Virus genome (UHGV): UHGV-0256613 | Length of the DNA: 40,973 nucleotides | Direction: 5' to 3' (one strand) | Source of the DNA: a virus | Part shown: one piece after another, positions 1 to 40,973 of the stretch | Layout: every line of letters starts with the position of its first letter | Numbering within the stretch: the first letter of the stretch is position 1 | The notes under the pieces: model-generated | Told to the model about the DNA's origin: nothing | The model's input: only the letters and a program-made list of their open reading frames with translations | Databases searched by the model: none | Program-made: the position numbers and the translations under genes

Positions 1-157
1 CTGAGGGTGAAATAATCCCGTTCAGCGGTGTCTGCCAGTCGGGGGCTGGTTGCATTATCCACGCCGGAGGCGGTGGTGGCTTCACGCACTGACTGACAGA
101 CTGCTTTGATGTGCAACCGACGACGACCAGCGGCAACATCAGCGCGCAGAGTTTCAT
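1..157 (-). CDS. Rz1: o-spanin Rz1, embedded in +1 frame inside Rz (truncated)
   Basis: ATG at 157 inside Rz gives [42 protein letters not shown]: lipobox (VVGC) and proline-rich stretch typical of Rz1; no stop before window edge. Confidence 0.7.
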
Positions 158-392
158 TTTCAGCTTTCGCATTGGCTAATTCTCTCGAGTACTTTGCATC
201 GAGTGCAGCAACATCACGCTGACGCTGCTGCATGTCAGCGATGGTGGCGATCGACTGCTTCAGCTCACTGACTTTTTTATCACGCTGTTCTTTGTAGGCG
301 ATGGCGTTATCACGGTAATGATTGACCGCCCACGACAGGCAGACGATGATGCAGATAACCAAAGCATAAATAATCGCGGCGACTCTGCTCAC
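1..392 (-). CDS. Rz: i-spanin Rz (3' end truncated at window edge)
   Basis: Minus-strand translation from GTG at 392 reads [39 protein letters not shown]...[21 protein letters not shown], the N-terminal TM plus coiled-coil pattern of lambda Rz; start overlaps the endolysin stop; ORF runs off the window start. Confidence 0.85.
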
Positions 393-922
393 TGCTCTAT
401 CCCCCAACAGGCTAATGCGCTTTCCTGGTCACGACGAATAACCTGTCCATAGCAGTTATTTGAACGTATGCGGCAATCGCGCCCACCATCTTTTATCCAC
501 CAGCGAATCGCCTCGCATGCCCCCTTACGATCACCGGCATTCAGCCGCTTATAAAACGTCGACGGGAAACACTTACCGGGGCCAATGTTATAGGGACAAA
601 ATGACGCTATACCCGCTTTCTGTGGTTCGGTCAGTGGTACTTTAATATTGCGCTCCACCCATGCCAGCGCCTTATCACGTTCAATAGCGTTAACCTGGTC
701 GCATTTTTCCTTCGACAGCTTCATTCCCGGTATGACGGGCTTACCATCCACCATTATGGCACCACGACAGATGGTCCATATACCGGAACCATCGCGGTAT
801 GCCGTAGTGTGGTTACCCTCTTTTTCATCCAGAAACTGGTCAAGGATTTGAGGAGCTGACGCGCCTGCAGCAATCAGCGCCAGAACAGCAGCTGACAGGC
901 CGTATTTGATTTTTGCGCTCAT
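389..922 (-). CDS. R: SAR-endolysin (phage lysozyme, T4-lysozyme-like fold)
   Basis: 177 aa; N-terminal hydrophobic signal-anchor-release segment ([18 protein letters not shown]) then E-x8-D-x5-T catalytic spacing ([16 protein letters not shown]); placed between holin and Rz. Confidence 0.9.
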
Positions 923-977
923 GGATATTTATCAGGATGCTACCAATGAAAGATACTGGAAAGCCAACTGCAAAAAG

Positions 978-1292
978 CTAACAACCCGTAATCGAGTTAT
1001 CAGAACTGTTAATTTTTATGGTATACCGCGCCTCTGAACAGGGGCGCGTTTCTGGCAACAGCTCGTCCCCTTCACATAACCCGGCAGCAACATCCAGGAA
1101 GACCTGTCTGATGCTCCTTCTGGCTGCTGCCTCATAAAACTCCAGCGCGGCACCTTCAACACGGTCCAGCGAGATGTCCAGGTCAAAAATTTCACCGTCA
1201 AAGCGGTTTTTGTCCCGTAACGCTAAAGTTACCGTAACTTTATTCTCAAAATTGCGGATCCCTTTCACAATCAGTTCATAGTTTTGAGTCAT
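978..1292 (-). CDS. DUF1327 family protein (YdfR-like) within lysis cassette
   Basis: 104 aa MTQNYELIVKGIRNFENKVTVT...; recalled resemblance to Qin-prophage YdfR that sits between holin and lysozyme. Confidence 0.7.
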   Translation of the reverse strand: MTQNYELIVKGIRNFENKVTVTLALRDKNRFDGEIFDLDISLDRVEGAALEFYEAAARRSIRQVFLDVAAGLCEGDELLPETRPCSEARYTIKINSSDNSITGC

Positions 1293-1296
1293 TGAA

Positions 1297-1512
1297 TTAC
1301 TCTCCCCGTGCAGCCTTACGCTTGTCTTCTTTAATCTTGAAATAAAGATTTGTCAGATACGTCAGCAGGCCAAACACCAGACTACCCAGCACACCTATTG
1401 CCGCCCACTGTGAGGGCGTGACTTTATCGAGCAACTGTAAAAACCAGTACCCGGCACTACCTGCTGAGGTGCCATAGGCGACACCCGTTGTTAACTTATC
1501 CATGGATTTCAT
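1297..1512 (-). CDS. S: class II pinholin (S21-like) with dual-start MKSM motif
   Basis: [71 protein letters not shown]; two TM segments, basic C-terminus, Met1/Met4 dual start typical of antiholin/holin pair. The ORF track extends to 1575 via an upstream alternative start. Confidence 0.8.
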
Positions 1513-1579
1513 AACCCCACCTCGCAGATGCGGGTGCTGTGTAATGGAAATAAAAAGGCCACCTGACGTGGCCACCAGA

Positions 1580-2632
1580 TTATTTCCCCACCAGCTCGTT
1601 TATCTCTTTCACTGTCTGGTTAAACCGCTCTGACTCAAGCTCAACACCTAAGGCCCGACGCCCCAGCGCCATTGCTGCTTTTATTGTGGAACCGGATCCC
1701 ATAAAAAAATCAGCAACCAGATCACCAGGTCGACTACTGGCATTGATTATTTGCCTGAGCATATCCGCCGGTTTCTCACACGGATGTTTACCCGGGTAGA
1801 ACTGAACGGGTTTATGCATCCAGACATCGGTATAAGGCACGGAGACTGATACGGAGAAATAGCGCCGGAGAGATTTAAACTCATCCAGCAATTCAGAATA
1901 TTTGCGATTCAGTGAATCATAAGATGCCACCAGCTGGTGGTGTGGTTGTTCCAGTTGTTGTTCCTGAAACTTCTCTGCCGCTATACGGGAAAACAGTGCC
2001 TGTAACTTCCGATAGTCAGCCTCATTCGGCAACTGCCACTGACTGGCACCAAACCAGTGGGAAACCATATTTTTCTTACCTGTGGCTTCGGCAATTTGTT
2101 TTGCCGTTATACCCAGTTCGGCACGAGCATCCCTGAAATACGATATCAGCGGTGCCATTATGTGCTGTTTGAGTTCCCTTTCTTTTGCCGCATAGCCGTC
2201 ACTTTTGCCGCGATATGGCCCCTGGTAATGTTCAGCAAACAGAACGCGCTCTGTGGCAGGAAAATATGCGCGCAGACTTTCTTTATTACACCCATTCCAA
2301 CGTCCGGACGGCTTCGCCCAGATGATATGGTTAAGCACGTTGAAACGTTCACGCATCATGATCTCAATATCAGATGCCAGGCGATGCCCACAGAACAGGT
2401 AAAGGCTTCCGGCAGGTTTTAACACCCGCCAGAACTGGGCCAGACAGTGGTCCAGCCACTTAAGGTAATCTTCGTCCCCTTTCCACTGATTGTCCCAGCC
2501 GTTGGGTTTCACCTTGAAGTACGGCGGATCGGTAACAATCAGGTCAATGGAATCATCAGGCAGGGACTGAATAAAATGCAGGCAATCAGCGTTGATTAAA
2601 TCAACACTGTTTATTTTTACAGTATTTTTCAT
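1580..2632 (-). CDS. DNA methyltransferase (N6-adenine/N4-cytosine type, DPPY motif)
   Basis: 350 aa; motif [11 protein letters not shown] near N-terminus and AdoMet-binding FFMGSGST near C-terminus (beta-class amino-methyltransferase order). Confidence 0.85.
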
Positions 2633-2782
2633 GGATCAGTAAGCGTAACTCTGGTAGGCTCACTCTGCTTTTGCGCTAAAGCAGTGGGCCGTGGTTCGCT
2701 TGTGACCAGTAAGCATGAGCGAATGGCTGGCAGGTGCTACCAACACCCACCAGCCGCCCATTTTCACAGCAGGAAACCGCCA

Positions 2783-3010
2783 TTACTGGCAGCGTCTGAA
2801 TTTATTCCCGTACCCGCCGTTATCCTTCGCCAGACCCGCCAGAACTAACTGAGTCAGTATTAACTGGCACCGGGCTTCGCTTACTCCGGTAGTTCTCGTC
2901 ATCATGCGTGGCGTTACCCACTTGTCAGCAGGTAAGAAATGAAGGACTGCTGCGGCGGTTTCTGTCATATCTTGCTGTTTTAGCATGTCTTTTTCCCTTC
3001 TGGTTAACAT
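2783..3010 (-). CDS. hypothetical small protein
   Basis: 75-aa ORF between Q and the lysis genes; no recognised domain. Confidence 0.4.
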   Translation of the reverse strand: MLTRREKDMLKQQDMTETAAAVLHFLPADKWVTPRMMTRTTGVSEARCQLILTQLVLAGLAKDNGGYGNKFRRCQ

Positions 3011-3107
3011 GACATACCAATAACTCTTGTCTAAAAAGCCAGCAAGATAAAAAGTCAGTATTCACGACCACCAGCGTGTTTACTGTACTGCACCAGGTTT
3101 ACAGGTA

Positions 3108-3131
3108 CAAAAAAACCGCTCAGCGGCGGGT
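3108..3131 (-). terminator. weak intrinsic terminator-like hairpin (candidate late-leader terminator)
   Basis: On minus strand: short GC stem (CCGC/GCGG, 3-nt loop) followed by TTTTTTT; lies downstream of Q and upstream of the lysis genes. Confidence 0.3.
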
Positions 3132-3256
3132 TTAAGTTGTGTGGCGAAGTAACCACTCTTAACAGCATATTTGATTTTTTACGATTGTAAACGGTTGATT
3201 ATTCATCTCCAATAAAAATAATTGTGTGGGTATGCCCTTAACAATGGATAAGAAAC

Positions 3257-3703
3257 ATGAATAAAATGACTGTATTATTACTTAGCGCAACTATCATTTC
3301 AGGTTGTACTTCTTCCGTACCATTGATAAAGAAAACTCAATCAGGAAAACCTGAGGGGGTTTATCAAAATACGACAAAAGATAAAGTCAAAGATGCCCTT
3401 GTGAATTACTGCAATAGTAGAGGGTTGATAATTTACAACGCGGATAACAGCAGTGTTATATGTGGTAAAGAACTGGAAGGCGGGTCTGCTGTTTTTGGAC
3501 AAATGTTAATCGGCAATGCCTATTCAACAACCCCGGTATCAAAAGTCAAATTTACTATCGCTCAAGTTAATAACGATACAAAAGTGTGGGCCGATATGTG
3601 GATGGAAACTCAAATGGCAATGGGGCAAGTACAACAAATGGCTATAACAGACAACGCAAGCAAAAACACTATCCAACAACGTCTTGATGAATTAAAACCT
3701 TAA
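3257..3703 (+). CDS. lipoprotein (moron), unknown function
   Basis: 148 aa; signal peptide with lipobox LLLSATIISGC; AT-rich; opposite strand to all flanking phage genes; followed by a hairpin terminator. Confidence 0.7.
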   Translation: MNKMTVLLLSATIISGCTSSVPLIKKTQSGKPEGVYQNTTKDKVKDALVNYCNSRGLIIYNADNSSVICGKELEGGSAVFGQMLIGNAYSTTPVSKVKFTIAQVNNDTKVWADMWMETQMAMGQVQQMAITDNASKNTIQQRLDELKP

Positions 3704-3723
3704 GTAAATTAATTAAATAAAAT

Positions 3724-3745
3724 GGGGAGAATAAATCGACTCCCC
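3724..3745. terminator. bidirectional intrinsic terminator
   Basis: GGGGAG-aataaatcga-CTCCCC hairpin; T/A-rich flank on the minus strand (attttattt); sits between convergent lipoprotein and Q genes. Confidence 0.5.
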
Positions 3746-3787
3746 ACACATTAAACTGATTCAATTACCCCCTCAATAAGAGGTCTT

Positions 3788-4153
3788 CTAACGATCCATC
3801 TCTAGCTCAATTTCTAACATCATTAACATGCCATCAACTACACCTTCAGCCTTTTGCAATAAACGCCCAACCCAGCAATCAGAACGCCCATGTTTACGGG
3901 CAAGCGCCATAAACGTCATACCACCTACATAATAATCCACTAATAAATCGTGCAAATCGCTGTTGTTCTTTTTCAGGCGAGCCATGCATCCACAAATGAT
4001 CATCGCGTCATCGTCACAACATTGCGGGCGGGATTTTACTTTTGAAGGGATTAGTCCTTTAAATCCTGCAGCAATAGACGACCAAGTGACATCCTCGTGA
4101 TTATTTGCCACCCATGCCCCCCAACGTTCAAGAACCATTTGAATATCACGCAT
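3788..4153 (-). CDS. Q: late-gene antiterminator Q (QuuD / phage-21 Q-like)
   Basis: [33 protein letters not shown]...[18 protein letters not shown] matches recalled QuuD; GGAG SD before ATG at 4153. ORF track extends to 4168 (TTG). Confidence 0.85.
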
Positions 4154-4170
4154 CAACTTTCTCCACAAAA

Positions 4171-5166
4171 TCAGGCCAGCACGCCAATTGCCAGCGCACG
4201 ATCGATAAAACGAAATATCAGCTCCAGCTGGGAGCCATACTTCTCTTCAAATGCCACGGTATCCGCATGCAGCTCGTCGTGATGCTTTCTGCACAAAGGC
4301 AACACAAAAAGGTCATGCGCTTTTGTTCCCATTCCACCCTGACCGTGACCTATCAGGTGGTGGGGATCATCAGCGGGCTTTCCACAACATGCACACGGCT
4401 GTGTCTTAACCCAGCGCGTGTACTTTTCATTAACCCAGCGGCGACGTTTTGGGCGTAACATAAAAGACTCCGGCGACTCCGGATCCACTTTCAGCGCCAG
4501 CACCTTTTTCGCCTTATCCTGGATGATGCTGGTGGCAGGAACCGAAGGCACAAGGTCACTTTCCCGGGTAACAGACGGCACAACAGGCTTCGGTAATCTC
4601 AGTGCCTTACGGGCTGCACTTTCCGGTAAGGCATCCGCCAGATCATTACGAATCAGCCACCAGCACAGTTCCGGCATTGTCACAACGTGACTGTCATCAA
4701 AACCGAGATCCCGACGCACAACAGACAACACCCAGCGGGCACAGTTATCCGTTGCCATTGATTCCAGCCGTTCCGTGAACTGATCGCGCAGCTGGTTATC
4801 GCAGTGCCAGCACAGACGGATTGCACCCGGAGCGTGTCGCATTGTGGTCATGTTCTCGCTGTGCCAGTCGGAATGAGGCCACTGGCAGCCTTTTTCACGA
4901 AGTAACCAGCTTTCAAGACATTCCACGCCACCAGCACGACGGATCACTGCCTCATTGCGGAACACGGCCCGAACGGCAGGATCATCCGCCAGCGGTTGTG
5001 ATGCCGCCGGAACGGCACCACTGGCGAAAGATGAATAACGTTCCGGCTCAGGCTCCAGCAGGACACGCCCCTGCATAAACAGGGGCATCAGCTCTGAACC
5101 TGGCCTGAACAATACGATCCCCATACGCGGGGCAATTTCAGGGGTCAGTAGTGCTCTCACGGTCAC
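4171..5166 (-). CDS. DUF968 domain protein (YdfU-like) with C-terminal HNH-like Cys/His motif
   Basis: 331 aa; C-terminus [21 protein letters not shown]...CRKHHDELH; typical nin-region location next to Q. Confidence 0.75.
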
Positions 5167-5167
5167 C

Positions 5168-5977
5168 TCAATGAACGGTATCGAGCAGCTTTAACAGCTC
5201 AGGGAATCGGGATTCGAAGAAATGCGGCTGCGTCTCGCGCGGATTTGCGGGACTGGTGATGTTCTTGCCGAACATGCAGCCTTTCGCCGTCAGCGACCAG
5301 AATTTTTTGATGTTGTTAATCGCGGTACGGCTGTATCGTTCGCGCTGCTCGACGATCCCCAGCTTCACCATCTGGTGATATGCCTGATTAGCCGTCAGGC
5401 GGATACCATACTGTTTCAGCAGTGCACTCAGTGACAGTGTCGGGCGACTTGAGCCATCGTGTGCATCAGCAGGAGCATCAATGGCATAGCGCGGTGCCAG
5501 ATTCGGTAAGCCAACAGCCTCCTGGAGTTTCTGACAGGCACCAAGCACTGATGAGTTAGACAGGTTTAATTCCCGGCGCATAAAGTCCAGCAGGATCACG
5601 CCAGCCTGCATCTTGTCAGCAGCCTGTCCGGATAATTTTTCCGGTGCGCTGGTTACCATATCGAAAGTACGGATCACCTTCAGATGGAATGACGGGCTGA
5701 TCCACATTGCATAGGCATACACCAGTTCCTTGCAGACATACGTTCCCCGTTCATTTCCCCCATGAATCACACTCACCGGGTCAACACCCAAATTCTGGGT
5801 GTTGGTCAATTCATGAACAAGCTCAACAGTTTGTTGGCTGGAAAGAAACTTTCCTGGCTCCTTGGTTCTGGCATTTGCACCAGATGCTACTGCTGCGCGA
5901 TGCAGATCGTTCAGGCTGTAACGCCCATAAGCATCACGACGAACTTCAATACCATCAATGACCATCAGATTATTCAT
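5168..5977 (-). CDS. KilA-N domain protein
   Basis: MNNLMVIDGIEVRRDAYGRYSLNDLHRA... N-terminal KilA-N-like domain; GGAG SD before ATG at 5977. ORF track extends to 6010. Confidence 0.75.
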   Translation of the reverse strand: MNNLMVIDGIEVRRDAYGRYSLNDLHRAAVASGANARTKEPGKFLSSQQTVELVHELTNTQNLGVDPVSVIHGGNERGTYVCKELVYAYAMWISPSFHLKVIRTFDMVTSAPEKLSGQAADKMQAGVILLDFMRRELNLSNSSVLGACQKLQEAVGLPNLAPRYAIDAPADAHDGSSRPTLSLSALLKQYGIRLTANQAYHQMVKLGIVEQRERYSRTAINNIKKFWSLTAKGCMFGKNITSPANPRETQPHFFESRFPELLKLLDTVH

Positions 5978-5996
5978 ACTTCGTTTCTCCTCTTGA

Positions 5997-6386
5997 TCAG
6001 GCGGCTGCACCCGCCGTTTTCTCGTACTTACTGATGGTGATCTCGACCTTCCCTTTCGGGATAACCGGTCCCCACTCCACCAGCATTCTTTTCACCTGTC
6101 TGTCGTCTTCCCACACACCCGCGTGGGTCAACGCGTCAAACAGCGCCTTGTTATAGTTGTCCAGATCGCGGATCCGGTTATCCGGAGGAAACAACACGAT
6201 CTCCACTGCAGCAGGTGCCGACGTTGGTTTTGGCAGACGACGTAACTGCTCAACTATTGCTGCGCACGCCGCGCTCTGAAATTTTCGCCCCGCCGCGCTT
6301 ATCAGGCTCTTACCAGCAAATGCCCCTTTGTTGGGGTGTCGCCAGTACGTGTTCACGCTGGGCGGGAAAGGCAGGATCAGCTTCAT
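5997..6386 (-). CDS. rusA: Holliday-junction resolvase RusA
   Basis: 129 aa; LPFPPSVNTYWRH...DLDNYNKALFDALTHAGVWEDDRQV matches RusA signature (DLDN acidic catalytic motif). Confidence 0.85.
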   Translation of the reverse strand: MKLILPFPPSVNTYWRHPNKGAFAGKSLISAAGRKFQSAACAAIVEQLRRLPKPTSAPAAVEIVLFPPDNRIRDLDNYNKALFDALTHAGVWEDDRQVKRMLVEWGPVIPKGKVEITISKYEKTAGAAA

Positions 6387-6709
6387 ACTTTCAGGCCTCT
6401 CTCATGTAACCAGTGGGTTGCACGCAGCCTGGCGTTTTCCTCACCGGCAAGCAGTGAGCGGATAATCCCGACCGCCTCGCTGTCGTCGTCCTTCACCGCG
6501 GTATGAAGAGTGATACCCCGGGCCACGCCACGCTTTATCGTGATGACGCCTTTTTTCTCCAGTGCGCGAAGATGTTCCACCGCTGCATTCACTGAACGGT
6601 ATCCCAGCATGGTTGCCACCTCCTGATTGGTTGGCGGGAAGCCACGTTCTTTCTGATAAGAAATCAGCATATCCAGCACCTGCTGCTGGCATTGAGTTAA
6701 CGTCGTCAT
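6383..6709 (-). CDS. LexA-family DNA-binding-domain protein lacking the S24 peptidase domain
   Basis: 108 aa; LTQCQQQVLDMLISYQKERGFPPTNQEVATMLGYRSVNAAVEHLRALEKKGVITIKRGVARGITL parallels the LexA N-terminal winged-helix almost motif for motif; no Ser/Lys protease domain follows. Confidence 0.65.
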   Translation of the reverse strand: MTTLTQCQQQVLDMLISYQKERGFPPTNQEVATMLGYRSVNAAVEHLRALEKKGVITIKRGVARGITLHTAVKDDDSEAVGIIRSLLAGEENARLRATHWLHERGLKV

Positions 6710-7359
6710 GCCGCCATCTCCCTGACCAGTTTTTCCGCCTGCTGGCGAACCTGCGCCAGAAACGCCTCACCACATGCCTCAAGTTCATCGCGCCCGATGT
6801 AGCTGATTGCCGGTCCCTTCCAGGTCTTGTCGAAAACAGCAATAGCACCAGCGAAGAACGCTCCTGTCGGCACCTGCTTCTCATCCTTCGGGATAAACCA
6901 GGCAGGCAGTTCAAAACCAATACGCCCGCGAATAAAAGCAATATGGTCTGCATCTTCCGGCCACCAAACTTCGCTGGTGGCAGCTTTGATCAGGAAAACA
7001 TAGCGCCCGCCCTTATCACGCATGGCACTGGCATGCTTCATGATGTAACGCATGCCGGTGATGTATTGCCCCTCATGCTGACTGGCGCGGCTGTATGGGG
7101 GATTACCAAAGGCAGCACCTTTAAGCTCCGCAAGACGTTCTGACCAGTCATGCGCCAGCGCGTTGTCTTCCGCCGTGTAATACGCAGCACATTTGGCGTT
7201 ATCACCGTCAGTGAACAGATCCAGAACAAACGGGCCAAACAGGGTGTTAATTCCCCAGAAAATGTTGTCCGGCGTGCGCCACTGATCACCTACTTCCTTC
7301 AGTTCATGGGCTGGTTTGTTCCGCAGTTCCACCAGCTCCTGGCAATATTTATTACTCAT
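6706..7359 (-). CDS. phage Dam-family N6-adenine DNA methyltransferase
   Basis: GNPPYS motif IV; ATG at 7359 overlaps the stop of the upstream gene. ORF track extends to 7392. Confidence 0.85.
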   Translation of the reverse strand: MSNKYCQELVELRNKPAHELKEVGDQWRTPDNIFWGINTLFGPFVLDLFTDGDNAKCAAYYTAEDNALAHDWSERLAELKGAAFGNPPYSRASQHEGQYITGMRYIMKHASAMRDKGGRYVFLIKAATSEVWWPEDADHIAFIRGRIGFELPAWFIPKDEKQVPTGAFFAGAIAVFDKTWKGPAISYIGRDELEACGEAFLAQVRQQAEKLVREMAA

Positions 7360-7853
7360 TAAGCCCCCACGTAATTCCCTGAGAGATACCACTCTTCACC
7401 TGATGCAGCCCGCTTACTGCTTTTCCGTAAACACCGTTCACGACGTGCCAGAAAATTGTTTCGTTCTGGCTGGGAGTGGCTTTCACGGAATGCCGCCATC
7501 CACACCGTTGCAGCACGACGGTATAAGCCCCTGGACTCCAGTTCTTCCGCCTGGCGGGTCAGGCACAAAATCACCCGGGGATCGTTAGTGCCGACATAGA
7601 AATTGCGCACAGGTCTGGTTTCACGAACTGGTTGTGGTTCCGGCTCCTGCGCTCTCTCAGTCAGGCGTGGGAAATGTCTGCGTGTATCTCCTTCACAACG
7701 GTGAGCCACACGCCCACTCTGACGTAACTTGCTTGCTGACTGCAGAACGCGCTGCCGTGAGTAACCTGCAAAAGCATCCGCAATGTCTCCGGAAGTACAC
7801 CCCGGATGGGCTTCAATGAATTTCTGAACTTCATTCAAAAGACTCATGATCAC
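7359..7853 (-). CDS. hypothetical regulatory protein (possible PerC-like C-terminal region)
   Basis: 164 aa; helix-rich N-terminus; C-terminal LTRQAEELESRGLYRRAATVWMAAFRESH recalled as PerC-like; low certainty on family. Confidence 0.55.
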   Translation of the reverse strand: MIMSLLNEVQKFIEAHPGCTSGDIADAFAGYSRQRVLQSASKLRQSGRVAHRCEGDTRRHFPRLTERAQEPEPQPVRETRPVRNFYVGTNDPRVILCLTRQAEELESRGLYRRAATVWMAAFRESHSQPERNNFLARRERCLRKSSKRAASGEEWYLSGNYVGA

Positions 7854-8668
7854 CCCCTGAATCCTGCCGGGATCTGGCTGTAGTCCACGTTGTCGTAACT
7901 GGCTTTGAAGTACGGGTCCTCGCGTCTGGCTGCAGATACCGCAGGAACTTCCCAGAATTCTTCGAAATGACGATCCGGACCAAAGAACGTGACAGCCTGT
8001 TTCACAAATTGTGTGCCGCTGTTACCCATCGCAGATACCCAGCCCGCGTAGCGTTTCACACCTTCCAGCATGGTTTCGGGGTTTACTCCCTCATTCAAAC
8101 GGGCTTTCCAGGCTTTGAAGGCTGCAGATTTTGAATTGCCACCAGCACGTTTGGGATATGCCAGCCATGCCTGCTCAAACTCCGGAGAGTATTCCGGTCG
8201 GTTTGAACGAACTCGCACGGACTCATCAACTGATGCACCAACAGCTATTGGTTCATTGACTGGTTCTTTGACTGGTTCAAAAGAGTGACTGGTTCTGGGT
8301 GAATCTCCTGCACTACCCCCTGGTGCAACTCCTGCACTACCTGGTGAATTTGCTGCACCAGATAGTGAATTATTTGCACTACCCCCTAGTGAATCTCCTG
8401 CACCATCCAGATGAAGGAGATAGATATTACTTGAGTTACCTTTTTCACCTTTCCGGGTGACTTTTTTTACCAGCCCGGACTCACAAAGGGCCGCAATATG
8501 ATTCATCACAGAACGTTTGCTAATTTCGCACTGGTCAGCAATATGCTGGTAGCTGGGCCAGCACTCACCCTGATCGCTGGCATTATCAGCCAGCTTGATC
8601 AGAACCAGTTTTCGCAATGGATTACCCACTCGAATTTTCATCGCTTTAACCATCAGCTCCATACTCAT
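7850..8668 (-). CDS. replication initiator (O-like, N-terminal HTH) with iterons inside the coding sequence
   Basis: 272 aa; N-terminal HTH (PSYQHIADQCEISKRSVMNHIAALCESGLVKK); low-complexity Gly/Ser/Ala linker encoded by the tandem repeats; lambda-O-like arrangement. Confidence 0.7.
   Translation of the reverse strand: MSMELMVKAMKIRVGNPLRKLVLIKLADNASDQGECWPSYQHIADQCEISKRSVMNHIAALCESGLVKKVTRKGEKGNSSNIYLLHLDGAGDSLGGSANNSLSGAANSPGSAGVAPGGSAGDSPRTSHSFEPVKEPVNEPIAVGASVDESVRVRSNRPEYSPEFEQAWLAYPKRAGGNSKSAAFKAWKARLNEGVNPETMLEGVKRYAGWVSAMGNSGTQFVKQAVTFFGPDRHFEEFWEVPAVSAARREDPYFKASYDNVDYSQIPAGFRG
8299..8410. repeat. five tandem imperfect 21-24 bp direct repeats (candidate ori iterons) followed by an AT-rich stretch
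   Basis: Units GTGAATCTCCTGCACTACCCCCTG / GTGCAACTCCTGCACTACCTG / GTGAATTTGCTGCACCAGATA / GTGAATTATTTGCACTACCCCCTA / GTGAATCTCCTGCACCATCCAG, inside the replication gene. Confidence 0.55.
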
Positions 8669-8901
8669 GCTGCACCTCCGAGATGCTTCATGTTTTTTCC
8701 GGAGCGAAAGGCTATAAGCGGCATACTGACGCGGTAATTACGGCCCAGCGGTTCACAAATCACCTTCTGGCATTCACGGTCAACCAGGCTAACACGTAGA
8801 ACATGCCCTGCAGGCGTGGTGTACCACTGCCCAACTGTAGGAATTGATGTTTTTTTACGCTGAAGCAAACGGCAAATATTGAGGATCAACGGATTAAGCA
8901 T
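8665..8901 (-). CDS. hypothetical small protein
   Basis: 78-aa ORF overlapping both neighbours by a few nt (coupled arrangement). Confidence 0.4.
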   Translation of the reverse strand: MLNPLILNICRLLQRKKTSIPTVGQWYTTPAGHVLRVSLVDRECQKVICEPLGRNYRVSMPLIAFRSGKNMKHLGGAA

Positions 8902-9730
8902 GACGATGCCCTCCGCTGATATTCAGGAGACGGTGAATATGAAAATTAGCCTTATCCGCCAGACGAATACGTTCAGCCTGCAAGTTAAGAAGGGTTTCTA
9001 CCAAAACCTGATGCGCCTGCGGATCCGAAAGAGTTACCTTGCGCAGAGCACGTAGTGCAGTTGTTACATAACTGAGTTTATGTAAGTCTTCATCATTCAG
9101 ACGAGAGAGGGCTGGGACAGTAGCCATGATGGCAGCCTCCGTATGCAATGGATAACTTCCACCACCGGAAACGCCAATTTCGCTGGTGGTGAACTGAGCA
9201 GGGTTGGCGTAACCGGCGCATACGGAAACCGGCGCACCTTTCGGTGCCCCCACCCAGCCCACCATAATTTGGGTATAGCTGAGTTGTAGCAACAAAAAAG
9301 ACGCTAACGCGCCAATTGTCGCCGTATGCAATTCCAGGACGCCAATCCCGACACCCACTTTATAAGGTGCCTGAACAGTGTAACGTCCCGGAATGGCAGA
9401 ATCAATGTGCTGGTGGTCCTTCACACTCAACAAAATCACGCCTGAATTTCCACAAAGGACTAAAGCACTCATGCGGGTAGTCTTTGCGAAGATAGATAAC
9501 GCGCTGTGTTTCTGGCTCCCAACGAATAACATGGACATAAAGCCCTCTTCCGTCACGAAACCAGCGGTTAAGTTCCTGCACAACTCGCCCCCCACAGTCA
9601 GGTAAAGTTCTCTGTGGTTACTTACAGCCAGGTGATTTGGTAATCTGCATTCATGCCGTAACAACAGGTGTTCAGCGACGCTGACCACCAGCTGTTGCGA
9701 CAAACGGTTATTTGCCGTTAAACTGTTCAT
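8894..9730 (-). CDS. hypothetical protein (start uncertain; alternative ATG at 9265)
   Basis: 278-aa ORF whose ATG overlaps the CII-like stop (ATGA); the N-terminal 155 aa are not convincingly protein-like, and an internal ATG at 9265 gives MVGWVGAPKGAP..., matching the 28-codon relic at 38016-38098. Confidence 0.4.
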   Translation of the reverse strand: MNSLTANNRLSQQLVVSVAEHLLLRHECRLPNHLAVSNHRELYLTVGGELCRNLTAGFVTEEGFMSMLFVGSQKHSALSIFAKTTRMSALVLCGNSGVILLSVKDHQHIDSAIPGRYTVQAPYKVGVGIGVLELHTATIGALASFLLLQLSYTQIMVGWVGAPKGAPVSVCAGYANPAQFTTSEIGVSGGGSYPLHTEAAIMATVPALSRLNDEDLHKLSYVTTALRALRKVTLSDPQAHQVLVETLLNLQAERIRLADKANFHIHRLLNISGGHRHA

Positions 9731-10290
9731 GCGTTAGTTTCTCCACAGACACAAAACGCCACGACGCCCGGAGCTGCACACTCGCGGGCGTCACTCTTTT
9801 CTGGAGCGCAAAAGATTTTGTAGACCAGTGCTGCATGCTCCTGGAGCTTCGAAATTGACAGATACAACTCATCATTAATTGCTGTCTGCTCGTGTGGCTC
9901 CACTACCCCATCTTCGATTGCCGAACGAATCTGCTTTGAGTAACTCCCGATCTGTTCGATGACTTCCAGCAGGCGCTGGTTTATATCGGCGTTCTCTACT
10001 TCCTCAATTTCAGGAAGCGATACAAACACCCCACCAGCAGACTGTGCGACAGCATCCGCAATGTAGTGAGTGCCAGCCGCGCGCTGTAAAATCATTGCCC
10101 ATCCCAGCGGGAAAATCTGATCGCCATCTGCACGAAGGCGGTTGAATAAAGCGTTCTCTGTTACATCCAGCCACTCAGCAGCTTCAGCGTACCCCCCCGG
10201 CAACGCCGCGATAGTTTTTCTGACAGCTTTCACGTACCACTCAGGCTGTTTTTCTACTTTCCAGTGATGCTTACCCACGGTTAGCCTCAT
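9727..10290 (-). CDS. CII-like regulatory protein (possibly Phage_CP76 family)
   Basis: 187-aa ORF immediately downstream of cro in the early-right operon; family assignment from recall only. Confidence 0.5.
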   Translation of the reverse strand: MRLTVGKHHWKVEKQPEWYVKAVRKTIAALPGGYAEAAEWLDVTENALFNRLRADGDQIFPLGWAMILQRAAGTHYIADAVAQSAGGVFVSLPEIEEVENADINQRLLEVIEQIGSYSKQIRSAIEDGVVEPHEQTAINDELYLSISKLQEHAALVYKIFCAPEKSDARECAAPGVVAFCVCGETNA

Positions 10291-10321
10291 CGTTCTGTGG
10301 TTAAAAATTGAAGGTGTTCTG

Positions 10322-10522
10322 TTAATCTTTCGGATAGATATCCGGTCTTAAGTCAGATTTCGTAATTGCACCTGACGTGCATTGCTCAAGTTTTTTAGCC
10401 AGCACAAAACTGGCTTTTTTATAACCATTGAAAACCAGCCGTAAGTAGCCTGGTGTTGAGCCAACTTTTCCGGCCAACTCGCCCTGCTGTTCTTTGGTTA
10501 AAGAGTCCCAATACGCTTTCAT
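10322..10522 (-). CDS. cro: Cro-like HTH regulator
   Basis: 66 aa MKAYWDSLTKEQQGELAGKVGSTPGYLRLVFNGYKKASFVL...; GGAGGT SD; divergent from the cI gene. ORF track extends upstream to 10825. Confidence 0.7.
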   Translation of the reverse strand: MKAYWDSLTKEQQGELAGKVGSTPGYLRLVFNGYKKASFVLAKKLEQCTSGAITKSDLRPDIYPKD

Positions 10523-10612
10523 ACAATATGTACCTCCGATGTACATATTACATGATTGAGATGAACCTTCAAGATACTTGTACCCTATCGGTACAAAGGT
10601 TTTAATTTCGTT
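10523..10612. promoter_or_regulatory. cI/cro divergent operator-promoter region
   Basis: Two palindromes with 5-nt spacers: ATGTA-catat-TACAT (10539-10553) and TTGTACC-ctatc-GGTACAA (10578-10596) between divergent cro and cI starts. Confidence 0.5.
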
Positions 10613-11287
10613 ATGAAAACAGTCCATGACATCCGGCGGTCTAACGCCAGAAAACTGAGAGATGGTGTTGGCGGGAATTCTTCCTTTGCCACCATGATTG
10701 ATCGCGAGCCAACCCAGACCAGCAGGTTTATGGGAGATGGTGCTACTAAAAATATCGGTGACAGCATGGCACGGCACATCGAAAAATGTTTCGACCTGCC
10801 TGTCGGATGGCTTGATCAAGAACACCAGACAACAAACATCACAAAAAAACCTGATGTTTCAATTACTAACAAACAAATAACGTTAGTCCCTGTCATATCA
10901 TGGGTACAGGCCGGAGCATGGAAAGAAGTTGGCTATTCTGAGGTTGATTTGAGCACAGCAGAAACTTATCCCTGCCCTGTACCCTGTGGCGAAATGACTT
11001 ATATCTTGCGGGTGATTGGTGATTCAATGATTGATGAGTACCGCCCGGGAGACATGATTTTTGTTGATCCTGAAGTCCCTGCCTGCCACGGTGACGACGT
11101 TATTGCATTGATGCACGATACAGGCGAAACCACCTTCAAGCGGTTGATAGAAGATGGAACACAGCGTTACCTCAAAGCATTAAACCCAAACTGGCCTGAA
11201 CCTTACATTAAGATCAACGGTAATTGCTCTATAATTGGTACAGTGATTTTCTCAGGAAAACCAAGAAGATACATAATAAAGGCCTAA
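10613..11287 (+). CDS. cI: CI-type repressor (HTH plus LexA-like S24 peptidase domain)
   Basis: 224 aa; C-terminal autocleavage-type domain (VIGDSM...DMIFVDPEV...GDDVIAL); divergent from cro. Confidence 0.85.
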   Translation: MKTVHDIRRSNARKLRDGVGGNSSFATMIDREPTQTSRFMGDGATKNIGDSMARHIEKCFDLPVGWLDQEHQTTNITKKPDVSITNKQITLVPVISWVQAGAWKEVGYSEVDLSTAETYPCPVPCGEMTYILRVIGDSMIDEYRPGDMIFVDPEVPACHGDDVIALMHDTGETTFKRLIEDGTQRYLKALNPNWPEPYIKINGNCSIIGTVIFSGKPRRYIIKA

Positions 11288-11300
11288 TCAATATTTATAA

Positions 11301-11321
11301 CCTGCTTCGGCAGGTTTTTTT
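11301..11321 (+). terminator. rho-independent terminator after cI
   Basis: CCTGC-ttcg-GCAGG hairpin followed by TTTTTTT. Confidence 0.7.
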
Positions 11322-11407
11322 ATACTTGACAATGTACCCTTGGGATACATAATGTATCTAAAAGAAACACAACACAGGCAAGATTAAACAAAATTTGGTT
11401 GTAACAC

Positions 11408-11757
11408 GGCGTATGGCACATGCGTCGTTAGCGGTCTGGGGACGTTAAAGGGGACAATCCACTCCTTGCTCGGGCAAACAAACCAGGTAGCCGGAATGTG
11501 CAAGTCAATGATGATGCTGATAAGACGCCTAACCAGCGTGGCGATCCGGTTTGACGCCTGGGAAGAGACCAGGGTGCAACGATGAGGGTATTTATGGAGC
11601 CGCGACAAAGTGTGGTGCCGTAACTGGCTAAGTGCTCTCAGCGTTGTGGTAATCCGCGAAATGGCGCGGCGGTAAGTATGGCGGGGTTACTCTTTCCCCG
11701 TTGAGGACACCGGATTGTCAGGTTGACCATACGCCTGAGTGACAACCCCACCACAAC
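11408..11757 (+). ncRNA. candidate structured RNA, left copy (conserved ~240-nt module plus a 115-nt multi-stem 3' domain)
   Basis: 11408-11650 is homologous to the reverse complement of 18574-18829; no plus-strand ORF; UCGG tetraloop hairpin CUUGC-UCGG-GCAAG; stem CCUGG/CCAGG covaries with CCUCG/CGAGG in the other copy; 3' domain closed by GTTGTGG(11643-11649)/CCACAAC(11751-11757) with nested hairpins. Confidence 0.4.
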
Positions 11758-11953
11758 AGCCACTGCTTTGGCGGTACCAGTTTGTACACTTGCTTCCGGC
11801 TGGTACCGCTCTTTTTACAAAACAGAGAAGAGCATCACCGGACGACGGGCTCATAACCCAATCCATCCGGGCGGCTGCCACCGCAGGTGTTCTTCTCTGT
11901 TTTGTGGAGAAACTAATCGGCCTTGCAGGGTCGATATGATGAGGAGCAACAAA

Positions 11954-12316
11954 ATGGCTAGCGAACGCAGTACTGATGTGCAGGCATTTATCGGGGAGCT
12001 GGACGGCGGCGTATTTGAAACAAAAATCGGCGCAGTTCTCAGTGAAGTCGCTTCCGGTGTGATGAACACGAAAACCAAAGGTAAGGTCTCACTCAACCTG
12101 GAAATCGAACCATTTGATGAGAACCGTGTGAAAATCAAACACAAACTCTCATATGTTCGCCCGACTAACCGCGGGAAAATTTCCGAAGAAGACACCACCG
12201 AAACGCCGATGTATGTCAATCGCGGTGGTCGCCTGACTATTCTGCAGGAAGACCAGGGACAATTACTGACTCTTGCCGGTGAACCTGACGGAAAACTCCG
12301 CGCAGCAGGTCGTTAA
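11954..12316 (+). CDS. YfdP-like hypothetical protein
   Basis: 121 aa from ATG with GAGGAG SD; MASERSTDVQAFIGELDGGVFETKIG...; first gene of a YfdP/Q/R/S-like block. ORF track extends upstream to 11723. Confidence 0.6.
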   Translation: MASERSTDVQAFIGELDGGVFETKIGAVLSEVASGVMNTKTKGKVSLNLEIEPFDENRVKIKHKLSYVRPTNRGKISEEDTTETPMYVNRGGRLTILQEDQGQLLTLAGEPDGKLRAAGR

Positions 12317-12381
12317 TATCATACTTAATAAACTGATTATTTATCTCATCACTGAATATCTTTATATAGTGAGGACTGATT

Positions 12382-13206
12382 ATGTCTCATAACTTAGACG
12401 CAACCGCAATTAATCAAATCCATGCCCTTATTTCTGCTCAGGGTGTTAATGAAATCATCAGTAAGATTGGTGCCGATGCTGTGGCATTGCCTGAGAATTT
12501 CCGCATTCATGATCTGGAAAAATTAAATTTAAATCGCTTCCGTTTCCGTGGTGCGCTTTCCACTGCCAGCATCGATGACTTTACCCGTTATTCTAAAGAT
12601 CTTGCAGATGAAGGCACCCGCTGCTTTATCGATGCCGATAATATGCGTGCCGTCAGTGTGCTTAACCTGGGTACTATTGATGAACCAGGTCACGCAGATA
12701 ACACCGCCACTCTCAAACTGAAAAAGACAGCACCGTTCTCTGCTCTGTTGTCTGTTAACGGCGAGCGTAACTCCCAGAAGTCACTAGCAGAATGGATTGA
12801 AGACTGGGCCGACTATCTTGTGGGCTTTGATGCTAATGGTGACACCATTCAGGCAACCAAAGCGGCTGCGGCGATCCGTAAAATCACAATTGAAGCGAAC
12901 CAGACCGCTGATTTTGAAGATAATGACTTCAGCGGCAAACGCTCCCTGATGGAGTCTGTCGAAGCGAAGACCAAAGACATTATGCCAGTGGCATTTGAAT
13001 TTAAATGCGTTCCGTTTGAAAGCTTGAAAGAACGTCCGTTTAAATTACGTCTCAGCATTATCACTGGCGATCGTCCTGTACTGGTTCTGCGCATTATTCA
13101 GCTGGAAGCGGTGCAGGAAGAAATGGCTAACGAATTTCGTGATCTGCTTGTTGAGAAATTCAAAGACAGCAAAGTAGAAACCTTTATTGGTACTTTCACC
13201 GCCTGA
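12382..13206 (+). CDS. YfdQ-like protein (DUF2303)
   Basis: 274 aa, same length and gene-order context as CPS-53 YfdQ; family recalled, not searched. Confidence 0.7.
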
Positions 13207-13220
13207 TTTCATTACTGCAA

Positions 13221-13240
13221 ATGCCCCTGCGGGGGCATTT
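13221..13240 (+). terminator. hairpin (possible attenuator/terminator) after the YfdQ-like gene
   Basis: ATGCCCC-tgc-GGGGGCAT followed by TT; weak U-tract. Confidence 0.35.
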
Positions 13241-13334
13241 ATGGAAACGTAATTAACTCAATAATCGCCGGATGGTAAGGGCTTCTTTTTACCAAAATTC
13301 AGTGCGGTGCAGCGCACATAACGTGGAGAACAAA

Positions 13335-13871
13335 ATGTCATTTATTAAAACTTTTTCCGGGAAGCATTTTTATTATGACAAGATAAATAAAGACGACATC
13401 GTTATTAACGATATCGCGGTTTCCCTTTCAAATATCTGTCGCTTTGCAGGGCATCTTTCACACTTCTACAGCGTCGCCCAACATGCGGTGCTTTGCAGCC
13501 AGCTGGTACCGCAGGAATTTGCTTTTGAAGCGTTAATGCATGATGCAACAGAAGCATATTGCCAGGACATCCCCGCACCACTGAAACGACTTCTTCCTGA
13601 CTATAAACGGATGGAAGAAAAAATAGACGCCGTAATCCGTGAGAAATACGGGTTACCCCCAGTTATGAGTACGCCCGTGAAATATGCCGATCTCATCATG
13701 CTGGCAACCGAACGCCGCGATCTCGGGCTTGATGATGGCTCTTTCTGGCCTGTACTGGAAGGCATCCCGGCAACAGAGATGTTCAACGTGATTCCACTGG
13801 CACCGGGTCATGCCTACGGGATGTTTATGGAACGTTTTAACGATTTATCGGAGTTACGCAAATGCGCATGA
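13335..13871 (+). CDS. HD-domain phosphohydrolase (YfdR-like 5'-deoxynucleotidase)
   Basis: 178 aa from ATG with GGAGAA SD; HD motif context (ALMHDATEAYCQDIPAPLK). ORF track extends upstream to 13272. Confidence 0.75.
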   Translation: MSFIKTFSGKHFYYDKINKDDIVINDIAVSLSNICRFAGHLSHFYSVAQHAVLCSQLVPQEFAFEALMHDATEAYCQDIPAPLKRLLPDYKRMEEKIDAVIREKYGLPPVMSTPVKYADLIMLATERRDLGLDDGSFWPVLEGIPATEMFNVIPLAPGHAYGMFMERFNDLSELRKCA

Positions 13872-14224
13872 ATATTTTCGAAATGGAAGGGTTTCTTCGC
13901 GGGAAATGTGTACCGCGAGATCTGAAAGTGAACGAAACAAATGCTGAGTACCTGGTACGTAAATTCGACGCGCTTGAAGCTAAATGTGCGGCACTGGAAA
14001 ACAAAATAATACCAGTGTCAGCTGAACTGCCACCAGCAAATGAAAGTGTTCTGTTATTTGATGCTAATGGAGAAGGCTGGCTGATTGGCTGGCGTTCTCT
14101 CTGGTACACCTGGGGACAAAAAGAAACCGGAGAATGGCAGTGGACATTTCAGGTCGGGGACCTTGAAAACGTCAATATCACTCACTGGGCAGTAATGCCA
14201 AAAGCACCGGAGGCTGGAGCATAA
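13862..14224 (+). CDS. DUF551-like C-terminal domain protein (YfdS-like)
   Basis: 120 aa; C-terminal W-rich motif ending ITHWAVMPKAPE. Confidence 0.6.
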   Translation: MRMNIFEMEGFLRGKCVPRDLKVNETNAEYLVRKFDALEAKCAALENKIIPVSAELPPANESVLLFDANGEGWLIGWRSLWYTWGQKETGEWQWTFQVGDLENVNITHWAVMPKAPEAGA

Positions 14225-15003
14225 TGACCACATTTACCAATAAAGAACTGATTAAAGAAATCAAAGAACGAATCAGCAGCCTAGAGGTTCGAGACGATAT
14301 TGAGCGCCGTGCTTATGAAATTGCTCTGGCATCGCTAGAAGAGGAGCCGGTGGCATGGCTGCATTCAGAAAATGGCTTAGGTATTCCGGCAATAACGAGG
14401 AGTAAAAACATTGCTGACAGTTGGTTATCAAAGGGCTGGTATGTTCAGCCGCTATATATAGCCAAGCCAGTGCCGGTAGTGCCAGATGCTCGTCCGTCTT
14501 TAAATAATGGCATAGTCGGTTTTGATGAAGGCTGGAACGCCTGCCGCGCCGCCATGCTTCATGGTGCCAAACCTGTAAACCAAACTTACAAGTCACCACA
14601 CACGCTGTTTGAACAAGTTGCTGACCTCTACGAAATGCAATTTGATGACGGTCGCACTTGTGCCTTTCACACTGATGCGCAAAAGGCTGCGCAATGGCTT
14701 CAGGTGTGCGACGGAAACAGGGTTCAGGAATACGTTAAGCTGGAACGGCTGCAGAACGCGCTGTCTGGCAACTCTCCGGTAAGTCCGGGTGGTTGGATAA
14801 GCTGTAGTGAGCGAATGCCGAACGATAAACAGTATGTTTGGTGTTGGGGTAAGTCTTACGGCTGGACTGAGTGCGATACCTTCGAAGGGTATTACGATTG
14901 GTCGAGAAACAAATGGTGGGCAGTTACTGACGATGGGGAAGAACCGGCATCGAAAGTAACCCACTGGATGCCGCTACCAGAACCGCCGCAGGAGGTGAAG
15001 TGA
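14224..15003 (+). CDS. hypothetical protein with C-terminal DUF551-like domain
   Basis: 259 aa; C-terminus ...WCWGKSYGWTECDTFEGYYDW...VTHWMPLPEPP. Confidence 0.65.
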   Translation: MTTFTNKELIKEIKERISSLEVRDDIERRAYEIALASLEEEPVAWLHSENGLGIPAITRSKNIADSWLSKGWYVQPLYIAKPVPVVPDARPSLNNGIVGFDEGWNACRAAMLHGAKPVNQTYKSPHTLFEQVADLYEMQFDDGRTCAFHTDAQKAAQWLQVCDGNRVQEYVKLERLQNALSGNSPVSPGGWISCSERMPNDKQYVWCWGKSYGWTECDTFEGYYDWSRNKWWAVTDDGEEPASKVTHWMPLPEPPQEVK

Positions 15004-15125
15004 TGAACAAGTGCAACGCTCTGCTTTATGCCATGGTGATTGGTTTCGGCCTGGTTGCTGGTATCCGGGTTTATATTACCTGGGAGTCATTAATCAATCT
15101 GGCGTGGAGTGCGATTCGTGGCTAA
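15003..15125 (+). CDS. possible small hydrophobic membrane peptide (40 aa)
   Basis: ATG overlaps the upstream stop (TGATG); MNKCNALLYAMVIGFGLVAGIRVYITWESLINLAWSAIRG; not in ORF track (below size cut-off). Confidence 0.3.
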   Translation: MNKCNALLYAMVIGFGLVAGIRVYITWESLINLAWSAIRG

Positions 15126-15420
15126 ATCCCCCGCAGAACGCAAAGCCGCGCAGCGCGCTCGGCAGTCCGCCGCCGGTGAGCGCAAAATTGAACTGGTGCT
15201 GGATAAGCAGGAGCAGGAAATGCTGGCGCGGAACTGCGCCGCCCGGCGCCCTGGTCGCGATCCCTATGAAATGGCCGAGTACATCGCGCTGCTGATCCGC
15301 CAGGATGATGCACGTGTGCGCGGGCGTATAAAATCGATCAGCAGAAACTTTGCGGTAAGTGCGGCGAGAGAGTTCCCGTTAATTCATGCCCGTGTAATGG
15401 TGACTCGCAATGCTGGGTGA
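15109..15420 (+). CDS. hypothetical basic protein
   Basis: 103-aa ORF with GTG start, Arg/Ala-rich; last gene before the terminase leader. Confidence 0.45.
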   Translation: MRFVAKSPAERKAAQRARQSAAGERKIELVLDKQEQEMLARNCAARRPGRDPYEMAEYIALLIRQDDARVRGRIKSISRNFAVSAAREFPLIHARVMVTRNAG

Positions 15421-15451
15421 CTAAAGGCTGGCATGAAACGAAATTAATAGT

Positions 15452-15463
15452 GTGACATGTCAC
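15452..15463. promoter_or_regulatory. perfect 12-bp palindrome GTGACATGTCAC upstream of the terminase operon (second copy at 36061-36072)
   Basis: Exact palindrome; both copies are immediately followed by an intrinsic-terminator hairpin. Confidence 0.4.
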
Positions 15464-15504
15464 GAGTAGATTATGCATGATGAATTTGATGGGTTTTGAA
15501 TACT

Positions 15505-15530
15505 GCCGCCAACTATGGCGGCTTTATTTT
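15505..15530 (+). terminator. intrinsic terminator-like hairpin in the leader of the structural operon
   Basis: GCCGCC-aactat-GGCGGC followed by TTTATTTT, ~45 nt upstream of the terminase small-subunit start. Confidence 0.45.
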
Positions 15531-15573
15531 GCATGGTACTATTACCACAACGGTAACAATTACCATGGTGGTT

Positions 15574-16170
15574 ATGATGCCTGCTGAACCTAAAACCTAT
15601 AAACGCAAATCAACGCAATTTAAGCCACTAACCGCAATGCAGGAGGCTTATTGCCAGTCATACATCAAAACGCCTGAAAACCAGACTCAGGCAGCGATTA
15701 ACGCAGGATTCTCCCCAAATACAGCGGCAGTTAAAGCCAGTGTCATGATGCGCGATGAACGCATTCAAAAACGGATTGCCGAGTTGATGGAGGAGCGCAA
15801 CAAACGAATGCGCGTCAGTGCCGATTACGTTCTCATGCGCCTGGTGGAGATCGACCAGATGGACGTGATTGATATCCTCAATGACGATGGGAGCCTTAAG
15901 CCAATCCGCGAGTGGCCGAAAATCTGGCGCACTACGCTTAGTGGCTTTGATCTGTCATCGACCATCATGAACATGAACGAGGATTCGATAGAGACAATTC
16001 TCAAAAAAATTAAATGGCCTGACAAGGTGAAGAACCTCGAACTGATTGGTAAGCACGTCGACGTCAATGCATTCAAAGAACGCCTGGATGTTAATGTGAA
16101 TGTGACAATTGCTGATCGCATAGCGGCAGCCAGGAAGCGACTCAAAGAACGTCAGGATGGTAATCAGTGA
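15574..16170 (+). CDS. terminase small subunit
   Basis: Basic helix-rich protein immediately upstream of, and overlapping, the large terminase; ORF track extends upstream to 15496 through the terminator hairpin. Confidence 0.8.
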   Translation: MMPAEPKTYKRKSTQFKPLTAMQEAYCQSYIKTPENQTQAAINAGFSPNTAAVKASVMMRDERIQKRIAELMEERNKRMRVSADYVLMRLVEIDQMDVIDILNDDGSLKPIREWPKIWRTTLSGFDLSSTIMNMNEDSIETILKKIKWPDKVKNLELIGKHVDVNAFKERLDVNVNVTIADRIAAARKRLKERQDGNQ

Positions 16171-17636
16171 CAGATACAGCGTTATCTCCTGAAGAGCAGT
16201 TGATCGAGGATATTGCAGGGTTCACTCACGATCCGCTTGGCTATGCCCTCTATGCGTTCCCGTGGGGGGAAGAGGGGACTGAACTGGCACATGCTACCGG
16301 CCCACGTCAGTGGCAGGCTGATGCGTTCCGAGAGATACGTGATCACCTGCAGAATCCAGAGACGCGCTATCAGCCGCTTATGCTGGCACGCGCTTCTGGT
16401 CACGGTATTGGTAAATCCGCATTCATCTCAATGCTGATCAACTGGGGCATGTCCACTTGCGAGGATTGTAAGGTCGTGGTGACCGCCAACACCGACAACC
16501 AGCTACGAACGAAGACCTGGCCGGAAATTATCAAGTGGTCGAACCTTGCTATCACGAAAGACTGGTTTACCTGTACCGCTACTGCGATGTACAGCAATGA
16601 TCCTGGGCACGACAAGCGGTGGCGAGCTGACGCAATCCCCTGGTCTGAGCACAACACTGAGGCATTCGCCGGACTACACAACGAGCGCAAACGCATCATC
16701 GTGGTATTCGATGAAGCGTCGAACATTGCGGATCTGGTGTGGGAAGTTGCTGAGGGTGCGCTTACGGACGAAGACACTGAGATTATCTGGGTGGCGTTCG
16801 GAAACCCTACACGTAATACCGGGCGTTTTCGCGAATGTTTCCGCAAATACAAACACCGCTGGAAAACTGCGCAGATTGACAGCCGGACGGTGGAAGGTAC
16901 TAACAAACAGCAGTTGCAGAAATGGGTTGATGACTACGGGGAAGACAGCGACTTCGTTAAAATCCGTGTGCGCGGCATATTCCCTGATGCATCTGAATTG
17001 CAGTTTATCCCTACCGGTCTTACTGATGAGGCAATGAAACGGGTGGTAACCGCTGCGCAGGTTGCACATGCTCCGGTGATAATCGGCGTTGACCCGGCAT
17101 ACTCCGGAGTTGATGACGCTGTGATATACCTGCGGCAGGGGCTGCACAGTAAGGTGCTGTGGACTGGCAACAAGACCACTGACGATCTGATAATGGCGAA
17201 GCGTATCGCTGACTTTGAAGACCAGTACCAGGCTGACGCAGTGTTCATCGACTTCGGTTACGGAACTGGTCTGAAGTCAATCGGTGACGGCTGGGGTCGT
17301 ACATGGCAACTTGTTCCGTTCGGTGGCGCGTCTACTGACCCGCAGATGCTCAACAAGCGTGGGGAGATGTTCAACTCATGCAAGACATGGCTGAGGCTGG
17401 GCGGGATGCTGGATGACCAGGAAACAGCAGACGACCTGTCGACGGCAGAGTACAAAGTTCGCGTGGACGGTAAAATCGTTATCGAACCGAAGGAAGATAT
17501 CAAAGAGCGACTTGGGCGTTCGCCGGGTAAAGGTGATGCGCTGCTGCTAACGTTCGCCTTCCCGGTAGCCAAGAAAACTAATGACCCACGGCAGCAGCAG
17601 GGGAAAGCTATTACTGAGTACGATCCGTTTTCATAA
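16167..17636 (+). CDS. terminase large subunit
   Basis: 489 aa; Walker A-like GHGIGKS; GTG start overlapping the small-subunit stop (GTGA). Confidence 0.9.
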   Translation: MTDTALSPEEQLIEDIAGFTHDPLGYALYAFPWGEEGTELAHATGPRQWQADAFREIRDHLQNPETRYQPLMLARASGHGIGKSAFISMLINWGMSTCEDCKVVVTANTDNQLRTKTWPEIIKWSNLAITKDWFTCTATAMYSNDPGHDKRWRADAIPWSEHNTEAFAGLHNERKRIIVVFDEASNIADLVWEVAEGALTDEDTEIIWVAFGNPTRNTGRFRECFRKYKHRWKTAQIDSRTVEGTNKQQLQKWVDDYGEDSDFVKIRVRGIFPDASELQFIPTGLTDEAMKRVVTAAQVAHAPVIIGVDPAYSGVDDAVIYLRQGLHSKVLWTGNKTTDDLIMAKRIADFEDQYQADAVFIDFGYGTGLKSIGDGWGRTWQLVPFGGASTDPQMLNKRGEMFNSCKTWLRLGGMLDDQETADDLSTAEYKVRVDGKIVIEPKEDIKERLGRSPGKGDALLLTFAFPVAKKTNDPRQQQGKAITEYDPFS

Positions 17637-17640
17637 AGTT

Positions 17641-18246
17641 TTAAGCAGCATTGTCTGTGTTGCGATTGTTCCTTGAGTTAAACTTATTTGCAATTCTGGT
17701 ATTGGATTTTATTTTTTCTTCTGCAAGTTCTTTTTCAAGCGCCATTATTTTTTCAATAAGGGAATCTCTTTCCTGCAAAAAAGAATTCAAAGACTCTTGG
17801 TGCTTGATTAAATCATTTTTATAGAATTGAATCTCAGACTCAAACTCAACCTTAACTCTGTCGTATGTAATGTCCCTTTGTGCCTCAAGCTTACGCAATT
17901 CTATGGCGTTTTTAACATCCCTGAGGCTTTTGTTGTGTTTGAAGTTATCGATGTTCTGTAGTGGAATTTTTTGAAACATCACCACTATATTGTTAAACCA
18001 TGGAACTATTACACACAGCGCGAATGCACATAAAGCTGGATATAAGAGTGAGTGGTACGCATCACTATGGGAAGATATATAATTTATTTTTTCTTCAATT
18101 CCTGACTTACTGAAGAATAAAAATAATAGTGGATTCCAGTTAAAAGAACACCACGAAAACACAAATGCCCCAAGTGCTGGGTTGCGGACTCTCTCTGACG
18201 CTGTGCTAATAGCCGATGATGCGATCTCTTTAAATTGCTCGAACAT
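17641..18246 (-). CDS. membrane protein with C-terminal coiled-coil (moron), unknown function
   Basis: 201 aa; AT-rich; two hydrophobic segments then a charged helical region (ELRKLEAQRDITYDRVKVEFESEIQFYKNDLIKHQESL...); convergent with the terminase genes. Confidence 0.65.
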   Translation of the reverse strand: MFEQFKEIASSAISTASERVRNPALGAFVFSWCSFNWNPLLFLFFSKSGIEEKINYISSHSDAYHSLLYPALCAFALCVIVPWFNNIVVMFQKIPLQNIDNFKHNKSLRDVKNAIELRKLEAQRDITYDRVKVEFESEIQFYKNDLIKHQESLNSFLQERDSLIEKIMALEKELAEEKIKSNTRIANKFNSRNNRNTDNAA

Positions 18247-18278
18247 GTCTAAACCAGATGTTAAATGTTTTTGTTATC

Positions 18279-18293
18279 TTACCTTCAAGGTAA
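18279..18293. promoter_or_regulatory. TTACC-N5-GGTAA palindrome (copy 1 of 4)
   Basis: TTACCttcaaGGTAA ~30 nt upstream of the minus-strand moron gene start at 18246. Confidence 0.4.
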
Positions 18294-18309
18294 CGTTCAG
18301 TCACCAGGC

Positions 18310-18333
18310 AAAAAAATGCCCGGCGAACCGGGC
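18310..18333 (-). terminator. rho-independent terminator downstream of the minus-strand tRNA
   Basis: On minus strand GCCCGG-uucg-CCGGGC followed by a T7 run. Confidence 0.55.
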
Positions 18334-18496
18334 GAACTGGAAGCAATGAGTTATGCCTTCCGTGGCTGTACTGGTTTACAGCATGAAGTCATCGCAATGG
18401 CGTCCTGCTGTAAAAAGGGCGGTGATAGTCCTTCAAGGGAAACAGTCACCGCCAATCCCCTGGAACTTCTGGCATCACGGTCCTTAGGCGTGATTC

Positions 18497-18573
18497 TGGC
18501 GTGGCATGCAGGATTCGAACCTGCGACCAACCGCTTAGAAGGCGGTTGCTCTGTCCAACTGAGCTAATGCCAC
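18497..18573 (-). tRNA. tRNA-Arg (anticodon UCU), phage-encoded
   Basis: Minus-strand GTGGCATTAGCTCAGTTGGACAGAGCAACCGCCTTCTAAGCGGTTGGTCGCAGGTTCGAATCCTGCATGCCACGCCA folds as a cloverleaf: 7-bp acceptor, D-arm GCTC/GAGC, anticodon loop CUUCUAA, T-loop TTCGAAT, encoded CCA; acceptor stem differs from recalled host argU. Confidence 0.9.
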
Positions 18574-18829
18574 AACGCTGAGAGCACTGGTTTGGCTCGA
18601 TATCAGGTAGGGTGGAACAGCCCGCTAATATCCAATGCTCTCATCGTTGTACCCTCGTCTCTTCCGAGGCGTCACACCGAATCGCCGGGATGGTGAATCC
18701 CCGTGCGCGGAATAAAACCGCTCGACTTGCACATTCCGGCTACCTGGTTCGTTTGCCCGAGCAAGGGAGGGTGCCCCTTAAACGTATCCAGACCGCTATC
18801 GTCGCATGTGCCATACGCCGTACTGCTCA
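18574..18829 (-). ncRNA. candidate structured RNA, right copy, directly 5' of tRNA-Arg
   Basis: Reverse complement is homologous to 11408-11650 with conserved flanks and a diverged central hairpin region; the conserved 3' block AGTGCUCUCAGCGUU abuts the tRNA 5' end. Confidence 0.4.
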
Positions 18830-18902
18830 AAATAAAAGCTCACTCCACCTGTTCAATTTAACGACAAGCCAGTCAGGTTAGTAACCGGAATGAACTCTTT
18901 GG

Positions 18903-18917
18903 TTACCTTAAAGGTAA
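18903..18917. promoter_or_regulatory. TTACC-N5-GGTAA palindrome (copy 2 of 4)
   Basis: TTACCttaaaGGTAA between the right RNA element and the small ORF/portal operon. Confidence 0.4.
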
Positions 18918-19007
18918 TAATTCGTGCATTAAATGTCAACTGTCTACGATAAATAAATCATATGTGGTTAAATTGGTAATAATTTAATTGCGTACGGAGT
19001 CATTGAT

Positions 19008-19214
19008 ATGTGCATGGGTAGCTCACCATCAGTGCCTGCAACACCAGAAGTTCAGGCAGCACCACAGGAGCAGGATGCCGCCGTTGTTGATGCCCGCGAC
19101 GAAGAAACTCGTCGCCGTCGCGCTGCTGCTGGTCGTAGTTCTACGCTGCTTACCGGTTCTCAGGGCGACACATCAACCGCTAATACCAGCGGTAAAACGC
19201 TGCTTGGTCAGTAA
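19008..19214 (+). CDS. hypothetical small protein upstream of portal
   Basis: 68 aa with GGAG SD; the same SD context (ccggagtcattga) recurs before the portal gene. Confidence 0.5.
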   Translation: MCMGSSPSVPATPEVQAAPQEQDAAVVDARDEETRRRRAAAGRSSTLLTGSQGDTSTANTSGKTLLGQ

Positions 19215-19228
19215 CCGGAGTCATTGAA

Positions 19229-20908
19229 ATGGCGGAAACAACTAAAGAGCGATTGAACAAACAGTTCGCACAACTTGAAAGCGAGCGTCAATCGTTCGAG
19301 CCGCACTGGCGCGAGTTGAGTGATTACATCAACCCGCGTGGTTCCCGCTTTCTGACTTCTGAGGTCAACCGTAACGATCGACGCAATACACGTATTATTG
19401 ATTCGACCGGGACTATGGCGGCGCGCACTCTCGCCAGCGGCATGATGTCAGGCATCACAAGCCCCGCGCGTCCGTGGTTTCGCCTGGCTACGCCAGATCC
19501 TGAAATGATGGATTATGGCCCTGTTAAGTTGTGGCTTGAGGCGGTGCAGAACCGCATGAACGATATGTTCAATAAGTCGAATCTCTATCAGTCTCTGCCG
19601 CAGTTATACGGAAGCCTCGGCACATACAGCACTGGTGCAATGGCAGTGCTGGAGGATGACGAGGACATCATTCGCACAATGCCATTCCCGATAGGCAGTT
19701 ACTACCTGGCTAACTCACCTCGTGGCAGTGTGGACACCTGTTTTCGCAAGTTCTCTATGACTGTTCGTCAGCTTGTTCAGGAGTTCGGGCTAAATAACGT
19801 CAGCGAATCCGTAAAAAGCATGTGGGAAAGCGGCACCTACGAGAAGTGGATTGAAGTGATGCATTCGGTTTACCCGAACATTGACCGCGATGCATCGAAG
19901 CTGGATAGCAAGAACAAGCCATTCAAATCGGTTTATTACGAGGTTGGTGGCGATAACGACAAGTTGTTGCGCGAGTCCGGATTCGATGAGTTTCCAATTA
20001 TGGCTCCGCGCTGGGAAGTTAACGGCGAAGATGTTTATGGATCATCATGCCCGGGTATGCTGGCGCTTGGACCTGTTAAGGCATTGCAGCTTCTCCAGAA
20101 GCGCAAGTCGCAGTTGATTGATAAAGCCACCAATCCGCCGATGGTTGCTCCGACTTCCCTCAAGAATCAGCGCGCCTCCCTTCTTCCTGGCGACATCACG
20201 TATATCGATCAGATTACTGGTCAGGATGGCTTCAGGCCTGCTTATCTGGTTAACCCCAGTACAGCAGATTTGGTGGCAGACATTCAGGACACTCGTCAAA
20301 TCATTAACAGCGCCTACTTCGTCGATCTGTTCATGATGTTGCAGAACATCAATACCCGCTCAATGCCTGTTGAAGCGGTGATCGAAATGAAAGAAGAAAA
20401 GCTTCTGATGTTGGGGCCGGTTCTGGAGCGTCTGAACGACGAATGTCTTAATCCTCTCATTGACCGCGCTTTCTCGATGATGGTGCGTAAAAACATGCTG
20501 CCGCCACCGCCTGACGCGATGGAAGGTATGCCCCTGAAGGTCGAATACATTTCTGTCATGGCTCAGGCGCAGAAGTCTATCGGCCTGTCCAGTCTGGCGT
20601 CCACGGTTAACTTCATTGGTCAACTTGCGCAAGCGAAACCAGAAGCTTTCGACAAACTCAACGTTGATCAGGCGATCGATGCATTCGCTGATATGTCCGG
20701 AGTGTCTCCAACCGTCATTGTTCCGCAGGAACAGGTTGAGCAGGCTCGCCAGCAACGGGCACAGCAACAACAGCAGCAACAAATGATGGCGATGGGGATG
20801 GCGGCGGCACAGGGTGCCAAGACGCTAAGCGAAGCTAAAACTTCGGATCCGAGTGTTTTGTCAGCTATGGCGAATGCAGTTAGTGGTCAGGGTGGGCAAT
20901 CACAATGA
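19229..20908 (+). CDS. portal (head-to-tail connector, T7 gp8-like)
   Basis: 559 aa; position after terminase; Gln/Ala-rich C-terminal tail; first gene of a T7-order structural module. Confidence 0.85.
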   Translation: MAETTKERLNKQFAQLESERQSFEPHWRELSDYINPRGSRFLTSEVNRNDRRNTRIIDSTGTMAARTLASGMMSGITSPARPWFRLATPDPEMMDYGPVKLWLEAVQNRMNDMFNKSNLYQSLPQLYGSLGTYSTGAMAVLEDDEDIIRTMPFPIGSYYLANSPRGSVDTCFRKFSMTVRQLVQEFGLNNVSESVKSMWESGTYEKWIEVMHSVYPNIDRDASKLDSKNKPFKSVYYEVGGDNDKLLRESGFDEFPIMAPRWEVNGEDVYGSSCPGMLALGPVKALQLLQKRKSQLIDKATNPPMVAPTSLKNQRASLLPGDITYIDQITGQDGFRPAYLVNPSTADLVADIQDTRQIINSAYFVDLFMMLQNINTRSMPVEAVIEMKEEKLLMLGPVLERLNDECLNPLIDRAFSMMVRKNMLPPPPDAMEGMPLKVEYISVMAQAQKSIGLSSLASTVNFIGQLAQAKPEAFDKLNVDQAIDAFADMSGVSPTVIVPQEQVEQARQQRAQQQQQQQMMAMGMAAAQGAKTLSEAKTSDPSVLSAMANAVSGQGGQSQ

Positions 20909-21201
20909 CAGATTACGAAGACGATCAACTGAAAGAAGAAAACGCCCGTAAGCAACGTGACATGGCACAGCGTGAAATTGATGACATTCGCTTTGTCATG
21001 AGCAGTGAACAGGGGCGTCGCGTTGTCTGGTCTGTGCTGGAGAAAGGCCGGGTGTTTTCCGCTATCTCACCGATGGACGCTATGGCAATGGCATTTAATG
21101 AGGGGCAACGCAATCTGGCGCTGGAACTGTTTCAGCGCGTTATGGCGCATTGCCCTGAACAGTATTTGAAGATGGCCAAAGAGGCCAGTGAACAGGAGTG
21201 A
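20905..21201 (+). CDS. hypothetical head-assembly protein
   Basis: 98 aa; ATGA overlap with the portal stop. Confidence 0.55.
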   Translation: MTDYEDDQLKEENARKQRDMAQREIDDIRFVMSSEQGRRVVWSVLEKGRVFSAISPMDAMAMAFNEGQRNLALELFQRVMAHCPEQYLKMAKEASEQE

Positions 21202-21899
21202 TCATGAATTTATTTGAGCGTTTGCTGTATCGCCGTCTTTGCAATGAGCAACCAGTCGATGGTGGAGCAGCTCCGGCTGCGTCAGAACCGTCAGCGCCTG
21301 CAGGTGATAACCCTGCTCCAGTTGGTGATCCATCACAACAGGAAGGTGATAAGCCACAACCTGTTGCTGATGGCGATAAACCTGCTGATGACAAAAAGCC
21401 TGAAAACGATAAGCAGGATGAAAAAAAGGACGGCGATAAACCAGAGGGTGCGCCTGAGAAGTACGAGTTTCAGGCTGCCGAAGGCGTAGAGCTGGATACA
21501 GAAGCGTTGAAGGAGTTCGAGCCGGTGGCGCGAGAACTTAACCTGACCAACGAGCAAGCGCAAAAGCTGGTTGATGCTTATCCGAAAATTCTGGCAGGTG
21601 TTCAGCAGCGCCAGGCAGAAGCCTGGCAGAAAACAACCGAGCAGTGGGCTGCGGATGTAAAAGCTGACAAAGAAATCGGTGGCGACAAGTTGATTTCTAA
21701 CCTTAGCGCCGCACAGCGTGCGCTTGACCAGTTCGGGACACCTGAACTCAAAGAATATCTGAACACCACCGGGCTGGGTAATCACCCTGATCTGGTCAAA
21801 ACGTTCGTGAAAATCGGAAAGGCTATGTCTGAAGATGGCATGGTCACCGGTGGTAATGAAGGCCAGCGTAGTGCGGCCGAAGTGCTCTATGGCAAATAA
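21198..21899 (+). CDS. scaffolding protein
   Basis: 233 aa; highly acidic, Pro/Asp/Lys-rich N-terminus and helical C-terminus, between portal and capsid genes. Confidence 0.65.
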   Translation: MIMNLFERLLYRRLCNEQPVDGGAAPAASEPSAPAGDNPAPVGDPSQQEGDKPQPVADGDKPADDKKPENDKQDEKKDGDKPEGAPEKYEFQAAEGVELDTEALKEFEPVARELNLTNEQAQKLVDAYPKILAGVQQRQAEAWQKTTEQWAADVKADKEIGGDKLISNLSAAQRALDQFGTPELKEYLNTTGLGNHPDLVKTFVKIGKAMSEDGMVTGGNEGQRSAAEVLYGK

Positions 21900-21913
21900 G
21901 AGAGGAGATAACA

Positions 21914-22900
21914 ATGTCTGTTAAAGGCTTAACTGCGCTAACGCTGGCTGACTGGGGTAAGCGCGTCGATCCAAATGGGAAAGTCGATAAGATTATCGAG
22001 CTTCTCAATCAAACTAACCCAATTCTTCAGGATATGCCTTTTGTTGAAGGAAACCTTCCTACCGGACACCGAACCACCATTCGTTCTGGTTTACCTTCTG
22101 CTACCTGGCGTTTGCTGAACTATGGCGTACAGCCAAGCAAATCAACCACAGTGCAGGTCACCGATTCCATTGGCATGCTGGAAACCTATGCTGAAGTCGA
22201 TAAGTCTCTGGCTGATCTGAACGGTAATACTGCCGAATTCCGTCTGTCTGAAGACCGAGCATTTATTGAAGCGATGAATCAGGCGATGGCGCAGACACTG
22301 TTTTACGGTGATTCCAGCGTTAACCCTCAGCAGTTTATGGGACTGTCCTCCCGCTATTCCAGCCTGTCTGCGGGTAATGCTCAGAACATCATTGATGCTG
22401 GTGGCACGGGTACAGATAACACTTCAATCTGGTTAGTGGTGTGGGGCGAAAACACCGTGCATGGCATCTTCCCGAAAGGACAGAAGGCTGGCATTCAGAT
22501 GGAAGATAAAGGCCAGGTGACACTGGAAGATGCTAAAGGCGGCAAGTACGAAGGTTATCGTACCCATTATAAGTGGGACAACGGGCTGACATTACGTGAC
22601 TGGCGCTATGTAGTTCGTATCGCAAACATTGATGTCAGTAATCTTGACGCTCCTTCTACTGCCGCGAATATCGCAAAACTGATGATTCGTGCCCTTCATC
22701 GAATCCCAAATCGTGGGATGGGACGTCCTGTTTTCTACATGAACAGAACCATTAACGAAGTGCTTGACCTGCAATCTCTGGAGAAGAGTTCTCTGGCGAT
22801 CAGCGTGAAAGAGACAGAAGGCGAATGGTGGACAGCACTTCGTGGTGTGCCGATTCGTGAAACTGACGCACTTCTGGAAACAGAAGCCCGCGTGGTGTAA
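21914..22900 (+). CDS. major capsid protein
   Basis: 328 aa; follows the scaffold gene; strong SD (AGAGGAGA). Confidence 0.8.
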   Translation: MSVKGLTALTLADWGKRVDPNGKVDKIIELLNQTNPILQDMPFVEGNLPTGHRTTIRSGLPSATWRLLNYGVQPSKSTTVQVTDSIGMLETYAEVDKSLADLNGNTAEFRLSEDRAFIEAMNQAMAQTLFYGDSSVNPQQFMGLSSRYSSLSAGNAQNIIDAGGTGTDNTSIWLVVWGENTVHGIFPKGQKAGIQMEDKGQVTLEDAKGGKYEGYRTHYKWDNGLTLRDWRYVVRIANIDVSNLDAPSTAANIAKLMIRALHRIPNRGMGRPVFYMNRTINEVLDLQSLEKSSLAISVKETEGEWWTALRGVPIRETDALLETEARVV

Positions 22901-22951
22901 CGCCTGTTATTAACCTGTGGGCCGCAACAGGCCCACTAATGGAGAAAGAAG

Positions 22952-23389
22952 ATGATCACCGACAAACTGTTGATGTTCTCCGAAGCACAGGCGGTAACTG
23001 ATACCGCGGCTTCTACTGACGTAATCGATCTCGGTCCAATTGACGGAAACCGTCGCGATATCGGTGTGGGTTACCCGCTTGAGTTTTGGGTGCTGGTTAA
23101 CGAAGCCGCCACGGCAAGTGGTGAGGCAACTGTAAACATCCAGTTGCAGACGAGTGAGAATAACAGCTCATGGTCCACTATTTATGATAGTGGCGCACTG
23201 GCAAAGGCCACCCTGACAGCAGGTAAGCGAGTTGTTTCTGCAAAGGTGCCTGCCGGTGTTCAGCGATATCTGCGTGTTAACTACTCCGTCGCAACTGGCC
23301 CACTAACGGCTGGCAAATTCACTGCGGGTATCAATCTTGATGTTGATGCCAATACGCCGTATCCGATCCGCTCAAAAGTAACTGGTTAA
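22952..23389 (+). CDS. hypothetical virion protein
   Basis: 145 aa; strong SD; within structural operon. Confidence 0.6.
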   Translation: MITDKLLMFSEAQAVTDTAASTDVIDLGPIDGNRRDIGVGYPLEFWVLVNEAATASGEATVNIQLQTSENNSSWSTIYDSGALAKATLTAGKRVVSAKVPAGVQRYLRVNYSVATGPLTAGKFTAGINLDVDANTPYPIRSKVTG

Positions 23390-23390
23390 G

Positions 23391-23735
23391 GTGATATTGA
23401 TGTCAGGTGAGAAACCAAGATACCGCGTTCTGCGCCTCTCTCATATCCATAACACTCTGTGGCCGGAGGGGGCAGAAATCGAATACGAAGGTGAGCCTGG
23501 TAGCGCACTGGAACCTGTTAACGATGCAGCCAGACAGGCAAAAGCAAAAGTTGCAGGAAAGGTGTCAATGGCAGCAACCAGCACCAAAATCATCAACGAT
23601 GTGTCAGATGATGGTGAACTGGATAAGCTCCGTGAAGAGTACGAATTGCTCTTTAACGAGAAGCCACACCATAACGCCAAAGCCGAAACGCTCCGCGAGA
23701 AGATCGCAGATAAGCGTAAAGAACTGGGCGTGTAA
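23391..23735 (+). CDS. hypothetical virion protein
   Basis: 114 aa; tightly coupled to the preceding gene; followed by a terminator. Confidence 0.6.
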   Translation: MILMSGEKPRYRVLRLSHIHNTLWPEGAEIEYEGEPGSALEPVNDAARQAKAKVAGKVSMAATSTKIINDVSDDGELDKLREEYELLFNEKPHHNAKAETLREKIADKRKELGV

Positions 23736-23752
23736 GCCTCGCGAATCAGACA

Positions 23753-23773
23753 AGGGGCTTCGGCCCCTTTATT
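23753..23773 (+). terminator. rho-independent terminator after the capsid gene block
   Basis: AGGGGC-ttcg-GCCCCT followed by TTATT; position analogous to T7 T-phi. Confidence 0.65.
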
Positions 23774-23791
23774 GCAGGAGTATAGAAACTT

Positions 23792-24397
23792 ATGGCCTCT
23801 GTAGTAGAGATCTGCAATCGTGCGCTGTCCAATATTGGCAACAGCCGCAGTATTAACAGCCTGACGGAAGCCAGCAAGGAAGCGGGGGAATGTTCGCTGC
23901 ACTTTGAGGCCTGCCGTGATGCTGTGCTTTCTGATTTTGACTGGAACTTTGCTACCAAACGCGTGGCGCTTGCAGATACGAGCAATCCACCGCCTGACTG
24001 GGAATATGCGTACCAGTACCCGTCCGATTGTCTGCGCATTACTGAAATTATGCTTCCTGGTGTACGCAATCCAACAGCAGCAATGCGCGTTCAGTACGAA
24101 GTTGGTGCAGACACCAACGGAACAGGAAAGTTGATCTACACAGACCAGCCGCAGGCATGGCTCAAGTATGTATCTCGCGTTTCAGATGTGAACATGTTTG
24201 ATGCCATTTTTATGGAGGCGTTGGCCTGGCGTCTTGCGGCAGCCATTAACATGGCGCTGACTGGGAATGCAGACCTCGGTACGTTTGCCCTCAATATGTA
24301 CAATCGCGTGATTCTTAGTGCTGGCTCGCATAGCCAGAATGAATCACAGGAACCACAGCCACCGGTTGACGAGTTTACCATTGCGAGGTTGTCCTGA
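23792..24397 (+). CDS. tail tubular protein A (T7 gp11-like)
   Basis: 201 aa; size, position and N-terminal pattern (..NRALSNIG..SINSLTE..) resemble T7 gp11. Confidence 0.6.
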   Translation: MASVVEICNRALSNIGNSRSINSLTEASKEAGECSLHFEACRDAVLSDFDWNFATKRVALADTSNPPPDWEYAYQYPSDCLRITEIMLPGVRNPTAAMRVQYEVGADTNGTGKLIYTDQPQAWLKYVSRVSDVNMFDAIFMEALAWRLAAAINMALTGNADLGTFALNMYNRVILSAGSHSQNESQEPQPPVDEFTIARLS

Positions 24398-26868
24398 TGG
24401 CTATCAGTTGGATCCAGCCCAGCTTTGCCGGTGGTGAGATTGGACCGTCGTTGTACGGACGTATCGACATGGCGAAGTACCAGGTGGCATTGCGCAAGTG
24501 CGATAACTTTATCGTGCGGCAGTATGGCGGCGTTGAGAATCGACCAGGTACGCGTTTTGTCGGTGCCGCAAAATACCCAAATCGGAAATGCCGCCTGATC
24601 CCGTTCCAGTTCTCGACGGTTCAGACCTATGCTCTGGAGTTCGGACACCAGTACATGCGCGTTATCAAAGATGGTGCGTTGGTGCTGAACAGCAGCAATG
24701 TTATTTATGAAATTGCCACGCCATATACTGAAGCCGATCTGTTCCGAATTAAATTCACGCAAAGCGCCGACGTGCTTACGCTGGTTCACCCGGCATACCC
24801 GCCGAAAGAGTTGCGCCGCTACGCGCATGACAACTGGCAACTGGTTGATGTGGTAACGAAGAACGGGCCATTTGAAGATATCAATATTGACGAGTCAGTG
24901 ACGGTTTATGCCAGCGCCAGCACCGGGACAATTACGTTAACGGCAAGCGCCTCTATTTTTGGCGCGGAGCAGGTAGGCAAATTGTTCTATCTGGAACAGC
25001 CTGCAGTGGATTCAGTGCCGGTATGGGAAACCAGTAAGAGTACGTCGATTGGCGATATTCGCCGTGCAGACAGTAATTACTATCGCGCCGTTACAGCAGG
25101 CAAAACAGGCACTTTGCGCCCTTCGCATACAGAAGGCACATCATGGGATGGCTGGGGCGGCTCCGGTGATGATGATACTGGCATTGAGTGGGAGTATCTG
25201 CACAGTGGTTTTGGCATTGCCCGTATCACTGCTGTAAACGGCACTACTGCAACTGCCGAGGTGATTTCCTATATCCCTTCGCAGGTCGTTGGCGAGGATA
25301 ATGCCAGCTATAAATGGGCTAAATATGCCTGGAACAGTGTTAATGGTTATCCTGGCACTGTTGTTTATTATCAACAACGTCTTTACTTCGCCGCATCGAC
25401 TGCGTTCCCTCAGACTATCTGGGCCAGCCGTACCGGGGATTATAAGGATTTTGGCAAAAGCAATCCTACGCAGGATGACGACAGAATTATCTACACCTAT
25501 GCCGGGCGTCAGGTTAATGAGATCCGCCACCTGATTGATGTTGGTTCGCTGGTGGCGCTGACTTCCGGAGGTGAGTACGTCATCACCGGCGACCAGAACA
25601 AAGTGTTAACCCCATCATCATTTGCATTCAGCTCTCAGGGATCAAATGGCTCAAGCAACGTCCCACCAATTGCTGTGGCGAATATTGCTCTGTTCGTCCA
25701 GGAGAAAGGCAGTGTTGTCCGTGATCTGGCCTACTCATTCGATGTTGACGGCTATCAGGGGAACGACCTTACTATCCTTGCCAATCATCTTTTTCAGAAG
25801 CACAGCATTGTTGACTGGTGCTTCTCTATTGTCCCTTACTCCAGCGCCTTCTGCATTCGTGATGACGGTAAATTACTGGTGATGACCTATTTGCGTGATC
25901 AACAGGTTTTTGCATGGGCACCACAGTCCAGTACCGGAAAATATGAAAGCACATGCAGTATCAGCGAAGGCAATGAAGATGCGGTGTATTTCGTCATTAA
26001 CCGAACCGTTAACGGGCAAACAGTGAGATACATCGAGCGACTGTCCAGCCGTTTATTTACCAGCGATGAAGATGCTTTCTTTGTTGATTCTGGCCTTAGC
26101 TATGATGGAAGAAATACGTCTGACAGAACGATGACCATCACTGGTGGTTCTGGTGAATGGGATTACCGTGCGGAATATACAATCAGTGTTTCTGGTGGTG
26201 CGTACTTCACCAGTAGTGATGTCGGCGCGCAACTACAGTTCCCTTATACCGGAACTGATCCTGATACTGGCGATGAAGTGTCAAAAGAATTACGTTGCGA
26301 CATTATTTCTGTAACCAGCAATACCGCAGTAGTGGTTCGTGCTAACAGGAACGTCCCGCCATCCCTCAGGAATGTGGCCACCACGAACTGGCAGATGGCG
26401 CGCCGGACATTTGGCGGCTTGTCTCATCTTGAAGGCCAGACCGTAAACATCCTCTCTGATGCGAACGTGGAACCACAAAAAGTGGTTTCCGGAGGTGCCG
26501 TCACGCTGGAATCACCGGGGGCTGTTGTGCACATCGGCCTGCCAATAACTGCTGAATTCGAAACACTGGATATCAACATTAACGGACAGGAAACGCTGCT
26601 GGACAAAAAACAGGTGATCCCGTCCGTTACTCTGGTTGTGAATGCCAGTCGCGGCATCTGGGCGACTACGCCCGGCGGTAAATGGTACGAATATCCACAG
26701 CGTGAATTCGAGTTCTACGATGATCCTGTTGATGATGCTACCGGAAAAGTAGAAGTGAAGCTGGACAGTAACTGGGGCAAAAACGGGCGTGTAAAAATCC
26801 GTCAGCTTGACCCGTTGCCGCTGTCTGTTCTTGCCGTTATTCCTCGCCTTACTGTTGGGGGATTCTGA
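24397..26868 (+). CDS. tail tubular protein B (T7 gp12-like)
   Basis: 823 aa; overlapping start; size and order match T7 gp12. Confidence 0.65.
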   Translation: MAISWIQPSFAGGEIGPSLYGRIDMAKYQVALRKCDNFIVRQYGGVENRPGTRFVGAAKYPNRKCRLIPFQFSTVQTYALEFGHQYMRVIKDGALVLNSSNVIYEIATPYTEADLFRIKFTQSADVLTLVHPAYPPKELRRYAHDNWQLVDVVTKNGPFEDINIDESVTVYASASTGTITLTASASIFGAEQVGKLFYLEQPAVDSVPVWETSKSTSIGDIRRADSNYYRAVTAGKTGTLRPSHTEGTSWDGWGGSGDDDTGIEWEYLHSGFGIARITAVNGTTATAEVISYIPSQVVGEDNASYKWAKYAWNSVNGYPGTVVYYQQRLYFAASTAFPQTIWASRTGDYKDFGKSNPTQDDDRIIYTYAGRQVNEIRHLIDVGSLVALTSGGEYVITGDQNKVLTPSSFAFSSQGSNGSSNVPPIAVANIALFVQEKGSVVRDLAYSFDVDGYQGNDLTILANHLFQKHSIVDWCFSIVPYSSAFCIRDDGKLLVMTYLRDQQVFAWAPQSSTGKYESTCSISEGNEDAVYFVINRTVNGQTVRYIERLSSRLFTSDEDAFFVDSGLSYDGRNTSDRTMTITGGSGEWDYRAEYTISVSGGAYFTSSDVGAQLQFPYTGTDPDTGDEVSKELRCDIISVTSNTAVVVRANRNVPPSLRNVATTNWQMARRTFGGLSHLEGQTVNILSDANVEPQKVVSGGAVTLESPGAVVHIGLPITAEFETLDININGQETLLDKKQVIPSVTLVVNASRGIWATTPGGKWYEYPQREFEFYDDPVDDATGKVEVKLDSNWGKNGRVKIRQLDPLPLSVLAVIPRLTVGGF

Positions 26869-27332
26869 TGGTCGATGTTCAAATTATTCCCGCTACCGAA
26901 GAGCATCTTCAGATGATTTTGCCGGATGTTCGTCAGGCTGATATTGACGAACTGTATGCGGTATCGCTGATGACTACCGAAGATGCGCTGCGTGTTGGTC
27001 TGCGCACTGCGACTATGGCCTGGTCAGGATTTGCGAACGGAGAACTGGTAACCATGTTTGGCGTATCTCCGGCGTCAATGATCGGTGGCAATGGTACGCC
27101 CTGGCTGGTAGGAACCAGCCGTATTGAAAAATATCAGAAGACATTTCTGCGCCACTGCCGCCCTGTATTGCAGCAGATGCTGGCAGTTTATCCGCGCCTG
27201 GAAAACTACGTCGACGAGCGAAACCATGTTGCCAAAGCATGGCTGCACTGGCTTGGATTCAGGCTTGAAGAAGCCGCGCCTTATGGTGCTCTTGGTCTTA
27301 ATTTCCACAGATTTCACATGGAGAGAAAATAA
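26868..27332 (+). CDS. internal virion protein (gp13 position)
   Basis: 154 aa; ATGA-coupled. Confidence 0.55.
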   Translation: MVDVQIIPATEEHLQMILPDVRQADIDELYAVSLMTTEDALRVGLRTATMAWSGFANGELVTMFGVSPASMIGGNGTPWLVGTSRIEKYQKTFLRHCRPVLQQMLAVYPRLENYVDERNHVAKAWLHWLGFRLEEAAPYGALGLNFHRFHMERK

Positions 27333-27895
27333 TGTGCGATCCGGTTATTGCTGGTGGCGCAATGCTCGCCATGAGTGGCATTCAGGCATACACCCAGTAC
27401 CAACAGGGAAGGTATGCCTCGAAGGTTGCAGAAGCGAACGCAGATATAGCCACAGCTCAGGCAAATGATGCAATAAACAGGGGTAACGCTGAAGCTGAGC
27501 AACGGCGCAGAGAGACCCGACAGCGGCTTGGTACACAGGCGGCGACAATGGGGGCTACCGGTGCGGAATTAAGTAGCGGAACAGCTCTTGACGTTTTTGC
27601 GGATAATGCTCAGTTCGGCACTCTTGATGCGTTAACGACAGTGAATAATGCTCAGCGTGAGGCATATGGGTATCAGGTTCAGGGAATGAATGCTCAGGCA
27701 CAGGGGGCTGCTGCTCAGTCGGCTGCTAAATCATCGATGACCAGCACTTTGTTAACGGCACCACTAAAAGCATACGGTGCATATAAGTTGGGTAGCGGAA
27801 GTATCAATCCGATTAGTAAGCAAGGAAACACGCCAATGTTATCTAACTCAGGTTTTATGAATTCTGACTCCCGATTCAAAATAGGAGGTTACTGA
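27332..27895 (+). CDS. internal virion protein (gp14 position)
   Basis: 187 aa; hydrophobic N-terminus, Ala/Gln-rich. Confidence 0.55.
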   Translation: MCDPVIAGGAMLAMSGIQAYTQYQQGRYASKVAEANADIATAQANDAINRGNAEAEQRRRETRQRLGTQAATMGATGAELSSGTALDVFADNAQFGTLDALTTVNNAQREAYGYQVQGMNAQAQGAAAQSAAKSSMTSTLLTAPLKAYGAYKLGSGSINPISKQGNTPMLSNSGFMNSDSRFKIGGY

Positions 27896-30612
27896 TGCCT
27901 GTTGTTCCTACTACATCCGGACGTCAGGTTGAGAGTCGTGGTGTGCAAACCGGTGGTTTTCAGACCTTCGATGTTCCTCAAGCAGGTCAGGTGCTGGCGA
28001 ATGTCGCAGATCAGTATGCGGTGGCATATGGTGAAGCCAGGCAGAAAGCGAATGTTGCATTGTCTCAGGATGCCATCCTTCAGCTTAATCAGCGCAGCAA
28101 TGAACGTCTTTATAACCCTCAAACCGGTTTTTATGCACAACAAGGCAAAAATGCGATTGGTAAGGGGCAAGAGTACATATCTGGATTTGATCAGGATGTG
28201 GAAGAAATAGCTGCTTCATTGACTGATGAAGCAGCAAGAAATATGTTTTTGCAACAAGCCAGAACACAGAAAATTCAGTTCAGTACTGGAGTTCTCAGAC
28301 ATGAGATAGGGCAGACAAATGCCTATGAAGATGAGCAATATCAGGCAACGAGAAAATTATGGATACAAAATGAAGCGGATGCCTGGAATGACCCGCAAAC
28401 TGCCACTTTAGCCAGAAATTCCAGAATGGTAGCCATTGCCAGATATGGAGCAGCCAGGGGATGGTCACAAGAACGCATTCTGGAAGAAATAGAAAGTGAT
28501 GATCGCAGTGCCACAGAAATGCGGGCGAAGAATTATGCCGCTGCTAATCCGGAAGGATGGTTAAATGGTCAGTTTCAGAAAAATGATTCTGGAGGCATGG
28601 ACATGCGTGCCATACGCCTTGTTGAATCAGGTGATCGTCATTTTAATCCTGATGGTAGTATTCTTGAAGGACCGAAAACATCTTCTGGAGAGAGGGCCCA
28701 GGGGAAATACCAGTTAATGCCGGGCACAGGGAAAGAACTGGCGGCCAAACGTGGCGTTGAATACAACCCTACGGACGAACAACAGCATGAAATGCTTGCC
28801 AGTGACTATGTAAATCAACTGTATGGTAAGTACGGCTCCGAAATATTGGCCGGAGCAGCATATAACTGGGGGATGGGTAACGTGGATAAACTGATCGCCA
28901 AAGTCGGTGATCCACGTAAAGGTGAAATATCAGAAGAAGAATTTATCCGAAATCTTCCATCAGAAACACAAGGGTGGCTTTCCCGATATAGAAAAAATAA
29001 AACTGGAATGGATCCGCTGACTATTTATCAAATAGATAACCTTGCTAATAGTCAGATAGAAAAGCAAAGGAAGTTAATATTAGAACAGCTTGAGCCAGCT
29101 ATTAATAACACCATGGCCCAGCTATATAACGGTGAGGTTCCAGATTATATACCGGCTCAGGAGACCATCATCAGGGGGTATGGAAAAAACGCAGATAAAA
29201 TAATCAATCAACTGGATATAGCGATTGATAACGCGAGAATATTCCAGGCAATTCAGTATTTGCCTCCTTCTCAGCAGCAAGAAGAAATGCAGAAAGTGAA
29301 GCCTGAGGTTAACGATCCTCACTATGCGTTAAAACTCGATGCTTACGGAAAATTGTCTGCATTGCTTCAGAGATCAAATGAAGCAATTCAGGCGCAACGG
29401 GATTCACGCAGATTCAATGAGGCGCTGACAATAGGTGAAAAATTAGACCCAAGCAACAAGTCAATGCAGAAAGCTGCTGATTACACAGAAATGGCGCAGA
29501 ACTTTCGTATTAATGATGTCTCCACTCATGATGGGGTTGTTCGGCTTGTGGCTCAGACTGGCATAATGCCTTCGCAGGTCATCACGCAGCTTTCAGCAGT
29601 ATCCCGATCCAGCAATCAGGAAGTGGTTAAAAATGCGGCGGAACTGTTTAGTCGGTTATATGAAACAGACAATGCATCTATTGGAAATATGCCGAAGGAT
29701 ATGCAGGGTTTTTATCTGACTGTTAAGCAACTAACTGATTCTGGCATGTCTGCTGATGTGGCTATCGAGCAGGCGCAGAACCTTACGTACAACCAGACCG
29801 ATGCTCTTAAAGCTCAATTGGCATCAACGCAGAGTTCAAAAGAGTACAAAAATGATCGCAGCAAGGCGATGAATTCTGCTGTCAGCAATATGGCGCAGTG
29901 GTTCCGTTGGGATCCGTCTGCGGATGACCAGACGCCGGAAGCAGCTAGATTCCGTAATGACTATCAGACGATGTATGACATTAACTACCGCGTTGCTGGT
30001 GGTAACGCTGACGTAGCGAAGCAAATGACCAACCAGCAGATAGCCCGCACTTGGAGTATCAGCGAGGTTAACGGAGAAGCGCAGTTTATGAAATATGCAC
30101 CGGAGGCGCTTTATCAATATGGGCCGTCAGGCTGGCAGGCGGCGCAGTGGAAAGCTGAAAAAGAACGGCTGATGTACGGTGAGCGCAAAGAGATTATAAC
30201 AACCAGTCCGACGTTGCTTGGGATCACGTCAGGTAATGCTCCTGTAGTTGAGACAAAAACCCCTGAGAGTCGTATTAATGGAGAATTATTCATAACCCCT
30301 GACGTGTTAACACCCCGTAATGGTGATTACGCCATTATGGTAAGAACTAAGGATGAAAATGGCATCGATCGGGTCCAGCCGTTTTATAACAAACATGGGC
30401 GTCCTATGCGTTGGGAACCATCACTAGAAGATTGGGAACCTTATAAGAAAATGCAGCAGGAACGGGAGCAGTACGAGCAGGAAGAAATTATGCGTGGACA
30501 GGCTATACGAAACTTCAAAGACAAGCATCGCGCTCTGGATGAGCAGTATCAGCGCCTGCATAACGAACGTATGGACAAATTTAAAGATTACTTTTCGTGG
30601 GGATCTAAATAA
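27895..30612 (+). CDS. internal virion/ejection protein with lytic-transglycosylase-like motifs
   Basis: 905 aa; segment VESGDRHF...GKYQLMPGTGKEL...AAYNWGMGNV resembles SLT-domain motifs. Confidence 0.7.
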   Translation: MPVVPTTSGRQVESRGVQTGGFQTFDVPQAGQVLANVADQYAVAYGEARQKANVALSQDAILQLNQRSNERLYNPQTGFYAQQGKNAIGKGQEYISGFDQDVEEIAASLTDEAARNMFLQQARTQKIQFSTGVLRHEIGQTNAYEDEQYQATRKLWIQNEADAWNDPQTATLARNSRMVAIARYGAARGWSQERILEEIESDDRSATEMRAKNYAAANPEGWLNGQFQKNDSGGMDMRAIRLVESGDRHFNPDGSILEGPKTSSGERAQGKYQLMPGTGKELAAKRGVEYNPTDEQQHEMLASDYVNQLYGKYGSEILAGAAYNWGMGNVDKLIAKVGDPRKGEISEEEFIRNLPSETQGWLSRYRKNKTGMDPLTIYQIDNLANSQIEKQRKLILEQLEPAINNTMAQLYNGEVPDYIPAQETIIRGYGKNADKIINQLDIAIDNARIFQAIQYLPPSQQQEEMQKVKPEVNDPHYALKLDAYGKLSALLQRSNEAIQAQRDSRRFNEALTIGEKLDPSNKSMQKAADYTEMAQNFRINDVSTHDGVVRLVAQTGIMPSQVITQLSAVSRSSNQEVVKNAAELFSRLYETDNASIGNMPKDMQGFYLTVKQLTDSGMSADVAIEQAQNLTYNQTDALKAQLASTQSSKEYKNDRSKAMNSAVSNMAQWFRWDPSADDQTPEAARFRNDYQTMYDINYRVAGGNADVAKQMTNQQIARTWSISEVNGEAQFMKYAPEALYQYGPSGWQAAQWKAEKERLMYGERKEIITTSPTLLGITSGNAPVVETKTPESRINGELFITPDVLTPRNGDYAIMVRTKDENGIDRVQPFYNKHGRPMRWEPSLEDWEPYKKMQQEREQYEQEEIMRGQAIRNFKDKHRALDEQYQRLHNERMDKFKDYFSWGSK

Positions 30613-33600
30613 TGCCAGTTTATGCACAAGCTGAAGATCTTAATAACGGACTGATCCCGTCAGGTAATGTTTTGCCGGAACAAACTGGGTTTGATGTTGC
30701 CCTTCCGGAAGGGGCTAATCCTGAGCCATTGCCACCTGAGCCTTCCGTATGGGGGGCTGCAATGCGACAGAACAATATTCTGTCTGGTTTTTTCCGCCCA
30801 GCCAGACAGTTTGAACCGGTCGAGGGTTATAACCCATATGCTGATAAAAATGAGTTGCACGGTTATGAATACTGGGGGGCGAAATTTGCAGATTCCCGAT
30901 CGCCAGAGGAAACGGCGTGGATTAAGCAGCAGATAGATGATGAAAATGAAGACAGACGTTTATTGTCTGATGCTGGCGTAGTTGGAACCCTTGCCAGTAT
31001 TGCTGCGGGAATGGATCCGGTTACTGTTGCGTCAATGTTTATTCCCGGTGCTCAAGGAGGGGCACTGGCGCGTATTGGCTCACAGATTGCGATTGGTGCT
31101 GCCGGTACAGCATTAAGCGAGGTTGTACTGAATAATCAGCAAATAACACGCTCATGGGGTGAAAGTGCCGCTCACGTTGCAGCGGGTGCGATGATGAGCG
31201 GCGTGTTTGCCAGTGCTGGTGTTGCGCTTTCGCCATCCGTCCGGGCTGCAGCCACACGTGAGGTTGCTGATGCTCTTGATAATATGAGCATTACATCAGT
31301 GACTGACAGGGCTGCCGCTTCGCTTTCCGATGGTGGTAGTGTTGGTGCTATGAAAATTGATACAGCGACTCTGGATGATTTAACCCCTGTTTCCGGTGGG
31401 TGGGTTGGAAAGGCTGCATGGAAAGCAGGGAGCTATCTTACTCCTTTGACAAGGTTAATGGAGTCTCCGTCCAAGACGGTGCGAAAAACAACGCTGGAGT
31501 TAGCCGAAAATAATTTCACCCTTAAAGGAAATGAAAGGGGGATTGAAACACCGGTAGCTGTAGAAACCCGTACACGTGGATGGCAGCGTGAAGAAGCTGC
31601 TGTTGTTGTCGGAAATAAACAGGCATACGCAAAGTATAAAGCTGATGGTGGTGACATGAGTTTTGATTCATTTCGTCAGCAGGTTGGGAATGCTATGCGA
31701 AGCGGTGATGTGCATGCTAATCCTGTTGTTCAGGAAACGGCGCAGGCGATGCGAACTGTATTAAATCGGGTGAAAGTTGAAATGCAAAAGCTTGGTTTAT
31801 TGCCGCCAGATGAAGAACTGAAAGCATTAGGCCAGGCAAGCTATTTCCCACGCATATATAAAGTTGGAAAAATAATCAGTGAACGCGATAAATTTCGACG
31901 TATTTTGGTTGACTGGTGGTCGAGAGGAAATAAAACACTGGATCCTGAGGATGCTGAAATTGCAGCGGATATCGTAATTAATAAAATTACTGGTGCTAAG
32001 GTTCCACAGGATTTTGTCAGCGTATTTTCTGTAAAAGCCGCAGGTAGTACGAAAGAAAGAACATTAAATGTTCCTGATAGTCTTATCAGGGATTATCTTG
32101 AAAGTGATGTGAATTACGTGCTGCAACGTCATATCCGTGAAGCGGCAGCAGAAATTGAGTTGACGAGAACATTTGGCAAACGAACTATGACTGAGCGTCT
32201 GCAATTAATTGAGGACGAATATGACAGTCTGTTACGGGAAGTGCCTGAAAAAATAAAGGCGAAATATGACGAAAGTGTGGCAAATCTGAAAGCACGTTAT
32301 GAGAGCAATGGTGAAGTTGTTCCTCAGGGTAAACTCGATTCATTAATGCGAAAGTACGAAAAGGAATTACGGAAAGAACAGTCCAGACTTTCAAAATCAA
32401 GAGCAAATGATCTCAGAGACATAACAGCATTACGCGATCGTCTTGTTGGTACATATGGGATGCCTGATGATCCGTCTTCGTTTTTTGTTCGTGCTGGCGC
32501 TTTTCTGCGGGATGTGAACTTCACGACCAAACTCGGTGGAATGACAGTATCAGCTATTCCAGATCTGGCCAGAGGGGTTATGGTTAATGGTTTCCGTAAC
32601 ACCATGAAAGGCTATGCTTCTCAGATATCCCAATCACCGGCATTTAAGGCCAGCAAAGAAGATATGTTGAAGATGGGGATTGGATTGGAAGCTGTACTAC
32701 ATTCACGTTCTCGTGCAATTGGTGATCTTGTTGACAGTTCTTCCAGGACAACAGCAGTCGAAGCAGGAATGGAGCGAATTACTGATGCCTTCGGCAAGCT
32801 GACACTCATGGATCGATTTAATGACATAAACAAATCCATGAACGGAATGCTCACGTCAGACGGTATTTTGTCCGGTGCGTTTTCTGCACGTCGCATGGCA
32901 AAACTCGGTATCAACGACAATATGGCTGCGCGTATTCGCAGTGAGTTCGAGAAACATGGTGAGGTAATTGATGGATGGCACATTGGTAACTTTGATAAAT
33001 GGGACGATCAGTACGTTGCCGGAGTATTCCAGTCAGCGGTTCTGAAAGACGTTAATAACACTATCATCACCCCCGGTATTGGTGACACACCTTTATGGGC
33101 GAGTACTCCAATGGGGCGAACGATATTTCAGTTTAAATCATTCACAACGGCTTCATACAACCGTGCGCTACTTGGTGGGTTACAGGAAGGAACTGCGCAA
33201 TTTTATTATGGCACTGCATTTCAGATTGCTCTTGGCTCACTGGTCTATGCGCTAAAAGAAGCATCGAAAGGGAAAAATGTTGACTGGTCACCAGAGAAGC
33301 TGGTGCTTGAGGGTATAGATAGATCCGGTATTCTTGGGCCATTGATGGAATATAACAACATGGCTGAAAAGGCTACTGGTGGTGCTGTTGGGCTGGGGGC
33401 TTTATTTGGCACTGGCACACAGTCTAGGTATGCCAGTCGTGGATTCGTAGGATCTCTATTCGGACCGTCATTTGGTCTTGCGGATAGCATCATTGATGTG
33501 ACCGCAGGAGTGTTGAATGGTGATGCCGGTGATCGTATTGCGCATAATGTCCGAACCCTGATACCAGGCAATAACCTGTTCTGGATTGCGCCACTAATAA

Positions 33601-33626
33601 ACCAGGTGGATCCGGTGATGCGGTGA
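30612..33626 (+). CDS. internal virion/ejection protein (large core protein)
   Basis: 1004 aa; ATGA-coupled; last gene of the core block. Confidence 0.7.
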   Translation: MPVYAQAEDLNNGLIPSGNVLPEQTGFDVALPEGANPEPLPPEPSVWGAAMRQNNILSGFFRPARQFEPVEGYNPYADKNELHGYEYWGAKFADSRSPEETAWIKQQIDDENEDRRLLSDAGVVGTLASIAAGMDPVTVASMFIPGAQGGALARIGSQIAIGAAGTALSEVVLNNQQITRSWGESAAHVAAGAMMSGVFASAGVALSPSVRAAATREVADALDNMSITSVTDRAAASLSDGGSVGAMKIDTATLDDLTPVSGGWVGKAAWKAGSYLTPLTRLMESPSKTVRKTTLELAENNFTLKGNERGIETPVAVETRTRGWQREEAAVVVGNKQAYAKYKADGGDMSFDSFRQQVGNAMRSGDVHANPVVQETAQAMRTVLNRVKVEMQKLGLLPPDEELKALGQASYFPRIYKVGKIISERDKFRRILVDWWSRGNKTLDPEDAEIAADIVINKITGAKVPQDFVSVFSVKAAGSTKERTLNVPDSLIRDYLESDVNYVLQRHIREAAAEIELTRTFGKRTMTERLQLIEDEYDSLLREVPEKIKAKYDESVANLKARYESNGEVVPQGKLDSLMRKYEKELRKEQSRLSKSRANDLRDITALRDRLVGTYGMPDDPSSFFVRAGAFLRDVNFTTKLGGMTVSAIPDLARGVMVNGFRNTMKGYASQISQSPAFKASKEDMLKMGIGLEAVLHSRSRAIGDLVDSSSRTTAVEAGMERITDAFGKLTLMDRFNDINKSMNGMLTSDGILSGAFSARRMAKLGINDNMAARIRSEFEKHGEVIDGWHIGNFDKWDDQYVAGVFQSAVLKDVNNTIITPGIGDTPLWASTPMGRTIFQFKSFTTASYNRALLGGLQEGTAQFYYGTAFQIALGSLVYALKEASKGKNVDWSPEKLVLEGIDRSGILGPLMEYNNMAEKATGGAVGLGALFGTGTQSRYASRGFVGSLFGPSFGLADSIIDVTAGVLNGDAGDRIAHNVRTLIPGNNLFWIAPLINQVDPVMR

Positions 33627-33637
33627 GTTAAACGCCT

Positions 33638-34249
33638 TTAGCATGATTCAGGGGAAACCCCAATATTAAATATGAGTGACTCCCCTGAATCAGCATAATA
33701 ATGTAATATTATTGACTTACGTTGTTTTCTTGCTTCGTAGAATAAACGCTCCTGCGGCGATAATTTGTGAAAACTGCCGGATGCACAATATATGTTTTTT
33801 AACTTTTCGCTGGTTGCTTTTATTGTATCTTCTGAGATGTATTTTAGGTATTTATCCGTATAGATGTTGCTACTATAAGAAATTAATGTTTTGCTGTTGT
33901 TGTGATGTGTTGTATTTTTATCGTTGAAGTCTGTATTTTTATTTACTGTCATTAGGTTTTTAATGATTACATGTAATACAATAGTCTCCCCATCATCAAT
34001 TCCATATTTGATGTCATAGTCAGTATATTTATTTGTTATACCGCTTCCTGATAGCGGCACTATGTACTCTGAGAAAAATGAGTTTGCCGCGTGACCATCA
34101 AGAGCAATAGCATTTTTTTTGTGGTAAAAATAAAACAATATTGAGAGAGTCAAAATAATAGCGACGCCTAATGCAACCTTTAATATAGATATGGTTTTCA
34201 AAATATCGCTCCTTGTTGTAACATACATCAGTAATGTGGCGTTTTTCAA
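33638..34249 (-). CDS. membrane-anchored protein (moron), unknown function; probable TTG start at 34201
   Basis: AT-rich; AAGGAG SD 6 nt before TTG at 34201 giving MKTISILKVALGVAIILTLSILFYFYHKK...; Asn/Tyr/Lys-rich body; 3' end overlaps a 12-bp-arm inverted repeat. Confidence 0.6.
   Translation of the reverse strand: MKNATLLMYVTTRSDILKTISILKVALGVAIILTLSILFYFYHKKNAIALDGHAANSFFSEYIVPLSGSGITNKYTDYDIKYGIDDGETIVLHVIIKNLMTVNKNTDFNDKNTTHHNNSKTLISYSSNIYTDKYLKYISEDTIKATSEKLKNIYCASGSFHKLSPQERLFYEARKQRKSIILHYYADSGESLIFNIGVSPESC
33644..33692. repeat. 12-bp perfect inverted repeat (TGATTCAGGGGA ... TCCCCTGAATCA) with 25-nt spacer
   Basis: Lies between convergent genes (core protein stop 33626; moron stop 33638). 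Confidence 0.6.
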
Positions 34250-34291
34250 TTGTATTAAAGACGTGTAATATGTACACGCCTTTTGTTCTTC

Positions 34292-34723
34292 CTATTCAGG
34301 TATTTCAATTCCAAAACCATCTGCATCCCATGAGTTTTCACAGATGATGTAACCTAGTTCATTGAGCTTATTAAATGTTTTTTCAAAGATGATCTGGTAA
34401 TCATTATCTGCAAGTGATTCCAGTTCAAGGTCATTAAGGTTTATATAAAAACTTGTATGTCCAAGTGTTATTTTCTTATTAATTTCATTAAAGGTTCTTT
34501 TGAAAATAATATTTGATATTTCATGCCGTGCATTGTTTGCAATAATTTTTGCTTCATAAGCAGAAATTACGTCATCTTCATGAATATCTTTCAGAAAGCT
34601 GGTGTCAAGACGTTGTACTATTTCAGCGTTCATTGATCGCTTATTGGCTTTTGCAGAAATTTCTATTTTTTCTTTTACTTCAACGGGAAGTCTGATCCTT
34701 AGTTGTGGATCTTCTCTGCTCAT
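34292..34723 (-). CDS. Mnt-like ribbon-helix-helix repressor with C-terminal extension
   Basis: N-terminus DPQLRIRLPVEVKEKIEISAKANKRSMNAEIVQRLDTSF matches the Arc/Mnt RHH pattern; divergent from the arc-ant operon as in P22 immI. ORF track extends to 34753 (TTG). Confidence 0.65.
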   Translation of the reverse strand: MSREDPQLRIRLPVEVKEKIEISAKANKRSMNAEIVQRLDTSFLKDIHEDDVISAYEAKIIANNARHEISNIIFKRTFNEINKKITLGHTSFYINLNDLELESLADNDYQIIFEKTFNKLNELGYIICENSWDADGFGIEIPE

Positions 34724-34814
34724 GTTCTTCACCAAATATTGAGTTACTTGCAATGATTGAAGTATGCCTCACCGTGTGCTTGACATCAATGACGCACGGT
34801 GTGACAATTGTTTT

Positions 34815-34829
34815 GCCCCACCGTGGGGC
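34815..34829. promoter_or_regulatory. Mnt-operator-like palindrome overlapping the arc/ant promoter
   Basis: GCCCCAC-c-GTGGGGC, 15-29 nt upstream of the arc ATG; core CCACCGTGG resembles P22 Omnt core CCACGGTGG (recalled). Confidence 0.5.
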
Positions 34830-34843
34830 TAAGGAGATATGAA

Positions 34844-35011
34844 ATGCAAAAAGCAAAAGAGATGTGTCAACGACGAGTTCGTTTTCCGGACGATGTGAAG
34901 TTAGCTATTGAAAGAAATGGCGAAAAAGAATGCCGAAAGTTCAATACAGAGATTATCTATCAGCTGAGGAAAGTGTATGGACTCACTGGTGAGAAGAATA
35001 GCGTGGCATAA
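34844..35011 (+). CDS. arc: Arc-like ribbon-helix-helix repressor
   Basis: 55 aa from ATG with AAGGAG SD; RVRFPDDVKLAIERNGEKECRKFNTEIIYQL parallels Arc. ORF track starts at TTG 34808. Confidence 0.7.
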   Translation: MQKAKEMCQRRVRFPDDVKLAIERNGEKECRKFNTEIIYQLRKVYGLTGEKNSVA

Positions 35012-35083
35012 AACAGCGAAGCCCAACGGTGGCCAGACCGTCAGGGCTTCAGTATCGTAAAACTACGTATAGGAATTAACGAC

Positions 35084-36022
35084 ATGACGAGTATAGCAAC
35101 AGCGGTATCTACTATCAACGTGCCATTCCACGGCGCAGAGCTTTATGTTGTCAATCACAACGGTGAACCGTATACCCCAATGAAACCTATCGTTGAGGGA
35201 ATGGGGCTAGACTGGAAATCTCAACATAAGAAGATTTCTCAACGCTTCTCGAAGGGTATGGTGGAAATCACCATACCTTCTGCCGGTGGGGTGCAAGCCA
35301 TGATTTGTATGGCTTTACGAAAATTGGCAGCTTGGTTGAACAGCATCAGTCCAAACAAAGTACGCCCTGAAATCCGCGACAAGGTAATCCAGTATCAGGA
35401 AGAGTGTGACGATGTGCTCTACGATTACTGGACTAAAGGCCATGTAGTTAACCCACGCAAAGCTAAAAAGGCGTTGCCGGGTAAAATCACCACTGAACAG
35501 CAGGAAGCCATTAAACAACTCGTCATGAGTCGCGGTCAGTCTCTGCCAAAAGAAAAACAGGCTAAGGCGATGATCACCATGTGGTCGTCACTGAAATCTC
35601 ATTTTGGCTGTTCGTACAAAGAAATTGATGAAGATCAATTCGCCGAAGCGTTGTCTCTTGTTGCTCGGGTTCCGCTTGAAGGGGAGTATCTCCCTGCTGG
35701 ATCTGCATCAGAGAATGATGAAGTGGCAGTCAAGATGTTAGATGCGCTTCGTGAGGCAATTAAAACACAGACAAAATGTTATGGTTATCCGCTGAAGCCC
35801 GGCTACCGCAGTTTGATTCACTCGCCGTCTGGTGTTCTCGGCCTGACGGAGAACTCACTGCTGATGAATCTGCTGAACCAGTTACAGGAAGACGGGCACG
35901 ACGTATCGGGTGCGGCGGCGGAACTGACCACCATGTTCTGCTACATCGTCGGTGTGAGTAAATGCCTGCGTGATATCCAGACCCACGCGGAGTACATCAA
36001 CGACAAGGCAGGGTTCTTCTGA
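35084..36022 (+). CDS. ant: antirepressor Ant (AntA-type N-terminal domain, shared C-terminal domain)
   Basis: 312 aa; N-terminus ...MKPIVEGMGLDWKSQHKKIS...; C-terminal ~85 aa nearly identical to the C-terminus of the 37274-37966 protein. Confidence 0.8.
   Translation: MTSIATAVSTINVPFHGAELYVVNHNGEPYTPMKPIVEGMGLDWKSQHKKISQRFSKGMVEITIPSAGGVQAMICMALRKLAAWLNSISPNKVRPEIRDKVIQYQEECDDVLYDYWTKGHVVNPRKAKKALPGKITTEQQEAIKQLVMSRGQSLPKEKQAKAMITMWSSLKSHFGCSYKEIDEDQFAEALSLVARVPLEGEYLPAGSASENDEVAVKMLDALREAIKTQTKCYGYPLKPGYRSLIHSPSGVLGLTENSLLMNLLNQLQEDGHDVSGAAAELTTMFCYIVGVSKCLRDIQTHAEYINDKAGFF
35780..36022. repeat. left arm of ~245-bp inverted repeat (antirepressor C-terminal coding region)
   Basis: Reverse complement is near-identical by eye to 37274-37520 (a handful of mismatches). 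Confidence 0.8.
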
Positions 36023-36073
36023 CAGAACGGCGGCACAGGGATGTGCAAAACGGAACTATCGTGACATGTCACA

Positions 36074-36097
36074 GGCCGCTTTCGCGGCCTTGTTTTT
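36074..36097 (+). terminator. rho-independent terminator after ant (preceded by GTGACATGTCAC palindrome at 36061-36072)
   Basis: GGCCGC-tttc-GCGGCC followed by TTGTTTTT; identical hairpin recurs at 39327-39350. Confidence 0.6.
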
Positions 36098-36257
36098 AAC
36101 GAATGCCACCGCCACCCGGGCGGGAATCCGCAGAACGCCCACCGCAGCGGGAGCCGTCAGCAGCAGTGTCGCTGTCGTGCTGACAACGACCGGCAAAGGC
36201 CTGAGTTGAAGCTACCAGAGACAACAAAACGAACAGTGCAGCAAATGCTTTTTTCAT
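36096..36257 (-). CDS. possible small secreted peptide
   Basis: MKKAFAALFVLLSLVASTQAFAGRCQHDSDTAADGSRC...; clear signal-peptide-like N-terminus but weak SD and GC-rich; uncertain. Confidence 0.3.
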   Translation of the reverse strand: MKKAFAALFVLLSLVASTQAFAGRCQHDSDTAADGSRCGGRSADSRPGGGGIR

Positions 36258-36328
36258 TGTGAAATTTCCATCTATAAGCCACCTCAATGTGGCGTCAATG
36301 AGTGTAGCACTGACTTTTGTTTCGTCCA

Positions 36329-36350
36329 CAAAAAAGCCCGCAGCGCGGGC
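36329..36350 (-). terminator. rho-independent terminator (minus strand)
   Basis: On minus strand GCCCGC-gcu-GCGGGC followed by TTTTTT, directly after the stop of the 36351-36899 gene. Confidence 0.55.
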
Positions 36351-36899
36351 TTACTTTTCTTCAGGTTTGTTGTCTTCAGATTTCTTCTTGATGCTTGGTT
36401 TTTGTCTAAGAACGAAAATACCAGCCACTGCAACAACTGTACCGATCACTGTGCCAGCTAGAACTTCATGACCTGTTAAACCTAATAATGTTGCACAAGC
36501 TACTGTAAAAATAGTTGCACTCAGGCCAAACCACTGCCCACGTTTATCTCTATTAATAGCCCCGTCAAGTGCCTTTTCCTCCATTTTCTGGCGGTGAGCA
36601 AACTCCTTCTCCGTCAGCTGGAAGATGCGTTCGGGGGCATCAGGTAAAATATCCTGATACCCGCGAAGCAGATAGGGGGGAGGAAGCGGACCCTGAAACG
36701 CATGGTGAGCGACAACTATCTCCTGAATTTCAGGGCGATCAAGAACTCTTGTGAAGGCATCTGGGTGTTGAATGATCTCGTTACTTAGCCCTTCCTCAAC
36801 TTCCTCGAACTCAGTTTCTTCGTTATCACTTGGTTGCCCAATAGATTTTTGCATATTTGTCGAAGGACATTCCTTTAGCTTCTGGTTTTCCTCTTGCAT
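36351..36899 (-). CDS. membrane protein (acidic N-terminus, two C-terminal TM helices)
   Basis: 182 aa; C-terminal WFGLSATIFTVACATLLGLTGHEVLAGTVIGTVVAVAGIFVL; start uncertain (internal Met at residue 16). Confidence 0.6.
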   Translation of the reverse strand: MQEENQKLKECPSTNMQKSIGQPSDNEETEFEEVEEGLSNEIIQHPDAFTRVLDRPEIQEIVVAHHAFQGPLPPPYLLRGYQDILPDAPERIFQLTEKEFAHRQKMEEKALDGAINRDKRGQWFGLSATIFTVACATLLGLTGHEVLAGTVIGTVVAVAGIFVLRQKPSIKKKSEDNKPEEK

Positions 36900-37152
36900 T
36901 TGAGTTTTTCCCTGTCACTATTGCCCATTTTCCGCCAGCAGGCGCTGCAATTTTTTTTCCGTTCTTTACTATATATTCAGCATAAACACGATTTTCTGAC
37001 CGTCTGAGATCGTCTCCGACCATATTCATGTCTCTTGATATAACTTTGACGACAGAGTCTCGGTTTAAAGCCTTGGCATAGTTGGAGCCAGGAACGATAC
37101 CCAAAGGGGTGCCAGACTCTATAGCCAGCTCCTTGACATATCTTCTGCTCAT
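36826..37152 (-). CDS. hypothetical protein
   Basis: 108 aa from ATG at 37152 with GAGGT SD; overlaps the next gene's 5' end. ORF track extends to 37167. Confidence 0.45.
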   Translation of the reverse strand: MSRRYVKELAIESGTPLGIVPGSNYAKALNRDSVVKVISRDMNMVGDDLRRSENRVYAEYIVKNGKKIAAPAGGKWAIVTGKNSNARGKPEAKGMSFDKYAKIYWATK

Positions 37153-37273
37153 ATGAACCTCAACCAATCGACTTTACCAATCGGGTAATTTTAAACATGA
37201 GTATAATGCTTTTAACTGCAACGAGTGTAAACAATTATTGATAATTGTAGGCACATCCCTGTGCCGCCGCCCG

Positions 37274-37520
37274 TCAGAAGAACCCTGCTTTGTCGTTGAT
37301 GTACTCCGCGTGCGTCTGGATATCACGCAGGCATTTGCTCACACCGACGATGTAGCAGAACATGGTGGTCAACTCCGCCGCCGCGCCCGATACGTCGTGC
37401 CCGTCTTCCTGTAACTGGTTTAGCAGATTCATCAGCAGTGAGTTCTCCGTCAGGCCGAGAACACCAGACGGCGAATGAATCAGGCTGCGGTAGCCGGGCT
37501 TCAGTGGGGCGCTGTAGGTT
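37274..37520. repeat. right arm of ~245-bp inverted repeat (antirepressor C-terminal coding region)
   Basis: Near-identical to reverse complement of 35780-36022. Confidence 0.8.
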
Positions 37521-37966
37521 TTGTTCTCTACCTTCATTGCCTGCATCACTGCTGATGCTGTGGCGTTGGCTACCTGGTCGGCAACCATCTTTATGCGTTC
37601 TTCCTGCGGGAGCGAGTTTTTAATGTAACTTCCGGTGCGGCGGATCTGAGGAAGAACCTCACCTGTAACCCATTCAAGAAATCTGAATGCTCTCGTTCCC
37701 TCAGTCATTGCCTCTTTGCAACGCAGAATAAGGATGTAGAGACCTGATTCTGAAACGATGGATAGTTCTTGTATTCCACCAGGGGTCTGTATTGAATACA
37801 GCCCCTTTTTGTTCCAGCCTTTTTTATCAAGTTTTCTCGCTTGTGTAACATCAATATTCAAAGCATTGCACACATCTTTGGTGACAAACCAAGGTTCTCC
37901 GTCAATCATGAACATACGGATCTGGCAGGATGACTCAAAGGAAAAGATGGAAGGTTTGGTATTCAT
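37274..37966 (-). CDS. antirepressor paralog (Bro-N-type N-terminal domain, shared Ant C-terminal domain)
   Basis: N-terminus MNTKPSIFSFESSCQIRMFMIDGEPWFVTKDVCNALNI... (Bro-N-like); C-terminal ~85 aa shared with Ant at 35084-36022. ORF track extends to 38011. Confidence 0.75.
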   Translation of the reverse strand: MNTKPSIFSFESSCQIRMFMIDGEPWFVTKDVCNALNIDVTQARKLDKKGWNKKGLYSIQTPGGIQELSIVSESGLYILILRCKEAMTEGTRAFRFLEWVTGEVLPQIRRTGSYIKNSLPQEERIKMVADQVANATASAVMQAMKVENKTYSAPLKPGYRSLIHSPSGVLGLTENSLLMNLLNQLQEDGHDVSGAAAELTTMFCYIVGVSKCLRDIQTHAEYINDKAGFF

Positions 37967-38015
37967 AGCGATCACCTTTGTAGTTAGGTTAATCACCACC
38001 GCTGAGACCAATCAG

Positions 38016-38098
38016 ATGGTGGTGAACTGTGCAGAGTTGGTCTTACCGGCTACAAAGGAACCCGGCGCACCTTTCGGTGCCCCCACACAGCCCACCAT
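38016..38098. repeat. diverged duplicate of 9184-9266 (leader/N-terminal module with GNRA hairpin)
   Basis: ggtggtgaactg..cccggcgcacctttcggtgcccccac..cagcccaccata shared by both loci; here encodes only a 28-codon relic (MVGCVGAPKGAPGSFVAGKTNSAQFTTI*) upstream of the Bro-N antirepressor. Confidence 0.7.
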
Positions 38099-38233
38099 AG
38101 AATAGGTGCGCTTTACACATAAAAAAACCGCTTATGCGGCATATGTGCCTCTGTAGTAATCCGGGAGACCAATCCCGGCACTGGATTTTGCCAGTGCCCG
38201 ATTACTATGGCACAAGAGGAGTGCAATGTAAAT

Positions 38234-38248
38234 TTACCGAAAAGGTAA
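38234..38248. promoter_or_regulatory. TTACC-N5-GGTAA palindrome (copy 3 of 4)
   Basis: TTACCgaaaaGGTAA in the divergent region between the Bro-N antirepressor and the two-gene module. Confidence 0.4.
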
Positions 38249-38326
38249 TAATAAATGCATAACTCACGTTATTTCAACCCTATATGGTTTGATTTATCCC
38301 ATTTCAGAAAATACCTGCCTATTTTT

Positions 38327-38356
38327 TTGCCAGTATGCGTATACTTTCGATAGAAT
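38327..38356 (+). promoter_or_regulatory. candidate sigma70 promoter for the two-gene module
   Basis: TTGCCA (38327-38332), 18-nt spacer, TAGAAT (38351-38356); AT-rich upstream region. Confidence 0.35.
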
Positions 38357-38373
38357 GTTTACCCTAGAGGTAG

Positions 38374-38829
38374 TTGGGGGTGCCCGTGAACACGAAGAGA
38401 GCTACAGTAATGCAGCATTTGAGGAAATCAGAAAAAAATAAAGACCATGAAATATTGAGTAAGGCCATTGTTCGGGCTTCCAATAATACTGTTATACCTC
38501 ATGCTGAAGAGTCTGGACAGAAATTTCTTATTCGGTATTTCACTGAAAATAGTGCAGTTGAGGAGATTTTAAAACATCAGGGAGGGGAATTTAAATGTGG
38601 AAAACTGGCAGATTATGTTCGTCGTGAAACGTCTGAACAAGAAGTATATTATGCTGATATTAATCATAAGTCAGGTGTGAAAATTGTAATAGGCTATTAC
38701 ACAACTCCCAAAAATGTTATGCATGAGGTCCCAAAGATGTCCGTCGAGAAATCTCATGCAATCTCGCGCAGGATGTTTGCACGCACTGCCGAAGATATGG
38801 CTCAGGAGCTCTACGACGATGCTGAATAA
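38374..38829 (+). CDS. hypothetical protein, upstream partner of the YafO-like gene (start uncertain: TTG 38374 or ATG 38410)
   Basis: 139-151 aa; AT-rich; stop overlaps the downstream start by 11 nt (ATGCTGAATAA). Confidence 0.6.
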   Translation: MGVPVNTKRATVMQHLRKSEKNKDHEILSKAIVRASNNTVIPHAEESGQKFLIRYFTENSAVEEILKHQGGEFKCGKLADYVRRETSEQEVYYADINHKSGVKIVIGYYTTPKNVMHEVPKMSVEKSHAISRRMFARTAEDMAQELYDDAE

Positions 38830-39325
38830 ATTCCAGGGGTTGGTTCACCCTGGAATTTTTGGGAAGGACCCTGAGCTAATACCTATCAAAAACGCGTTCA
38901 TAGATCACTGGCGCTACGGTCATCATAAGGATTTCGGAAAGGACACTCTGTTTCGGGATCCACCGAAAGAAATGCTGGAATATCACATACGCCACGTTCA
39001 CGTAAACATCGGAAACTATACTGACAAGTTTGGTGAGAGCGGTACGGAACAATGCTGGAAAAACTGGGCGTCTGGGAAGAAAGACAAGACCACTAACAAG
39101 CATAAAAAGATCCCAACCAGTGACGTGTATGTGATTTATCTGGTCACATCTGAACGCCATGCCTTCCTTCTGGATTATTGGGATGAACCAGCACATAAGA
39201 CAGTAGAAATTGACGAGCAGAAGCAAAAATTAGTTGTCGAGTGTGACAGAATTTTGCGGCTGAAAAAGTTAGAATCCATGCCGCGCGATGCTAGTTTGTG
39301 GGACCCAGAATTTTACGACTGTTAA
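38819..39325 (+). CDS. YafO-family-like toxin-domain protein (putative)
   Basis: 168 aa; motifs GIFGKDPEL / DFGKDTLF, HIRHVHVNIGN and DVYVIYLVTSERHAFLLDYWDEPAHK parallel recalled YafO motifs (IFGRDALYDD, HIHLAN, HLVYCQGAFDEQAWLLIAILKPEPHK); AGGAG SD. Confidence 0.55.
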   Translation: MLNKFQGLVHPGIFGKDPELIPIKNAFIDHWRYGHHKDFGKDTLFRDPPKEMLEYHIRHVHVNIGNYTDKFGESGTEQCWKNWASGKKDKTTNKHKKIPTSDVYVIYLVTSERHAFLLDYWDEPAHKTVEIDEQKQKLVVECDRILRLKKLESMPRDASLWDPEFYDC

Positions 39326-39326
39326 T

Positions 39327-39350
39327 GGCCGCTTTCGCGGCCTTTTCTTT
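39327..39350 (+). terminator. rho-independent terminator after the two-gene module
   Basis: GGCCGC-tttc-GCGGCC followed by TTTTCTTT; same hairpin as 36074-36097. Confidence 0.6.
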
Positions 39351-39606
39351 ATGTGGTTTGTTTTCGTAATTGTTCGGCACAATAGTCGAGATGTGTTTGC
39401 AGATCCTGCATAGACATCTGTGAGCTGGTGACGTAGTTAATCAGTGCAGTCAGTTCGGCAAGTGGGCCATCGACATTAAATCCATCCTTATCGAGATCCC
39501 GGAGTAATTTCATCAAGTGCGATCCCTCCACCAGTGACCTGACGCCTCCCGGCGTGTGAATCCTTTCGGTAAATCCGTCTTCCAGTGGATAGTGATACTG
39601 CTGCAT
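39349..39606 (-). CDS. small protein homologous to the antirepressor C-terminal domain only
   Basis: 85 aa from ATG with GGAGAAG SD; PGGVRSLVEGSHLMKLLRDLDKDGFNVDGPLAELTALINYVTSSQMSMQDLQTHLDYCAEQL parallels the Ant C-terminus. ORF track extends to 39729. Confidence 0.5.
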   Translation of the reverse strand: MQQYHYPLEDGFTERIHTPGGVRSLVEGSHLMKLLRDLDKDGFNVDGPLAELTALINYVTSSQMSMQDLQTHLDYCAEQLRKQTT

Positions 39607-39682
39607 CTTATCTTCTCCATGCAATAACTGTATGTTTATACAGTAACAAATAATTTGTTTGCTATCCAGCACGTTTTGCAAA

Positions 39683-39697
39683 TTACCCGAAAGGTAA
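39683..39697. promoter_or_regulatory. TTACC-N5-GGTAA palindrome (copy 4 of 4; 7-bp arms ATTACC..GGTAAT)
   Basis: aATTACCcgaaaGGTAATa between the divergent small Ant-C gene and the tailspike gene. Confidence 0.4.
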
Positions 39698-39801
39698 TAT
39701 CTATTGGTATTTATAGTCTTTTTATCCATATATGGTTTTTCAGGTAATAGAATAACCAGATATGCGGCGCAACGGGTGCTGCGACTATCTGGAGATTTAA
39801 C

Positions 39802-40973
39802 ATGACGGTCTCAACCGAAGTTGACCACAACGAATACACCGGTAACGGCGTTACGACATCGTTTCCGTATACTTTTCGAATTTTCAGAAAATCAGACCTG
39901 GTTGTTCAGGTGTCTGATCTGAACGGAAACGTAACAGAATTGGTCCTGGATACCGGTTATACGGTAACTGGGGCGGGCACTTATAGTGGCGGTTCTGTGG
40001 TTCTTCCGTCTCCGCTTGCTACTGGATGGCGAATTACGATAGATCGTGTGCTTGATGTAGTGCAGGAGACAGACCTTCGCAATCAGGGAAAATTTTTCCC
40101 CGAAGTGCATGAAGATGCCTTTGACTACCTGACGATGCTGATCCAGCAATGTTTTGGGTGGTTCAGACGTGCATTGATGAAGCCCTCTCTGCTTGCAAAA
40201 TATTACGATGCAAAGCAAAACAGAATTTCTAACCTTGCAGATCCATCACTTGAGCAGGATGCTGTAAATAATCGCTCAATGCGTAATTATGTCGATGCTG
40301 CAATCGCCGGGGTTGTTGGTGGTTTTGGTTGGTTTATTCAGTATGGTTCTGGGGCTGTGTACCGAACGTTCCAGGATAAGATGAGAGACACCATTAGTGT
40401 TCGTGATTTTGGTGCAAAAGGAGACGGCATAACAGATGATACTGTAGCAATTCAAAATGCTATTAATGCAGTACCAGAAGGGGCTATACTTGGATTTTAT
40501 GGTGGTGAATTTGTTTTTGATAAGGTTGAATTGTTTAAGCCAATAACATTAGTTGGTGATGCAACGTTAATTCACAACGGATTTAGAATAAAATCTAGCA
40601 GAATCCGATCACTTTTATCTGGCGTTCAGAAATGCAAGGATTACTCCGAGTCTTCAAGAGCATTTTATTGCTATGCAAATGAAGACCAAAGAGATTATGA
40701 CGATATTCAGATTTTATTTAATAGATTTGAAGGTTTCTTTTACTCTACGGCATTTGTTGCAAAAAACTATTATTTGGAGAATGACCCTAATTCAAGAATT
40801 GTCAAAAACACAAAAGTAATAGGGTGTACATCAGTTGCTCCTGATTCTGTAAATGCCGGTCATTTTCAACATATAGGCGTTACAAATGCTGAAACATCAC
40901 ATAACTCAACTTATGGCGGACAAAATGCAACATCATACAACTTCATTAACCAGAATGGATTTGTAAGGATTAT
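39802..40973 (+). CDS. tailspike/tail fibre (T7-type N-terminal adaptor; pectate-lyase-like start of receptor-binding domain), 3'-truncated at window end
   Basis: Open frame from ATG 39802 (GGAGAT SD) to the window end: MTVSTEVDHNEYTGNGVTTSFPYTFRIF... then ...ISVRDFGAKGDGITDDTVAIQNAINAVPEG; not in ORF track because no stop is reached. Confidence 0.8.
   Translation, partial: MTVSTEVDHNEYTGNGVTTSFPYTFRIFRKSDLVVQVSDLNGNVTELVLDTGYTVTGAGTYSGGSVVLPSPLATGWRITIDRVLDVVQETDLRNQGKFFPEVHEDAFDYLTMLIQQCFGWFRRALMKPSLLAKYYDAKQNRISNLADPSLEQDAVNNRSMRNYVDAAIAGVVGGFGWFIQYGSGAVYRTFQDKMRDTISVRDFGAKGDGITDDTVAIQNAINAVPEGAILGFYGGEFVFDKVELFKPITLVGDATLIHNGFRIKSSRIRSLLSGVQKCKDYSESSRAFYCYANEDQRDYDDIQILFNRFEGFFYSTAFVAKNYYLENDPNSRIVKNTKVIGCTSVAPDSVNAGHFQHIGVTNAETSHNSTYGGQNATSYNFINQNGFVRI

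Follow-up and report, generated by a model that had tools for sequence, protein, structure and literature searches.

The DNA analysed here (the window) is the whole 40,973-nucleotide stretch of the virus genome UHGV-0256613. On its minus strand, between terL and the portal gene, there very probably follow one another a promoter with its operator, a long hairpin (stem A′), a structured RNA (the core), a further long hairpin (stem A), tRNA-Arg(UCU), a DicF-like sRNA, a terminator and a variable cargo ORF. We are confident that the region under study belongs to an operon of RNA genes under repressor control, of which it represents the 5′ two-thirds. The main observation of the initial annotation was confirmed as a whole: the tRNA-Arg(UCU), a strong terminator and a conserved non-coding element 5′ of the tRNA are all present. 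The 256-nt element is real, non-coding and placed directly 5′ of the tRNA; it is not the one block described before, in that it comprises two separable modules, with little doubt the core and a processing hairpin, stem A. The conserved block AGTGCTCTCAGCGTT (18588-18574) does touch G1 of the tRNA, as claimed, and according to the fold it forms the 3′ strand of stem A.

The promoter of this unit (18903..18939, minus strand) has a −35 hexamer TTGACA (18939-18934), a 17-nt spacer and a −10 hexamer TACCTT (18916-18911), the latter overlapped by the palindrome TTACCTTTAAGGTAA (18917-18903) as an operator. The hexamers, their spacing and the palindrome are kept in SPN1S, L017, L143 and L157, and in the epsilon15 record a repressor site and an IHF site are annotated in the equivalent intergenic region. 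We infer the transcription start of the unit from this sequence. The promoter scan found no sigma-70-like promoter inside the element, and the element, the tRNA and the terminator are co-oriented behind the single conserved promoter, in agreement with the earlier proposal of one transcription unit. The position between terL and portal had been regarded as an unusual insertion point, which turned out not to be the case: the unit is found there in phiV10, TL-2011b, SPN1S and related prophages too. This interval is its conserved position in the genus Uetakevirus, and a remnant of the unit occupies the same site in epsilon15.

ARAGORN calls a tRNA-Arg with the anticodon tct at 18497-18573 (minus strand), which is of the phage type with an encoded CCA and matches the Rfam tRNA family (RF00005) with 73.3 bits against a gathering score of 29 (E 2.5e-14). 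Its phage origin, suggested previously from an acceptor stem unlike that of the host, is supported by the comparison with the best host tRNA-Arg, which is 85.9% identical only over nucleotides 7-77. The identity elements for ArgRS in E. coli are A20, C35 and U36, and this set is present here (A20 in the D-loop ..UUGGACAGAGC and the anticodon UCU), so that charging is predicted. The codons AGA and AGG are used at 8.8 and 5.1 per 1000 in the related phage EC.W1-9 and at roughly 2 and 1 per 1000 in E. coli K-12; the phage tRNA-Arg(UCU) probably supplements the rare host tRNA for these codons.

The intrinsic terminator at 18310..18333 (minus strand) is, as claimed, a G+C-rich hairpin with a U tract (GCCCGG-TTCG-CCGGGC, with six G-C pairs and a 4-nt loop, then T7). 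It is preceded by a weaker terminator-like hairpin with U5 (AUUGGCGGUGACUGUUU ... UCACCGCCCUUUUU; 18412..18456, minus strand), missing from the initial annotation. This segment shares the motif UUGGCGGU..C.GUUU, a 3′ hairpin and a U-run with K-12 DicF and with the DicF-like RNA at 11765-11817 of the window. At the threshold of the Rfam DicF family (RF00039) neither of the two window segments is listed, and K-12 DicF scores 76.7 bits; we tentatively call the segment at 18456-18412 DicF-like, at most in its action, and claim no family membership. A weak RyhB-like Rfam match (E 1.6) was also obtained for the sRNA-like hairpin before the final terminator. The unit had been described as terminator-delimited; the terminator is indeed there, but beyond it lies a 201-aa ORF (17641..18246, minus strand) without a promoter-like site of its own. 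This cargo ORF is AT-rich, as noted before (36% GC vs. 48% for the window), and matches phrog_4780 (function unknown); Pfam gave no family for it, and the PADLOC match was only marginal. In phiV10-type phages a different ORF, of 123 aa, stands at the cargo position.

The core RNA of about 168 nt (18653..18820, minus strand) was delimited by a covariance-model match and by covariation. It contains the helices P1, P2, Px, P3 (variable), P4 and P5 and two predicted pseudoknots, PK1 formed by GCACAU with AUGUGC and PK2 by the P4-loop CACC with GGUG. The covariance model, built from 33 diverse homologues, matched positions 18645-18826 (minus strand) with 152.5 bits (E about 1e-47). When the fold was applied to an independent MAFFT alignment, 97.1% of the cells were paired and 12 pairs were changed on both sides. 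The observed pairing was reached by none of the 500 shuffles, a control that does not amount to a probability since the homologues share descent, and slid controls paired 28-42%. With 61 diverse sequences the corresponding values were 96.8% and 13 pairs, and five helices are backed by compensatory changes, while about 60 nt of the loops and junctions are invariant. Variants of PK1 that would test its covariation were not found: PK1 is invariant, and both collection patterns fixed its 5′ strand. The structure comes from comparative analysis only, and single-sequence folding of the element was no better than that of shuffles (z = −0.37). A nested alternative fold given by RNAalifold was rejected, as it leaves unpaired or breaks columns that covary in the proposed model.

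A search of Rfam 15 with 18574-18829 retrieved no family even at E<=10, and the core found no match at the homologous loci either (the other copy in the window, P1, Stx2a, mEp460 and cdtI). The only families matched on the window and the four other loci, at gathering and permissive E-values, were tRNA, C4, isrK, sar and DicF (K-12). An exact-sequence search and the literature likewise gave no match, a catalogue of 10,006 viral structured-RNA candidates lying outside this comparison. The core thus has neither an Rfam family nor an annotation, and the searchable literature contains no mention of it. Pas sRNAs, located near capsid and tail genes, and the anti-sRNAs AgvB and AsxR, located at PR′, were considered and dismissed as its identity.

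The core is bracketed by two long hairpins. Stem A (18572..18650, minus strand; about 79 nt) is an irregular hairpin of roughly 19 bp, ACAACGAUGAGAGCAUUGG ... CCAGUGCUCUCAGCGUUGU, which encloses a variable insert and represents a candidate RNase III site. Its 3′ strand adjoins the tRNA, and according to the fold the tRNA nucleotides G1 and U2 take part in the final two pairs of the stem. Cognate strands pair with −25.3 kcal/mol on average vs. −9.9 for shuffled ones, and swapped partners pair worse. Stem A′ (18834..18900, minus strand), a predicted long hairpin AAAGAGUUCAUUCC ... GGAGUGAGCUUUU with GUCGUUAAAU in its insert, stands upstream of the core; in L017 and L143 a hairpin of the K-12 Qin stem type is more distinct at this position. 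Two other readings of stem A were discarded. A nut or rrn site would require a single-stranded boxA (GCUCUUUA) beside a boxB hairpin, but the 3′ strand of stem A (UGCUCUC here, UGCUCUUU elsewhere) is base-paired, other phages have compensating sequences in its place, and only 3 of 192 units show an exact boxA after the core. As to an integron attC site (cores RYYYAAC ... GTTRRRY), GTTGTGG does not fit GTTRRRY, and no integron integrase is encoded among the neighbouring ORFs examined.

Stem A is homologous to the stem of the dicBF operon in the K-12 Qin prophage: it is a long and irregular helix (about 19 bp) with ..AAC / GUUGU at its closing end, and it has the GUCGUUAAAU insert motif and the 3′ strand in common with the K-12 stem. 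In K-12 Qin, the 5′ end of a 190-nt DicF precursor depends on RNase III, and from this length we infer by arithmetic that the cut falls in the 3′ strand of the Qin stem. By analogy, RNase III would probably cut the long stems of the unit studied here, thereby separating the core from the pre-tRNA, whereupon RNase P would trim the few remaining leader nucleotides off the tRNA. Cleavage by RNase III has been published only for the K-12 Qin stem region; in UHGV-0256613 it is presumed by homology, and in stem A′ it is likewise presumed. Among the readings offered by the initial annotation, a precursor whose maturation releases both RNAs fits best, because the core and the tRNA are separated by a hairpin of the Qin stem type, and it is in the Qin stem that RNase III generates the 5′ end of the DicF precursor.

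A second core copy (11401..11581, plus strand; 154.1 bits with the covariance model) heads an operon downstream of cI (10613-11287, Peptidase_S24). Its promoter, TTGACA-16-CATAAT, lies at 11326-11353 (plus strand), and the copy is followed by its own stem A (11576-11647), a spacer module (11646-11757) that is 93.5% identical to the K-12 Qin sequence just upstream of dicF, and the DicF-like sRNA with its terminator (11765-11817), assigned from the shared motif and the terminator. The two core copies are 76% identical, and their loop and junction blocks are nonetheless invariant. Both units have a single strong promoter, RNA modules, a terminator and then ORFs without a promoter-like site of their own, and the covariance model finds one core copy per transcription unit in UHGV-0256613.

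[quoted passage not shown] It is also a repressor-controlled early-left operon with a stem of the long type closed by ..AAC / GUUGUGG, the spacer module mentioned above, and a DicF-type sRNA with a terminator followed by ORFs. Unlike them, it has ydfABC in place of the core and contains no core RNA; the tRNA-Arg replaces the spacer module in the minus-strand unit, and the DicF-like part of the window is too diverged for the Rfam threshold.

The core was found in 1829 of 5426 E. coli genomes, i.e., in about a third of complete genomes, and its carriers include P1, the Stx2a and Stx2c converting phages, phiV10, SPN1S and epsilon15-like phages. Matches to 18-mers in contigs of Azonexus, Bacteroides, Oscillospiraceae and Dysgonamonadaceae were set aside as chance (10-14 bits with the covariance model). 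Among 126 distinct core units, the core precedes tRNA-Arg in 32, follows the tRNA-Ile of P1 in 16 and stands after cI without any tRNA in 77; in these 77 units it heads an early operon just downstream of cI, as the first element after the promoter that follows this gene. The core is thus not tRNA-specific, and the earlier reading of a tRNA-linked regulatory RNA is not supported. In P1, trnI precedes the core by 14 nt, and a dicF-like region belongs to the same operon; in P1 and Kosakonia prophages the core is directly upstream of an ORF. In L135, the spacer module is upstream of the core. The modules are shuffled between phages, and their junctions share the short repeats YAAC and GUUGUGG.

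As to the function of the core, our leading guess, which we regard as possible and somewhat doubtful, is by analogy a cis-acting, put-like antitermination leader that is later excised. The HK022 put RNA has about 70 nt, two stem-loops and a triplex (PMC9378689). Like put, the core is a structured RNA that comes shortly after an early promoter and ahead of terminators, in phages for which no N gene is annotated, a likeness of position only; more than one copy per genome is possible in both cases, and put RNA is able to act after severance from the transcript (PMC9378689). According to this model, the core would fold as a leader and make the transcribing RNA polymerase resistant to termination, be it Rho-dependent termination of a long untranslated RNA or termination at internal DicF-type or intrinsic terminators. 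The distal RNAs and the promoter-less ORFs would thereby be made, as with put RNA in HK022, another lambdoid phage lacking N, where it binds the zinc-binding domain of RNA polymerase beta′ and suppresses termination; the core may be excised after it has acted in cis. We favour a cis-acting leader because the core comes first after the post-cI promoter in 77 of the 126 units, because mEp460 has no annotated N gene while Q is present, because both window copies lie between one strong promoter and RNA modules, a terminator and promoter-less ORFs, because the core is directly upstream of an ORF in P1 and Kosakonia prophages, and because there is one copy per transcription unit in UHGV-0256613. Homology to put is rejected, given that the core has about 168 nt, five helices and two pseudoknots, shows no sequence similarity to put, and is missing from HK022, where the core covariance model had no match. 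This dissimilarity also speaks against the cis-acting role itself. In K-12 Qin, dicB is expressed beyond the DicF terminator with no core present, no terminator is annotated between the core and ban in the P1 record, and the unit of most Uetakevirus phages measures only about 1 kb and faces terL, where processive antitermination would be of little obvious use. The flanking processing sites would suit a released, trans-acting RNA equally well. Taken together, the anatomy, the processing and antitermination in cis make up the explanation that we consider best, which we put forward tentatively.

The core may instead be an excised stable RNA that acts in trans, binding a conserved protein or RNA of the host at an early stage of lytic growth, which we consider doubtful and yet nearly as likely as a role in cis. 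RNA polymerase, a ribonuclease, a tRNA-handling enzyme or a defence nuclease may serve as examples of its partner, and the core would then be a phage stable RNA like the T4 species 1 and 2 RNAs, which are encoded among tRNA genes and have no known function. The T4 tRNA clusters and the P1 ban operon are alike in that tRNAs are co-transcribed with structured RNAs and released by host ribonucleases; the T4 RNAs are unrelated to the core in sequence, and the core usually lacks any tRNA. The large ornate prophage RNAs GOLLD and ROOL, also without a known function and often found beside tRNAs in other bacterial groups, resemble the core as conserved RNAs adjacent to a tRNA gene, but with about 600-800 nt they are far larger, and the core matches no Rfam family at E<=10 (these two included, if in the release). 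An action in trans is consistent with the processing signals that bracket the core (stems A′ and A here and in L017 and L143, the P1 tRNA 14 nt upstream, the L135 spacer module), with a Uetakevirus unit that has only RNA genes before its terminator, with the extreme conservation of loop and junction nucleotides across otherwise mosaic phages and with the occurrence of the core in 1829 of 5426 E. coli genomes. Against it, nothing stands between the core and the next ORF in P1 and Kosakonia prophages, no partner can be named, and epsilon15 is a viable phage despite the loss of most of the core. A leader that senses a ligand or a tRNA, i.e., a riboswitch or a T-box-like sensor of tRNA-Arg(UCU), seems improbable. 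The pseudoknotted fold with its invariant junction is aptamer-like, the core is in a leader position, AGA is present in the P5 loop of 58 of 61 sequences, and UGGC in the invariant P1 loop is complementary to the tRNA 3′ end GCCA, the tRNA-Arg(UCU) being the only one that recurs downstream. However, neither an AGA within a loop rich in purines nor a complement of 4 nt carries much weight, and the UGGC overlaps the predicted PK1. Moreover, there is no conserved expression platform, what follows the core varies by context, the downstream genes are mutually unrelated, and neither an Rfam T-box or riboswitch match nor an alternative terminator was found. Membership in the T-box class, which is defined by a stem I with a specifier loop, a T-box sequence and terminator/antiterminator alternatives, was rejected, AGA and UGGC being the only likenesses seen.

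Still less probable is a self-cleaving RNA, or one with some other catalytic activity, that would take part in cutting the polycistronic precursor. The double-pseudoknot architecture, the invariant unpaired nucleotides, a size close to that of glmS and the position among RNA processing sites would agree with catalysis, but RNase III-type stems and tRNAs already supply the cuts, and neither a ribozyme family match nor a conserved cleavage-site feature was identified. That the element is a passive tRNA leader or decaying mosaic filler, conserved through its recent spread by recombination, is very improbable: the shuffled modules, whose short junction repeats could drive recombination, and the mere remnant in epsilon15 would be expected, but five helices are kept by compensatory changes, the homologues are diverse (even the two window copies are only 76% identical, their loop and junction blocks being spared), and the core occurs in three unrelated genomic contexts. 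We give hardly any credence to a small protein gene (ORFs 18612-18881, plus strand, or 18672-18830, minus strand) or to a site that works at the level of DNA, for example an operator, an attC-like site or an origin. Hypothetical ORFs are annotated over the core in several phage records, and its antisense strand is often free of stop codons; the register of the open antisense frames, however, is not consistent with respect to three conserved anchors, such frames are missing in 9 of 33 sequences, and insertions and deletions are not multiples of three, which, together with helix-compensating substitutions, led us to reject protein coding. The same substitutions argue against a DNA site, and the AAC...GTT flanks recall integron attC only loosely, in view of the mismatch and the lack of an integrase described for stem A.

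Returning to the core as a leader RNA, a bolder proposal may be made, which we consider doubtful: the core would represent a class of functional RNA that is new to science, carried by temperate phages of enterobacteria, either a large RNA-only processive antiterminator unrelated to put or a Gram-negative T-box-like sensor. If true, early-operon transcription would be set by the translational state of the host, and in the T-box-like version the rare tRNA-Arg(UCU) would be read via AGA of the P5 loop and UGGC of the P1 loop.

The core is widespread, about one in three complete E. coli genomes and several textbook phages carrying it, and yet it is without an Rfam family or annotation. Its recognition explains the spurious hypothetical ORFs called over it and reveals that phage 'tRNA leader' regions can be operons of RNA genes. 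Being compactly folded, with two predicted pseudoknots and some 60 nucleotides that do not vary, it lends itself well to structure probing and cryo-EM. The core stands at the head of early, repressor-controlled operons of lambdoid phages without an annotated N, beside DicF-type sRNAs and rare-codon tRNAs, and its function would bear on terminator passage in N-less phages, on the production of prophage sRNAs such as DicF and on the expression of cargo genes.

The search of 18574-18829 against Rfam 15 matched no family, even at E<=10, and the fold of this sequence taken singly was not better than that of its shuffles (z = -0.37), so that the claim of the initial annotation that a conserved RNA element lies here called for sequence comparison. 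The structural module of the window is of the epsilon15/phiV10-like phage type (genus Uetakevirus), and over the region identity is 100% with Escherichia phage EC.W1-9 and about 94% with phiV10, TL-2011b and the O157 typing phages; epsilon15 retains only a 5′ remnant of the element and has no tRNA. Furthermore, a portion of about 190 nt of the element is about 80% identical to non-coding DNA of quite different phages. The comparison upheld a conserved RNA but divided the presumed single element into two modules, a core (18820-18653, minus strand) and a long hairpin, stem A (18650-18572, minus strand).

A MAFFT alignment of 33 diverse sequences (A2) yielded the proposed fold of the core. It comprises the P1 hairpin (CGGCG - UAUGGCACAUG - CGNCG), helix P2 of variable length between AGCGGUC and GGUAGCC, helix Px of three GCC/GGC pairs enclosing the variable hairpin P3 and the P4 hairpin (loop YUCACCA), the P5 hairpin (loop GAAGAGA), and two predicted pseudoknots, PK1 (GCACAU of the P1 loop with AUGUGC) and PK2 (CACC of the P4 loop with GGUG). 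In A2, 97.1% of the cells hold standard pairs and 12 pairs are changed on both sides; none of 500 shuffles reached any measure, a count that is not a probability since the sequences are related by descent, and structures shifted by 1-3 columns gave 28-42% paired cells and 2-4 such changes. The alignment of 61 sequences fitted to the model (A4) gave 96.8% and 13 pairs. Covariation is seen in P1 (G-C / A-U in 27 and 32 sequences, and a single C-G swap), at the base of P2 (C-G / U-A), at three pairs of P4, at four of P5, and at one pair of PK2 (C-G 53 / A-U 6, the near-identical loci L134 and L144 included), while PK1 and Px are essentially invariant and stay predictions. A nested RNAalifold alternative was rejected because it fails at exactly the positions that covary in the proposed fold. 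The core covariance model R1 scored 152.5 bits at 18645-18826 (minus strand) and 154.1 bits at a second place, copy 1 (11401-11581, plus strand); the two copies are 76% identical to each other.

The core lies directly downstream of cI, on the same strand, in lambdoid Stx2a and Stx2c phages, mEp460 and cdtI. In P1, P7, D6, SJ46 and RCS47 it belongs to the ban operon, which is under C1 control, and has trnI on one side and ban on the other; this operon contains, in addition, two further tRNAs and a dicF-like region given in the annotation. Pattern scans added copies in 120 viral contigs, 120 metagenome contigs and 27 species-representative genome contigs (Kosakonia, Citrobacter, Klebsiella, Enterobacter, Phytobacter, Kluyvera, Erwinia, Buttiauxella and Pseudescherichia); matches in non-enterobacterial contigs were discarded as chance, scoring merely 10-14 bits with the later covariance model. 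By BLAST, the core is present in 1829 of 5426 complete E. coli genomes, where 548 of its places are on plasmids and none of the places listed bears an annotated feature.

At the downstream end of the minus-strand unit, the initial annotation proved accurate: ARAGORN called the proposed tRNA-Arg (anticodon tct) at 18497-18573 as the sole tRNA of the whole window (73.3 bits with the Rfam tRNA model), the last base of the block AGTGCTCTCAGCGTT immediately precedes its G1, and the textbook intrinsic terminator GCCCGG-TTCG-CCGGGC + T7 is present at 18333-18310 (minus strand). The nearest host tRNA-Arg is 85.9% identical, over nt 7-77 only, which agrees with the suggested phage origin and, judged by sequence, marks the tRNA as a phage variant. 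AGA and AGG are used at 8.8 and 5.1 per 1000 codons in EC.W1-9, several-fold above E. coli usage, which provides an ordinary rationale for this tRNA. The suggestion of a tRNA-linked regulatory RNA, by contrast, does not hold for the core: 77 of the 126 distinct units have no tRNA, 32 carry tRNA-Arg(UCU) about 230 nt downstream, 16 a P1-type tRNA-Ile(CAU) upstream, and one has another context. The tRNA fills a slot held elsewhere by a spacer module, and both start with GUGG right after ..GUU.

Upstream of the core there is a conserved promoter, TTGACA-17-TACCTT, whose -10 is overlapped by the palindrome TTACCTTTAAGGTAA; SPN1S and several prophages share this arrangement, and in the epsilon15 record the corresponding region is marked with repressor and IHF sites. 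Between promoter and core lies a second long stem, A′ (18900-18834, minus strand), which takes a clear Qin-type form at loci L017 and L143. At L135 a spacer module precedes the core, and in phage P1 a tRNA ends 14 nt before it; thus, the core is commonly bracketed by processing signals. Downstream of the tRNA-Arg, a small hairpin comes first, then a DicF-like segment that closes with a hairpin and U5 (18456-18412, minus strand; below the Rfam threshold), then further hairpins and the terminator. Beyond it lies a 201-aa ORF of unknown function, AT-rich as the initial annotation had it and without a promoter-like site of its own; phiV10-type phages have a different ORF at this position. A 68-aa low-complexity ORF before portal (19008-19214, plus strand; phrog_831, function unknown) is divergent from the RNA unit, and its homologues at related loci have an arginine-rich run, ..EETRRRRAAAGR.., that recalls RNA-binding arginine-rich motifs.

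In stem A, ACAACGAUGAGAGCAUUGG is paired with CCAGUGCUCUCAGCGUUGU around a variable insert, and the last two pairs involve G1 and U2 of the tRNA. The cognate strands of 35 distinct versions pair with a mean of -25.3 kcal/mol vs. -9.9 +/- 2.9 for shuffled strands, and strands exchanged between divergent phages pair more weakly than cognate ones. It is the helix, not a boxA-like sequence, that is conserved. In the K-12 prophage Qin, a stem of this type (CCAUAACGCGAAAGCGCAUGG ... CCGUGCGCUUCCGGUUGUGG) immediately precedes the spacer module. A preprint from the Vanderpool laboratory (10.1101/2023.04.14.536235, citing Faubladier et al. 1990) describes a 190-nt DicF precursor made by RNase III and a 53-nt form made by RNase E; 190 nt counted back from the DicF terminator lead to the 3′ strand of the K-12 stem (arithmetic accurate to a few nt). 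By this homology and placement, stem A is most plausibly a stem for processing by RNase III, which would be cleaved in the window phage as well. The stem A inserts of Stx2a_1447 (L002 3190-3300) and SPN1S (L129 2117-2215) contain T-arm-like pieces, GGUUCAAUUCC and GUCCGUUCGAUUCGGAC, for which ARAGORN called no tRNA; they look like decayed tRNA fragments within the processing hairpin. An exact match to the rrn-type boxA (GCTCTTTAACAA), located some 35 nt 3′ of the core and preceded by a hairpin, takes the place of stem A in 3 of 192 distinct units (L218, L247, L269). The hairpin reads as a terminator on the opposite strand, and the arrangement could be a genuine Nus-factor site or a recombination junction.

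Copy 1 leads an RNA array downstream of cI (11401-11817, plus strand), in the order cI (Peptidase_S24) with a terminator, a strong promoter TTGACA-16-CATAAT, core, stem A, a 110-nt spacer module, a DicF-like RNA with a terminator, and genes of the yfdP, yfdQ and HD types. In K-12 Qin, a stretch that lies between ydfC and dicB and directly precedes dicF is 93.5% identical to the spacer module; the DicF-like sRNA is out of reach of the Rfam DicF model. A long helix after its terminator, ACAAAACAGAGAAGAGC ... GUUCUUCUCUGUUUUGU (11817-11905, plus strand), is perhaps a further stem of the RNase III type ahead of the first ORF. A recurring module, GUGGUGAAUGCG ... CCUGGAGGCACCAGG ... CACAA, follows DicF in K-12 Qin, between dicF and dicB (L158 2700-2850), and occurs in Klebsiella phages (L128 2190-2290; L130 2080-2200). 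YAAC or GUUGUGG recurs at the module junctions, as though cassettes were exchanged through short stretches in common.

The window also has two non-identical pairs of C4 antisense RNA and isrK, 28.8 kb apart (9182-9370 and 38015-38197, minus strand), and a sar RNA (35015-35082, minus strand), and hence two RNA control modules of the immI/antirepressor type. An Ash-family ORF (Phage_ASH) and a cII-like gene are next to one of them; the other is in the late region and, given presumed collinearity with EC.W1-9 (offset 9173 nt), would be close to a gene with the annotation 'eliminase'. When 8894-17636 is compared with EC.W1-9, the structural genes match and the early region differs: cI and the core-led operon point towards terS in the window, a cro/replication operon in EC.W1-9. 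The window genome is a mosaic, in which the genes from 11.3 kb up to and including the late genes may form a single co-directional array.

We regard the anatomy, with high confidence, as an operon of RNA genes. By homology, RNase III would cut at stems A′ and A, and RNase P would then act at the tRNA. For the core, we tentatively favor a cis-acting leader that would render the elongation complex termination-resistant, a reading held with considerable doubt. The core heads early operons of lambdoid phages without an annotated N gene, one promoter must serve RNAs and ORFs beyond terminators in both window units, and Rho naturally targets long untranslated transcripts; a precedent is HK022 put RNA, which is still functional once severed from its transcript. 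However, the core has no likeness to put, in K-12 the DicF terminator is passed with no core present, the annotation of phage P1 shows no terminator following the core, and the Uetakevirus unit is short.

Nearly as likely as the cis-acting leader, and held with similar doubt, is a released RNA acting in trans. A riboswitch or tRNA sensor ranks below both, a ribozyme lower still, and passive filler beneath that. The least likely reading is a coding sequence or DNA site: we found no conserved reading frame, antisense open frames are in inconsistent register and absent over the core in 9 of the 33 sequences, and core insertions and deletions are not multiples of three. Deposited records, including mEp460_037 (L005 2443-2811), Tyrion and BUCT554, have hypothetical proteins called across or antisense to the core, probably spurious calls on structured RNA.

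Phage operons of tRNAs, sRNAs and other stable RNAs separated by host ribonucleases are a known type, of which the T4 tRNA cluster and the dicBF operon are examples. The novelty lies in the core itself, an RNA that is widespread, has two predicted pseudoknots and matches no Rfam family; exact-sequence searches found no mention of it in the papers covered. It is also new that the core, RNase III-type stems, tRNA-Arg/spacer modules and DicF-like RNAs are interchangeable cassettes. The chance that the core itself represents a new functional RNA class is substantial.

What the first reader, a model, noticed from the sequence alone, without database searches (positions are those of the whole stretch)
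33638..34249. AT-rich membrane-anchored protein adjacent to the immI-like region, overlapping a 12-bp-arm inverted repeat
The gene is convergent with the last core gene and strongly AT-rich. The best start is a TTG with a perfect AAGGAG SD, giving an N-terminal TM anchor followed by an Asn/Tyr/Lys-rich domain. Its 3' end reads through a perfect inverted repeat (33644-33692) that probably acts as a bidirectional terminator. In P22-like phages this position often carries superinfection-exclusion or surface-modification genes.
Basis: inference. Interest (0 to 1): 0.45.

Follow-up and report, generated by a model that had tools for sequence, protein, structure and literature searches.

The report
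Exported prophage protein beside ejection genes
This is a real, intact prophage gene for a small protein that faces the space between the two bacterial membranes. It always sits tail-to-tail with the last DNA-ejection gene of its phage, so it is a good but untested candidate for a new type of protein that blocks entry of rival phages.

Summary
A 187-aa ORF (33638-34201, minus strand; TTG start, AAGGAG 7 nt upstream) has 33% GC against 48% for the window. It lies 11 nt tail-to-tail with the last internal-virion gene, and its last 18 codons run through a perfect 12-bp inverted repeat.

The prophage is about 99% identical to Escherichia phage TL-2011b in this region. Its virion genes are epsilon15/T7-type, not P22-like. 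Only the Arc/Ant immunity module resembles P22, and this ORF occupies the sieA slot of that layout.

It is not a SieA homologue. It belongs to a small uncharacterised family (phrog_8033 plus 28-50% identical relatives in Providencia, Proteus and viral contigs). Every context read places the homologue convergent with the gp16-like gene.

The product has one N-terminal signal-anchor; some relatives have cleavable signal peptides. Its alpha/beta domain has two invariant cysteines. Its best solved-structure matches are PA3611 and the AspS secretin pilotin.

The gene is intact in all sampled relatives, with dN/dS 0.30 against 0.07-0.11 for its neighbours.

My best guess (confidence about 0.4) is lysogen-expressed superinfection exclusion acting on the periplasmic DNA-delivery conduit. 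The hairpin is real and partly conserved, but it is not a canonical terminator.

The parts
33638..34201 (-). ORF187 coding sequence (187 aa plus TAA stop). It equals TL-2011b gp39 and is a full-length member of phrog_8033.
   Evidence: PGAP annotates an identical-length CDS in 8 E. coli genomes. dN/dS is 0.30.
34199..34214 (-). Translation start: TTG at 34201-34199, with AAGGAG at 34214-34209 and a 7-nt spacer.
   Evidence: Read directly. Homologues start at the equivalent residue.
34124..34192 (-). N-terminal hydrophobic segment (residues about 4-26). It is a signal-anchor or a long signal peptide.
   Evidence: Kyte-Doolittle profile. The AF2 model has a helix at residues 2-28. Relatives carry canonical cleavable signal peptides ending in AFA|S.
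33641..34111 (-). Predicted periplasmic alpha/beta domain (residues 31-187) with an AspS/PA3611-like fold.
33869..33946 (-). Asn/Lys/Thr-rich insertion (residues 86-111). It is a variable, low-confidence loop, absent from the Providencia/Proteus clade.
   Evidence: Alignment A2. pLDDT is below 50. Close relatives carry a 7-residue indel here.
33785..33787 (-). Codon of invariant Cys139, at the end of helix alpha2.
   Evidence: Invariant in A2. The position matches the conserved AspS/PA3611 disulfide described in PMC3542185.
33641..33643 (-). Codon of invariant C-terminal Cys187.
   Evidence: Invariant in A2.
33641..33694 (.). Hairpin built on perfect 12-bp arms (33644-33655 and 33681-33692). 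It lies inside the last 18 codons of ORF187, at the convergent gene junction.
   Evidence: It is conserved in the IMG/VR clade, with two compensatory pairs. No U-tract is present.
30612..33626 (+). The convergent neighbour: a T7 gp16-like internal virion (ejection) protein of 1004 aa.
   Evidence: phrog_342 E 1.7e-209. A homologous gene abuts every family member examined.
34292..34723 (-). Upstream co-oriented Arc-family ('mnt-like') gene of 143 aa, equally AT-rich (GC 0.323).
   Evidence: PF03869 E 1.2e-14. PGAP annotation. GC content.
34257..34283 (.). An 11-bp inverted repeat between the mnt-like stop and the ORF187 start. On the plus strand it is followed by a T-run.
34844..36022 (+). Arc-like and Ant genes, the divergent half of the immI-like module.
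   Evidence: P22_AR_N E 2.5e-45. Weak Arc-like PHROG matches, best E 2.2e-5. Compared with the P22 map.

Best explanation
ORF187 is a functional accessory ('moron') gene of a TL-2011b-like temperate podovirus.

Shown here:
- It encodes a 187-aa envelope protein with a single N-terminal signal-anchor.
- The remaining roughly 155 residues form an alpha/beta domain that two independent structure searches place next to the periplasmic proteins PA3611 and AspS (the type II secretin pilotin).
- Two invariant cysteines sit where those proteins carry their conserved disulfide.
- The gene belongs to a small, fast-evolving family. In every context read, the family member lies tail-to-tail, 2-34 nt away, with the last T7-gp16-like ejection-protein gene of temperate podophages of Enterobacterales.

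Inferred:
- The gene is transcribed against the late operon, like the adjacent mnt-like repressor gene, and so is probably expressed from the prophage.
- The domain sits on the periplasmic face of the inner membrane, or is free in the periplasm in relatives with a cleaved signal peptide.
- There it binds a periplasm-exposed segment of an incoming phage's gp14/15/16-type DNA-delivery conduit, or a host partner of that conduit, and blocks DNA entry. This would make it a superinfection-exclusion protein that works like P22 SieA or T4 Spackle without being related to either.

The 12-bp inverted repeat in its last codons forms a stable stem-loop in both convergent transcripts. It most likely defines or protects their 3' ends, because only 11 nt of intergenic DNA are available. 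It is not a canonical Rho-independent terminator.
For: Real gene: it is intact and of identical length in 10 of 10 full-length copies compared. dN/dS is 0.30, with mean dS of 0.048. 187-aa alleles occur on more than 1000 contigs of E. coli, E. albertii and E. marmotae. 36 of 5426 complete E. coli genomes carry it, always on the chromosome.

Family and synteny: an exhaustive HMMER search finds only 17 representatives. Contexts L004-L013 and L023-L028 all place the homologue convergent with a 937-1133-aa gp16-like gene, preceded where the locus extends that far by gp14-like and gp15-like genes. The run-on C-termini of P0004, P0013 and P0014 read like the antisense of a gp16-like 3' end.

Export: there is one hydrophobic N-terminal segment. 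Relatives carry canonical AXA signal peptides. Two cysteines are invariant.

Exclusion-like features:
- The gene layout is the same as P22's 16 | sieA ... mnt | arc ant.
- SieA is proposed, from escape mutations in genes 16 and 20, to act on the gp20/gp16 conduit (PMC10883804).
- The family evolves faster than its neighbours. It is 28-32% identical where the gp16-like protein is 42-50% identical, and 92% where gp16-like is 99%. Its dN/dS is 3-4 times that of the flanking genes.
- One natural variant (P0022, L009) is fused to a diverged copy of the gp16-like N-terminal segment plus a transmembrane helix. This is a weak gene-fusion hint of an interaction.

Hairpin: z-scores are -5.5 and -5.8. 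90.8% of cells pair against at most 60.8% when the partner is slid, and two G-C to A-U double changes separate the clades. Relatives with 29-34-nt gaps mostly carry a separate intergenic hairpin instead.
Against: - No functional data exist for any family member. All are annotated as hypothetical proteins, and no paper mentions them.
- Positional conservation could simply reflect vertical inheritance at a module boundary.
- Expression from the prophage is not shown. Promoter-like hits upstream are no more frequent than in shuffled sequence.
- I could not inspect model coordinates, so the disulfide is inferred from cysteine positions only.
- The nearest relatives EC.W1-9 and Klebsiella phage ST512-KPC3phi13.3 have a homologous gp16-like gene but no family member after it.
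- dN/dS of 0.30 indicates purifying selection. It shows no positive selection.
- The hairpin arms encode the conserved motifs DSG and SPES, so part of their conservation is protein-driven. The two covarying pairs amount to one event each.
Confidence: 0.4

Rival explanations
1. It is a host-directed lysogenic-conversion factor. Under this reading the pilotin-like periplasmic domain binds a host envelope protein, such as the S-domain of a secretin (T2SS GspD) or another periplasmic or outer-membrane component. It would change host physiology or virulence rather than block phages.
For: The best structural matches are PA3611 and the secretin pilotins AspS and EpsS. PA3611 has been suggested to bind secretins in the periplasm (PMC3542185). 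Many carrier strains are pathogenic E. coli.
Against: The window protein has no lipobox, which is read directly from the sequence. It has only about 3-4 residues between the membrane helix and the folded domain, so it cannot pilot anything to the outer membrane. The strict linkage to the gp16-like gene across hosts with different secretin repertoires (E. coli, Providencia, Proteus) is not explained by a host target. No sequence similarity to AspS family models was found.
Confidence: 0.12
2. It is an accessory protein for the phage's own lytic cycle. It could be a periplasmic factor made after infection that helps or times envelope events such as lysis or protection of the infected cell. In that case it would not be a prophage-expressed gene.
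For: Expression timing is unknown. P22 sieA itself is also upregulated after induction (PMC10883804). The product is a type II membrane protein with a periplasmic domain, as i-spanins are.
Against: It is antisense to the late operon and co-oriented with the mnt-like repressor gene. The lysis cassette, including an Rz-like spanin, lies elsewhere in TL-2011b (gp50-53). The predicted domain is a globular alpha/beta fold, not a coiled coil. Two related phage genomes in the phage collection lack the gene, so it is dispensable for the virion and the lytic programme.
Confidence: 0.1
3. The inverted repeat has no RNA function. Under this reading it is a by-product of codon choice in two conserved peptide motifs (YYaDSGe... 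and ...SPESC), whose codons happen to be near reverse complements of each other.
For: Both arms lie in motifs that are conserved, though not identical in sequence, across the family. The arms never vary within the E. coli clade, so that clade gives no evidence either way. Neither strand has a U-tract, and the terminator scan is silent here. The Providencia and Proteus homologues keep comparable motifs (SG...SP.SC) without the repeat.
Against: Perfect 12-bp complementarity needs particular synonymous codons at several positions. Two stem pairs change on both sides through synonymous third-position changes in the 45-50% identical clade. Clades with longer intergenic gaps mostly carry a separate hairpin at the same junction. 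This suggests that a hairpin at the junction is the feature under selection.
Confidence: 0.3
4. It is a divergent SieA, or an O-antigen or surface-modification enzyme, as the genome position in P22-like phages might suggest.
For: Only the genome position supports this.
Against: The hhalign probability against P22 SieA is 0.3%. The protein has one hydrophobic segment where SieA has three or four, and it lacks the FxRYPxEAxxFNK motif. It matches no acyltransferase, Gtr or other enzyme family. TL-2011b encodes a separate O-acetyltransferase.
Confidence: 0.02

Closest known systems
P22 SieA (superinfection exclusion A)
   Same: It occupies the same slot in the same gene layout. It lies immediately downstream of, and convergent with, the last ejection-protein gene, downstream of mnt, next to arc-ant. 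It is small, membrane-associated and presumably prophage-expressed. The proposed mode of action, interference with the ejected-protein DNA conduit, is what PMC10883804 proposes for SieA.
   Different: There is no sequence or profile similarity. It has one N-terminal anchor and a folded periplasmic domain, whereas SieA is a 3-4-TM integral protein with a cytoplasmic conserved motif. The neighbouring ejection proteins are T7 gp14/15/16-type rather than P22 gp7/20/16. Function is untested.
AspS/EpsS secretin pilotins and P. aeruginosa PA3611 (PDB 4ftf, 6i2v, 3npd)
   Different: Sequence similarity is undetectable. The protein is phage-encoded. It is anchored to the inner membrane by a signal-anchor or is secreted, and is not an outer-membrane lipoprotein. 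It carries an extra 26-residue N/K-rich loop, and the C-terminal helix is reduced to a few residues. No secretin partner is known.
T4 Spackle (Sp) and other periplasm-acting exclusion proteins (comparison from my own knowledge, not tested here)
   Same: It is a small exported phage protein that would act in the periplasm on a component of the incoming phage's envelope-penetration machinery.
   Different: No homology was tested or is expected. Spackle is made by a lytic phage and targets the gp5 lysozyme. Here the gene is in a prophage and the target is unknown.
phrog_8033 / TL-2011b gp39 (hypothetical protein)
   Same: The window protein is a full-length member (E 1.5e-126, residues 1-187 of 187) and is 97% identical to gp39.
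   Different: Nothing differs. The family has no assigned function, so this placement gives a name but no mechanism.

Membership tests
phrog_8033 (uncharacterised phage protein family) | Full-length profile match | tested here: met
   E 1.5e-126, 420.6 bits. Profile positions 1-187 of 187 match residues 17-203 of the long ORF.
P22 SieA family (types A/B/C) | Sequence homology, including the FxRYPxEAxxFNK motif | tested here: not met
   hhalign of the 14-sequence family profile against P22 SieA gives probability 0.3%. The motif, as given in PMC10883804, is absent from the sequence.
P22 SieA family (types A/B/C) | Integral inner-membrane protein with 3-4 transmembrane segments | tested here: not met
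   Only one hydrophobic segment is present, at residues about 3-27. The rest is predicted to be a globular alpha/beta domain.
P22 SieA family (types A/B/C) | Gene located between the last ejection-protein gene and the tailspike gene, antisense to the late genes | tested here: met
   Window layout compared with the P22 annotation.
P22 SieA family (types A/B/C) | Blocks DNA injection by superinfecting phage | not testable with these tools
   This needs plating, K+ efflux or DNA-entry assays.
AspS/PA3611 pilotin-like fold | Alpha/beta fold with alpha1, beta1-3, alpha2, alpha3, beta4-5 and a C-terminal element | tested here: met
AspS/PA3611 pilotin-like fold | Conserved disulfide tying alpha2 to the C-terminal segment | tested here: inconclusive
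   Cys139 (end of alpha2) and Cys187 (C-terminus) are invariant in 14 sequences. Their positions agree with Cys74-Cys111 of AspS.
AspS/PA3611 pilotin-like fold | Detectable sequence membership (Pfam or PDB profile match) | tested here: not met
   No such hit appears in Pfam scans of all 14 members or in the profile search of PDB sequences.
AspS/PA3611 pilotin-like fold | Outer-membrane lipoprotein (lipobox) that binds a secretin S-domain | tested here: not met
   The window protein has no cysteine in or after the signal segment. Relatives have signal peptidase I-type AXA sites. Secretin binding is not testable here.
Rho-independent (intrinsic) terminator | Stable G+C-rich stem-loop | tested here: met
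   -22.9 and -27.5 kcal/mol, z -5.5 and -5.8.
Rho-independent (intrinsic) terminator | Short loop and a U-tract directly 3' of the stem | tested here: not met
   The terminator scan makes no call at 33641-33694 on either strand. The tails read GCAUAAUA (plus strand) and UGCUAAAG (minus strand).
i-spanin (Rz-like) | Type II membrane protein with a coiled-coil periplasmic domain, encoded in the lysis cassette with an o-spanin | tested here: not met
   The predicted domain is a globular alpha/beta fold. In TL-2011b the Rz-like spanin is gp53, next to the holin and endolysin genes.

The most novel reading that the evidence does not exclude
ORF187 and its relatives are a previously unrecognised class of periplasmic superinfection-exclusion proteins. 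They would use a secretin-pilotin-like peptide-binding fold to capture or cap a segment of the T7/epsilon15-type ejectosome (gp14/15/16-like proteins) of incoming phages. They would be genetically locked next to the ejection-protein genes, just as the unrelated SieA is in P22. If so, placing an exclusion gene against the last ejection gene is a convergent design rule of temperate podoviruses.
Probability: 0.3. Interest if true: 0.65.

Novelty: new variant of a known kind. Interest (0 to 1): 0.45.

Why it matters
According to the 2024 SieA study, SieA was the first inner-membrane exclusion protein described for a short-tailed phage, and its mechanism is still unclear. None is known to me for temperate phages with T7-type ejection proteins.

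A second, unrelated protein family in the identical genomic slot, tied to a different ejection machinery, would have two uses. It would give a tractable soluble domain of about 155 residues for probing how ejected proteins cross the periplasm. It would also suggest a simple positional rule for finding exclusion genes in prophages.

The gene is present in under 1% of complete E. coli genomes, including pathogenic lineages. It could therefore affect phage typing or phage therapy in those strains.

If the gene turns out to do something else, the finding reduces to a well-described hypothetical accessory gene.

Tried and rejected
- Sequence family searches gave nothing credible. I scanned Pfam, NCBIfam and PADLOC with the protein, and scanned Pfam again with all 14 family members. 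The best hits were PHL at E 0.08-0.095, ThsB TIR-like at E 0.006 (15 bits) and Imm42 in one member. None agrees with the structure search, so I rejected them as chance.
- The profile search of PDB sequences hit iota-carbonic anhydrase (whole-sequence E 9.3e-5). That value comes from three weak repeat matches (individual E 2.8 to 2400). They align to a segment the model predicts as helix followed by strands, so I rejected the hit.
- A single-sequence AF2 model was too poor to use (pLDDT 58). I replaced it with the alignment-based model.
- The Foldseek search of viral structures (BFVD) found no match at E <= 0.001. The afdb50 library was unavailable.
- The search for related loci with the full alignment failed because no conserved stretch was long enough. 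Single-protein scans with P0013 and P0012 found nothing in viral contigs. The scan with P0006 succeeded.
- A literature search for the protein accessions returned no paper. Papers mentioning TL-2011b do not discuss this gene.
- Promoter scan: the two minus-strand candidates upstream of the ORF match 9 of 12 positions, and such hits are no more frequent than in shuffled sequence. I claim no promoter.
- I considered and rejected a SieA homologue, an i-spanin, a lipoprotein of the Cor/Llp type (no lipobox), an O-antigen-modifying enzyme and a spurious ORF.
- The cluster representative P0003 is frameshifted. I first read this as widespread disruption, but the cluster listing shows that most members read are intact 187-aa proteins.
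Full report
**What is there.** The window is a prophage. In this region it is about 99% identical to Escherichia phage TL-2011b and 100% identical to the E. coli F11 chromosome.

The minus-strand ORF 33638-34249 exists. The TTG that carries the perfect AAGGAG (34214-34209, 7-nt spacer) is at 34201, and no Shine-Dalgarno sequence precedes 34249. Four lines of evidence support the resulting 187-aa product:
- the TL-2011b gp39 annotation;
- PGAP annotation in eight complete E. coli genomes;
- the phrog_8033 profile, which covers exactly residues 17-203 of the long ORF;
- the N-termini of all homologues.

The gene has 32.8% GC against 48% for the window. The co-oriented Arc-family gene upstream has 32.3% GC. 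The stop codon lies 11 nt from the stop of the 1004-aa plus-strand gene.

**The inverted repeat.** The arms are perfect 12-mers, 33644-33655 and 33681-33692. They lie inside the last 18 codons and encode ...A-D-S-G... and ...S-P-E-S....
- Only one other perfect inverted repeat of at least 11 bp exists in the 41-kb window. First-order Markov simulations give a mean of 0.5 such hits per sequence.
- Both RNA strands fold far better than shuffled sequence: -22.9 and -27.5 kcal/mol, z -5.5 and -5.8.
- Neither strand has a U-tract, and the terminator scan makes no call there.
- The arms never vary within the E. coli clade.
- The hairpin persists in the 45-50% identical clade from viral contigs. 90.8% of cells pair, against at most 60.8% when the partner column is slid. 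Two pairs changed from G-C to A-U through synonymous changes, and three pairs are broken.
- Relatives with 29-34-nt gaps mostly carry a separate intergenic hairpin at the junction.

I conclude that a stem-loop at this convergent junction is probably selected, as a 3'-end or stability element. It is not a canonical intrinsic terminator. Part of its conservation is due to the protein motifs it encodes.

**Which phage.** The virion genes are of a different type:
- a T7-type portal (PF12236);
- an epsilon15-type capsid (PF20911);
- a T7_gp14-family protein;
- a 905-aa SLT-domain protein;
- the 1004-aa gene, which matches phrog_342, 'internal virion protein'.

A CI-like S24 repressor is also present. 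The layout around the ORF nevertheless reproduces P22's exactly. P22 reads 16(+) | sieA(-) orf59a(-) mnt(-) | arc(+) ant(+). The window reads gp16-like(+) | ORF187(-) mnt-like(-) | arc-like(+) ant(+).

**Is the gene real?** Yes.
- 36 of 5426 complete E. coli genomes carry it, always on the chromosome.
- It is intact and of identical length in 10 of 10 full-length copies compared with the window. An 11th copy (L012) is intact with a 7-codon deletion in the variable loop.
- Pairwise dN/dS is 0.30 (mean dS 0.048). The gp16-like gene gives 0.11 and the mnt-like gene 0.07.
- Intact 187-aa alleles occur on more than 1000 contigs of E. coli, E. albertii and E. marmotae.
- A few frameshifted alleles exist (P0002-P0004). 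One of them looks like a 1-nt loss in the C-run of the repeat arm.

**The family.**
- The word-indexed search found only near-identical proteins.
- The exhaustive HMMER search of 1.84 billion representatives found 17.
- A profile search added Providencia and Proteus proteins.
- A scan of viral contigs added a further clade.
- Identity to the window protein is 28-50%.

Sixteen alignment columns are invariant, including two cysteines, C139 and C187. The window protein, P0001, P0006 and the viral-contig clade carry an Asn/Lys/Thr-rich insertion (residues 86-111). The other clades lack it.

N-termini differ between clades. The window protein has a 21-residue hydrophobic stretch followed by HKK, which is most simply read as an uncleaved signal-anchor. 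The viral-contig clade and P0007 have textbook signal peptides ending in AFA|S or TFA|A. Export signals plus an invariant cysteine pair argue that the domain is periplasmic.

**Synteny.** In every context read, the homologue lies tail-to-tail, 2-34 nt away, with a 937-1133-aa gp16-like gene. These contexts are the Providencia, Proteus and metagenomic contigs L004-L013 and the viral contigs L023-L028 that extend past the gene. Where the locus extends that far, gp14-like and gp15-like genes precede it. The gene on the other side varies.

The run-on C-termini of P0004, P0013 and P0014 resemble the antisense translation of a gp16-like 3' end. This implies the same arrangement for those proteins.

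The family diverges faster than its neighbour. It is 28-32% identical where the gp16-like protein is 42-50% identical, and 92% where gp16-like is 99.2%. Two related phages have a homologous gp16-like gene but no family member after it: EC.W1-9 and Klebsiella phage ST512-KPC3phi13.3. The gene is therefore accessory.

**Structure.** With the 14-sequence alignment, AlphaFold2 gives pLDDT 78.8 and pTM 0.67. The core is above 90, and only the insertion falls below 50.
- Foldseek independently ranks the same two first (probabilities 0.94 and 0.77) and also lists EpsS (6i2v).
- The published AspS description matches the model's element order. It gives alpha1, beta1-3, alpha2, alpha3, beta4-5, alpha4, with a conserved disulfide from alpha2 to the C-terminal helix, shared with PA3611 (PMC3542185).
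- That description also matches the placement of C139 and C187.

No sequence-level link is detectable, and no coordinates were available to measure the Cys-Cys distance. I therefore call this an AspS/PA3611-like fold, not membership of that family.

**Comparison with SieA.** P22 SieA is a 162-164-aa inner-membrane protein with three predicted transmembrane segments and a cytoplasmic motif, FxRYPxEAxxFNK. Escape mutations map to ejection-protein genes 16 and 20. All SieA types sit between genes 16 and 9 (PMC10883804). The ORF187 family shares the position but nothing else (hhalign probability 0.3%).

**Mechanism.**
- Shown: the gene is a selected, exported, pilotin-fold protein gene locked next to the last ejection-protein gene.
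- Inferred: it is expressed from the prophage. Its orientation matches the mnt-like gene, and it has the AT-rich composition typical of accessory genes.
- Inferred: it binds a periplasm-exposed part of an incoming phage's gp14/15/16-type conduit, or a host partner of it, at the inner-membrane surface. This would block DNA entry, which is superinfection exclusion.

Three observations fit this model: the sieA-equivalent slot, the faster evolution, and the fold of a protein that grips a peptide segment of a membrane channel. A fourth is a single natural variant (P0022, L009). In it the domain is fused to a diverged copy (37% identical) of residues about 44-106 of the gp16-like protein, followed by a transmembrane helix.

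I put this model at about 0.4. The rivals are a host-directed envelope factor (0.12) and a lytic-cycle accessory role (0.10). The remaining probability covers functions I have not thought of. A SieA homologue, a spanin, a surface-modifying enzyme and a spurious ORF are rejected by test.

**Novelty and score.** The gene is already in databases as a hypothetical protein and as a PHROG of unknown function. Four things are new here:
- the wider family;
- its strict linkage to the gp16-like gene;
- the export and disulfide signature;
- the pilotin-like fold.

If the exclusion model is right, this is a new variant of a known kind: prophage exclusion at the DNA-entry step, built from an unrelated protein and tied to a different ejection machinery. 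Without any experiment it remains a well-characterised candidate. Interest: 0.45.

Noticed in passing
window 34257-34283: An 11-bp inverted repeat lies directly after the mnt-like stop codon and upstream of the ORF187 start. On the plus strand a T-run follows it, and the scan calls it terminator-like. It would stop transcripts that run antisense through ORF187 before they reach the immunity genes. P22 has an annotated terminator and a sieA promoter at the equivalent place.
   Followed up: partly
window 38828-38858: This is the only other perfect 11-bp inverted repeat in the window (AAATTCCAGGG / CCCTGGAATTT, 9-nt loop). TTTTGGG follows it, and it starts at the stop codon of the ORF ending at 38829. 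It looks like a canonical intrinsic terminator.
   Followed up: partly
L009 2958-3752 (protein P0022): One family member is extended by about 100 residues. The extension contains a diverged copy (37% identical to the resident gene, 50% to the window's) of residues about 44-111 of the gp16-like protein, followed by a C-terminal transmembrane helix. It may be a decoy or an interaction hint. It was seen on a single contig.
   Followed up: partly
window 34292-34753; L001 8893-9234: The Arc-family 'mnt-like' gene (143 aa by PGAP) is as AT-rich as ORF187 and has an extra C-terminal domain (phrog_1388). In TL-2011b it is annotated as only 342 nt, and extending it to the window's 432-nt length does not give an open frame. 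It may be truncated in that phage.
   Followed up: no
window 36023-38011 and loci L015-L022: The cargo between ant and the Bro-N gene differs among otherwise near-identical E. coli prophages. Variants include DUF2335, a YafO-family toxin, a 210-aa hypothetical protein, and an inversion in L022. A conserved 53-aa 'transmembrane anchored protein' gene is always present. This is a second variable accessory-gene region.
   Followed up: no
window 19229-33626: The virion module combines an epsilon15-type major capsid protein (PF20911) with a T7-type portal, a T7_gp14 protein, an SLT-domain 905-aa protein and a gp16-like 1004-aa protein. The C-terminal 299 residues of the gp16-like protein have their nearest phage relatives (34-44% identity) in EC.W1-9, a Klebsiella prophage and many Vibrio phages. 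No Salmonella-named phage such as epsilon15 was among the hit organisms.
   Followed up: partly
proteins P0002, P0003, P0004 (close relatives of window 33638-34201): Rare frameshifted alleles exist. P0002 and P0004 end ...GVSLNH..., which looks like loss of one base from the C-run (CCCC) that forms part of the hairpin arm. That homopolymer run may be a mutational hotspot.
   Followed up: no

Follow-up and report, generated by a model that had tools for sequence, protein, structure and literature searches.

The genome of the virus UHGV-0256613 (40,973 nucleotides; "the window" denotes this whole stretch) carries two convergent antirepressor genes whose 3' ends are near-identical in inverted orientation, which raises the question of whether the resulting repeat is a device for flipping the genes between its arms. 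We consider it likely, with a probability of roughly 0.75, that the inverted repeat instead reflects, at the DNA level, a shared protein module that serves as a recombination patch, and is not a dedicated recombination device. The features of the locus are collected in Table 1.

Table 1. Features of the antirepressor locus, in window coordinates
Feature	Position	Strand	Basis and remarks
Mnt-like repressor gene, Arc-type ribbon-helix-helix, P22-type immI	34292-34753	-	Pfam Arc PF03869, E = 1.2e-14
Promoter-like site TTGACA-17-GACAAT near the Arc-like gene	34780-34808		Promoter scan
Arc-like small repressor gene, upstream of ant	34844-35011	+	TL-2011b orthologue annotated 'Arc-like repressor'
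sar antisense RNA, overlaps ant start region	35015-35082	-	Rfam RF00262, 45.2 bits (gathering 43)
Chimeric antirepressor ant, P22_AR_N at aa 12-121	35084-36022	+	Pfam P22_AR_N, E = 2.5e-45
Left arm of inverted repeat (77 codons + stop + 24 nt)	35789-36046	+	Repeat search, alignment
Post-stop boundary motif GGCGGCACAGGGATGTGC, small hairpin GCACA-GGGA-TGTGC	36029-36046	+	Conserved in arms
Intrinsic-terminator-like hairpin ending ant transcript	36073-36090	+	Terminator scan
53-aa peptide gene tm53, signal-peptide-like N-terminus	36096-36257	-	PHROG 14503 'membrane associated protein', E = 2e-40
Bidirectional terminator-like hairpin	36334-36352	both	Ends the Bro-N-Ant / hyp113 / DUF2335 transcription unit
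DUF2335 membrane protein gene	36351-36899	-	Pfam DUF2335, E = 1.6e-15; PHROG 3996
Hypothetical protein gene hyp113	36826-37167	-	PHROG 10654, E = 1e-65, aligned from residue 6
Promoter-like sites of hyp113	37188-37231	-	Promoter scan
Right arm of inverted repeat	37249-37507	-	Repeat search, alignment
Bro-N antirepressor with SPC32H-Ant-type C-terminal domain (Bro-N-Ant)	37274-37966	-	Pfam Bro-N, E = 1.9e-13; 5D50_E, E = 9e-14
C4 antisense RNA, directly upstream of Bro-N-Ant	38015-38102	-	Rfam RF01695, 78.6 bits (gathering 45)
isrK RNA with own terminator	38121-38197	-	Rfam RF01394, 74.7 bits (gathering 50)
isrK promoter-like site	38277-38248		Promoter scan
Stand-alone 85-aa Ant, third domain copy, SPC32H Ant orthologue	39349-39606	-	5D50_E, E = 1.3e-47 over 84 residues
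Predicted LexA (SOS) box TACTGTATAAACATACAGT	39625-39646		~20 nt before the start codon of the stand-alone ant

A repeat search identified a single long inverted repeat at 35754-36023 / 37273-37542 (270 nt, 90%); the remaining inverted repeats in 34000-39500 were each 23 nt or shorter, and no tandem repeats were found in 34000-40000. Upon alignment, the arm core measured 258/259 nt and was 93.8% identical (13 mismatches and 3 gap columns), with a longest perfect run of 53 nt. Its start is sharp and coincides with the codon at which the shared domain (PLKPGY...) begins; it ends 24 nt beyond both stop codons. The last 77 codons of the two antirepressor genes encode the same protein, the 11 nucleotide differences between them comprising 11 synonymous and 0 non-synonymous changes. 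The post-stop motif has a mirror copy on the minus strand at 37251-37268; of 106 arms taken from related prophages, 89 carry it no more than 40 nt from the stop codon. The original prediction, which described near-identical inverted antirepressor C-termini of ~245 bp in genes at 35084-36022 (+) and 37274-37966 (-), was essentially right. It had also recognised that the arms bracket three minus-strand genes (a secreted-peptide candidate, a membrane protein and a hypothetical protein) and two terminators, whose hairpins we found close to the coordinates given earlier, and that neither reading frame would change if the arms recombined with each other, which is correct because the arm-encoded residues are identical.

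The left gene lies in a P22-type module, in which the Mnt-like gene, the Arc-like gene, the sar RNA match and the P22_AR_N antirepressor follow one another in the order and orientation of P22 immI. The Mnt-like gene is annotated as 'Arc family DNA-binding protein' in closed-genome relatives, and a Pfam search with the Arc-like ORF returned no match. The chimeric ant joins P22_AR_N and the P22-Ant middle region, through a linker, to a C-terminal domain of the SPC32H-Ant type (aa 236-312), and aligns with the SPC32H Ant structure (PDB 5D50_E) over aa 231-307 (E = 6.9e-14). Its N-terminal two thirds are ~90-94% DNA-identical to the ant genes of CUS-3 and Stx phages. In contrast to P22, the P22_AR_C domain, which begins at residue 207 in canonical relatives, is replaced here by the linker and the SPC32H-type domain, and Pfam detected no P22_AR_C in the window ant; in relatives that share the N-part, P22_AR_C occupies residues 207-279, and more than 60 IMG/VR loci join this N-part (residues 1-222) to P22_AR_C. 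A further difference from P22 is that the module sits within an epsilon15/phiV10-type virion gene block.

The right gene product, Bro-N-Ant, is 80% identical to ORF4 of ZX5, and the shared C-terminal domain is identical. Overexpression of ZX5 ORF4 lowered the prophage/lysogen titre from 10^9 to 10^6 (PMC9782041). The isrK and C4 RNAs are co-oriented with Bro-N-Ant and end 49 nt upstream of its start codon; in ZX5, a 37-aa 'ash family protein' is annotated directly upstream of the antirepressor, and the matching region of the window overlaps the C4 match. In Gifsy-1, an antirepressor-like gene is expressed from the isrK promoter, and the sRNA gates its translation via a leader ORF (PMC4825925). 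The presence of isrK and C4 matches immediately upstream and on the same strand resembles both isrK-orf45-anrP of Gifsy-1 and c4-icd-ant of P1 and P7, although the antirepressor of the window is a Bro-N/SPC32H-Ant fusion that is followed by moron cargo. Bro-N-Ant is therefore predicted to be under isrK/C4 RNA regulation.

The arm-encoded 77-aa domain matches SPC32H Ant (86 aa in 5D50_E) without gaps over 76 residues (residues 4-79, E = 6e-15), and the stand-alone copy is 43% identical to it in a gapless BLASTP alignment. PHROG 450 matches all three Ant-domain proteins of the window. Stand-alone homologues exist, as a 78-aa domain query returned short proteins only (54-109 aa, with versions of ~95 aa). 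[quoted passage not shown] The three Ant-domain genes lie in three different known control contexts: mnt/arc/sar for the left gene, isrK and C4 RNA for the right gene, and a near-consensus LexA box, with an exact CTGT-N8-ACAG match at 39628-39643, which is found upstream of the stand-alone gene only.

The locus thus resembles the Ant-Rep system of SPC32H, an epsilon15-like Salmonella phage, both in the homology of the arm domain and in the stand-alone orthologue behind its LexA box. However, the other two copies form the C-terminal parts of larger proteins, which start with Bro-N or P22_AR_N and whose control is not of the LexA type, and the resident repressor (10613-11287) is a CI-like protein with an S24 peptidase domain. 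It shows a weak match to SPC32H Rep over its N-terminal ~75 residues only (E = 0.0026) and 34% identity to gp10 of TL-2011b over 71 residues. Given this limited resemblance, the resident repressor is a putative target of the shared domain. The Ant domain would act as the repressor-binding effector in all three proteins.

Within the cassette, tm53 is the most conserved cargo element, with 98-100% amino acid identity in most related loci. The likely start of hyp113 is at 37152, giving 108 aa, and the corresponding annotation in EC.W1-9 is 327 nt long. The hairpin that ends the ant transcript has a direct-repeat copy (84%) at 39320-39351.

The population analysis covered the 231-nt domain in the 106 arms. 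Although these arms comprise 88 nucleotide haplotypes, they encode 14 protein variants only, and pS (0.15) far exceeds pN (0.0045), giving a pN/pS of 0.03. Across relatives the Ant domain is under strong purifying selection. It is also heavily recombined: all four gametes were present in 199 of 435 site pairs, with an Rm of at least 13 in 231 nt. Identity between arms was 96.1% within a locus vs 95.3% between loci, and therefore the arms show no concerted evolution. Seven upstream sequence types (Bro-N variants and P22_AR_N) reassort across the domain with 15 downstream modules, and some closed genomes, seen apart from these seven types, carry ORF6N in place of Bro-N. The alternative raised by the original prediction, that the shared domain marks a hotspot at which antirepressor N-terminal domains are exchanged as modules, is well supported by this reassortment and by the P22_AR_C relatives, and the exchange also reaches the downstream cargo. 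Shuffling of Bro-N, KilA-N and ORF6N domains was reportedly described by Iyer, Koonin and Aravind in 2002.

The locus shares several properties with the module boundaries of mosaic phages, such as lambdoid 'boundary sequences' and morons: homology edges are sharp at the domain limits, a short conserved motif marks the inner junction, N-domains and cargo reassort, and the cargo brings promoter-like sites and a terminator of its own. In CUS-3, a 'boundary sequence' feature is annotated beneath the ant match. What differs is that an entire effector domain under strong constraint forms the patch; since this domain occurs up to three times per genome and in both orientations, inverted repeats and occasional inversions result.

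We propose that one repressor-binding module was fused to two N-terminal domains, P22_AR_N and Bro-N, with a third copy left alone. The Ant domain would be conserved because it must fit a repressor, and it may serve as a homology patch because no other stretch is conserved in this hypervariable locus, which accepts morons and lies between the injection genes and the tailspike. Modules would be joined at this patch by the homologous recombination of host or phage, and the ~20-nt post-stop motif appears to aid the joining. Inversion of the cassette would be an occasional by-product of arm homology that merely shifts the cargo and the terminator between the two antirepressor operons.

The orientation of the cassette in relatives bears on this proposal. 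For the P22-type/Bro-N pair, closed E. coli genomes gave 18 native and 0 inverted arrangements with six cargo sets (3 + 10 native-junction matches and 5 more with four further cargo sets). The inverted junction was found in 0 of 5426 complete E. coli genomes, and none of them gave clean coverage of at least 80% with synthetic inverted queries, consisting of the P22-type ant of the window, the arm and the reverse-complemented right cassette end, or with the junction of contig L098. UTME-9 and UTME-12, which reached 80%, were rejected as inverted; they have the standard arrangement plus an inverted ant remnant. Among P22-type loci in IMG/VR, 12 were native and 1 was inverted.

Over 5968 nt, L098 and TL-2011b are 99.97% identical, yet L098 carries the cassette in inverted orientation (99.4%), with the crossover of its hybrid arm inside a 56-nt identical tract. 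The contig stops at the second arm. The reciprocal hybrid arm matched 23 IMG/VR contigs, none from the same genome, but this search is uninformative because the same SNP combination is native elsewhere. Flipped arrangements were also present in the closed genome MS 196-1 and in L008, where whole gene-plus-cargo units, and not the cargo alone, were flipped or relocated. To locate a single crossover point, the MS 196-1 arms and those of the window were compared in a three-way SNP analysis; the patterns were mosaic, and therefore a single crossover event cannot be inferred from them. L016, a metagenome contig with three Bro-N-domain genes and extra rearrangements, was not counted as a clean arm-to-arm inversion; its cargo is inverted relative to L024, L033 and L056 with breakpoints at the arm ends, and the unit that appears 'inverted' here, A->DUF4760->tm53, forms the usual operon of 32 closed genomes. 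Since L098, MS 196-1 and L008 are flipped, occasional homologous or recombinational inversion is real, but rare; as L098 is the expected product of ongoing inversion, the rate may be higher than one would judge from the closed-genome tally. Many relatives carry the cassette with one arm only, among them EC.W1-9, in which the cassette and Bro-N-Ant are 99.9% identical to the window in the absence of any left arm.

It is unlikely that these events reflect a low-frequency, recombinase-independent exchange in which crossover between the arms moves cargo and terminator between the isrK/C4-gated and the Mnt/Arc/sar-gated operons and back. If so, lysogen populations would hold a standing minority with the cargo (the membrane protein, the secreted peptide or, in relatives, a YafO-like toxin) under a different induction signal, and the hybrid arm of L098 in an otherwise near-identical prophage would be a captured example.

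The programmed phase-variable switch of the original prediction, in which the arms are kept as recombination sites and the cassette flips at a useful frequency, is very unlikely. Such a flip would move hyp113-DUF2335, tm53 and the terminator between the isrK/C4- and the Mnt/Arc/sar-controlled operons; the geometry permits it, L098 is its exact predicted product, and flipped arrangements exist in MS 196-1 and L008. However, a Pfam scan of ~30 non-structural ORFs, including all those in 33600-39730, revealed neither a serine invertase nor a second recombinase, and the full annotation of TL-2011b contains no invertase, its recombination genes being the integrase and RecT/exonuclease VIII only. 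The arms are 6% diverged and not homogenised, and protein-level selection alone suffices to explain differences that are all synonymous. As the arms are 3' coding ends, inversion alters neither protein, and since promoter-like sites and a terminator travel with the cargo, its orientation has no obvious on/off consequence. Cassettes with a single arm, the movement of whole units in L008 and MS 196-1, and the missing reciprocal junction of L098 likewise argue against a switch. The original prediction held that a switch would be contradicted if only one orientation were ever observed; this is what all 18 closed genomes with the P22-type/Bro-N pair show, whereas L098, MS 196-1 and L008 are flipped. 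The invertible segments of Mu (G, Gin) and P1 (C, Cin), Salmonella hin and the shufflons have a dedicated invertase, crossover sites of ~26-34 bp and variable gene parts inside, and inversion changes their product. The window shares with them a cassette flanked by inverted repeats that overlap coding sequence in a phage genome, but it differs in its 258-bp arms at 3' coding ends, unchanged products, nearly fixed orientation and the lack of a detectable invertase.

Selection of the repeat for RNA cross-talk, with antisense read-through or tm53 transcripts pairing with both antirepressor mRNAs for coordinated silencing, is highly improbable. The terminator scan yielded no convincing minus-strand terminator for tm53 before the left arm, and antisense control is already well represented at the locus (sar, C4 and isrK). 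On the other hand, terminators flank the cassette on the strands relevant to both antirepressor operons, the conservation is of the protein type, with synonymous change only and the low pN/pS, and single-arm relatives are common. Finally, it is hardly credible that the repeat is an error of assembly or annotation, or that one antirepressor gene was recently duplicated in inverted orientation, as a trivial event without a role in exchange: some flipped examples are draft or metagenome contigs (L016 and L098, the latter ending at the repeat), but the same architecture occurs in isolated phages (TL-2011b) and in the 18 closed genomes, the four-gamete result and the reassortment reflect real recombination, and homology ends sharply at the domain boundary, where the N-parts belong to unrelated families (P22_AR_N vs Bro-N) and the P22-type one is shared at ~90-94% with P22-like and Stx phages carrying P22_AR_C, so that the two genes are chimeras of different origin and not duplicates.

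Taken together, our results suggest that the repeat as such is an ordinary outcome of phage mosaicism. For genome scans this implies caution, as inverted repeats formed by a shared domain in convergent genes do not equal invertible switches unless an invertase or orientation polymorphism is found. The locus is a clean natural case of temperate phages assembling induction circuits from parts: one repressor-targeting 'warhead' domain, of which a close homologue has been structurally solved, is combined with interchangeable N-domains and three input circuits, namely SOS/LexA, Mnt/Arc/sar, which governs superinfection immunity in P22, and sRNA gating. It makes testable whether repressor specificity resides in the C-terminal domain alone and what Bro-N and P22_AR_N contribute, and it indicates that coding sequence under strong constraint can serve as a recombination joint for moron exchange.

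The inverted repeat and the three-gene cassette of the original prediction are real, and their coordinates were slightly refined by repeat search and alignment. Within 34000-39500, the repeat search returned an inverted repeat of 270 nt at 90% identity (35754-36023 / 37273-37542), which is far beyond chance, and no second one longer than 23 nt. Alignment delimited a core of 258/259 nt with sharp edges (35789-36046, plus strand, and 37249-37507, minus strand, referred to here as the arms), with 93.8% identity, 13 mismatches, three gap columns and a longest perfect run of 53 nt. The core starts at the first codon of a C-terminal domain shared by the P22-type gene ant (35084-36022, plus strand) and the Bro-N gene (37274-37966, minus strand), and ends 24 nt beyond both stop codons. 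The final 77 codons of the two genes specify the same residues, all 11 nucleotide differences between them being synonymous. Two terminator hairpins on the plus strand, at 36067-36098 downstream of ant and at 39320-39351 downstream of the ORF 38714-39325, are direct repeats with 84% identity and a GGCCGCTTTCGCGGCC core.

Features of the antirepressor locus (window positions unless a related locus is named)
Feature	Position	Strand	Basis or remark
Mnt-like gene, Arc domain	34292-34753	-	precedes P22-type gene
sar RNA match	35015-35082	-	45.2 bits, gathering score 43
Post-stop motif, left arm	36028-36046	+
Terminator-like hairpin	36073-36090	+	terminator scan
53-aa peptide gene, signal-peptide-like N-terminus	36096-36257	-	ORF between arms
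Terminator-like hairpin, bidirectional	36334-36352	both	terminator scan
DUF2335 membrane protein gene	36351-36899	-	ORF between arms
Hypothetical protein gene	36826-37167	-	ORF between arms
Cargo promoter-like sites	37188-37231	-	promoter scan
Post-stop motif, right arm	37251-37269	-
Post-stop motif, related locus L083	~9235-9260
C4 antisense RNA	38015-38102	-	same strand as Bro-N gene; well above gathering score
isrK	38121-38197	-	same strand as Bro-N gene; well above gathering score
Stand-alone ant, 85-aa Ant orthologue	39349-39606	-	5D50_E, E 1.3e-47

The shared domain matched PDB 5D50 chain E without gaps over residues 4-79 (E 6e-15) and is homologous over its full length to Ant, the 86-aa antirepressor of Salmonella phage SPC32H. 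Three Ant-domain genes are found in the window, two of which are fusions, one joining P22_AR_N and the P22-Ant middle region to the Ant domain and the other joining Bro-N to it; the stand-alone Ant is 43% identical to the arm-encoded domain. Canonical relatives of the P22-type gene have residues 1 to ~207 in common with it and then switch to P22_AR_C, so the window gene encodes a chimera with another C-terminal domain in place of the P22-type one. ORF4 of Uetakevirus vB_EcoP_ZX5 is 80% identical to the Bro-N fusion, the C-terminal domain being the same in both, and its overexpression reduced prophage titres by a factor of about 1000 (PMC9782041).

The arms were surveyed in related loci, comprising 80 from IMG/VR retrieved with the Bro-N gene, 80 retrieved with the P22-type gene, phage records and closed E. 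coli genomes, from which 106 arms of 83 loci were taken. These fell into 88 nucleotide haplotypes and only 14 protein variants (mean pS 0.15 versus pN 0.0045). All four gametes were present in 199 of 435 biallelic site pairs, and the Hudson-Kaplan minimum was 13 recombination events in 231 nt. Arms within a locus were no closer than arms of different loci (96.1% versus 95.3% identity), and concerted evolution is therefore absent. Seven upstream sequence types (several Bro-N variants and P22_AR_N) combined with 15 downstream module types, ORF6N being met separately, in closed genomes; the P22-type gene alone had a near-constant downstream region, with the terminator and the convergent 53-aa gene following it in 11 of 12 cases. 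In the related phage EC.W1-9 the cassette and Bro-N gene are present (99.9% identity) and the left arm is missing, as in many closed genomes. Such a pattern marks a recombination joint between modules. The proposal that the shared domain marks a hotspot for exchange of antirepressor N-terminal domains is thus supported by dense recombination, by the reassortment of upstream and downstream modules and by the single-arm relatives.

A motif of ~20 nt, GGGCGGCGGCACAGGGATGTGC(C), with a small hairpin (GGCACA-GGGA-TGTGCC), follows the stop codon in 89 of the 106 arms, and in MS 196-1, a closed genome, two stacked cassettes are joined by it. The motif and the 53-aa gene have GGGCGGCGG in common, which in the gene lies at the 3' end. 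The final ~18 nt of this gene come immediately after the stop codon in some arms, a junction that looks like a deletion between these microhomologies.

Comparison of homologous prophages, as had been suggested, yielded alternative cargo sets, a predominantly native orientation and rare flips. In a tally that is a sample and not a census, with ~1100 E. coli genomes matching the locus, native junctions were found in three closed E. coli genomes for the window type and in ten for the type of the related phage TL-2011b (YafO cargo), and inverted junctions of either type in none of 5426. Five further closed genomes with four further cargo sets had ant on the plus strand and the 53-aa gene, cargo, Bro-N gene and stand-alone ant on the minus strand. 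Strains with this architecture include E. coli MSB1_8B, N25 and 2015C-4498. Among 17 IMG/VR contigs with a P22-type/Ant-domain gene, 12 were native, four uninformative and one, L098 from IMG genome 2740892230, inverted. L098 matches TL-2011b at 99.97% over 5968 nt, beyond which the cassette (99.4% identity) is inverted. Left-type SNPs give way to right-type SNPs within the hybrid arm of L098, with the crossover inside a 56-nt identical tract. The contig stops 11 nt into the second arm and a search for the reciprocal junction did not find it, so the arrangement may instead reflect a mixed population or an error in the assembly path. In MS 196-1 the injection gene, Bro-N gene and stand-alone ant are collinear with the window, and the window cassette is inverted (98.2%); it forms an operon with the ORF6N-domain gene that fills the other slot, and a second cassette is stacked beside it. 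The arms are SNP mosaics. Between loci L008 and L017 a 3.26-kb block containing both Bro-N genes, the isrK/C4 regions and cargo is flipped, with breakpoints upstream of both Bro-N genes and outside the arms. Set against the native majority, these three flips indicate that both orientations occur in nature, the flipped one rarely. In the resolvable events, genes had moved together with their cargo as whole units, and the cargo had not simply toggled between fixed genes.

A frequent alternative cargo between the arms is a toxin of the YafO family (TL-2011b and ten closed genomes). The TL-2011b YafO-family protein is 33% identical to a cargo ORF of L008, L017 and L061, which is in turn about 45% identical to the 203-aa product of one of two window ORFs (151 and 203 aa, PHROGs 9503 and 1651) at 38374-39325 on the plus strand, between the Bro-N gene and stand-alone ant; only some relatives have these two ORFs. 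Loci L023, L033 and L166 (UTME-12) contain a remnant of the N-terminal part of a P22-type ant, inverted and truncated, which matches window 35109-35505 and lies about 400 nt upstream of the Bro-N gene on the injection side. This Bro-N gene fills the slot of ant in the window, and the remnant looks like a footprint of older rearrangements.

The best-supported explanation, to which we assign a probability of roughly 0.75, is that the repeat is a by-product of the sharing of one effector domain under strong constraint. Modular exchange would use this domain as a homology patch, with cassette inversion as an occasional side effect of the shared homology. Given minimal homology needs and mismatch-repair barriers, 6% divergence and a longest run of 53 nt should make general homologous recombination possible, if inefficient. 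RusA is encoded by the window, and the only recombination genes of TL-2011b are those for RecT/exonuclease VIII and an integrase; no integrase was found among the window ORFs scanned. That the arms form a programmed phase-variable switch, as also envisaged originally, is very improbable. A crossover in the arms would indeed flip the cassette, leaving both proteins unaltered, and only cargo and terminator would change operon; the locus fails the tests that define an invertible switch. A scan of about 30 non-structural window ORFs returned neither an invertase nor a further recombinase, and the inverted junctions of the window and TL-2011b types were absent from the 5426 closed genomes. The cargo carries its own promoter-like sites and bidirectional terminator; morons typically have their own promoter and terminator.

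Each of the three Ant-domain genes lies behind a different, previously described control, which presumably works as it does in its model system. Upstream of the P22-type gene are the Mnt-like gene, an Arc-like ORF and the sar match. The Bro-N gene is preceded by isrK and C4 with a promoter-like site just upstream, and stand-alone ant by a sequence close to the SOS-box consensus, TACTGTATAAACATACAGT, which lies about 20 nt before its start codon. In Gifsy-1, an antirepressor-like gene is transcribed from the isrK promoter, and the sRNA gates its translation (PMC4825925); Gifsy antirepressors are described as acting in trans on other prophages (PMC7380047). The three proteins may target the resident repressor or, in trans, other prophages: the CI-like window repressor (10613-11287, S24 peptidase domain) resembles SPC32H Rep weakly and at the N-terminus only (E 0.0026), and the early/immunity region is unrelated to that of TL-2011b.

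A second isrK (9294-9370, minus strand, 56.7 bits) and C4 (9182-9269, minus strand, 80.7 bits) lie in the early region, with about 75% DNA identity to the pair upstream of the Bro-N gene; small ORFs and a DnaD-like replication gene follow downstream, and a long overlapping ORF (8894-9730, minus strand) is probably spurious. A 108-aa ORF (6383-6709, minus strand) encodes just the DNA-binding domain of LexA (Pfam LexA_DNA_bind, E 2.9e-19), without the cleavage domain. Its product is possibly a non-cleavable LexA mimic, which could then act on SOS boxes such as that of stand-alone ant.

Judged by its sequence, the phage is a hybrid. Positions 15119-36351 (virion, injection and antirepressor block) are 94-98% identical to the phiV10-like TL-2011b, and positions 1-15000 gave no megablast match to it; this early region encodes a Q antiterminator, CII/CP76, a Cro-like protein, the CI-like S24 repressor, RusA, KilA-N, Dam and an N6/N4 methylase. 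A tRNA gene (18500-18573, minus strand; Rfam tRNA, 73.3 bits) lies between the terminase gene and a portal-sized gene, taken as portal by position. In the E. coli duck isolates HL15 and SF10 the locus is on separate 41,027-nt records (NZ_CP079771.1 and NZ_CP079768.1) besides the chromosome records, which may be an episomal or excised phage copy.

Every component has a close known counterpart, namely SPC32H Ant, P22 immI, isrK/C4-gated antirepressor operons, Bro-N/P22_AR_N/ORF6N domain shuffling and morons, and the locus is a mosaic antirepressor locus. A literature search returned no description of one effector domain under three input circuits, and it is this triple arrangement, not the inverted repeat itself, that is of moderate interest to phage biologists.

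Follow-up and report, generated by a model that had tools for sequence, protein, structure and literature searches.

The TTACC-N5-GGTAA Repeat of a 40,973-Nucleotide Virus Genome Is a Shared Operator of a Known Kind and Very Probably a Site for the Rep Repressor of Epsilon15-Type Prophages

Introduction

The window analysed here, i.e. the whole stretch of 40,973 nucleotides of UHGV virus genome UHGV-0256613, carries the palindrome TTACC-N5-GGTAA in front of several genes, which raises the question of whether these dyads are one shared operator and, if so, which regulator reads it. A first-pass annotation had listed four copies with an A-rich spacer upstream of accessory genes, and had viewed them either as low-affinity sites of the window's own CI/Cro proteins or as sites for another phage regulator. 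Here we report that the repeat is a genuine shared operator of an already known kind, and we infer with high confidence that the dyads are bound by Rep, the prophage repressor of podophages of the epsilon15/phiV10/SPC32H type (Uetakevirus).

Results

Number and Sequence of the Dyads

The four copies first listed (18279-18293, 18903-18917, 38234-38248, and 39683-39697) are exactly placed, and so is the site TTGTACC-N5-GGTACAA at 10578-10596 with which they had been compared, but the recurrence goes further than that count, since the perfect copies at 15542-15556 and 37174-37188 had been overlooked. The window thus contains six perfect dyads (at 15542, 18279, 18903, 37174, 38234, and 39683), together with two that have one mismatch (15560-15574 and 38359-38373). 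The chance expectation of exact copies, calculated from 100 dinucleotide-preserving shuffles, was 0.01, and none of the 100 shuffles reached six. Every dyad of the window, perfect or with one mismatch, is intergenic. In phage EC.W1-9, which is 99% identical and whose 11 exact dyads include the six of the window, all 11 fall outside annotated coding sequences, i.e. in 8.3% of the genome (P ~1e-12). In contrast, the A-rich spacer did not hold, because there are 50 distinct spacers among nine genomes (eight Uetakeviruses and the window) and the bias is restricted to the central position, which is A or T in 46 of the 50.

Conservation in Uetakevirus

The dyad is unchanged across the genus, in phages of E. 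coli, Enterobacter, Salmonella, and Klebsiella. Each of phiV10, EC.W1-9, TL-2011b, Tyrion, VB_ST_E15, PAS61, SPC32H, and Klebsiella phage BUCT711 contains 8-11 exact copies, and alignments of the regions upstream of the terminase, portal, Bro-N, and tailspike genes place the dyads at orthologous intergenic positions although the flanking DNA has diverged. In these relatives, three dyads lie between the repressor and cro-like genes, pairs spaced by 62-63 bp lie on either side of two promoters, the early-left one and the one that follows the replication genes, and single dyads precede the terminase, portal, antirepressor, tailspike, and lysis units; SPC32H has dyads around rep as well as in the region separating ant from the tailspike gene.

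The dyad is already annotated as a repressor-binding site in the GenBank record of epsilon15 (AY150271.2), where ATTACC-N5-GGTAAT is given as protein_bind "repressor / lysogeny" at eight places, which are possibly predictions only. The core of this form, TTACC-N5-GGTAA, is the one matched exactly six times in the window, and the annotated sites include the orthologues of those at 15542, 18903, and 39683. In epsilon15, dyads also mark the early-left promoter and the stretch that follows the replication genes. A literature search for TTACC/GGTAA operators returned nothing relevant, and operators are left undefined in the ZX5 paper.

Location of the Dyads Relative to Predicted Promoters

The dyads of the window are the following.

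15542-15556, unstranded: dyad of the putative Rep operator type, TTACCACAACGGTAA; the orthologous epsilon15 site (12-27) is annotated protein_bind "repressor"
15560-15574, unstranded: one-mismatch dyad TTACCATGGTGGTTA, overlapping the terminase ribosome-binding site
18279-18293, unstranded: dyad TTACCTTCAAGGTAA, before the leftward gene 17641-18246
18903-18917, unstranded: dyad TTACCTTAAAGGTAA; the orthologous epsilon15 site (2931-2947) is annotated "repressor"
37174-37188, unstranded: dyad TTACCAATCGGGTAA, covering the predicted start point of a leftward promoter
38234-38248, unstranded: dyad TTACCGAAAAGGTAA, conserved in phiV10, TL-2011b, and Tyrion
38359-38373, unstranded: one-mismatch dyad TTACCCTAGAGGTAG, at the predicted start point of a rightward promoter
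39683-39697, unstranded: dyad TTACCCGAAAGGTAA; the orthologous epsilon15 site (19895-19911) is annotated "repressor"

Promoters were called as matches to the consensus. At 37174, 38234, and 18903, the first T of the dyad is also part of a predicted -10 box, and the predicted +1 is covered at 38359. Thus, the leftward promoter TTAAAA-16-TAAAAT (37215-37188, predicted) reads into genes 36826-37152 and 36351-36854, and the dyad at 38234 abuts the -10 box of the predicted leftward promoter TTGAAA-18-TATTAT (38277-38248) and is centred at -44 of the predicted isrK promoter TTTACA-17-CATAGT (38232-38204, start 38197). At a distance of 125 bp from the latter dyad, the 38359 site accompanies the predicted rightward promoter TTGCCA-18-TAGAAT (38327-38356) of the two-gene module 38410-39325. 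The final base of the 18903 dyad is part of the -10 box of a predicted leftward promoter (18946-18917) directed toward tRNA-Arg, and the rightward portal-operon promoter has its predicted start about 79 bp downstream of the centre of this dyad. The 18279 dyad, shared by the window and EC.W1-9 alone, overlaps a weak leftward promoter, GTGACT-17-TAAGAT (8/12; a call made by eye, below the scan threshold), and that at 39683 is midway between divergent promoters and upstream of both, at about 65 bp from that of the LexA-controlled Ant gene and about 67 bp from that of the tailspike gene. Finally, the 15542 dyad is located 19 nt past the terminator 15505-15522 and upstream of the ATG of the small terminase gene (15577), with the centre of the 15560 dyad at 18 bp from its own; this doublet and its GGTTA variant are kept in phiV10, TL-2011b, Tyrion, and PAS61, and the promoter scan at 15542 gave no convincing promoter.

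These data support one shared protein-binding operator at the predicted promoters of several transcription units. The description "upstream of accessory genes" was too narrow, since the dyad also precedes the terminase, portal, and tailspike units. For the genes adjoining the dyads, searches with Pfam, NCBIfam, and PADLOC returned no functional assignment beyond a DUF2335 domain in 36351-36899 and a Bro-N domain in 37274-38011.

The elements that accompany the dyads are as follows.

18956-18982, + strand: M2 AATCATATGTGGTT (18956-18969), 7 nt, and -10 box TAATAA (18977-18982) of the predicted late promoter of the portal operon
38015-38197, - strand: isrK sRNA (38121-38197) and C4 antisense RNA (38015-38102), with Rfam scores of 74.7 and 78.6 bits, respectively, both above the gathering score
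39349-39606, - strand: small antirepressor Ant (85 aa), matching PDB 5D50 chain E "Anti-repressor protein" (E = 1.3e-47)
39626-39645, unstranded: LexA box AACTGTATGTTTATACAGTA before the Ant gene, with one mismatch to the 20-bp consensus pattern
39724-39750, + strand: M2 ATCCATATATGGTT (39724-39737), 7 nt, and -10 box TAATAG (39745-39750) of the predicted tailspike promoter

The leader of the Bro-N antirepressor gene (37274-38011) consists of the isrK and C4 RNAs and follows the 38234 operator. The LexA box of Ant is conserved throughout the genus, and the block CATATGTGGTTAAATTGGTAATAATTTAA of the portal promoter is invariant in seven genomes from four host genera. The tailspike gene starts with an ATG at 39802.

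Rep as the Regulator That Probably Reads the Dyads

The repressor of phiV10 matches SPC32H Rep, a tetramer of solved structure (PDB 5D50 and 5D4Z), with E = 4e-42. As far as sequence comparison can tell, the specificity for the operator tracks the recognition helix, which is ANLVNRW in Rep, ANYISRC in the cI of Pseudomonas phage PseuP_224, and PTQTSRF in the CI of the window. Rep proteins with only 42-45% overall identity keep both the ANLVNRW helix and the dyad unchanged, and PseuP_224 has TTACC-N4-GGTAA three times beside its cI gene. Covariation of operator and repressor within the genus was unusable, the specificity being invariant even at 42% Rep identity. Of the two options offered by the first-pass annotation, "another phage regulator" is very probably the correct one, with Rep of the epsilon15/SPC32H type in that role, and the proposed tie between these genes and the lysogenic state is most likely. 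The cro-like protein probably shares the dyads, and other conserved regulators, such as the p55-like protein (15118-15420), may be additional binders.

Rep acts as a tetramer on palindromic sites and is taken off them by Ant (PMC9638917). At the dyad, pairs of Rep N-terminal helix-turn-helix domains would read both TTACC half-sites and leave the central 5 bp unread, except for the A/T preference at the centre. A tetramer could hold two dyads, and such bridging would account for dyads being set at constant distances of 17-18 bp and 62 bp, or 125 bp in the window. As we infer it for each promoter, Rep bound to a dyad that abuts the -10 box or covers the start point would block RNA polymerase, and this would be the case at 37174, 38234, 38359, and the leftward promoter at 18903, and probably also at 18279 and the terminase doublet. 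In a lysogen, Rep would silence the isrK-C4-Bro-N leader, the accessory modules, and the packaging genes, and DNA damage would lead, through LexA cleavage, to the production of Ant (39349-39606) and the release of Rep from the DNA.

Simple occlusion does not explain the dyads at -65 to -79 (18903 rightward and 39683), because they lie off the core promoter; at the portal and tailspike promoters, the dyad 67-79 bp upstream is probably an auxiliary site. A rather doubtful extension of the Rep model is that one tetramer anchored at the upstream dyad reaches M2 (aACC-ATATAT-GGTT), so that in-phase loops shut the late promoters. M2 lies within the core promoter, its end 7 nt short of the -10 box, and the centre distances from dyad (M1) to M2 (19.5, 40.5-43.5, and 52.5 bp) and from M1 to M1 (62 and 125 bp) are all near whole helical turns. 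The presence of the M2 palindrome at real promoters is what is left of an activator interpretation that was abandoned. A late-gene activator site had been read from the recurring downstream TATNTGGTTT, but the signal is partly a coincidence, because the match in phiV10 and Tyrion falls in the region of the ant stop codon.

The Resident CI/Cro Proteins and Other Candidate Binders

The window has its own CI (10613-11287, with a Peptidase_S24 domain) and Cro (10322-10522), whose operators are outside the dyad family.

10530, 10563, and 10580 (10530-10594), and 11334, unstranded: SfV/e14-type CI/Cro operators, GTACC-N5-GGTAC-like, of different specificity

It is highly improbable that the dyads are low-affinity sites of these proteins and that a lambdoid repressor controls the Uetakevirus-derived genes. 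Both operator types do share the core TACC-N5-GGTA, and the N-terminal domain of CI is distantly homologous to that of Rep (33% identity over 68 aa, E = 7e-8). However, at the position of the T in the dyad, every half-site of the four resident operators (TGTACC-N5-GGTACA) carries G (8 of 8), and 7 of the 8 have T at the flanking position, for which the dyad shows no preference; this difference at two positions that rarely or never vary leaves the low-affinity proposal unsupported. The dyads lack the half-site TGTACC and are found 4-29 kb away from the resident operators, in DNA of other origin. In addition, the recognition helix of this CI, which belongs to an unrelated SfV/e14-type module, is unlike that of the cognate repressors (PTQTSRF versus ANLVNRW). 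Identical dyads are present in phages that lack such a CI and were inherited en bloc with 99% identical DNA, whereas the nearest lambdoid prophage segment retrieved (29 kb, E. coli GN4554) has none.

We also give little credence to the dyads being activator sites at late and accessory promoters for another regulator of the Uetakevirus part, e.g. the p55-like protein, or for a host factor. Two dyads, at -67 and -79, are indeed at positions typical of upstream activators and in helical phase with M2, and a p55 homologue is kept throughout the genus, immediately before the late genes. Nevertheless, the cluster of three sites that separates rep from cro and the dyads over start points suit a repressor rather than an activator, the p55 gene carries a frameshift both in the window and in EC.W1-9, which is a viable phage, and the p55 product has no recognisable DNA-binding family. 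Moreover, unrelated phages with distant homologues of the Rep DNA-binding domain have TTACC-type dyads beside their own genes. A host transcription factor was discarded because the motif accompanies such domains in unrelated phages; to our knowledge, no E. coli transcription-factor site matches the dyad.

That the palindrome works as RNA (a boxB/nut-like element, a processing site, or a terminator element) has next to no chance of being right: a 5-bp stem with a 5-nt loop (GAAAA at 38234) has the size of lambda boxB, but the stem is invariant and the lack of covariation rejects it (76 exact sites, 41 one-sided variants, and 6 compensated ones, which fall inside genes by their coordinates, at least four being one spot in the large terminase gene), the loops are unconstrained (50 variants), the dyads occur in either orientation to genes and often upstream of predicted start points, and no Rfam family matches them.

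Absence of the rep Gene from the Window

The window is, as judged from its matches, a chimera of an SfV/e14-like lambdoid early region (1-14774), with its own CI/Cro, and a mostly Uetakevirus remainder, most of which matches the genomes of phiV10, EC.W1-9, and TL-2011b. No dyad is found in positions 1-14773, and the window dyads would have come along with the late and accessory DNA. When the Rep and cro-like proteins of phiV10 were compared with the window by tblastn, only the N-terminal similarity to the lambdoid CI was detected and no rep gene; the dyad cluster between rep and cro, which together with the repressor gene is present in all eight full relatives, is also missing. The protein at the junction has no match on record, the junction-spanning pattern was not found in GTDB representative genomes or IMG/VR, and none of the complete E. 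coli genomes covers the junction. Replacement of the rep-cro module by an SfV/e14-type immunity region makes the dyads of the window orphan sites, unless another source in the cell provides Rep. The only unusual point of the window is that it has Rep-type sites without the gene of that repressor.

Discussion

The closest parallels are within the genus. The dyad sequence of the window is that annotated in epsilon15 as ATTACC-N5-GGTAAT, and the positions at the small terminase gene, the portal operon, and gp19 (Ant)/tailspike are also the same (AY150271.2; Kropinski et al. 2007). The window differs from epsilon15 in its extra dyads at mosaic accessory genes (18279, 37174, 38234, and 38359) and in lacking both the repressor gene of epsilon15 and its entire immunity region. 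For SPC32H, a Rep-Ant-LexA switch between lysis and lysogeny has reportedly been described by Kim and Ryu in 2013 and by Kim et al. in 2016. The window resembles it in having the same dyads, an Ant close to the SPC32H protein (E = 1.3e-47), and a LexA box before it, and a tetrameric Rep suits paired operators; the window, in contrast, has no rep gene.

As with the CI-Cro operators of lambda and P22 (OL and OR), the dyads are symmetric sites for helix-turn-helix dimers, and in the Uetakevirus relatives three of them lie between divergent repressor and cro genes and overlap promoters. Unlike those operators, however, the dyads extend beyond the immunity region as single copies at late and accessory promoters, and Rep, which lacks a domain cleavable through RecA, is switched off by an antirepressor instead. 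The C1 repressor of phage P1, which is unrelated to Rep, acts at numerous operators dispersed along the genome. One of these, Op51 of the c4-icd-ant operon, controls an antirepressor operon that has a C4 antisense RNA as its leader, an arrangement resembling that at 38234; the P1 operators are asymmetric 17-mers, whereas the dyad is palindromic. The stoperators of mycobacteriophages L5 and Bxb1 are numerous, located in short intergenic gaps throughout the genome, and asymmetric, being oriented with transcription. The likeness is limited to the dispersed intergenic distribution, although the terminase doublet, just past a terminator, could act as a roadblock; the dyad is a perfect palindrome without that asymmetry and lies mostly on predicted promoters.

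The dyads do not reveal a new kind of regulatory element, and their main use is in annotation, since one rule marks nearly every transcription unit of prophages of the epsilon15/phiV10 type, which are common in E. coli and Salmonella, including accessory and antirepressor operons. If the looping at late promoters were true, a single repressor would silence the whole genome in Uetakeviruses without a Q-type late regulator, and a rep-less hybrid such as the window would be deregulated or dependent on Rep in trans. The window shows operators parted from their repressor gene and, if this hybrid is real, its Uetakevirus genes would either escape repression or be under the control of a second prophage acting in trans, which would be a case of prophage cross-talk.

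Distribution of the TTACC-N5-GGTAA dyad

The window holds six exact copies of the palindrome TTACC-N5-GGTAA (15542, 18279, 18903, 37174, 38234 and 39683), and two further sites, at 15560 and 38359, appear when one mismatch is permitted. Dinucleotide-preserving shuffles of the window gave a mean of 0.01 dyads and never attained six. The first-pass annotation had placed four copies, all at exact coordinates, but it overlooked those at 15542 and 37174. All six are included among the 11 exact dyads of Escherichia phage EC.W1-9 (99% identical), every one of which lies outside annotated genes, i.e. within 8.3% of that genome (P ~ 1e-12). No dyad was found in 1-14773 of the window.

Between 8 and 11 exact dyads per genome were found in phiV10, EC.W1-9, TL-2011b, Tyrion (from Enterobacter), VB_ST_E15 and SPC32H (Salmonella), and PAS61 and BUCT711 (Klebsiella), the last with a portal only 59% identical to that of the window. 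Their layout is constant. Three dyads occupy the gap separating the repressor gene from its divergent cro-like neighbour and overlap a rightward promoter with the pattern TTGATT-N17-GAATAT; the early-left promoter has a dyad on each side, at a spacing of exactly 62-63 bp, with a third in the Salmonella phages; two more, 62 bp apart, follow the replication genes; and a single dyad or an 18-bp doublet precedes the terminase, portal, Bro-N antirepressor, tailspike and lysis units. All genomes examined showed a pair spacing of exactly 62 bp, or 63 bp in a single Klebsiella case, as at 31953/32015 and 35070/35132 of the compared phage genome L002, with the same pairs in L001, L003, L004, L005, L007, L008 and L009. 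All that the window retains is one pair at 125 bp (38234/38359) and one doublet at 18 bp (15542/15560). In orthologous intergenic alignments the half-sites are invariant, the flanks have diverged and the spacers are free.

In the epsilon15 GenBank record AY150271.2, the protein_bind features that bear the label 'repressor / lysogeny' all have the sequence ATTACC-N5-GGTAAT.

Annotated 'repressor / lysogeny' features of epsilon15
12-27, orthologue of window 15542
2931-2947, orthologue of window 18903
19895-19911, orthologue of window 39683
32479-32494
32554-32570
32616-32632
35906-35922

The earlier proposal of a shared operator was right.

Origin of the window

The window is a chimera of two phage lineages. 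Segments 14774-28091 and 36071-40973 are 99-99.9% identical to EC.W1-9, and phiV10 matches much of the late region at 96-98% identity; both phages are epsilon15-like podophages, phiV10 being classified in the genus Uetakevirus. Segment 1-14774 has no DNA similarity to either phage except two short patches (74-82%), and it matches SfV, cdtI, 2H10 and e14-type lambdoid prophages at 97-99.7%.

Features of the lambdoid part and the junction
10322-10522, cro-like gene
10613-11287, CI, Peptidase_S24 domain
14774-15011, lineage junction inside a DUF551 gene common to both phage types; left, lambdoid early region of the SfV/e14 kind with 99.7% identity to a prophage of E. coli GN4554; right, EC.W1-9/phiV10-like

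The lambdoid part also contains a CII-like gene and, further left, a Q antiterminator, a methyltransferase and lysis genes, assigned by gene size and order against the GN4554 prophage. The junction was absent from 5,426 complete E. coli genomes, GTDB representative genomes and IMG/VR, and no database record was found for the junction protein; it may be a rare recombinant of two prophages or an assembly chimera.

Several other elements were observed. Two pairs of isrK and C4 antisense RNAs, at 38015-38197 (-) and 9182-9370 (-), gave four of four matches above the Rfam gathering score; the first pair belongs to the leader of the Bro-N antirepressor gene, and the long ORF 8894-9730 of the lambdoid part is probably over-called because the second pair lies inside it. 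A P22 immI-like unit within a segment common to TL-2011b comprises a sar antisense RNA match (35015-35082 (-), 45.2 bits), an Arc-like-domain protein (34292-34753 (-)) and a P22-type Ant (35084-36022 (+)), and it holds no TTACC dyads. A tRNA-Arg (anticodon TCT) at 18497-18573 (-) is antisense to ORF 18265-18567, annotated as hypothetical protein p04 in phiV10 and EC.W1-9; this ORF is probably spurious. At 15118-15452 lies a frameshifted homologue of a conserved 112-aa 'transcriptional regulator' (phiV10 p55, epsilon15 gp49), whose gene precedes the terminase genes; its Cys-rich C terminus (CGKCG...CPC...C) is out of frame, a change that the viable phage EC.W1-9 shares.

The predicted binding protein

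The phiV10 repressor p40 matches SPC32H Rep (PDB 5D50 and 5D4Z; E = 4e-42). As summarised from Kim et al. 2016 in PMC9638917, Rep is a tetramer on palindromic sites, with DNA-binding pairs drawn from different dimers, and tetrameric Ant takes it off DNA.

Antirepressor features of the window
39349-39606 (-), Ant, 85 aa, match to SPC32H antirepressor (PDB 5D50 chain E, E = 1.3e-47)
39626-39645, LexA box in front of the Ant gene, one mismatch to consensus

We infer from sequence that Rep binds the dyad. The helix ANLVNRW and the dyad both persist even where overall identity among Rep proteins is only 42-45%. The cI of Pseudomonas phage PseuP_224, with an N-terminal domain 39% identical and the helix ANYISRC, adjoins three sites of the form TTACC-N4-GGTAA, two exact and one degenerate (L010 1418-1475), and the Moraxella phage Mcat9 homologue is accompanied by TTACY-N5-RGTAA-like dyads (L011 1350-1500). 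The window CI, with a domain 33% identical and the helix PTQTSRF, has operators TGTACC-N5-GGTACA at 10530, 10563, 10580 and 11334. Specificity follows the recognition helix, and this co-variation across unrelated phages links the dyad with a DNA-binding domain of the Rep type and not with any late-region component.

It had also been suggested that the dyads are low-affinity sites of the cI at 10.5 kb. This reading is not supported because that CI belongs to another phage lineage, and because its operators, at the positions where the dyad differs, have a G without exception and almost always a flanking T. In addition, no CI-type operator with at most one mismatch was found in the Uetakevirus part of the window, and no dyad in 1-14773 or in a 29-kb segment of the closest lambdoid prophage. 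An RNA element was rejected since sequence is conserved and pairing is not, the eight Uetakevirus genomes having 76 exact dyads, 41 one-sided variants and only 6 'compensated' ones (inside genes by coordinates, at least four of the six at the same spot in the large terminase gene), with 50 distinct spacers among these genomes and the window copies and no Rfam match at dyad sites.

Returning to Rep, no Uetakevirus-type rep or cro-like homologue was found in the window, which holds the SOS-inducible half of the Rep-Ant switch without Rep. Its dyads are orphans as long as no other source in the same cell supplies Rep; recombination of two resident prophages at the common DUF551 gene could have led to either outcome.

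Position of the dyads relative to promoters

Dyads of the window and neighbouring promoters
15542 and 15560, terminator on one side and terminase start codon on the other; no convincing promoter found there
18279, overlaps a weak leftward promoter recognised by eye only
18903, shares one base with the -10 of a predicted leftward promoter towards tRNA-Arg; rightward portal promoter ~79 bp downstream
37174, first base shared with the -10 of predicted leftward promoter TTAAAA-16-TAAAAT; start point covered
38234, abuts the -10 of predicted leftward promoter TTGAAA-18-TATTAT; also centred at -44 of TTTACA-17-CATAGT (predicted start 38197)
38359 (one mismatch), over the start point of rightward promoter TTGCCA-18-TAGAAT, serving a two-gene module
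39683, midway between the Ant and tailspike promoters, which diverge; start points ~65 bp (Ant) and ~67 bp (tailspike) away

The predicted start at 38197 is the 5' end of the isrK match, followed by the C4 antisense RNA and the Bro-N antirepressor gene, an arrangement that resembles an antirepressor operon held off by a prophage repressor. Pfam, NCBIfam and PADLOC assigned no function to the dyad-adjacent accessory genes at 38410-39325, 17641-18246 (-) and 36351-37152 (-); their only matches were DUF2335 in 36351-36899 and a very weak CARF_HEPN hit in 17641-18246 (E = 0.0014).

Repression by occlusion is the best-supported mechanism where the dyad sits on the -10 or the start point. Cooperative or bridging binding of a tetramer would account for the fixed spacings of 17-18, 62 and 125 bp, and LexA-controlled Ant would relieve repression. 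Occlusion gives no explanation for the upstream dyads at late promoters. A second conserved palindrome, M2 (aACC-ATATAT-GGTT), occurs in the window at three places.

M2 copies
18956-18969
38276-38289
39724-39737

At the portal and tailspike promoters, and at the lysis promoters of relatives, exactly 7 nt separate the end of M2 from the following -10. The block CATATGTGGTTAAATTGGTAATAATTTAA shows no variation among 7 genomes, whose hosts belong to four genera. Measured centre to centre, M2 is 19.5, 40.5-43.5 or 52.5 bp away from the nearest dyad, and the late-promoter dyads are in helical phase with it. Early promoters also have M2, located between the two dyads of a 62-bp pair; it is clear in Tyrion and more degenerate in other relatives. 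DNA looping from dyad to M2 is hypothetical.

Public annotation already contains the motif and attributes it to the repressor, and structures have been described for the repressor family. The present analysis adds the site list of the hybrid, the extra dyads at mosaic accessory genes, the fixed spacings, the M2 element and, from distant homologues, the connection with the recognition helix; the TTACC half-site appears to be an ancient trait of the helix-turn-helix family concerned.

What the first reader, a model, noticed from the sequence alone, without database searches (positions are those of the whole stretch)
38327..39350. AT-rich two-gene module with a YafO-toxin-like second gene: candidate toxin-antitoxin or abortive-infection system
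Two plus-strand genes (38374/38410-38829 and 38819-39325) overlap by 11 nt (ATGCTGAATAA), have their own candidate promoter (TTGCCA-N18-TAGAAT) and terminator (39327-39350), and are markedly more AT-rich than the flanking phage core. The second protein has motifs I recognise from YafO-type ribosome-dependent mRNA interferases; the first has no family I recognise and is larger than typical antitoxins, so the pairing may be a non-canonical partner. It lies in the accessory island between the core proteins and the tailspike, flanked by TTACC-N5-GGTAA palindromes.
Basis: partly seen in the sequence, partly recalled or inferred. Interest (0 to 1): 0.75.

Follow-up and report, generated by a model that had tools for sequence, protein, structure and literature searches.

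The report
Prophage YafO-like toxin–antitoxin gene pair
This is a two-gene toxin–antitoxin cassette carried as accessory cargo by a temperate E. coli phage: the second gene is a distant relative of the YafO RNA-cutting toxin, and the first is an undescribed kind of antidote that shares only its last ~35 residues with its relatives.

Summary
Two + strand genes (38386/38410-38829 and 38819-39325) overlap by 11 nt. A 10/12 promoter match precedes them and a hairpin plus T-run follows. The AT-richness is modest (42.9% GC against 48.0% for the window).

Gene 2 gives no direct hit in Pfam, NCBIfam or PADLOC. It is still a divergent member of the YafO superfamily:
- 10 of 11 close homologues hit PF13957 weakly.
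- A profile search leads to bona fide YafO proteins.
- hhalign against a YafO alignment gives 99.5% probability.
- All family-invariant residues are kept.

Gene 1 has no known family and no confident fold. In every homologous locus a YafO-like gene follows an overlapping upstream gene of 53-183 aa. The N-terminal parts of these partners are unrelated to each other. Their last ~35 residues share a motif that co-varies with the toxin clade.

The best reading is a type II toxin–antitoxin module with a tail-mediated, domain-swapping antitoxin, inserted as a moron beside antirepressor genes. A defence or addiction role was not tested. The TTACC-N5-GGTAA palindromes are real, but they form a dispersed operator-like set that also occurs in a related phage lacking the module.

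The parts
38327..38356 (+). Candidate sigma-70 promoter of the module: -35 TTGCCA 38327-38332, 18-nt spacer, -10 TAGAAT 38351-38356
   Evidence: 10 of 12 matches. The -35 region and T-tract are conserved in loci L017-L029 while the flanks diverge.
38359..38373 (.). TTACCCTAGAGGTAG, a one-mismatch copy of the TTACC-N5-GGTAA palindrome, directly after the module's -10. Possible operator; the binding protein is unknown.
   Evidence: Conserved as TTACC(C/T)TA(A/G)AGGTAG in L017, L018, L024 and L025.
38386..38829 (+). Gene 1, putative antitoxin: 147 aa from GTG 38386 (alternative ATG 38410 gives 139 aa). No known family (PHROG 9503, unknown function).
   Evidence: AF2 gives pLDDT 43.8, so no confident fold.
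38719..38826 (+). Segment coding the conserved C-terminal tail of gene 1 (residues 112-147, MHEVPKMSVEKSHAISRRMFARTAEDMAQELYDDAE), the inferred toxin-neutralising element
   Evidence: Nearly invariant across partners whose N-terminal parts are unrelated. It is 79% identical at nucleotide level in L004 while 31 of 36 residues stay the same, so the constraint is on the protein. Tail identity tracks toxin identity, rho 0.81. Predicted as two helices, 120-131 and 135-145, at low confidence.
38804..38808 (+). AGGAG Shine-Dalgarno for gene 2, inside the end of gene 1 and 10 nt before the ATG (translational coupling)
   Evidence: conserved as GGAG/GGAGGA in clade A loci
38819..39325 (+). Gene 2, putative toxin: 168 aa, divergent YafO-superfamily protein with a RelE/HigB-like fold (PHROG 1651). 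Family-invariant residues are F27, G40, D42, H61, Y107 and H126. Relative to K-12 YafO it has an insertion of about 35 residues (about 63-98) and a C-terminal extension.
   Evidence: PGAP names it 'type II toxin-antitoxin system YafO family toxin'.
39327..39350 (+). Intrinsic terminator: GGCCGC-TTTC-GCGGCC followed by TTTTCTTT
   Evidence: Homology with phiV10-type phages that lack the module resumes at 39327/39349.
38234..38248 (.). TTACCGAAAAGGTAA palindrome abutting the -10 (TATTAT) of the leftward promoter of the BRO-N antirepressor-like gene. This is context, not part of the module.
39683..39697 (.). TTACCCGAAAGGTAA palindrome upstream of the leftward 85-aa gene 39349-39606. It belongs to a ~60-bp promoter/operator region duplicated from 38231-38290. 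Context only.

Best explanation
The two genes form a type II toxin–antitoxin operon carried as a self-contained moron, with its own promoter and terminator. It sits in the accessory island of a temperate podophage, between a BRO-N antirepressor-like gene and the tailspike.

Shown by computation:
- Gene 2 is a divergent member of the YafO superfamily with a RelE/HigB-type fold, and it keeps every residue that is invariant across that family.
- In every related locus it is preceded by an overlapping, translationally coupled gene.
- Only the last ~35 residues of that partner are conserved, and their sequence tracks the toxin clade. The N-terminal part (0 to ~150 residues) is swapped among unrelated sequences.

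Inferred:
- The tail of gene 1, probably two short helices, binds gene 2 and blocks it.
- The free gene 2 product acts like E. coli YafO, a ribosome-dependent mRNA endonuclease that arrests translation.
- The antitoxin is labile, so any event that stops its resynthesis frees the toxin. Such events include loss of the prophage or transcription shut-off by a superinfecting phage.

Biological role is a guess. Abortive infection or superinfection exclusion seems slightly more likely than plain prophage addiction. The confidence figure refers to the toxin–antitoxin mechanism, not to the role.
For: Toxin identity:
- BLASTP against K-12 YafO gives E 0.002 over the FG[KR]D...HxH block.
- 10 of 11 close homologues hit PF13957 (best E 1.6e-5).
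- A profile search of 1.84 billion representatives found 71 hits. Of the 53 sequences scanned (the window protein, 51 of those hits and K-12 YafO), 32 are PF13957-positive.
- hhalign of the gene 2 family against a K-12 YafO alignment gives 99.5% probability, E 3.3e-23, over 141 columns.
- Invariant columns F27, G40, H61, Y107 and H126 are shared with K-12 YafO.
- The AF2 model has pLDDT 96.8 and pTM 0.91.

Pairing:
- All 32 distinct pairs compared (31 locus pairs plus TL-2011b gp44/45) have an upstream gene overlapping by 4, 11, 14 or 26 nt.
- Tail identity against toxin identity gives Spearman 0.81. The N-terminal part gives 0.34.
- Many pairs have toxins at least 75% identical and tails 63-89% identical while the N-terminal parts are about 1-29% identical (most under 20%).
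- The tail is constrained at protein level.
- Partners of bona fide PF13957 proteins and of intermediate relatives mostly show the same tail pattern.

Cassette nature:
- Promoter and terminator are present.
- phiV10 has only ~310 bp at this position.
- TL-2011b carries a different gene in this slot and a second YafO-like pair one slot over.

Known activity of YafO: ribosome-dependent mRNA cleavage, neutralised by YafN (PMC2814082; PMC7781912).
Against: - The window protein itself does not reach any Pfam, NCBIfam or PADLOC threshold.
- Part of the hhalign target alignment was recruited by the query profile, so that test is not fully independent.
- Gene 1 has no detectable DNA-binding or antitoxin domain and no confident fold, so autoregulation is not shown.
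- Similarity of the tail to the YafN C-terminus is not significant.
- The co-variation statistics ignore shared ancestry.
- Some tail conservation is forced by dual coding: the invariant Asp codon GAT supplies part of the toxin ATG, and the Shine-Dalgarno lies in the tail.
- No toxicity, neutralisation or phage phenotype was or could be tested here.
Confidence: 0.78

Rival explanations
1. The molecular pair is the same (toxin plus antitoxin), but it only acts as a selfish addiction or stabilisation cassette. It kills or arrests cells that lose the prophage or the cassette and has no anti-phage function.
For: This is the classical behaviour of type II modules on mobile elements (established knowledge). 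No PADLOC defence model matches either protein. The module is rare and patchy: 39 of 5,426 E. coli genomes, 2 distinct phages (3 records) of 50,697 records and 6 plasmid records. That pattern fits a selfish cassette hopping between slots.
Against: An integrated prophage is rarely lost by segregation, so addiction gives little benefit. The cassette sits in a moron hotspot next to antirepressor and tailspike genes, where superinfection-exclusion cargo is usually found (inference). One distant relative lies beside a type I R-M gene.
Confidence: 0.35
2. The module serves the phage's own development rather than the lysogen. Its promoter carries the same operator-like palindrome as the neighbouring antirepressor-type genes. 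It would therefore be silent in the lysogen and switched on with them at induction or infection, for example to damp host translation in a controlled way.
For: TTACCCTAGAGGTAG lies directly after the module's -10. It is conserved in related loci. The same palindrome abuts the -10 of three leftward promoters in the island. In a related prophage it also lies in the cI-like/cro-like intergenic region.
Against: The protein that binds the palindrome is unknown, and no binding was tested. The window's own early region is of a different (lambdoid) type and has no copy of the palindrome. Co-expressing the antitoxin would neutralise the toxin anyway.
Confidence: 0.1
3. It is not a toxin–antitoxin pair. 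Gene 2 would be a RelE-fold protein that has lost nuclease activity or has another role, and gene 1 would be an unrelated small phage protein that merely overlaps it.
For: Gene 2 fails all curated thresholds. It carries a ~35-residue insertion and a C-terminal extension absent from K-12 YafO. Gene 1 has no antitoxin signature.
Against: All family-invariant residues are retained. The two-gene arrangement is conserved down to about 30% toxin identity. The partner tail co-varies with the toxin while everything else in the partner is replaced, which is hard to explain without a physical interaction.
Confidence: 0.07

Closest known systems
E. coli K-12 YafN–YafO (type II TA; toxin in Pfam PF13957 YafO_toxin, antitoxin in Phd/YefM PF02604)
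   Same: The toxin is homologous at profile level (hhalign 99.5%). It keeps the FG[KR]D, HxH, (L/I)xY and AH motifs. The antitoxin gene comes first and the toxin gene follows directly. The expected activity is ribosome-dependent mRNA cleavage (PMC2814082, PMC7781912).
   Different: Only about 18% of aligned positions are identical to K-12 YafO, and the protein is below the Pfam threshold. The toxin is 168 aa against 132 aa, with an insertion of about 35 residues bearing a conserved CW..W and a C-terminal helix and extension. The antitoxin has no Phd/YefM domain. It is 147 aa with an unclassifiable N-terminal part. The genes overlap by 11 nt, whereas yafN and yafO are separated by 2 nt. It is prophage cargo, not part of the SOS-regulated dinB operon.
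RelE/HigB/YoeB family of ribosome-dependent mRNA interferases (RelE/ParE superfamily)
   Different: There is no sequence-level similarity (PDB phmmer found nothing), and Foldseek is not significant. Gene 2 is about twice the size of RelE.
Escherichia phage TL-2011b gp45–gp44 (annotated YafO family toxin) and the 'yafO/ydaS-like' pair of Salmonella prophage mTmII
   Same: Both are prophage-borne YafO-like pairs in accessory regions. TL-2011b gp44 is 32% identical to gene 2. It has a 59-aa overlapping partner ending in the same type of tail...VSRAFFDSRNNKENYEFVCVAE. The mTmII pair was noted as a possible TA in a prophage that reduces phage sensitivity (PMC9836087).
   Different: The TL-2011b pair is on the other strand, one slot to the left, and its partner is minimal (59 aa). 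The link between the mTmII pair and this module was not examined, and neither pair has been tested experimentally according to the papers found.

Membership tests
YafO toxin family (Pfam PF13957) | Match to the PF13957 profile above the gathering score (25 bits) | tested here: not met
   No hit for the window protein even at E<=10. 10 of 11 close homologues give weak hits, best E 1.6e-5. K-12 YafO scores 135 bits as a control.
YafO toxin family (Pfam PF13957) | Profile-level homology to bona fide YafO proteins | tested here: met
   hhalign of A1 against A6 (K-12 YafO first row) gives 99.5% probability, E 3.3e-23, 141 columns. 32 of 53 sequences scanned are PF13957-positive; the set is the window protein, 51 profile-search hits and K-12 YafO. 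Caveat: most A6 rows were recruited by the A1 profile.
YafO toxin family (Pfam PF13957) | Retention of the residues invariant across the family | tested here: met
   F27, G40, H61, Y107 and H126 are invariant, and D42 and P48/49 nearly so, in alignments that include K-12 YafO.
YafO toxin family (Pfam PF13957) | RelE-superfamily fold | tested here: met
YafO toxin family (Pfam PF13957) | Ribosome-dependent mRNA cleavage and growth arrest on expression | not testable with these tools
   Requires expression and RNA mapping experiments.
YafN / Phd-YefM antitoxins (PF02604) | N-terminal Phd/YefM domain | tested here: not met
   No Pfam hit for gene 1 or for nine other partner types. K-12 YafN hits PF02604 as a control.
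YafN / Phd-YefM antitoxins (PF02604) | C-terminal toxin-binding tail homologous to that of YafN | tested here: inconclusive
   hhalign gives P 0.14, although the register is the same: S, I[ST] and the terminal E align over 29 ungapped columns. In a C-terminus-anchored PSSM, K-12 YafN lies about 3 SD above 582 unrelated C-termini, and 205 of 20,000 shuffles reach its score.
Type II toxin–antitoxin system (general) | Two adjacent co-oriented small genes, coupled, with a toxin of a known toxin superfamily | tested here: met
   11-nt overlap with the Shine-Dalgarno inside gene 1. Toxin homology as above.
Type II toxin–antitoxin system (general) | Cognate specificity: antitoxin and toxin co-vary | tested here: met
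   Tail against toxin identity gives rho 0.81 over 32 distinct pairs, and the four tail types match the four toxin clades. Not corrected for phylogeny.
Type II toxin–antitoxin system (general) | Antitoxin with a DNA-binding domain that autoregulates the operon | tested here: not met
   No DNA-binding domain was detected, and the AF2 model of gene 1 is unstructured or low confidence. Binding itself is not testable here.
Type II toxin–antitoxin system (general) | Toxicity of the toxin alone and neutralisation by direct protein–protein binding | not testable with these tools
Known anti-phage defence / abortive infection systems (PADLOC-DB v2) | Match to a model of a known or candidate defence protein | tested here: not met
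   0 families for both proteins at E<=10.
Known anti-phage defence / abortive infection systems (PADLOC-DB v2) | Reduces plating of phages on a host carrying it | not testable with these tools
   Requires plaque assays.

The most novel reading that the evidence does not exclude
The exchangeable N-terminal parts of the antitoxin are not spacers or DNA-binding domains. They would be interchangeable sensor modules, each recognising a different trigger such as a protein of an invading phage. The constant C-terminal tail would be the leash that holds the YafO-like RNase. The family would then be a modular sensor–effector abortive-infection system, diversifying by N-domain swapping in the moron hotspot of P22-like and epsilon15-like prophages.
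Probability: 0.12. Interest if true: 0.7.

Novelty: new variant of a known kind. Interest (0 to 1): 0.38.

Why it matters
- It adds a prophage-borne clade to the poorly studied YafO toxin family. No solved structure was found by sequence or fold search. The clade has a distinctive insertion that current Pfam and NCBIfam models miss.
- It defines an unannotated antitoxin family recognisable only by a ~35-residue C-terminal tail. That signature could be used to find YafO-type partners that domain-based tools overlook.
- If the module excludes other phages, it would be a new defence cargo of temperate coliphages. The swapped N-terminal domains would then deserve study as possible sensors.
- As it stands it is a plausible but ordinary toxin–antitoxin moron.

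Tried and rejected
- **Direct family scans.** Pfam, NCBIfam and PADLOC gave nothing for either protein. PHROGs gave only unknown-function families.
- **PDB sequence search.** Only chance-level hits.
- **Foldseek of the gene 2 model.** No significant hit against BFVD or the PDB. The afdb50 library was unavailable.
- **AF2 of gene 1.** pLDDT was 43.8, so no fold search was attempted.
- **Is the gene 1 tail homologous to the YafN C-terminus?** BLASTP and hhalign were not significant, and an anchored PSSM test was only suggestive. Left as inconclusive.
- **Is tail conservation due to an overlapping longer gene 2 ORF (38714-39325) or to DNA-level constraint?** Rejected. The in-frame extension is not conserved, and most of the nucleotide differences in the tail (23 of 111 positions in L004) leave the residue unchanged (31 of 36 residues identical).
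- **Do the palindromes mark the ends of the mobile unit or an antitoxin operator?** Rejected as specific to the module. They occur at many other promoters and in phiV10, which lacks the module. Different antitoxin N-termini share the same palindrome.
- **Search for the protein that binds the palindrome.** Pfam scans of neighbouring genes found no regulator.
- **Species-representative genomes.** Only one locus was found.
- **Weak HicA-like resemblance in one partner type.** Not significant, E 0.12.

Full report
**What is in the sequence**

Between the leftward BRO-N antirepressor-like gene (37274-37966) and the leftward 85-aa gene (39349-39606) lie two rightward ORFs. The tailspike starts at 39802, after the 85-aa gene.

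- Gene 1 runs to TAA at 38827-38829. Gene 2 starts at ATG 38819 and ends at 39325, so the overlap ATGCTGAATAA is 11 nt.
- An AGGAG at 38804-38808 inside gene 1 serves gene 2.
- Homologues of gene 1 conserve MNTKR... from an ATG at the position of GTG 38386. I therefore prefer 38386, as PGAP does, over ATG 38410.
- The longer in-frame ORF for gene 2 (from 38714) is not conserved in relatives.
- A 10/12 promoter match (TTGCCA-18-TAGAAT, 38327-38356) and a GC hairpin plus T-run (39327-39350) bracket the pair.
- GC content is only moderately low: 42.9% against 48.0% for the window, which is the 11th percentile. The right flank is lower still.

**Context**

- The stretch 38200-39400 is 100% identical to Escherichia phage EC.W1-9 and to prophages in 39 of 5,426 complete E. 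coli genomes.
- Window 36071-40973 is 99.9% identical to the corresponding stretch of EC.W1-9 and of a guaA-integrated prophage of strain Ecol_881, and 14774-27683 is 99.7% identical to that same prophage. The early region 1-14800 is lambdoid or Stx-phage-like.
- phiV10 has only ~310 bp where the module sits.
- TL-2011b has a different gene in this slot and a second YafO-like pair one slot to the left.
- The pair therefore behaves as exchangeable cargo (a moron) in a hotspot beside antirepressor genes. BRO-N proteins act as antirepressors in a related Uetakevirus (PMC9782041).

**Gene 2**

Direct scans found nothing in Pfam, NCBIfam or PADLOC, and PHROG 1651 has no function. PGAP nevertheless names the protein a YafO family toxin, so I tested that name.

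- BLASTP against K-12 YafO gives a weak match, E 0.002 over 54 residues.
- 10 of 11 close homologues hit PF13957 weakly.
- A profile of these homologues, searched against 1.84 billion representatives, found 71 proteins. Of 53 sequences scanned (the window protein, 51 of these hits and K-12 YafO added by hand), 32 are PF13957-positive.
- hhalign of the gene 2 family against an alignment headed by K-12 YafO gives 99.5% probability, E 3.3e-23, over 141 columns. Most rows of that target alignment were recruited by the query profile, so the test is not fully independent.
- Five columns are invariant across the whole set: F27, G40, H61, Y107 and H126. D42 is nearly invariant.
- Relative to K-12 YafO, gene 2 has an insertion of about 35 residues with a conserved CW..W, plus a C-terminal extension.
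- AF2 with 62 sequences gives pLDDT 96.8 and pTM 0.91.
- This agrees with the published placement of YafO in the RelE superfamily and with its ribosome-dependent mRNA cleavage (PMC2814082, PMC7781912).

I conclude that gene 2 is a divergent YafO-superfamily protein that falls below the curated thresholds.

**Gene 1**

Gene 1 has no Pfam, NCBIfam or PADLOC family, and PHROG 9503 has no function. AF2 gives pLDDT 43.8. The informative evidence is comparative.

- Homologues found by sequence share a nearly invariant C-terminal 36 residues, MxEVPKMSVEKSHAISRRMFARTAEDMAQELYDDAE. Their N-terminal parts fall into several unrelated types.
- I extracted the gene upstream of every gene 2 homologue in 40-odd loci. 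An overlapping partner of 53-183 aa is always present.
- The partner tails form four types that match the four toxin clades:
  - A: ...ELYDDAE
  - B: MPRVKKMSFTEAC.LSRELSDSREERL.RASFDGPE
  - C: IKRIKKLSSAESKEISFRQLNSLETHMKEEEFDVFE
  - D: TRIPEISQEERHALSVKLFNERLTRSVEEDFDVAE
- Tail identity tracks toxin identity (Spearman 0.81), and the N-terminal part does not (0.34). Many pairs have toxins at least 75% identical and tails 63-89% identical while the N-terminal parts are about 1-29% identical, mostly under 20%. These statistics are not corrected for shared ancestry.
- Between the window and a Klebsiella locus the tail is 79% identical at nucleotide level while 31 of 36 residues are unchanged, so selection acts on the protein.
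- Part of the conservation is forced. The invariant Asp codon GAT supplies two bases of the toxin ATG, and the Shine-Dalgarno lies in the tail.
- Partners of bona fide PF13957 proteins and of intermediate relatives are also short and unannotated. Most of them (L057, L063, L064, TL-2011b gp45), though not L060 or L061, end with the same pattern: h-S-x2-E-x4-[IL]-S ... [FY]-D.
- The minimal partners (53-65 aa) are little more than the tail.

This is what is expected of an antitoxin that neutralises through its C-terminal segment and tolerates any N-terminal appendage.

**Is the tail the same as the YafN C-terminus?**

By eye the K-12 YafN tail, RPSAARLEEITRRAEQYLNDMTDDDFNDFKE, has the same spacing: 29 residues from the Ser to the terminal Glu. 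hhalign does place it in that register. The scores are not significant: P 0.14 in hhalign, and about 1% of shuffles reach its score in an anchored PSSM test. I leave this as inconclusive.

**Mechanism**

The best-supported reading is a type II toxin–antitoxin operon.

- Coupled translation produces the antitoxin and the toxin.
- The antitoxin tail binds and blocks the YafO-like RNase.
- If antitoxin synthesis stops, the free toxin cleaves ribosome-bound mRNA and arrests growth.

Homology, pairing and co-variation are shown. Binding, lability of the antitoxin, nuclease activity and toxicity are inferred. No DNA-binding domain is detectable, so autoregulation by the antitoxin is not supported.

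The biological role is open. The cassette sits in a moron hotspot and has its own signals, which fits a defence or exclusion function in the lysogen. However, no known defence model matches, and a purely selfish addiction cassette fits equally well.

**The palindromes**

- TTACC-N5-GGTAA occurs 6 times exactly in the window against 0.01 expected, plus 2 one-mismatch copies.
- Three copies abut the -10 of leftward promoters in the island: 37174, 38234 and 39683.
- One near-copy lies right after the module's own -10 (38359-38373).
- The motif also occurs in phiV10, which lacks the module, and upstream of the partner gene in nearly all related loci, whatever the partner's N-terminus.
- In the Ecol_881 prophage it lies in the cI-like/cro-like intergenic region.

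It is therefore most likely an operator of a phage regulator that controls moron promoters, not a boundary of the module or an antitoxin operator. The binding protein was not identified. The window's own early region has no copy.

**Novelty and verdict**

- The toxin's family name is already in RefSeq annotation. No paper found describes or tests this module. Only a passing mention exists of a yafO-like pair in another prophage (PMC9836087).
- The antitoxin family and its tail-only conservation appear undescribed.
- I classify the pair as a new variant of a known kind (a YafO-type type II TA) of moderate interest.
The AT-richness and the meaning of the palindromes were overstated.

Noticed in passing
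window 15542-15556, 15560-15574 (1 mismatch), 18279-18293, 18903-18917, 37174-37188, 38234-38248, 38359-38373 (1 mismatch), 39683-39697; also L054 9827-9841 and others, L055, L056: The TTACC-N5-GGTAA palindrome is strongly over-represented: 6 exact copies against 0.01 expected. It sits at promoters of leftward accessory genes, abutting their -10. It is also present in phiV10 and TL-2011b, and in the cI-like/cro-like intergenic region of a related E. coli prophage. It is probably a dispersed operator set of a phage regulator. The binder is unknown, and the window's own early region has no copy.
   Followed up: partly
L056 (phage TL-2011b) 333-1032, minus strand; equivalent slot in window 36351-37152: TL-2011b carries a second YafO-like pair, gp44 (181 aa, 32% identical to gene 2) and gp45 (59 aa, same type of tail), preceded by the same palindrome. 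In the window that slot holds another overlapping leftward pair: a 108-aa hypothetical protein (36826-37152) and a DUF2335 membrane protein (36351-36899), overlapping by 74 nt.
   Followed up: partly
window 38231-38290 and 39680-39738; ORFs 37274-37966 (-) and 39349-39606 (-): A ~60-bp promoter/operator stretch is duplicated on either side of the module. The 85-aa gene on the right shares a C-terminal motif (G[HF][DN]V.G...DLQTH) with the BRO-N protein on the left. In other clades the module directly follows a same-strand gene ending in this motif.
   Followed up: partly
window 35792-36046: This stretch is a 95% identical inverted partial copy of the BRO-N gene region (L054 37251-37504).
   Followed up: no
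window 1-14800 versus 14774-27683 and 36071-40973: The genome is mosaic. The early region resembles lambdoid and Stx-converting phages (cI, O, Rha, Dam). The structural region and accessory island match the phiV10/epsilon15-like prophage of strain Ecol_881 at 99.7-99.9%.
   Followed up: partly
window 18497-18573 (-): A tRNA-Arg (anticodon TCT) lies on the minus strand between the terminase and portal genes, flanked by two of the palindromes.
   Followed up: no
proteins P0156, P0171, P0183, P0191: Four very large proteins (723-3,067 aa) match the YafO-like profile in 6-10 separate stretches each. This suggests arrays of YafO-like domains in giant proteins.
   Followed up: no
L059/L060 and L063: Distant YafO-like relatives lie directly beside a fused type I R-M methylase/specificity gene. 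In another contig one lies next to a BrnT/BrnA pair and a reverse transcriptase gene. This is a hint of defence-island context for parts of the family.
   Followed up: no
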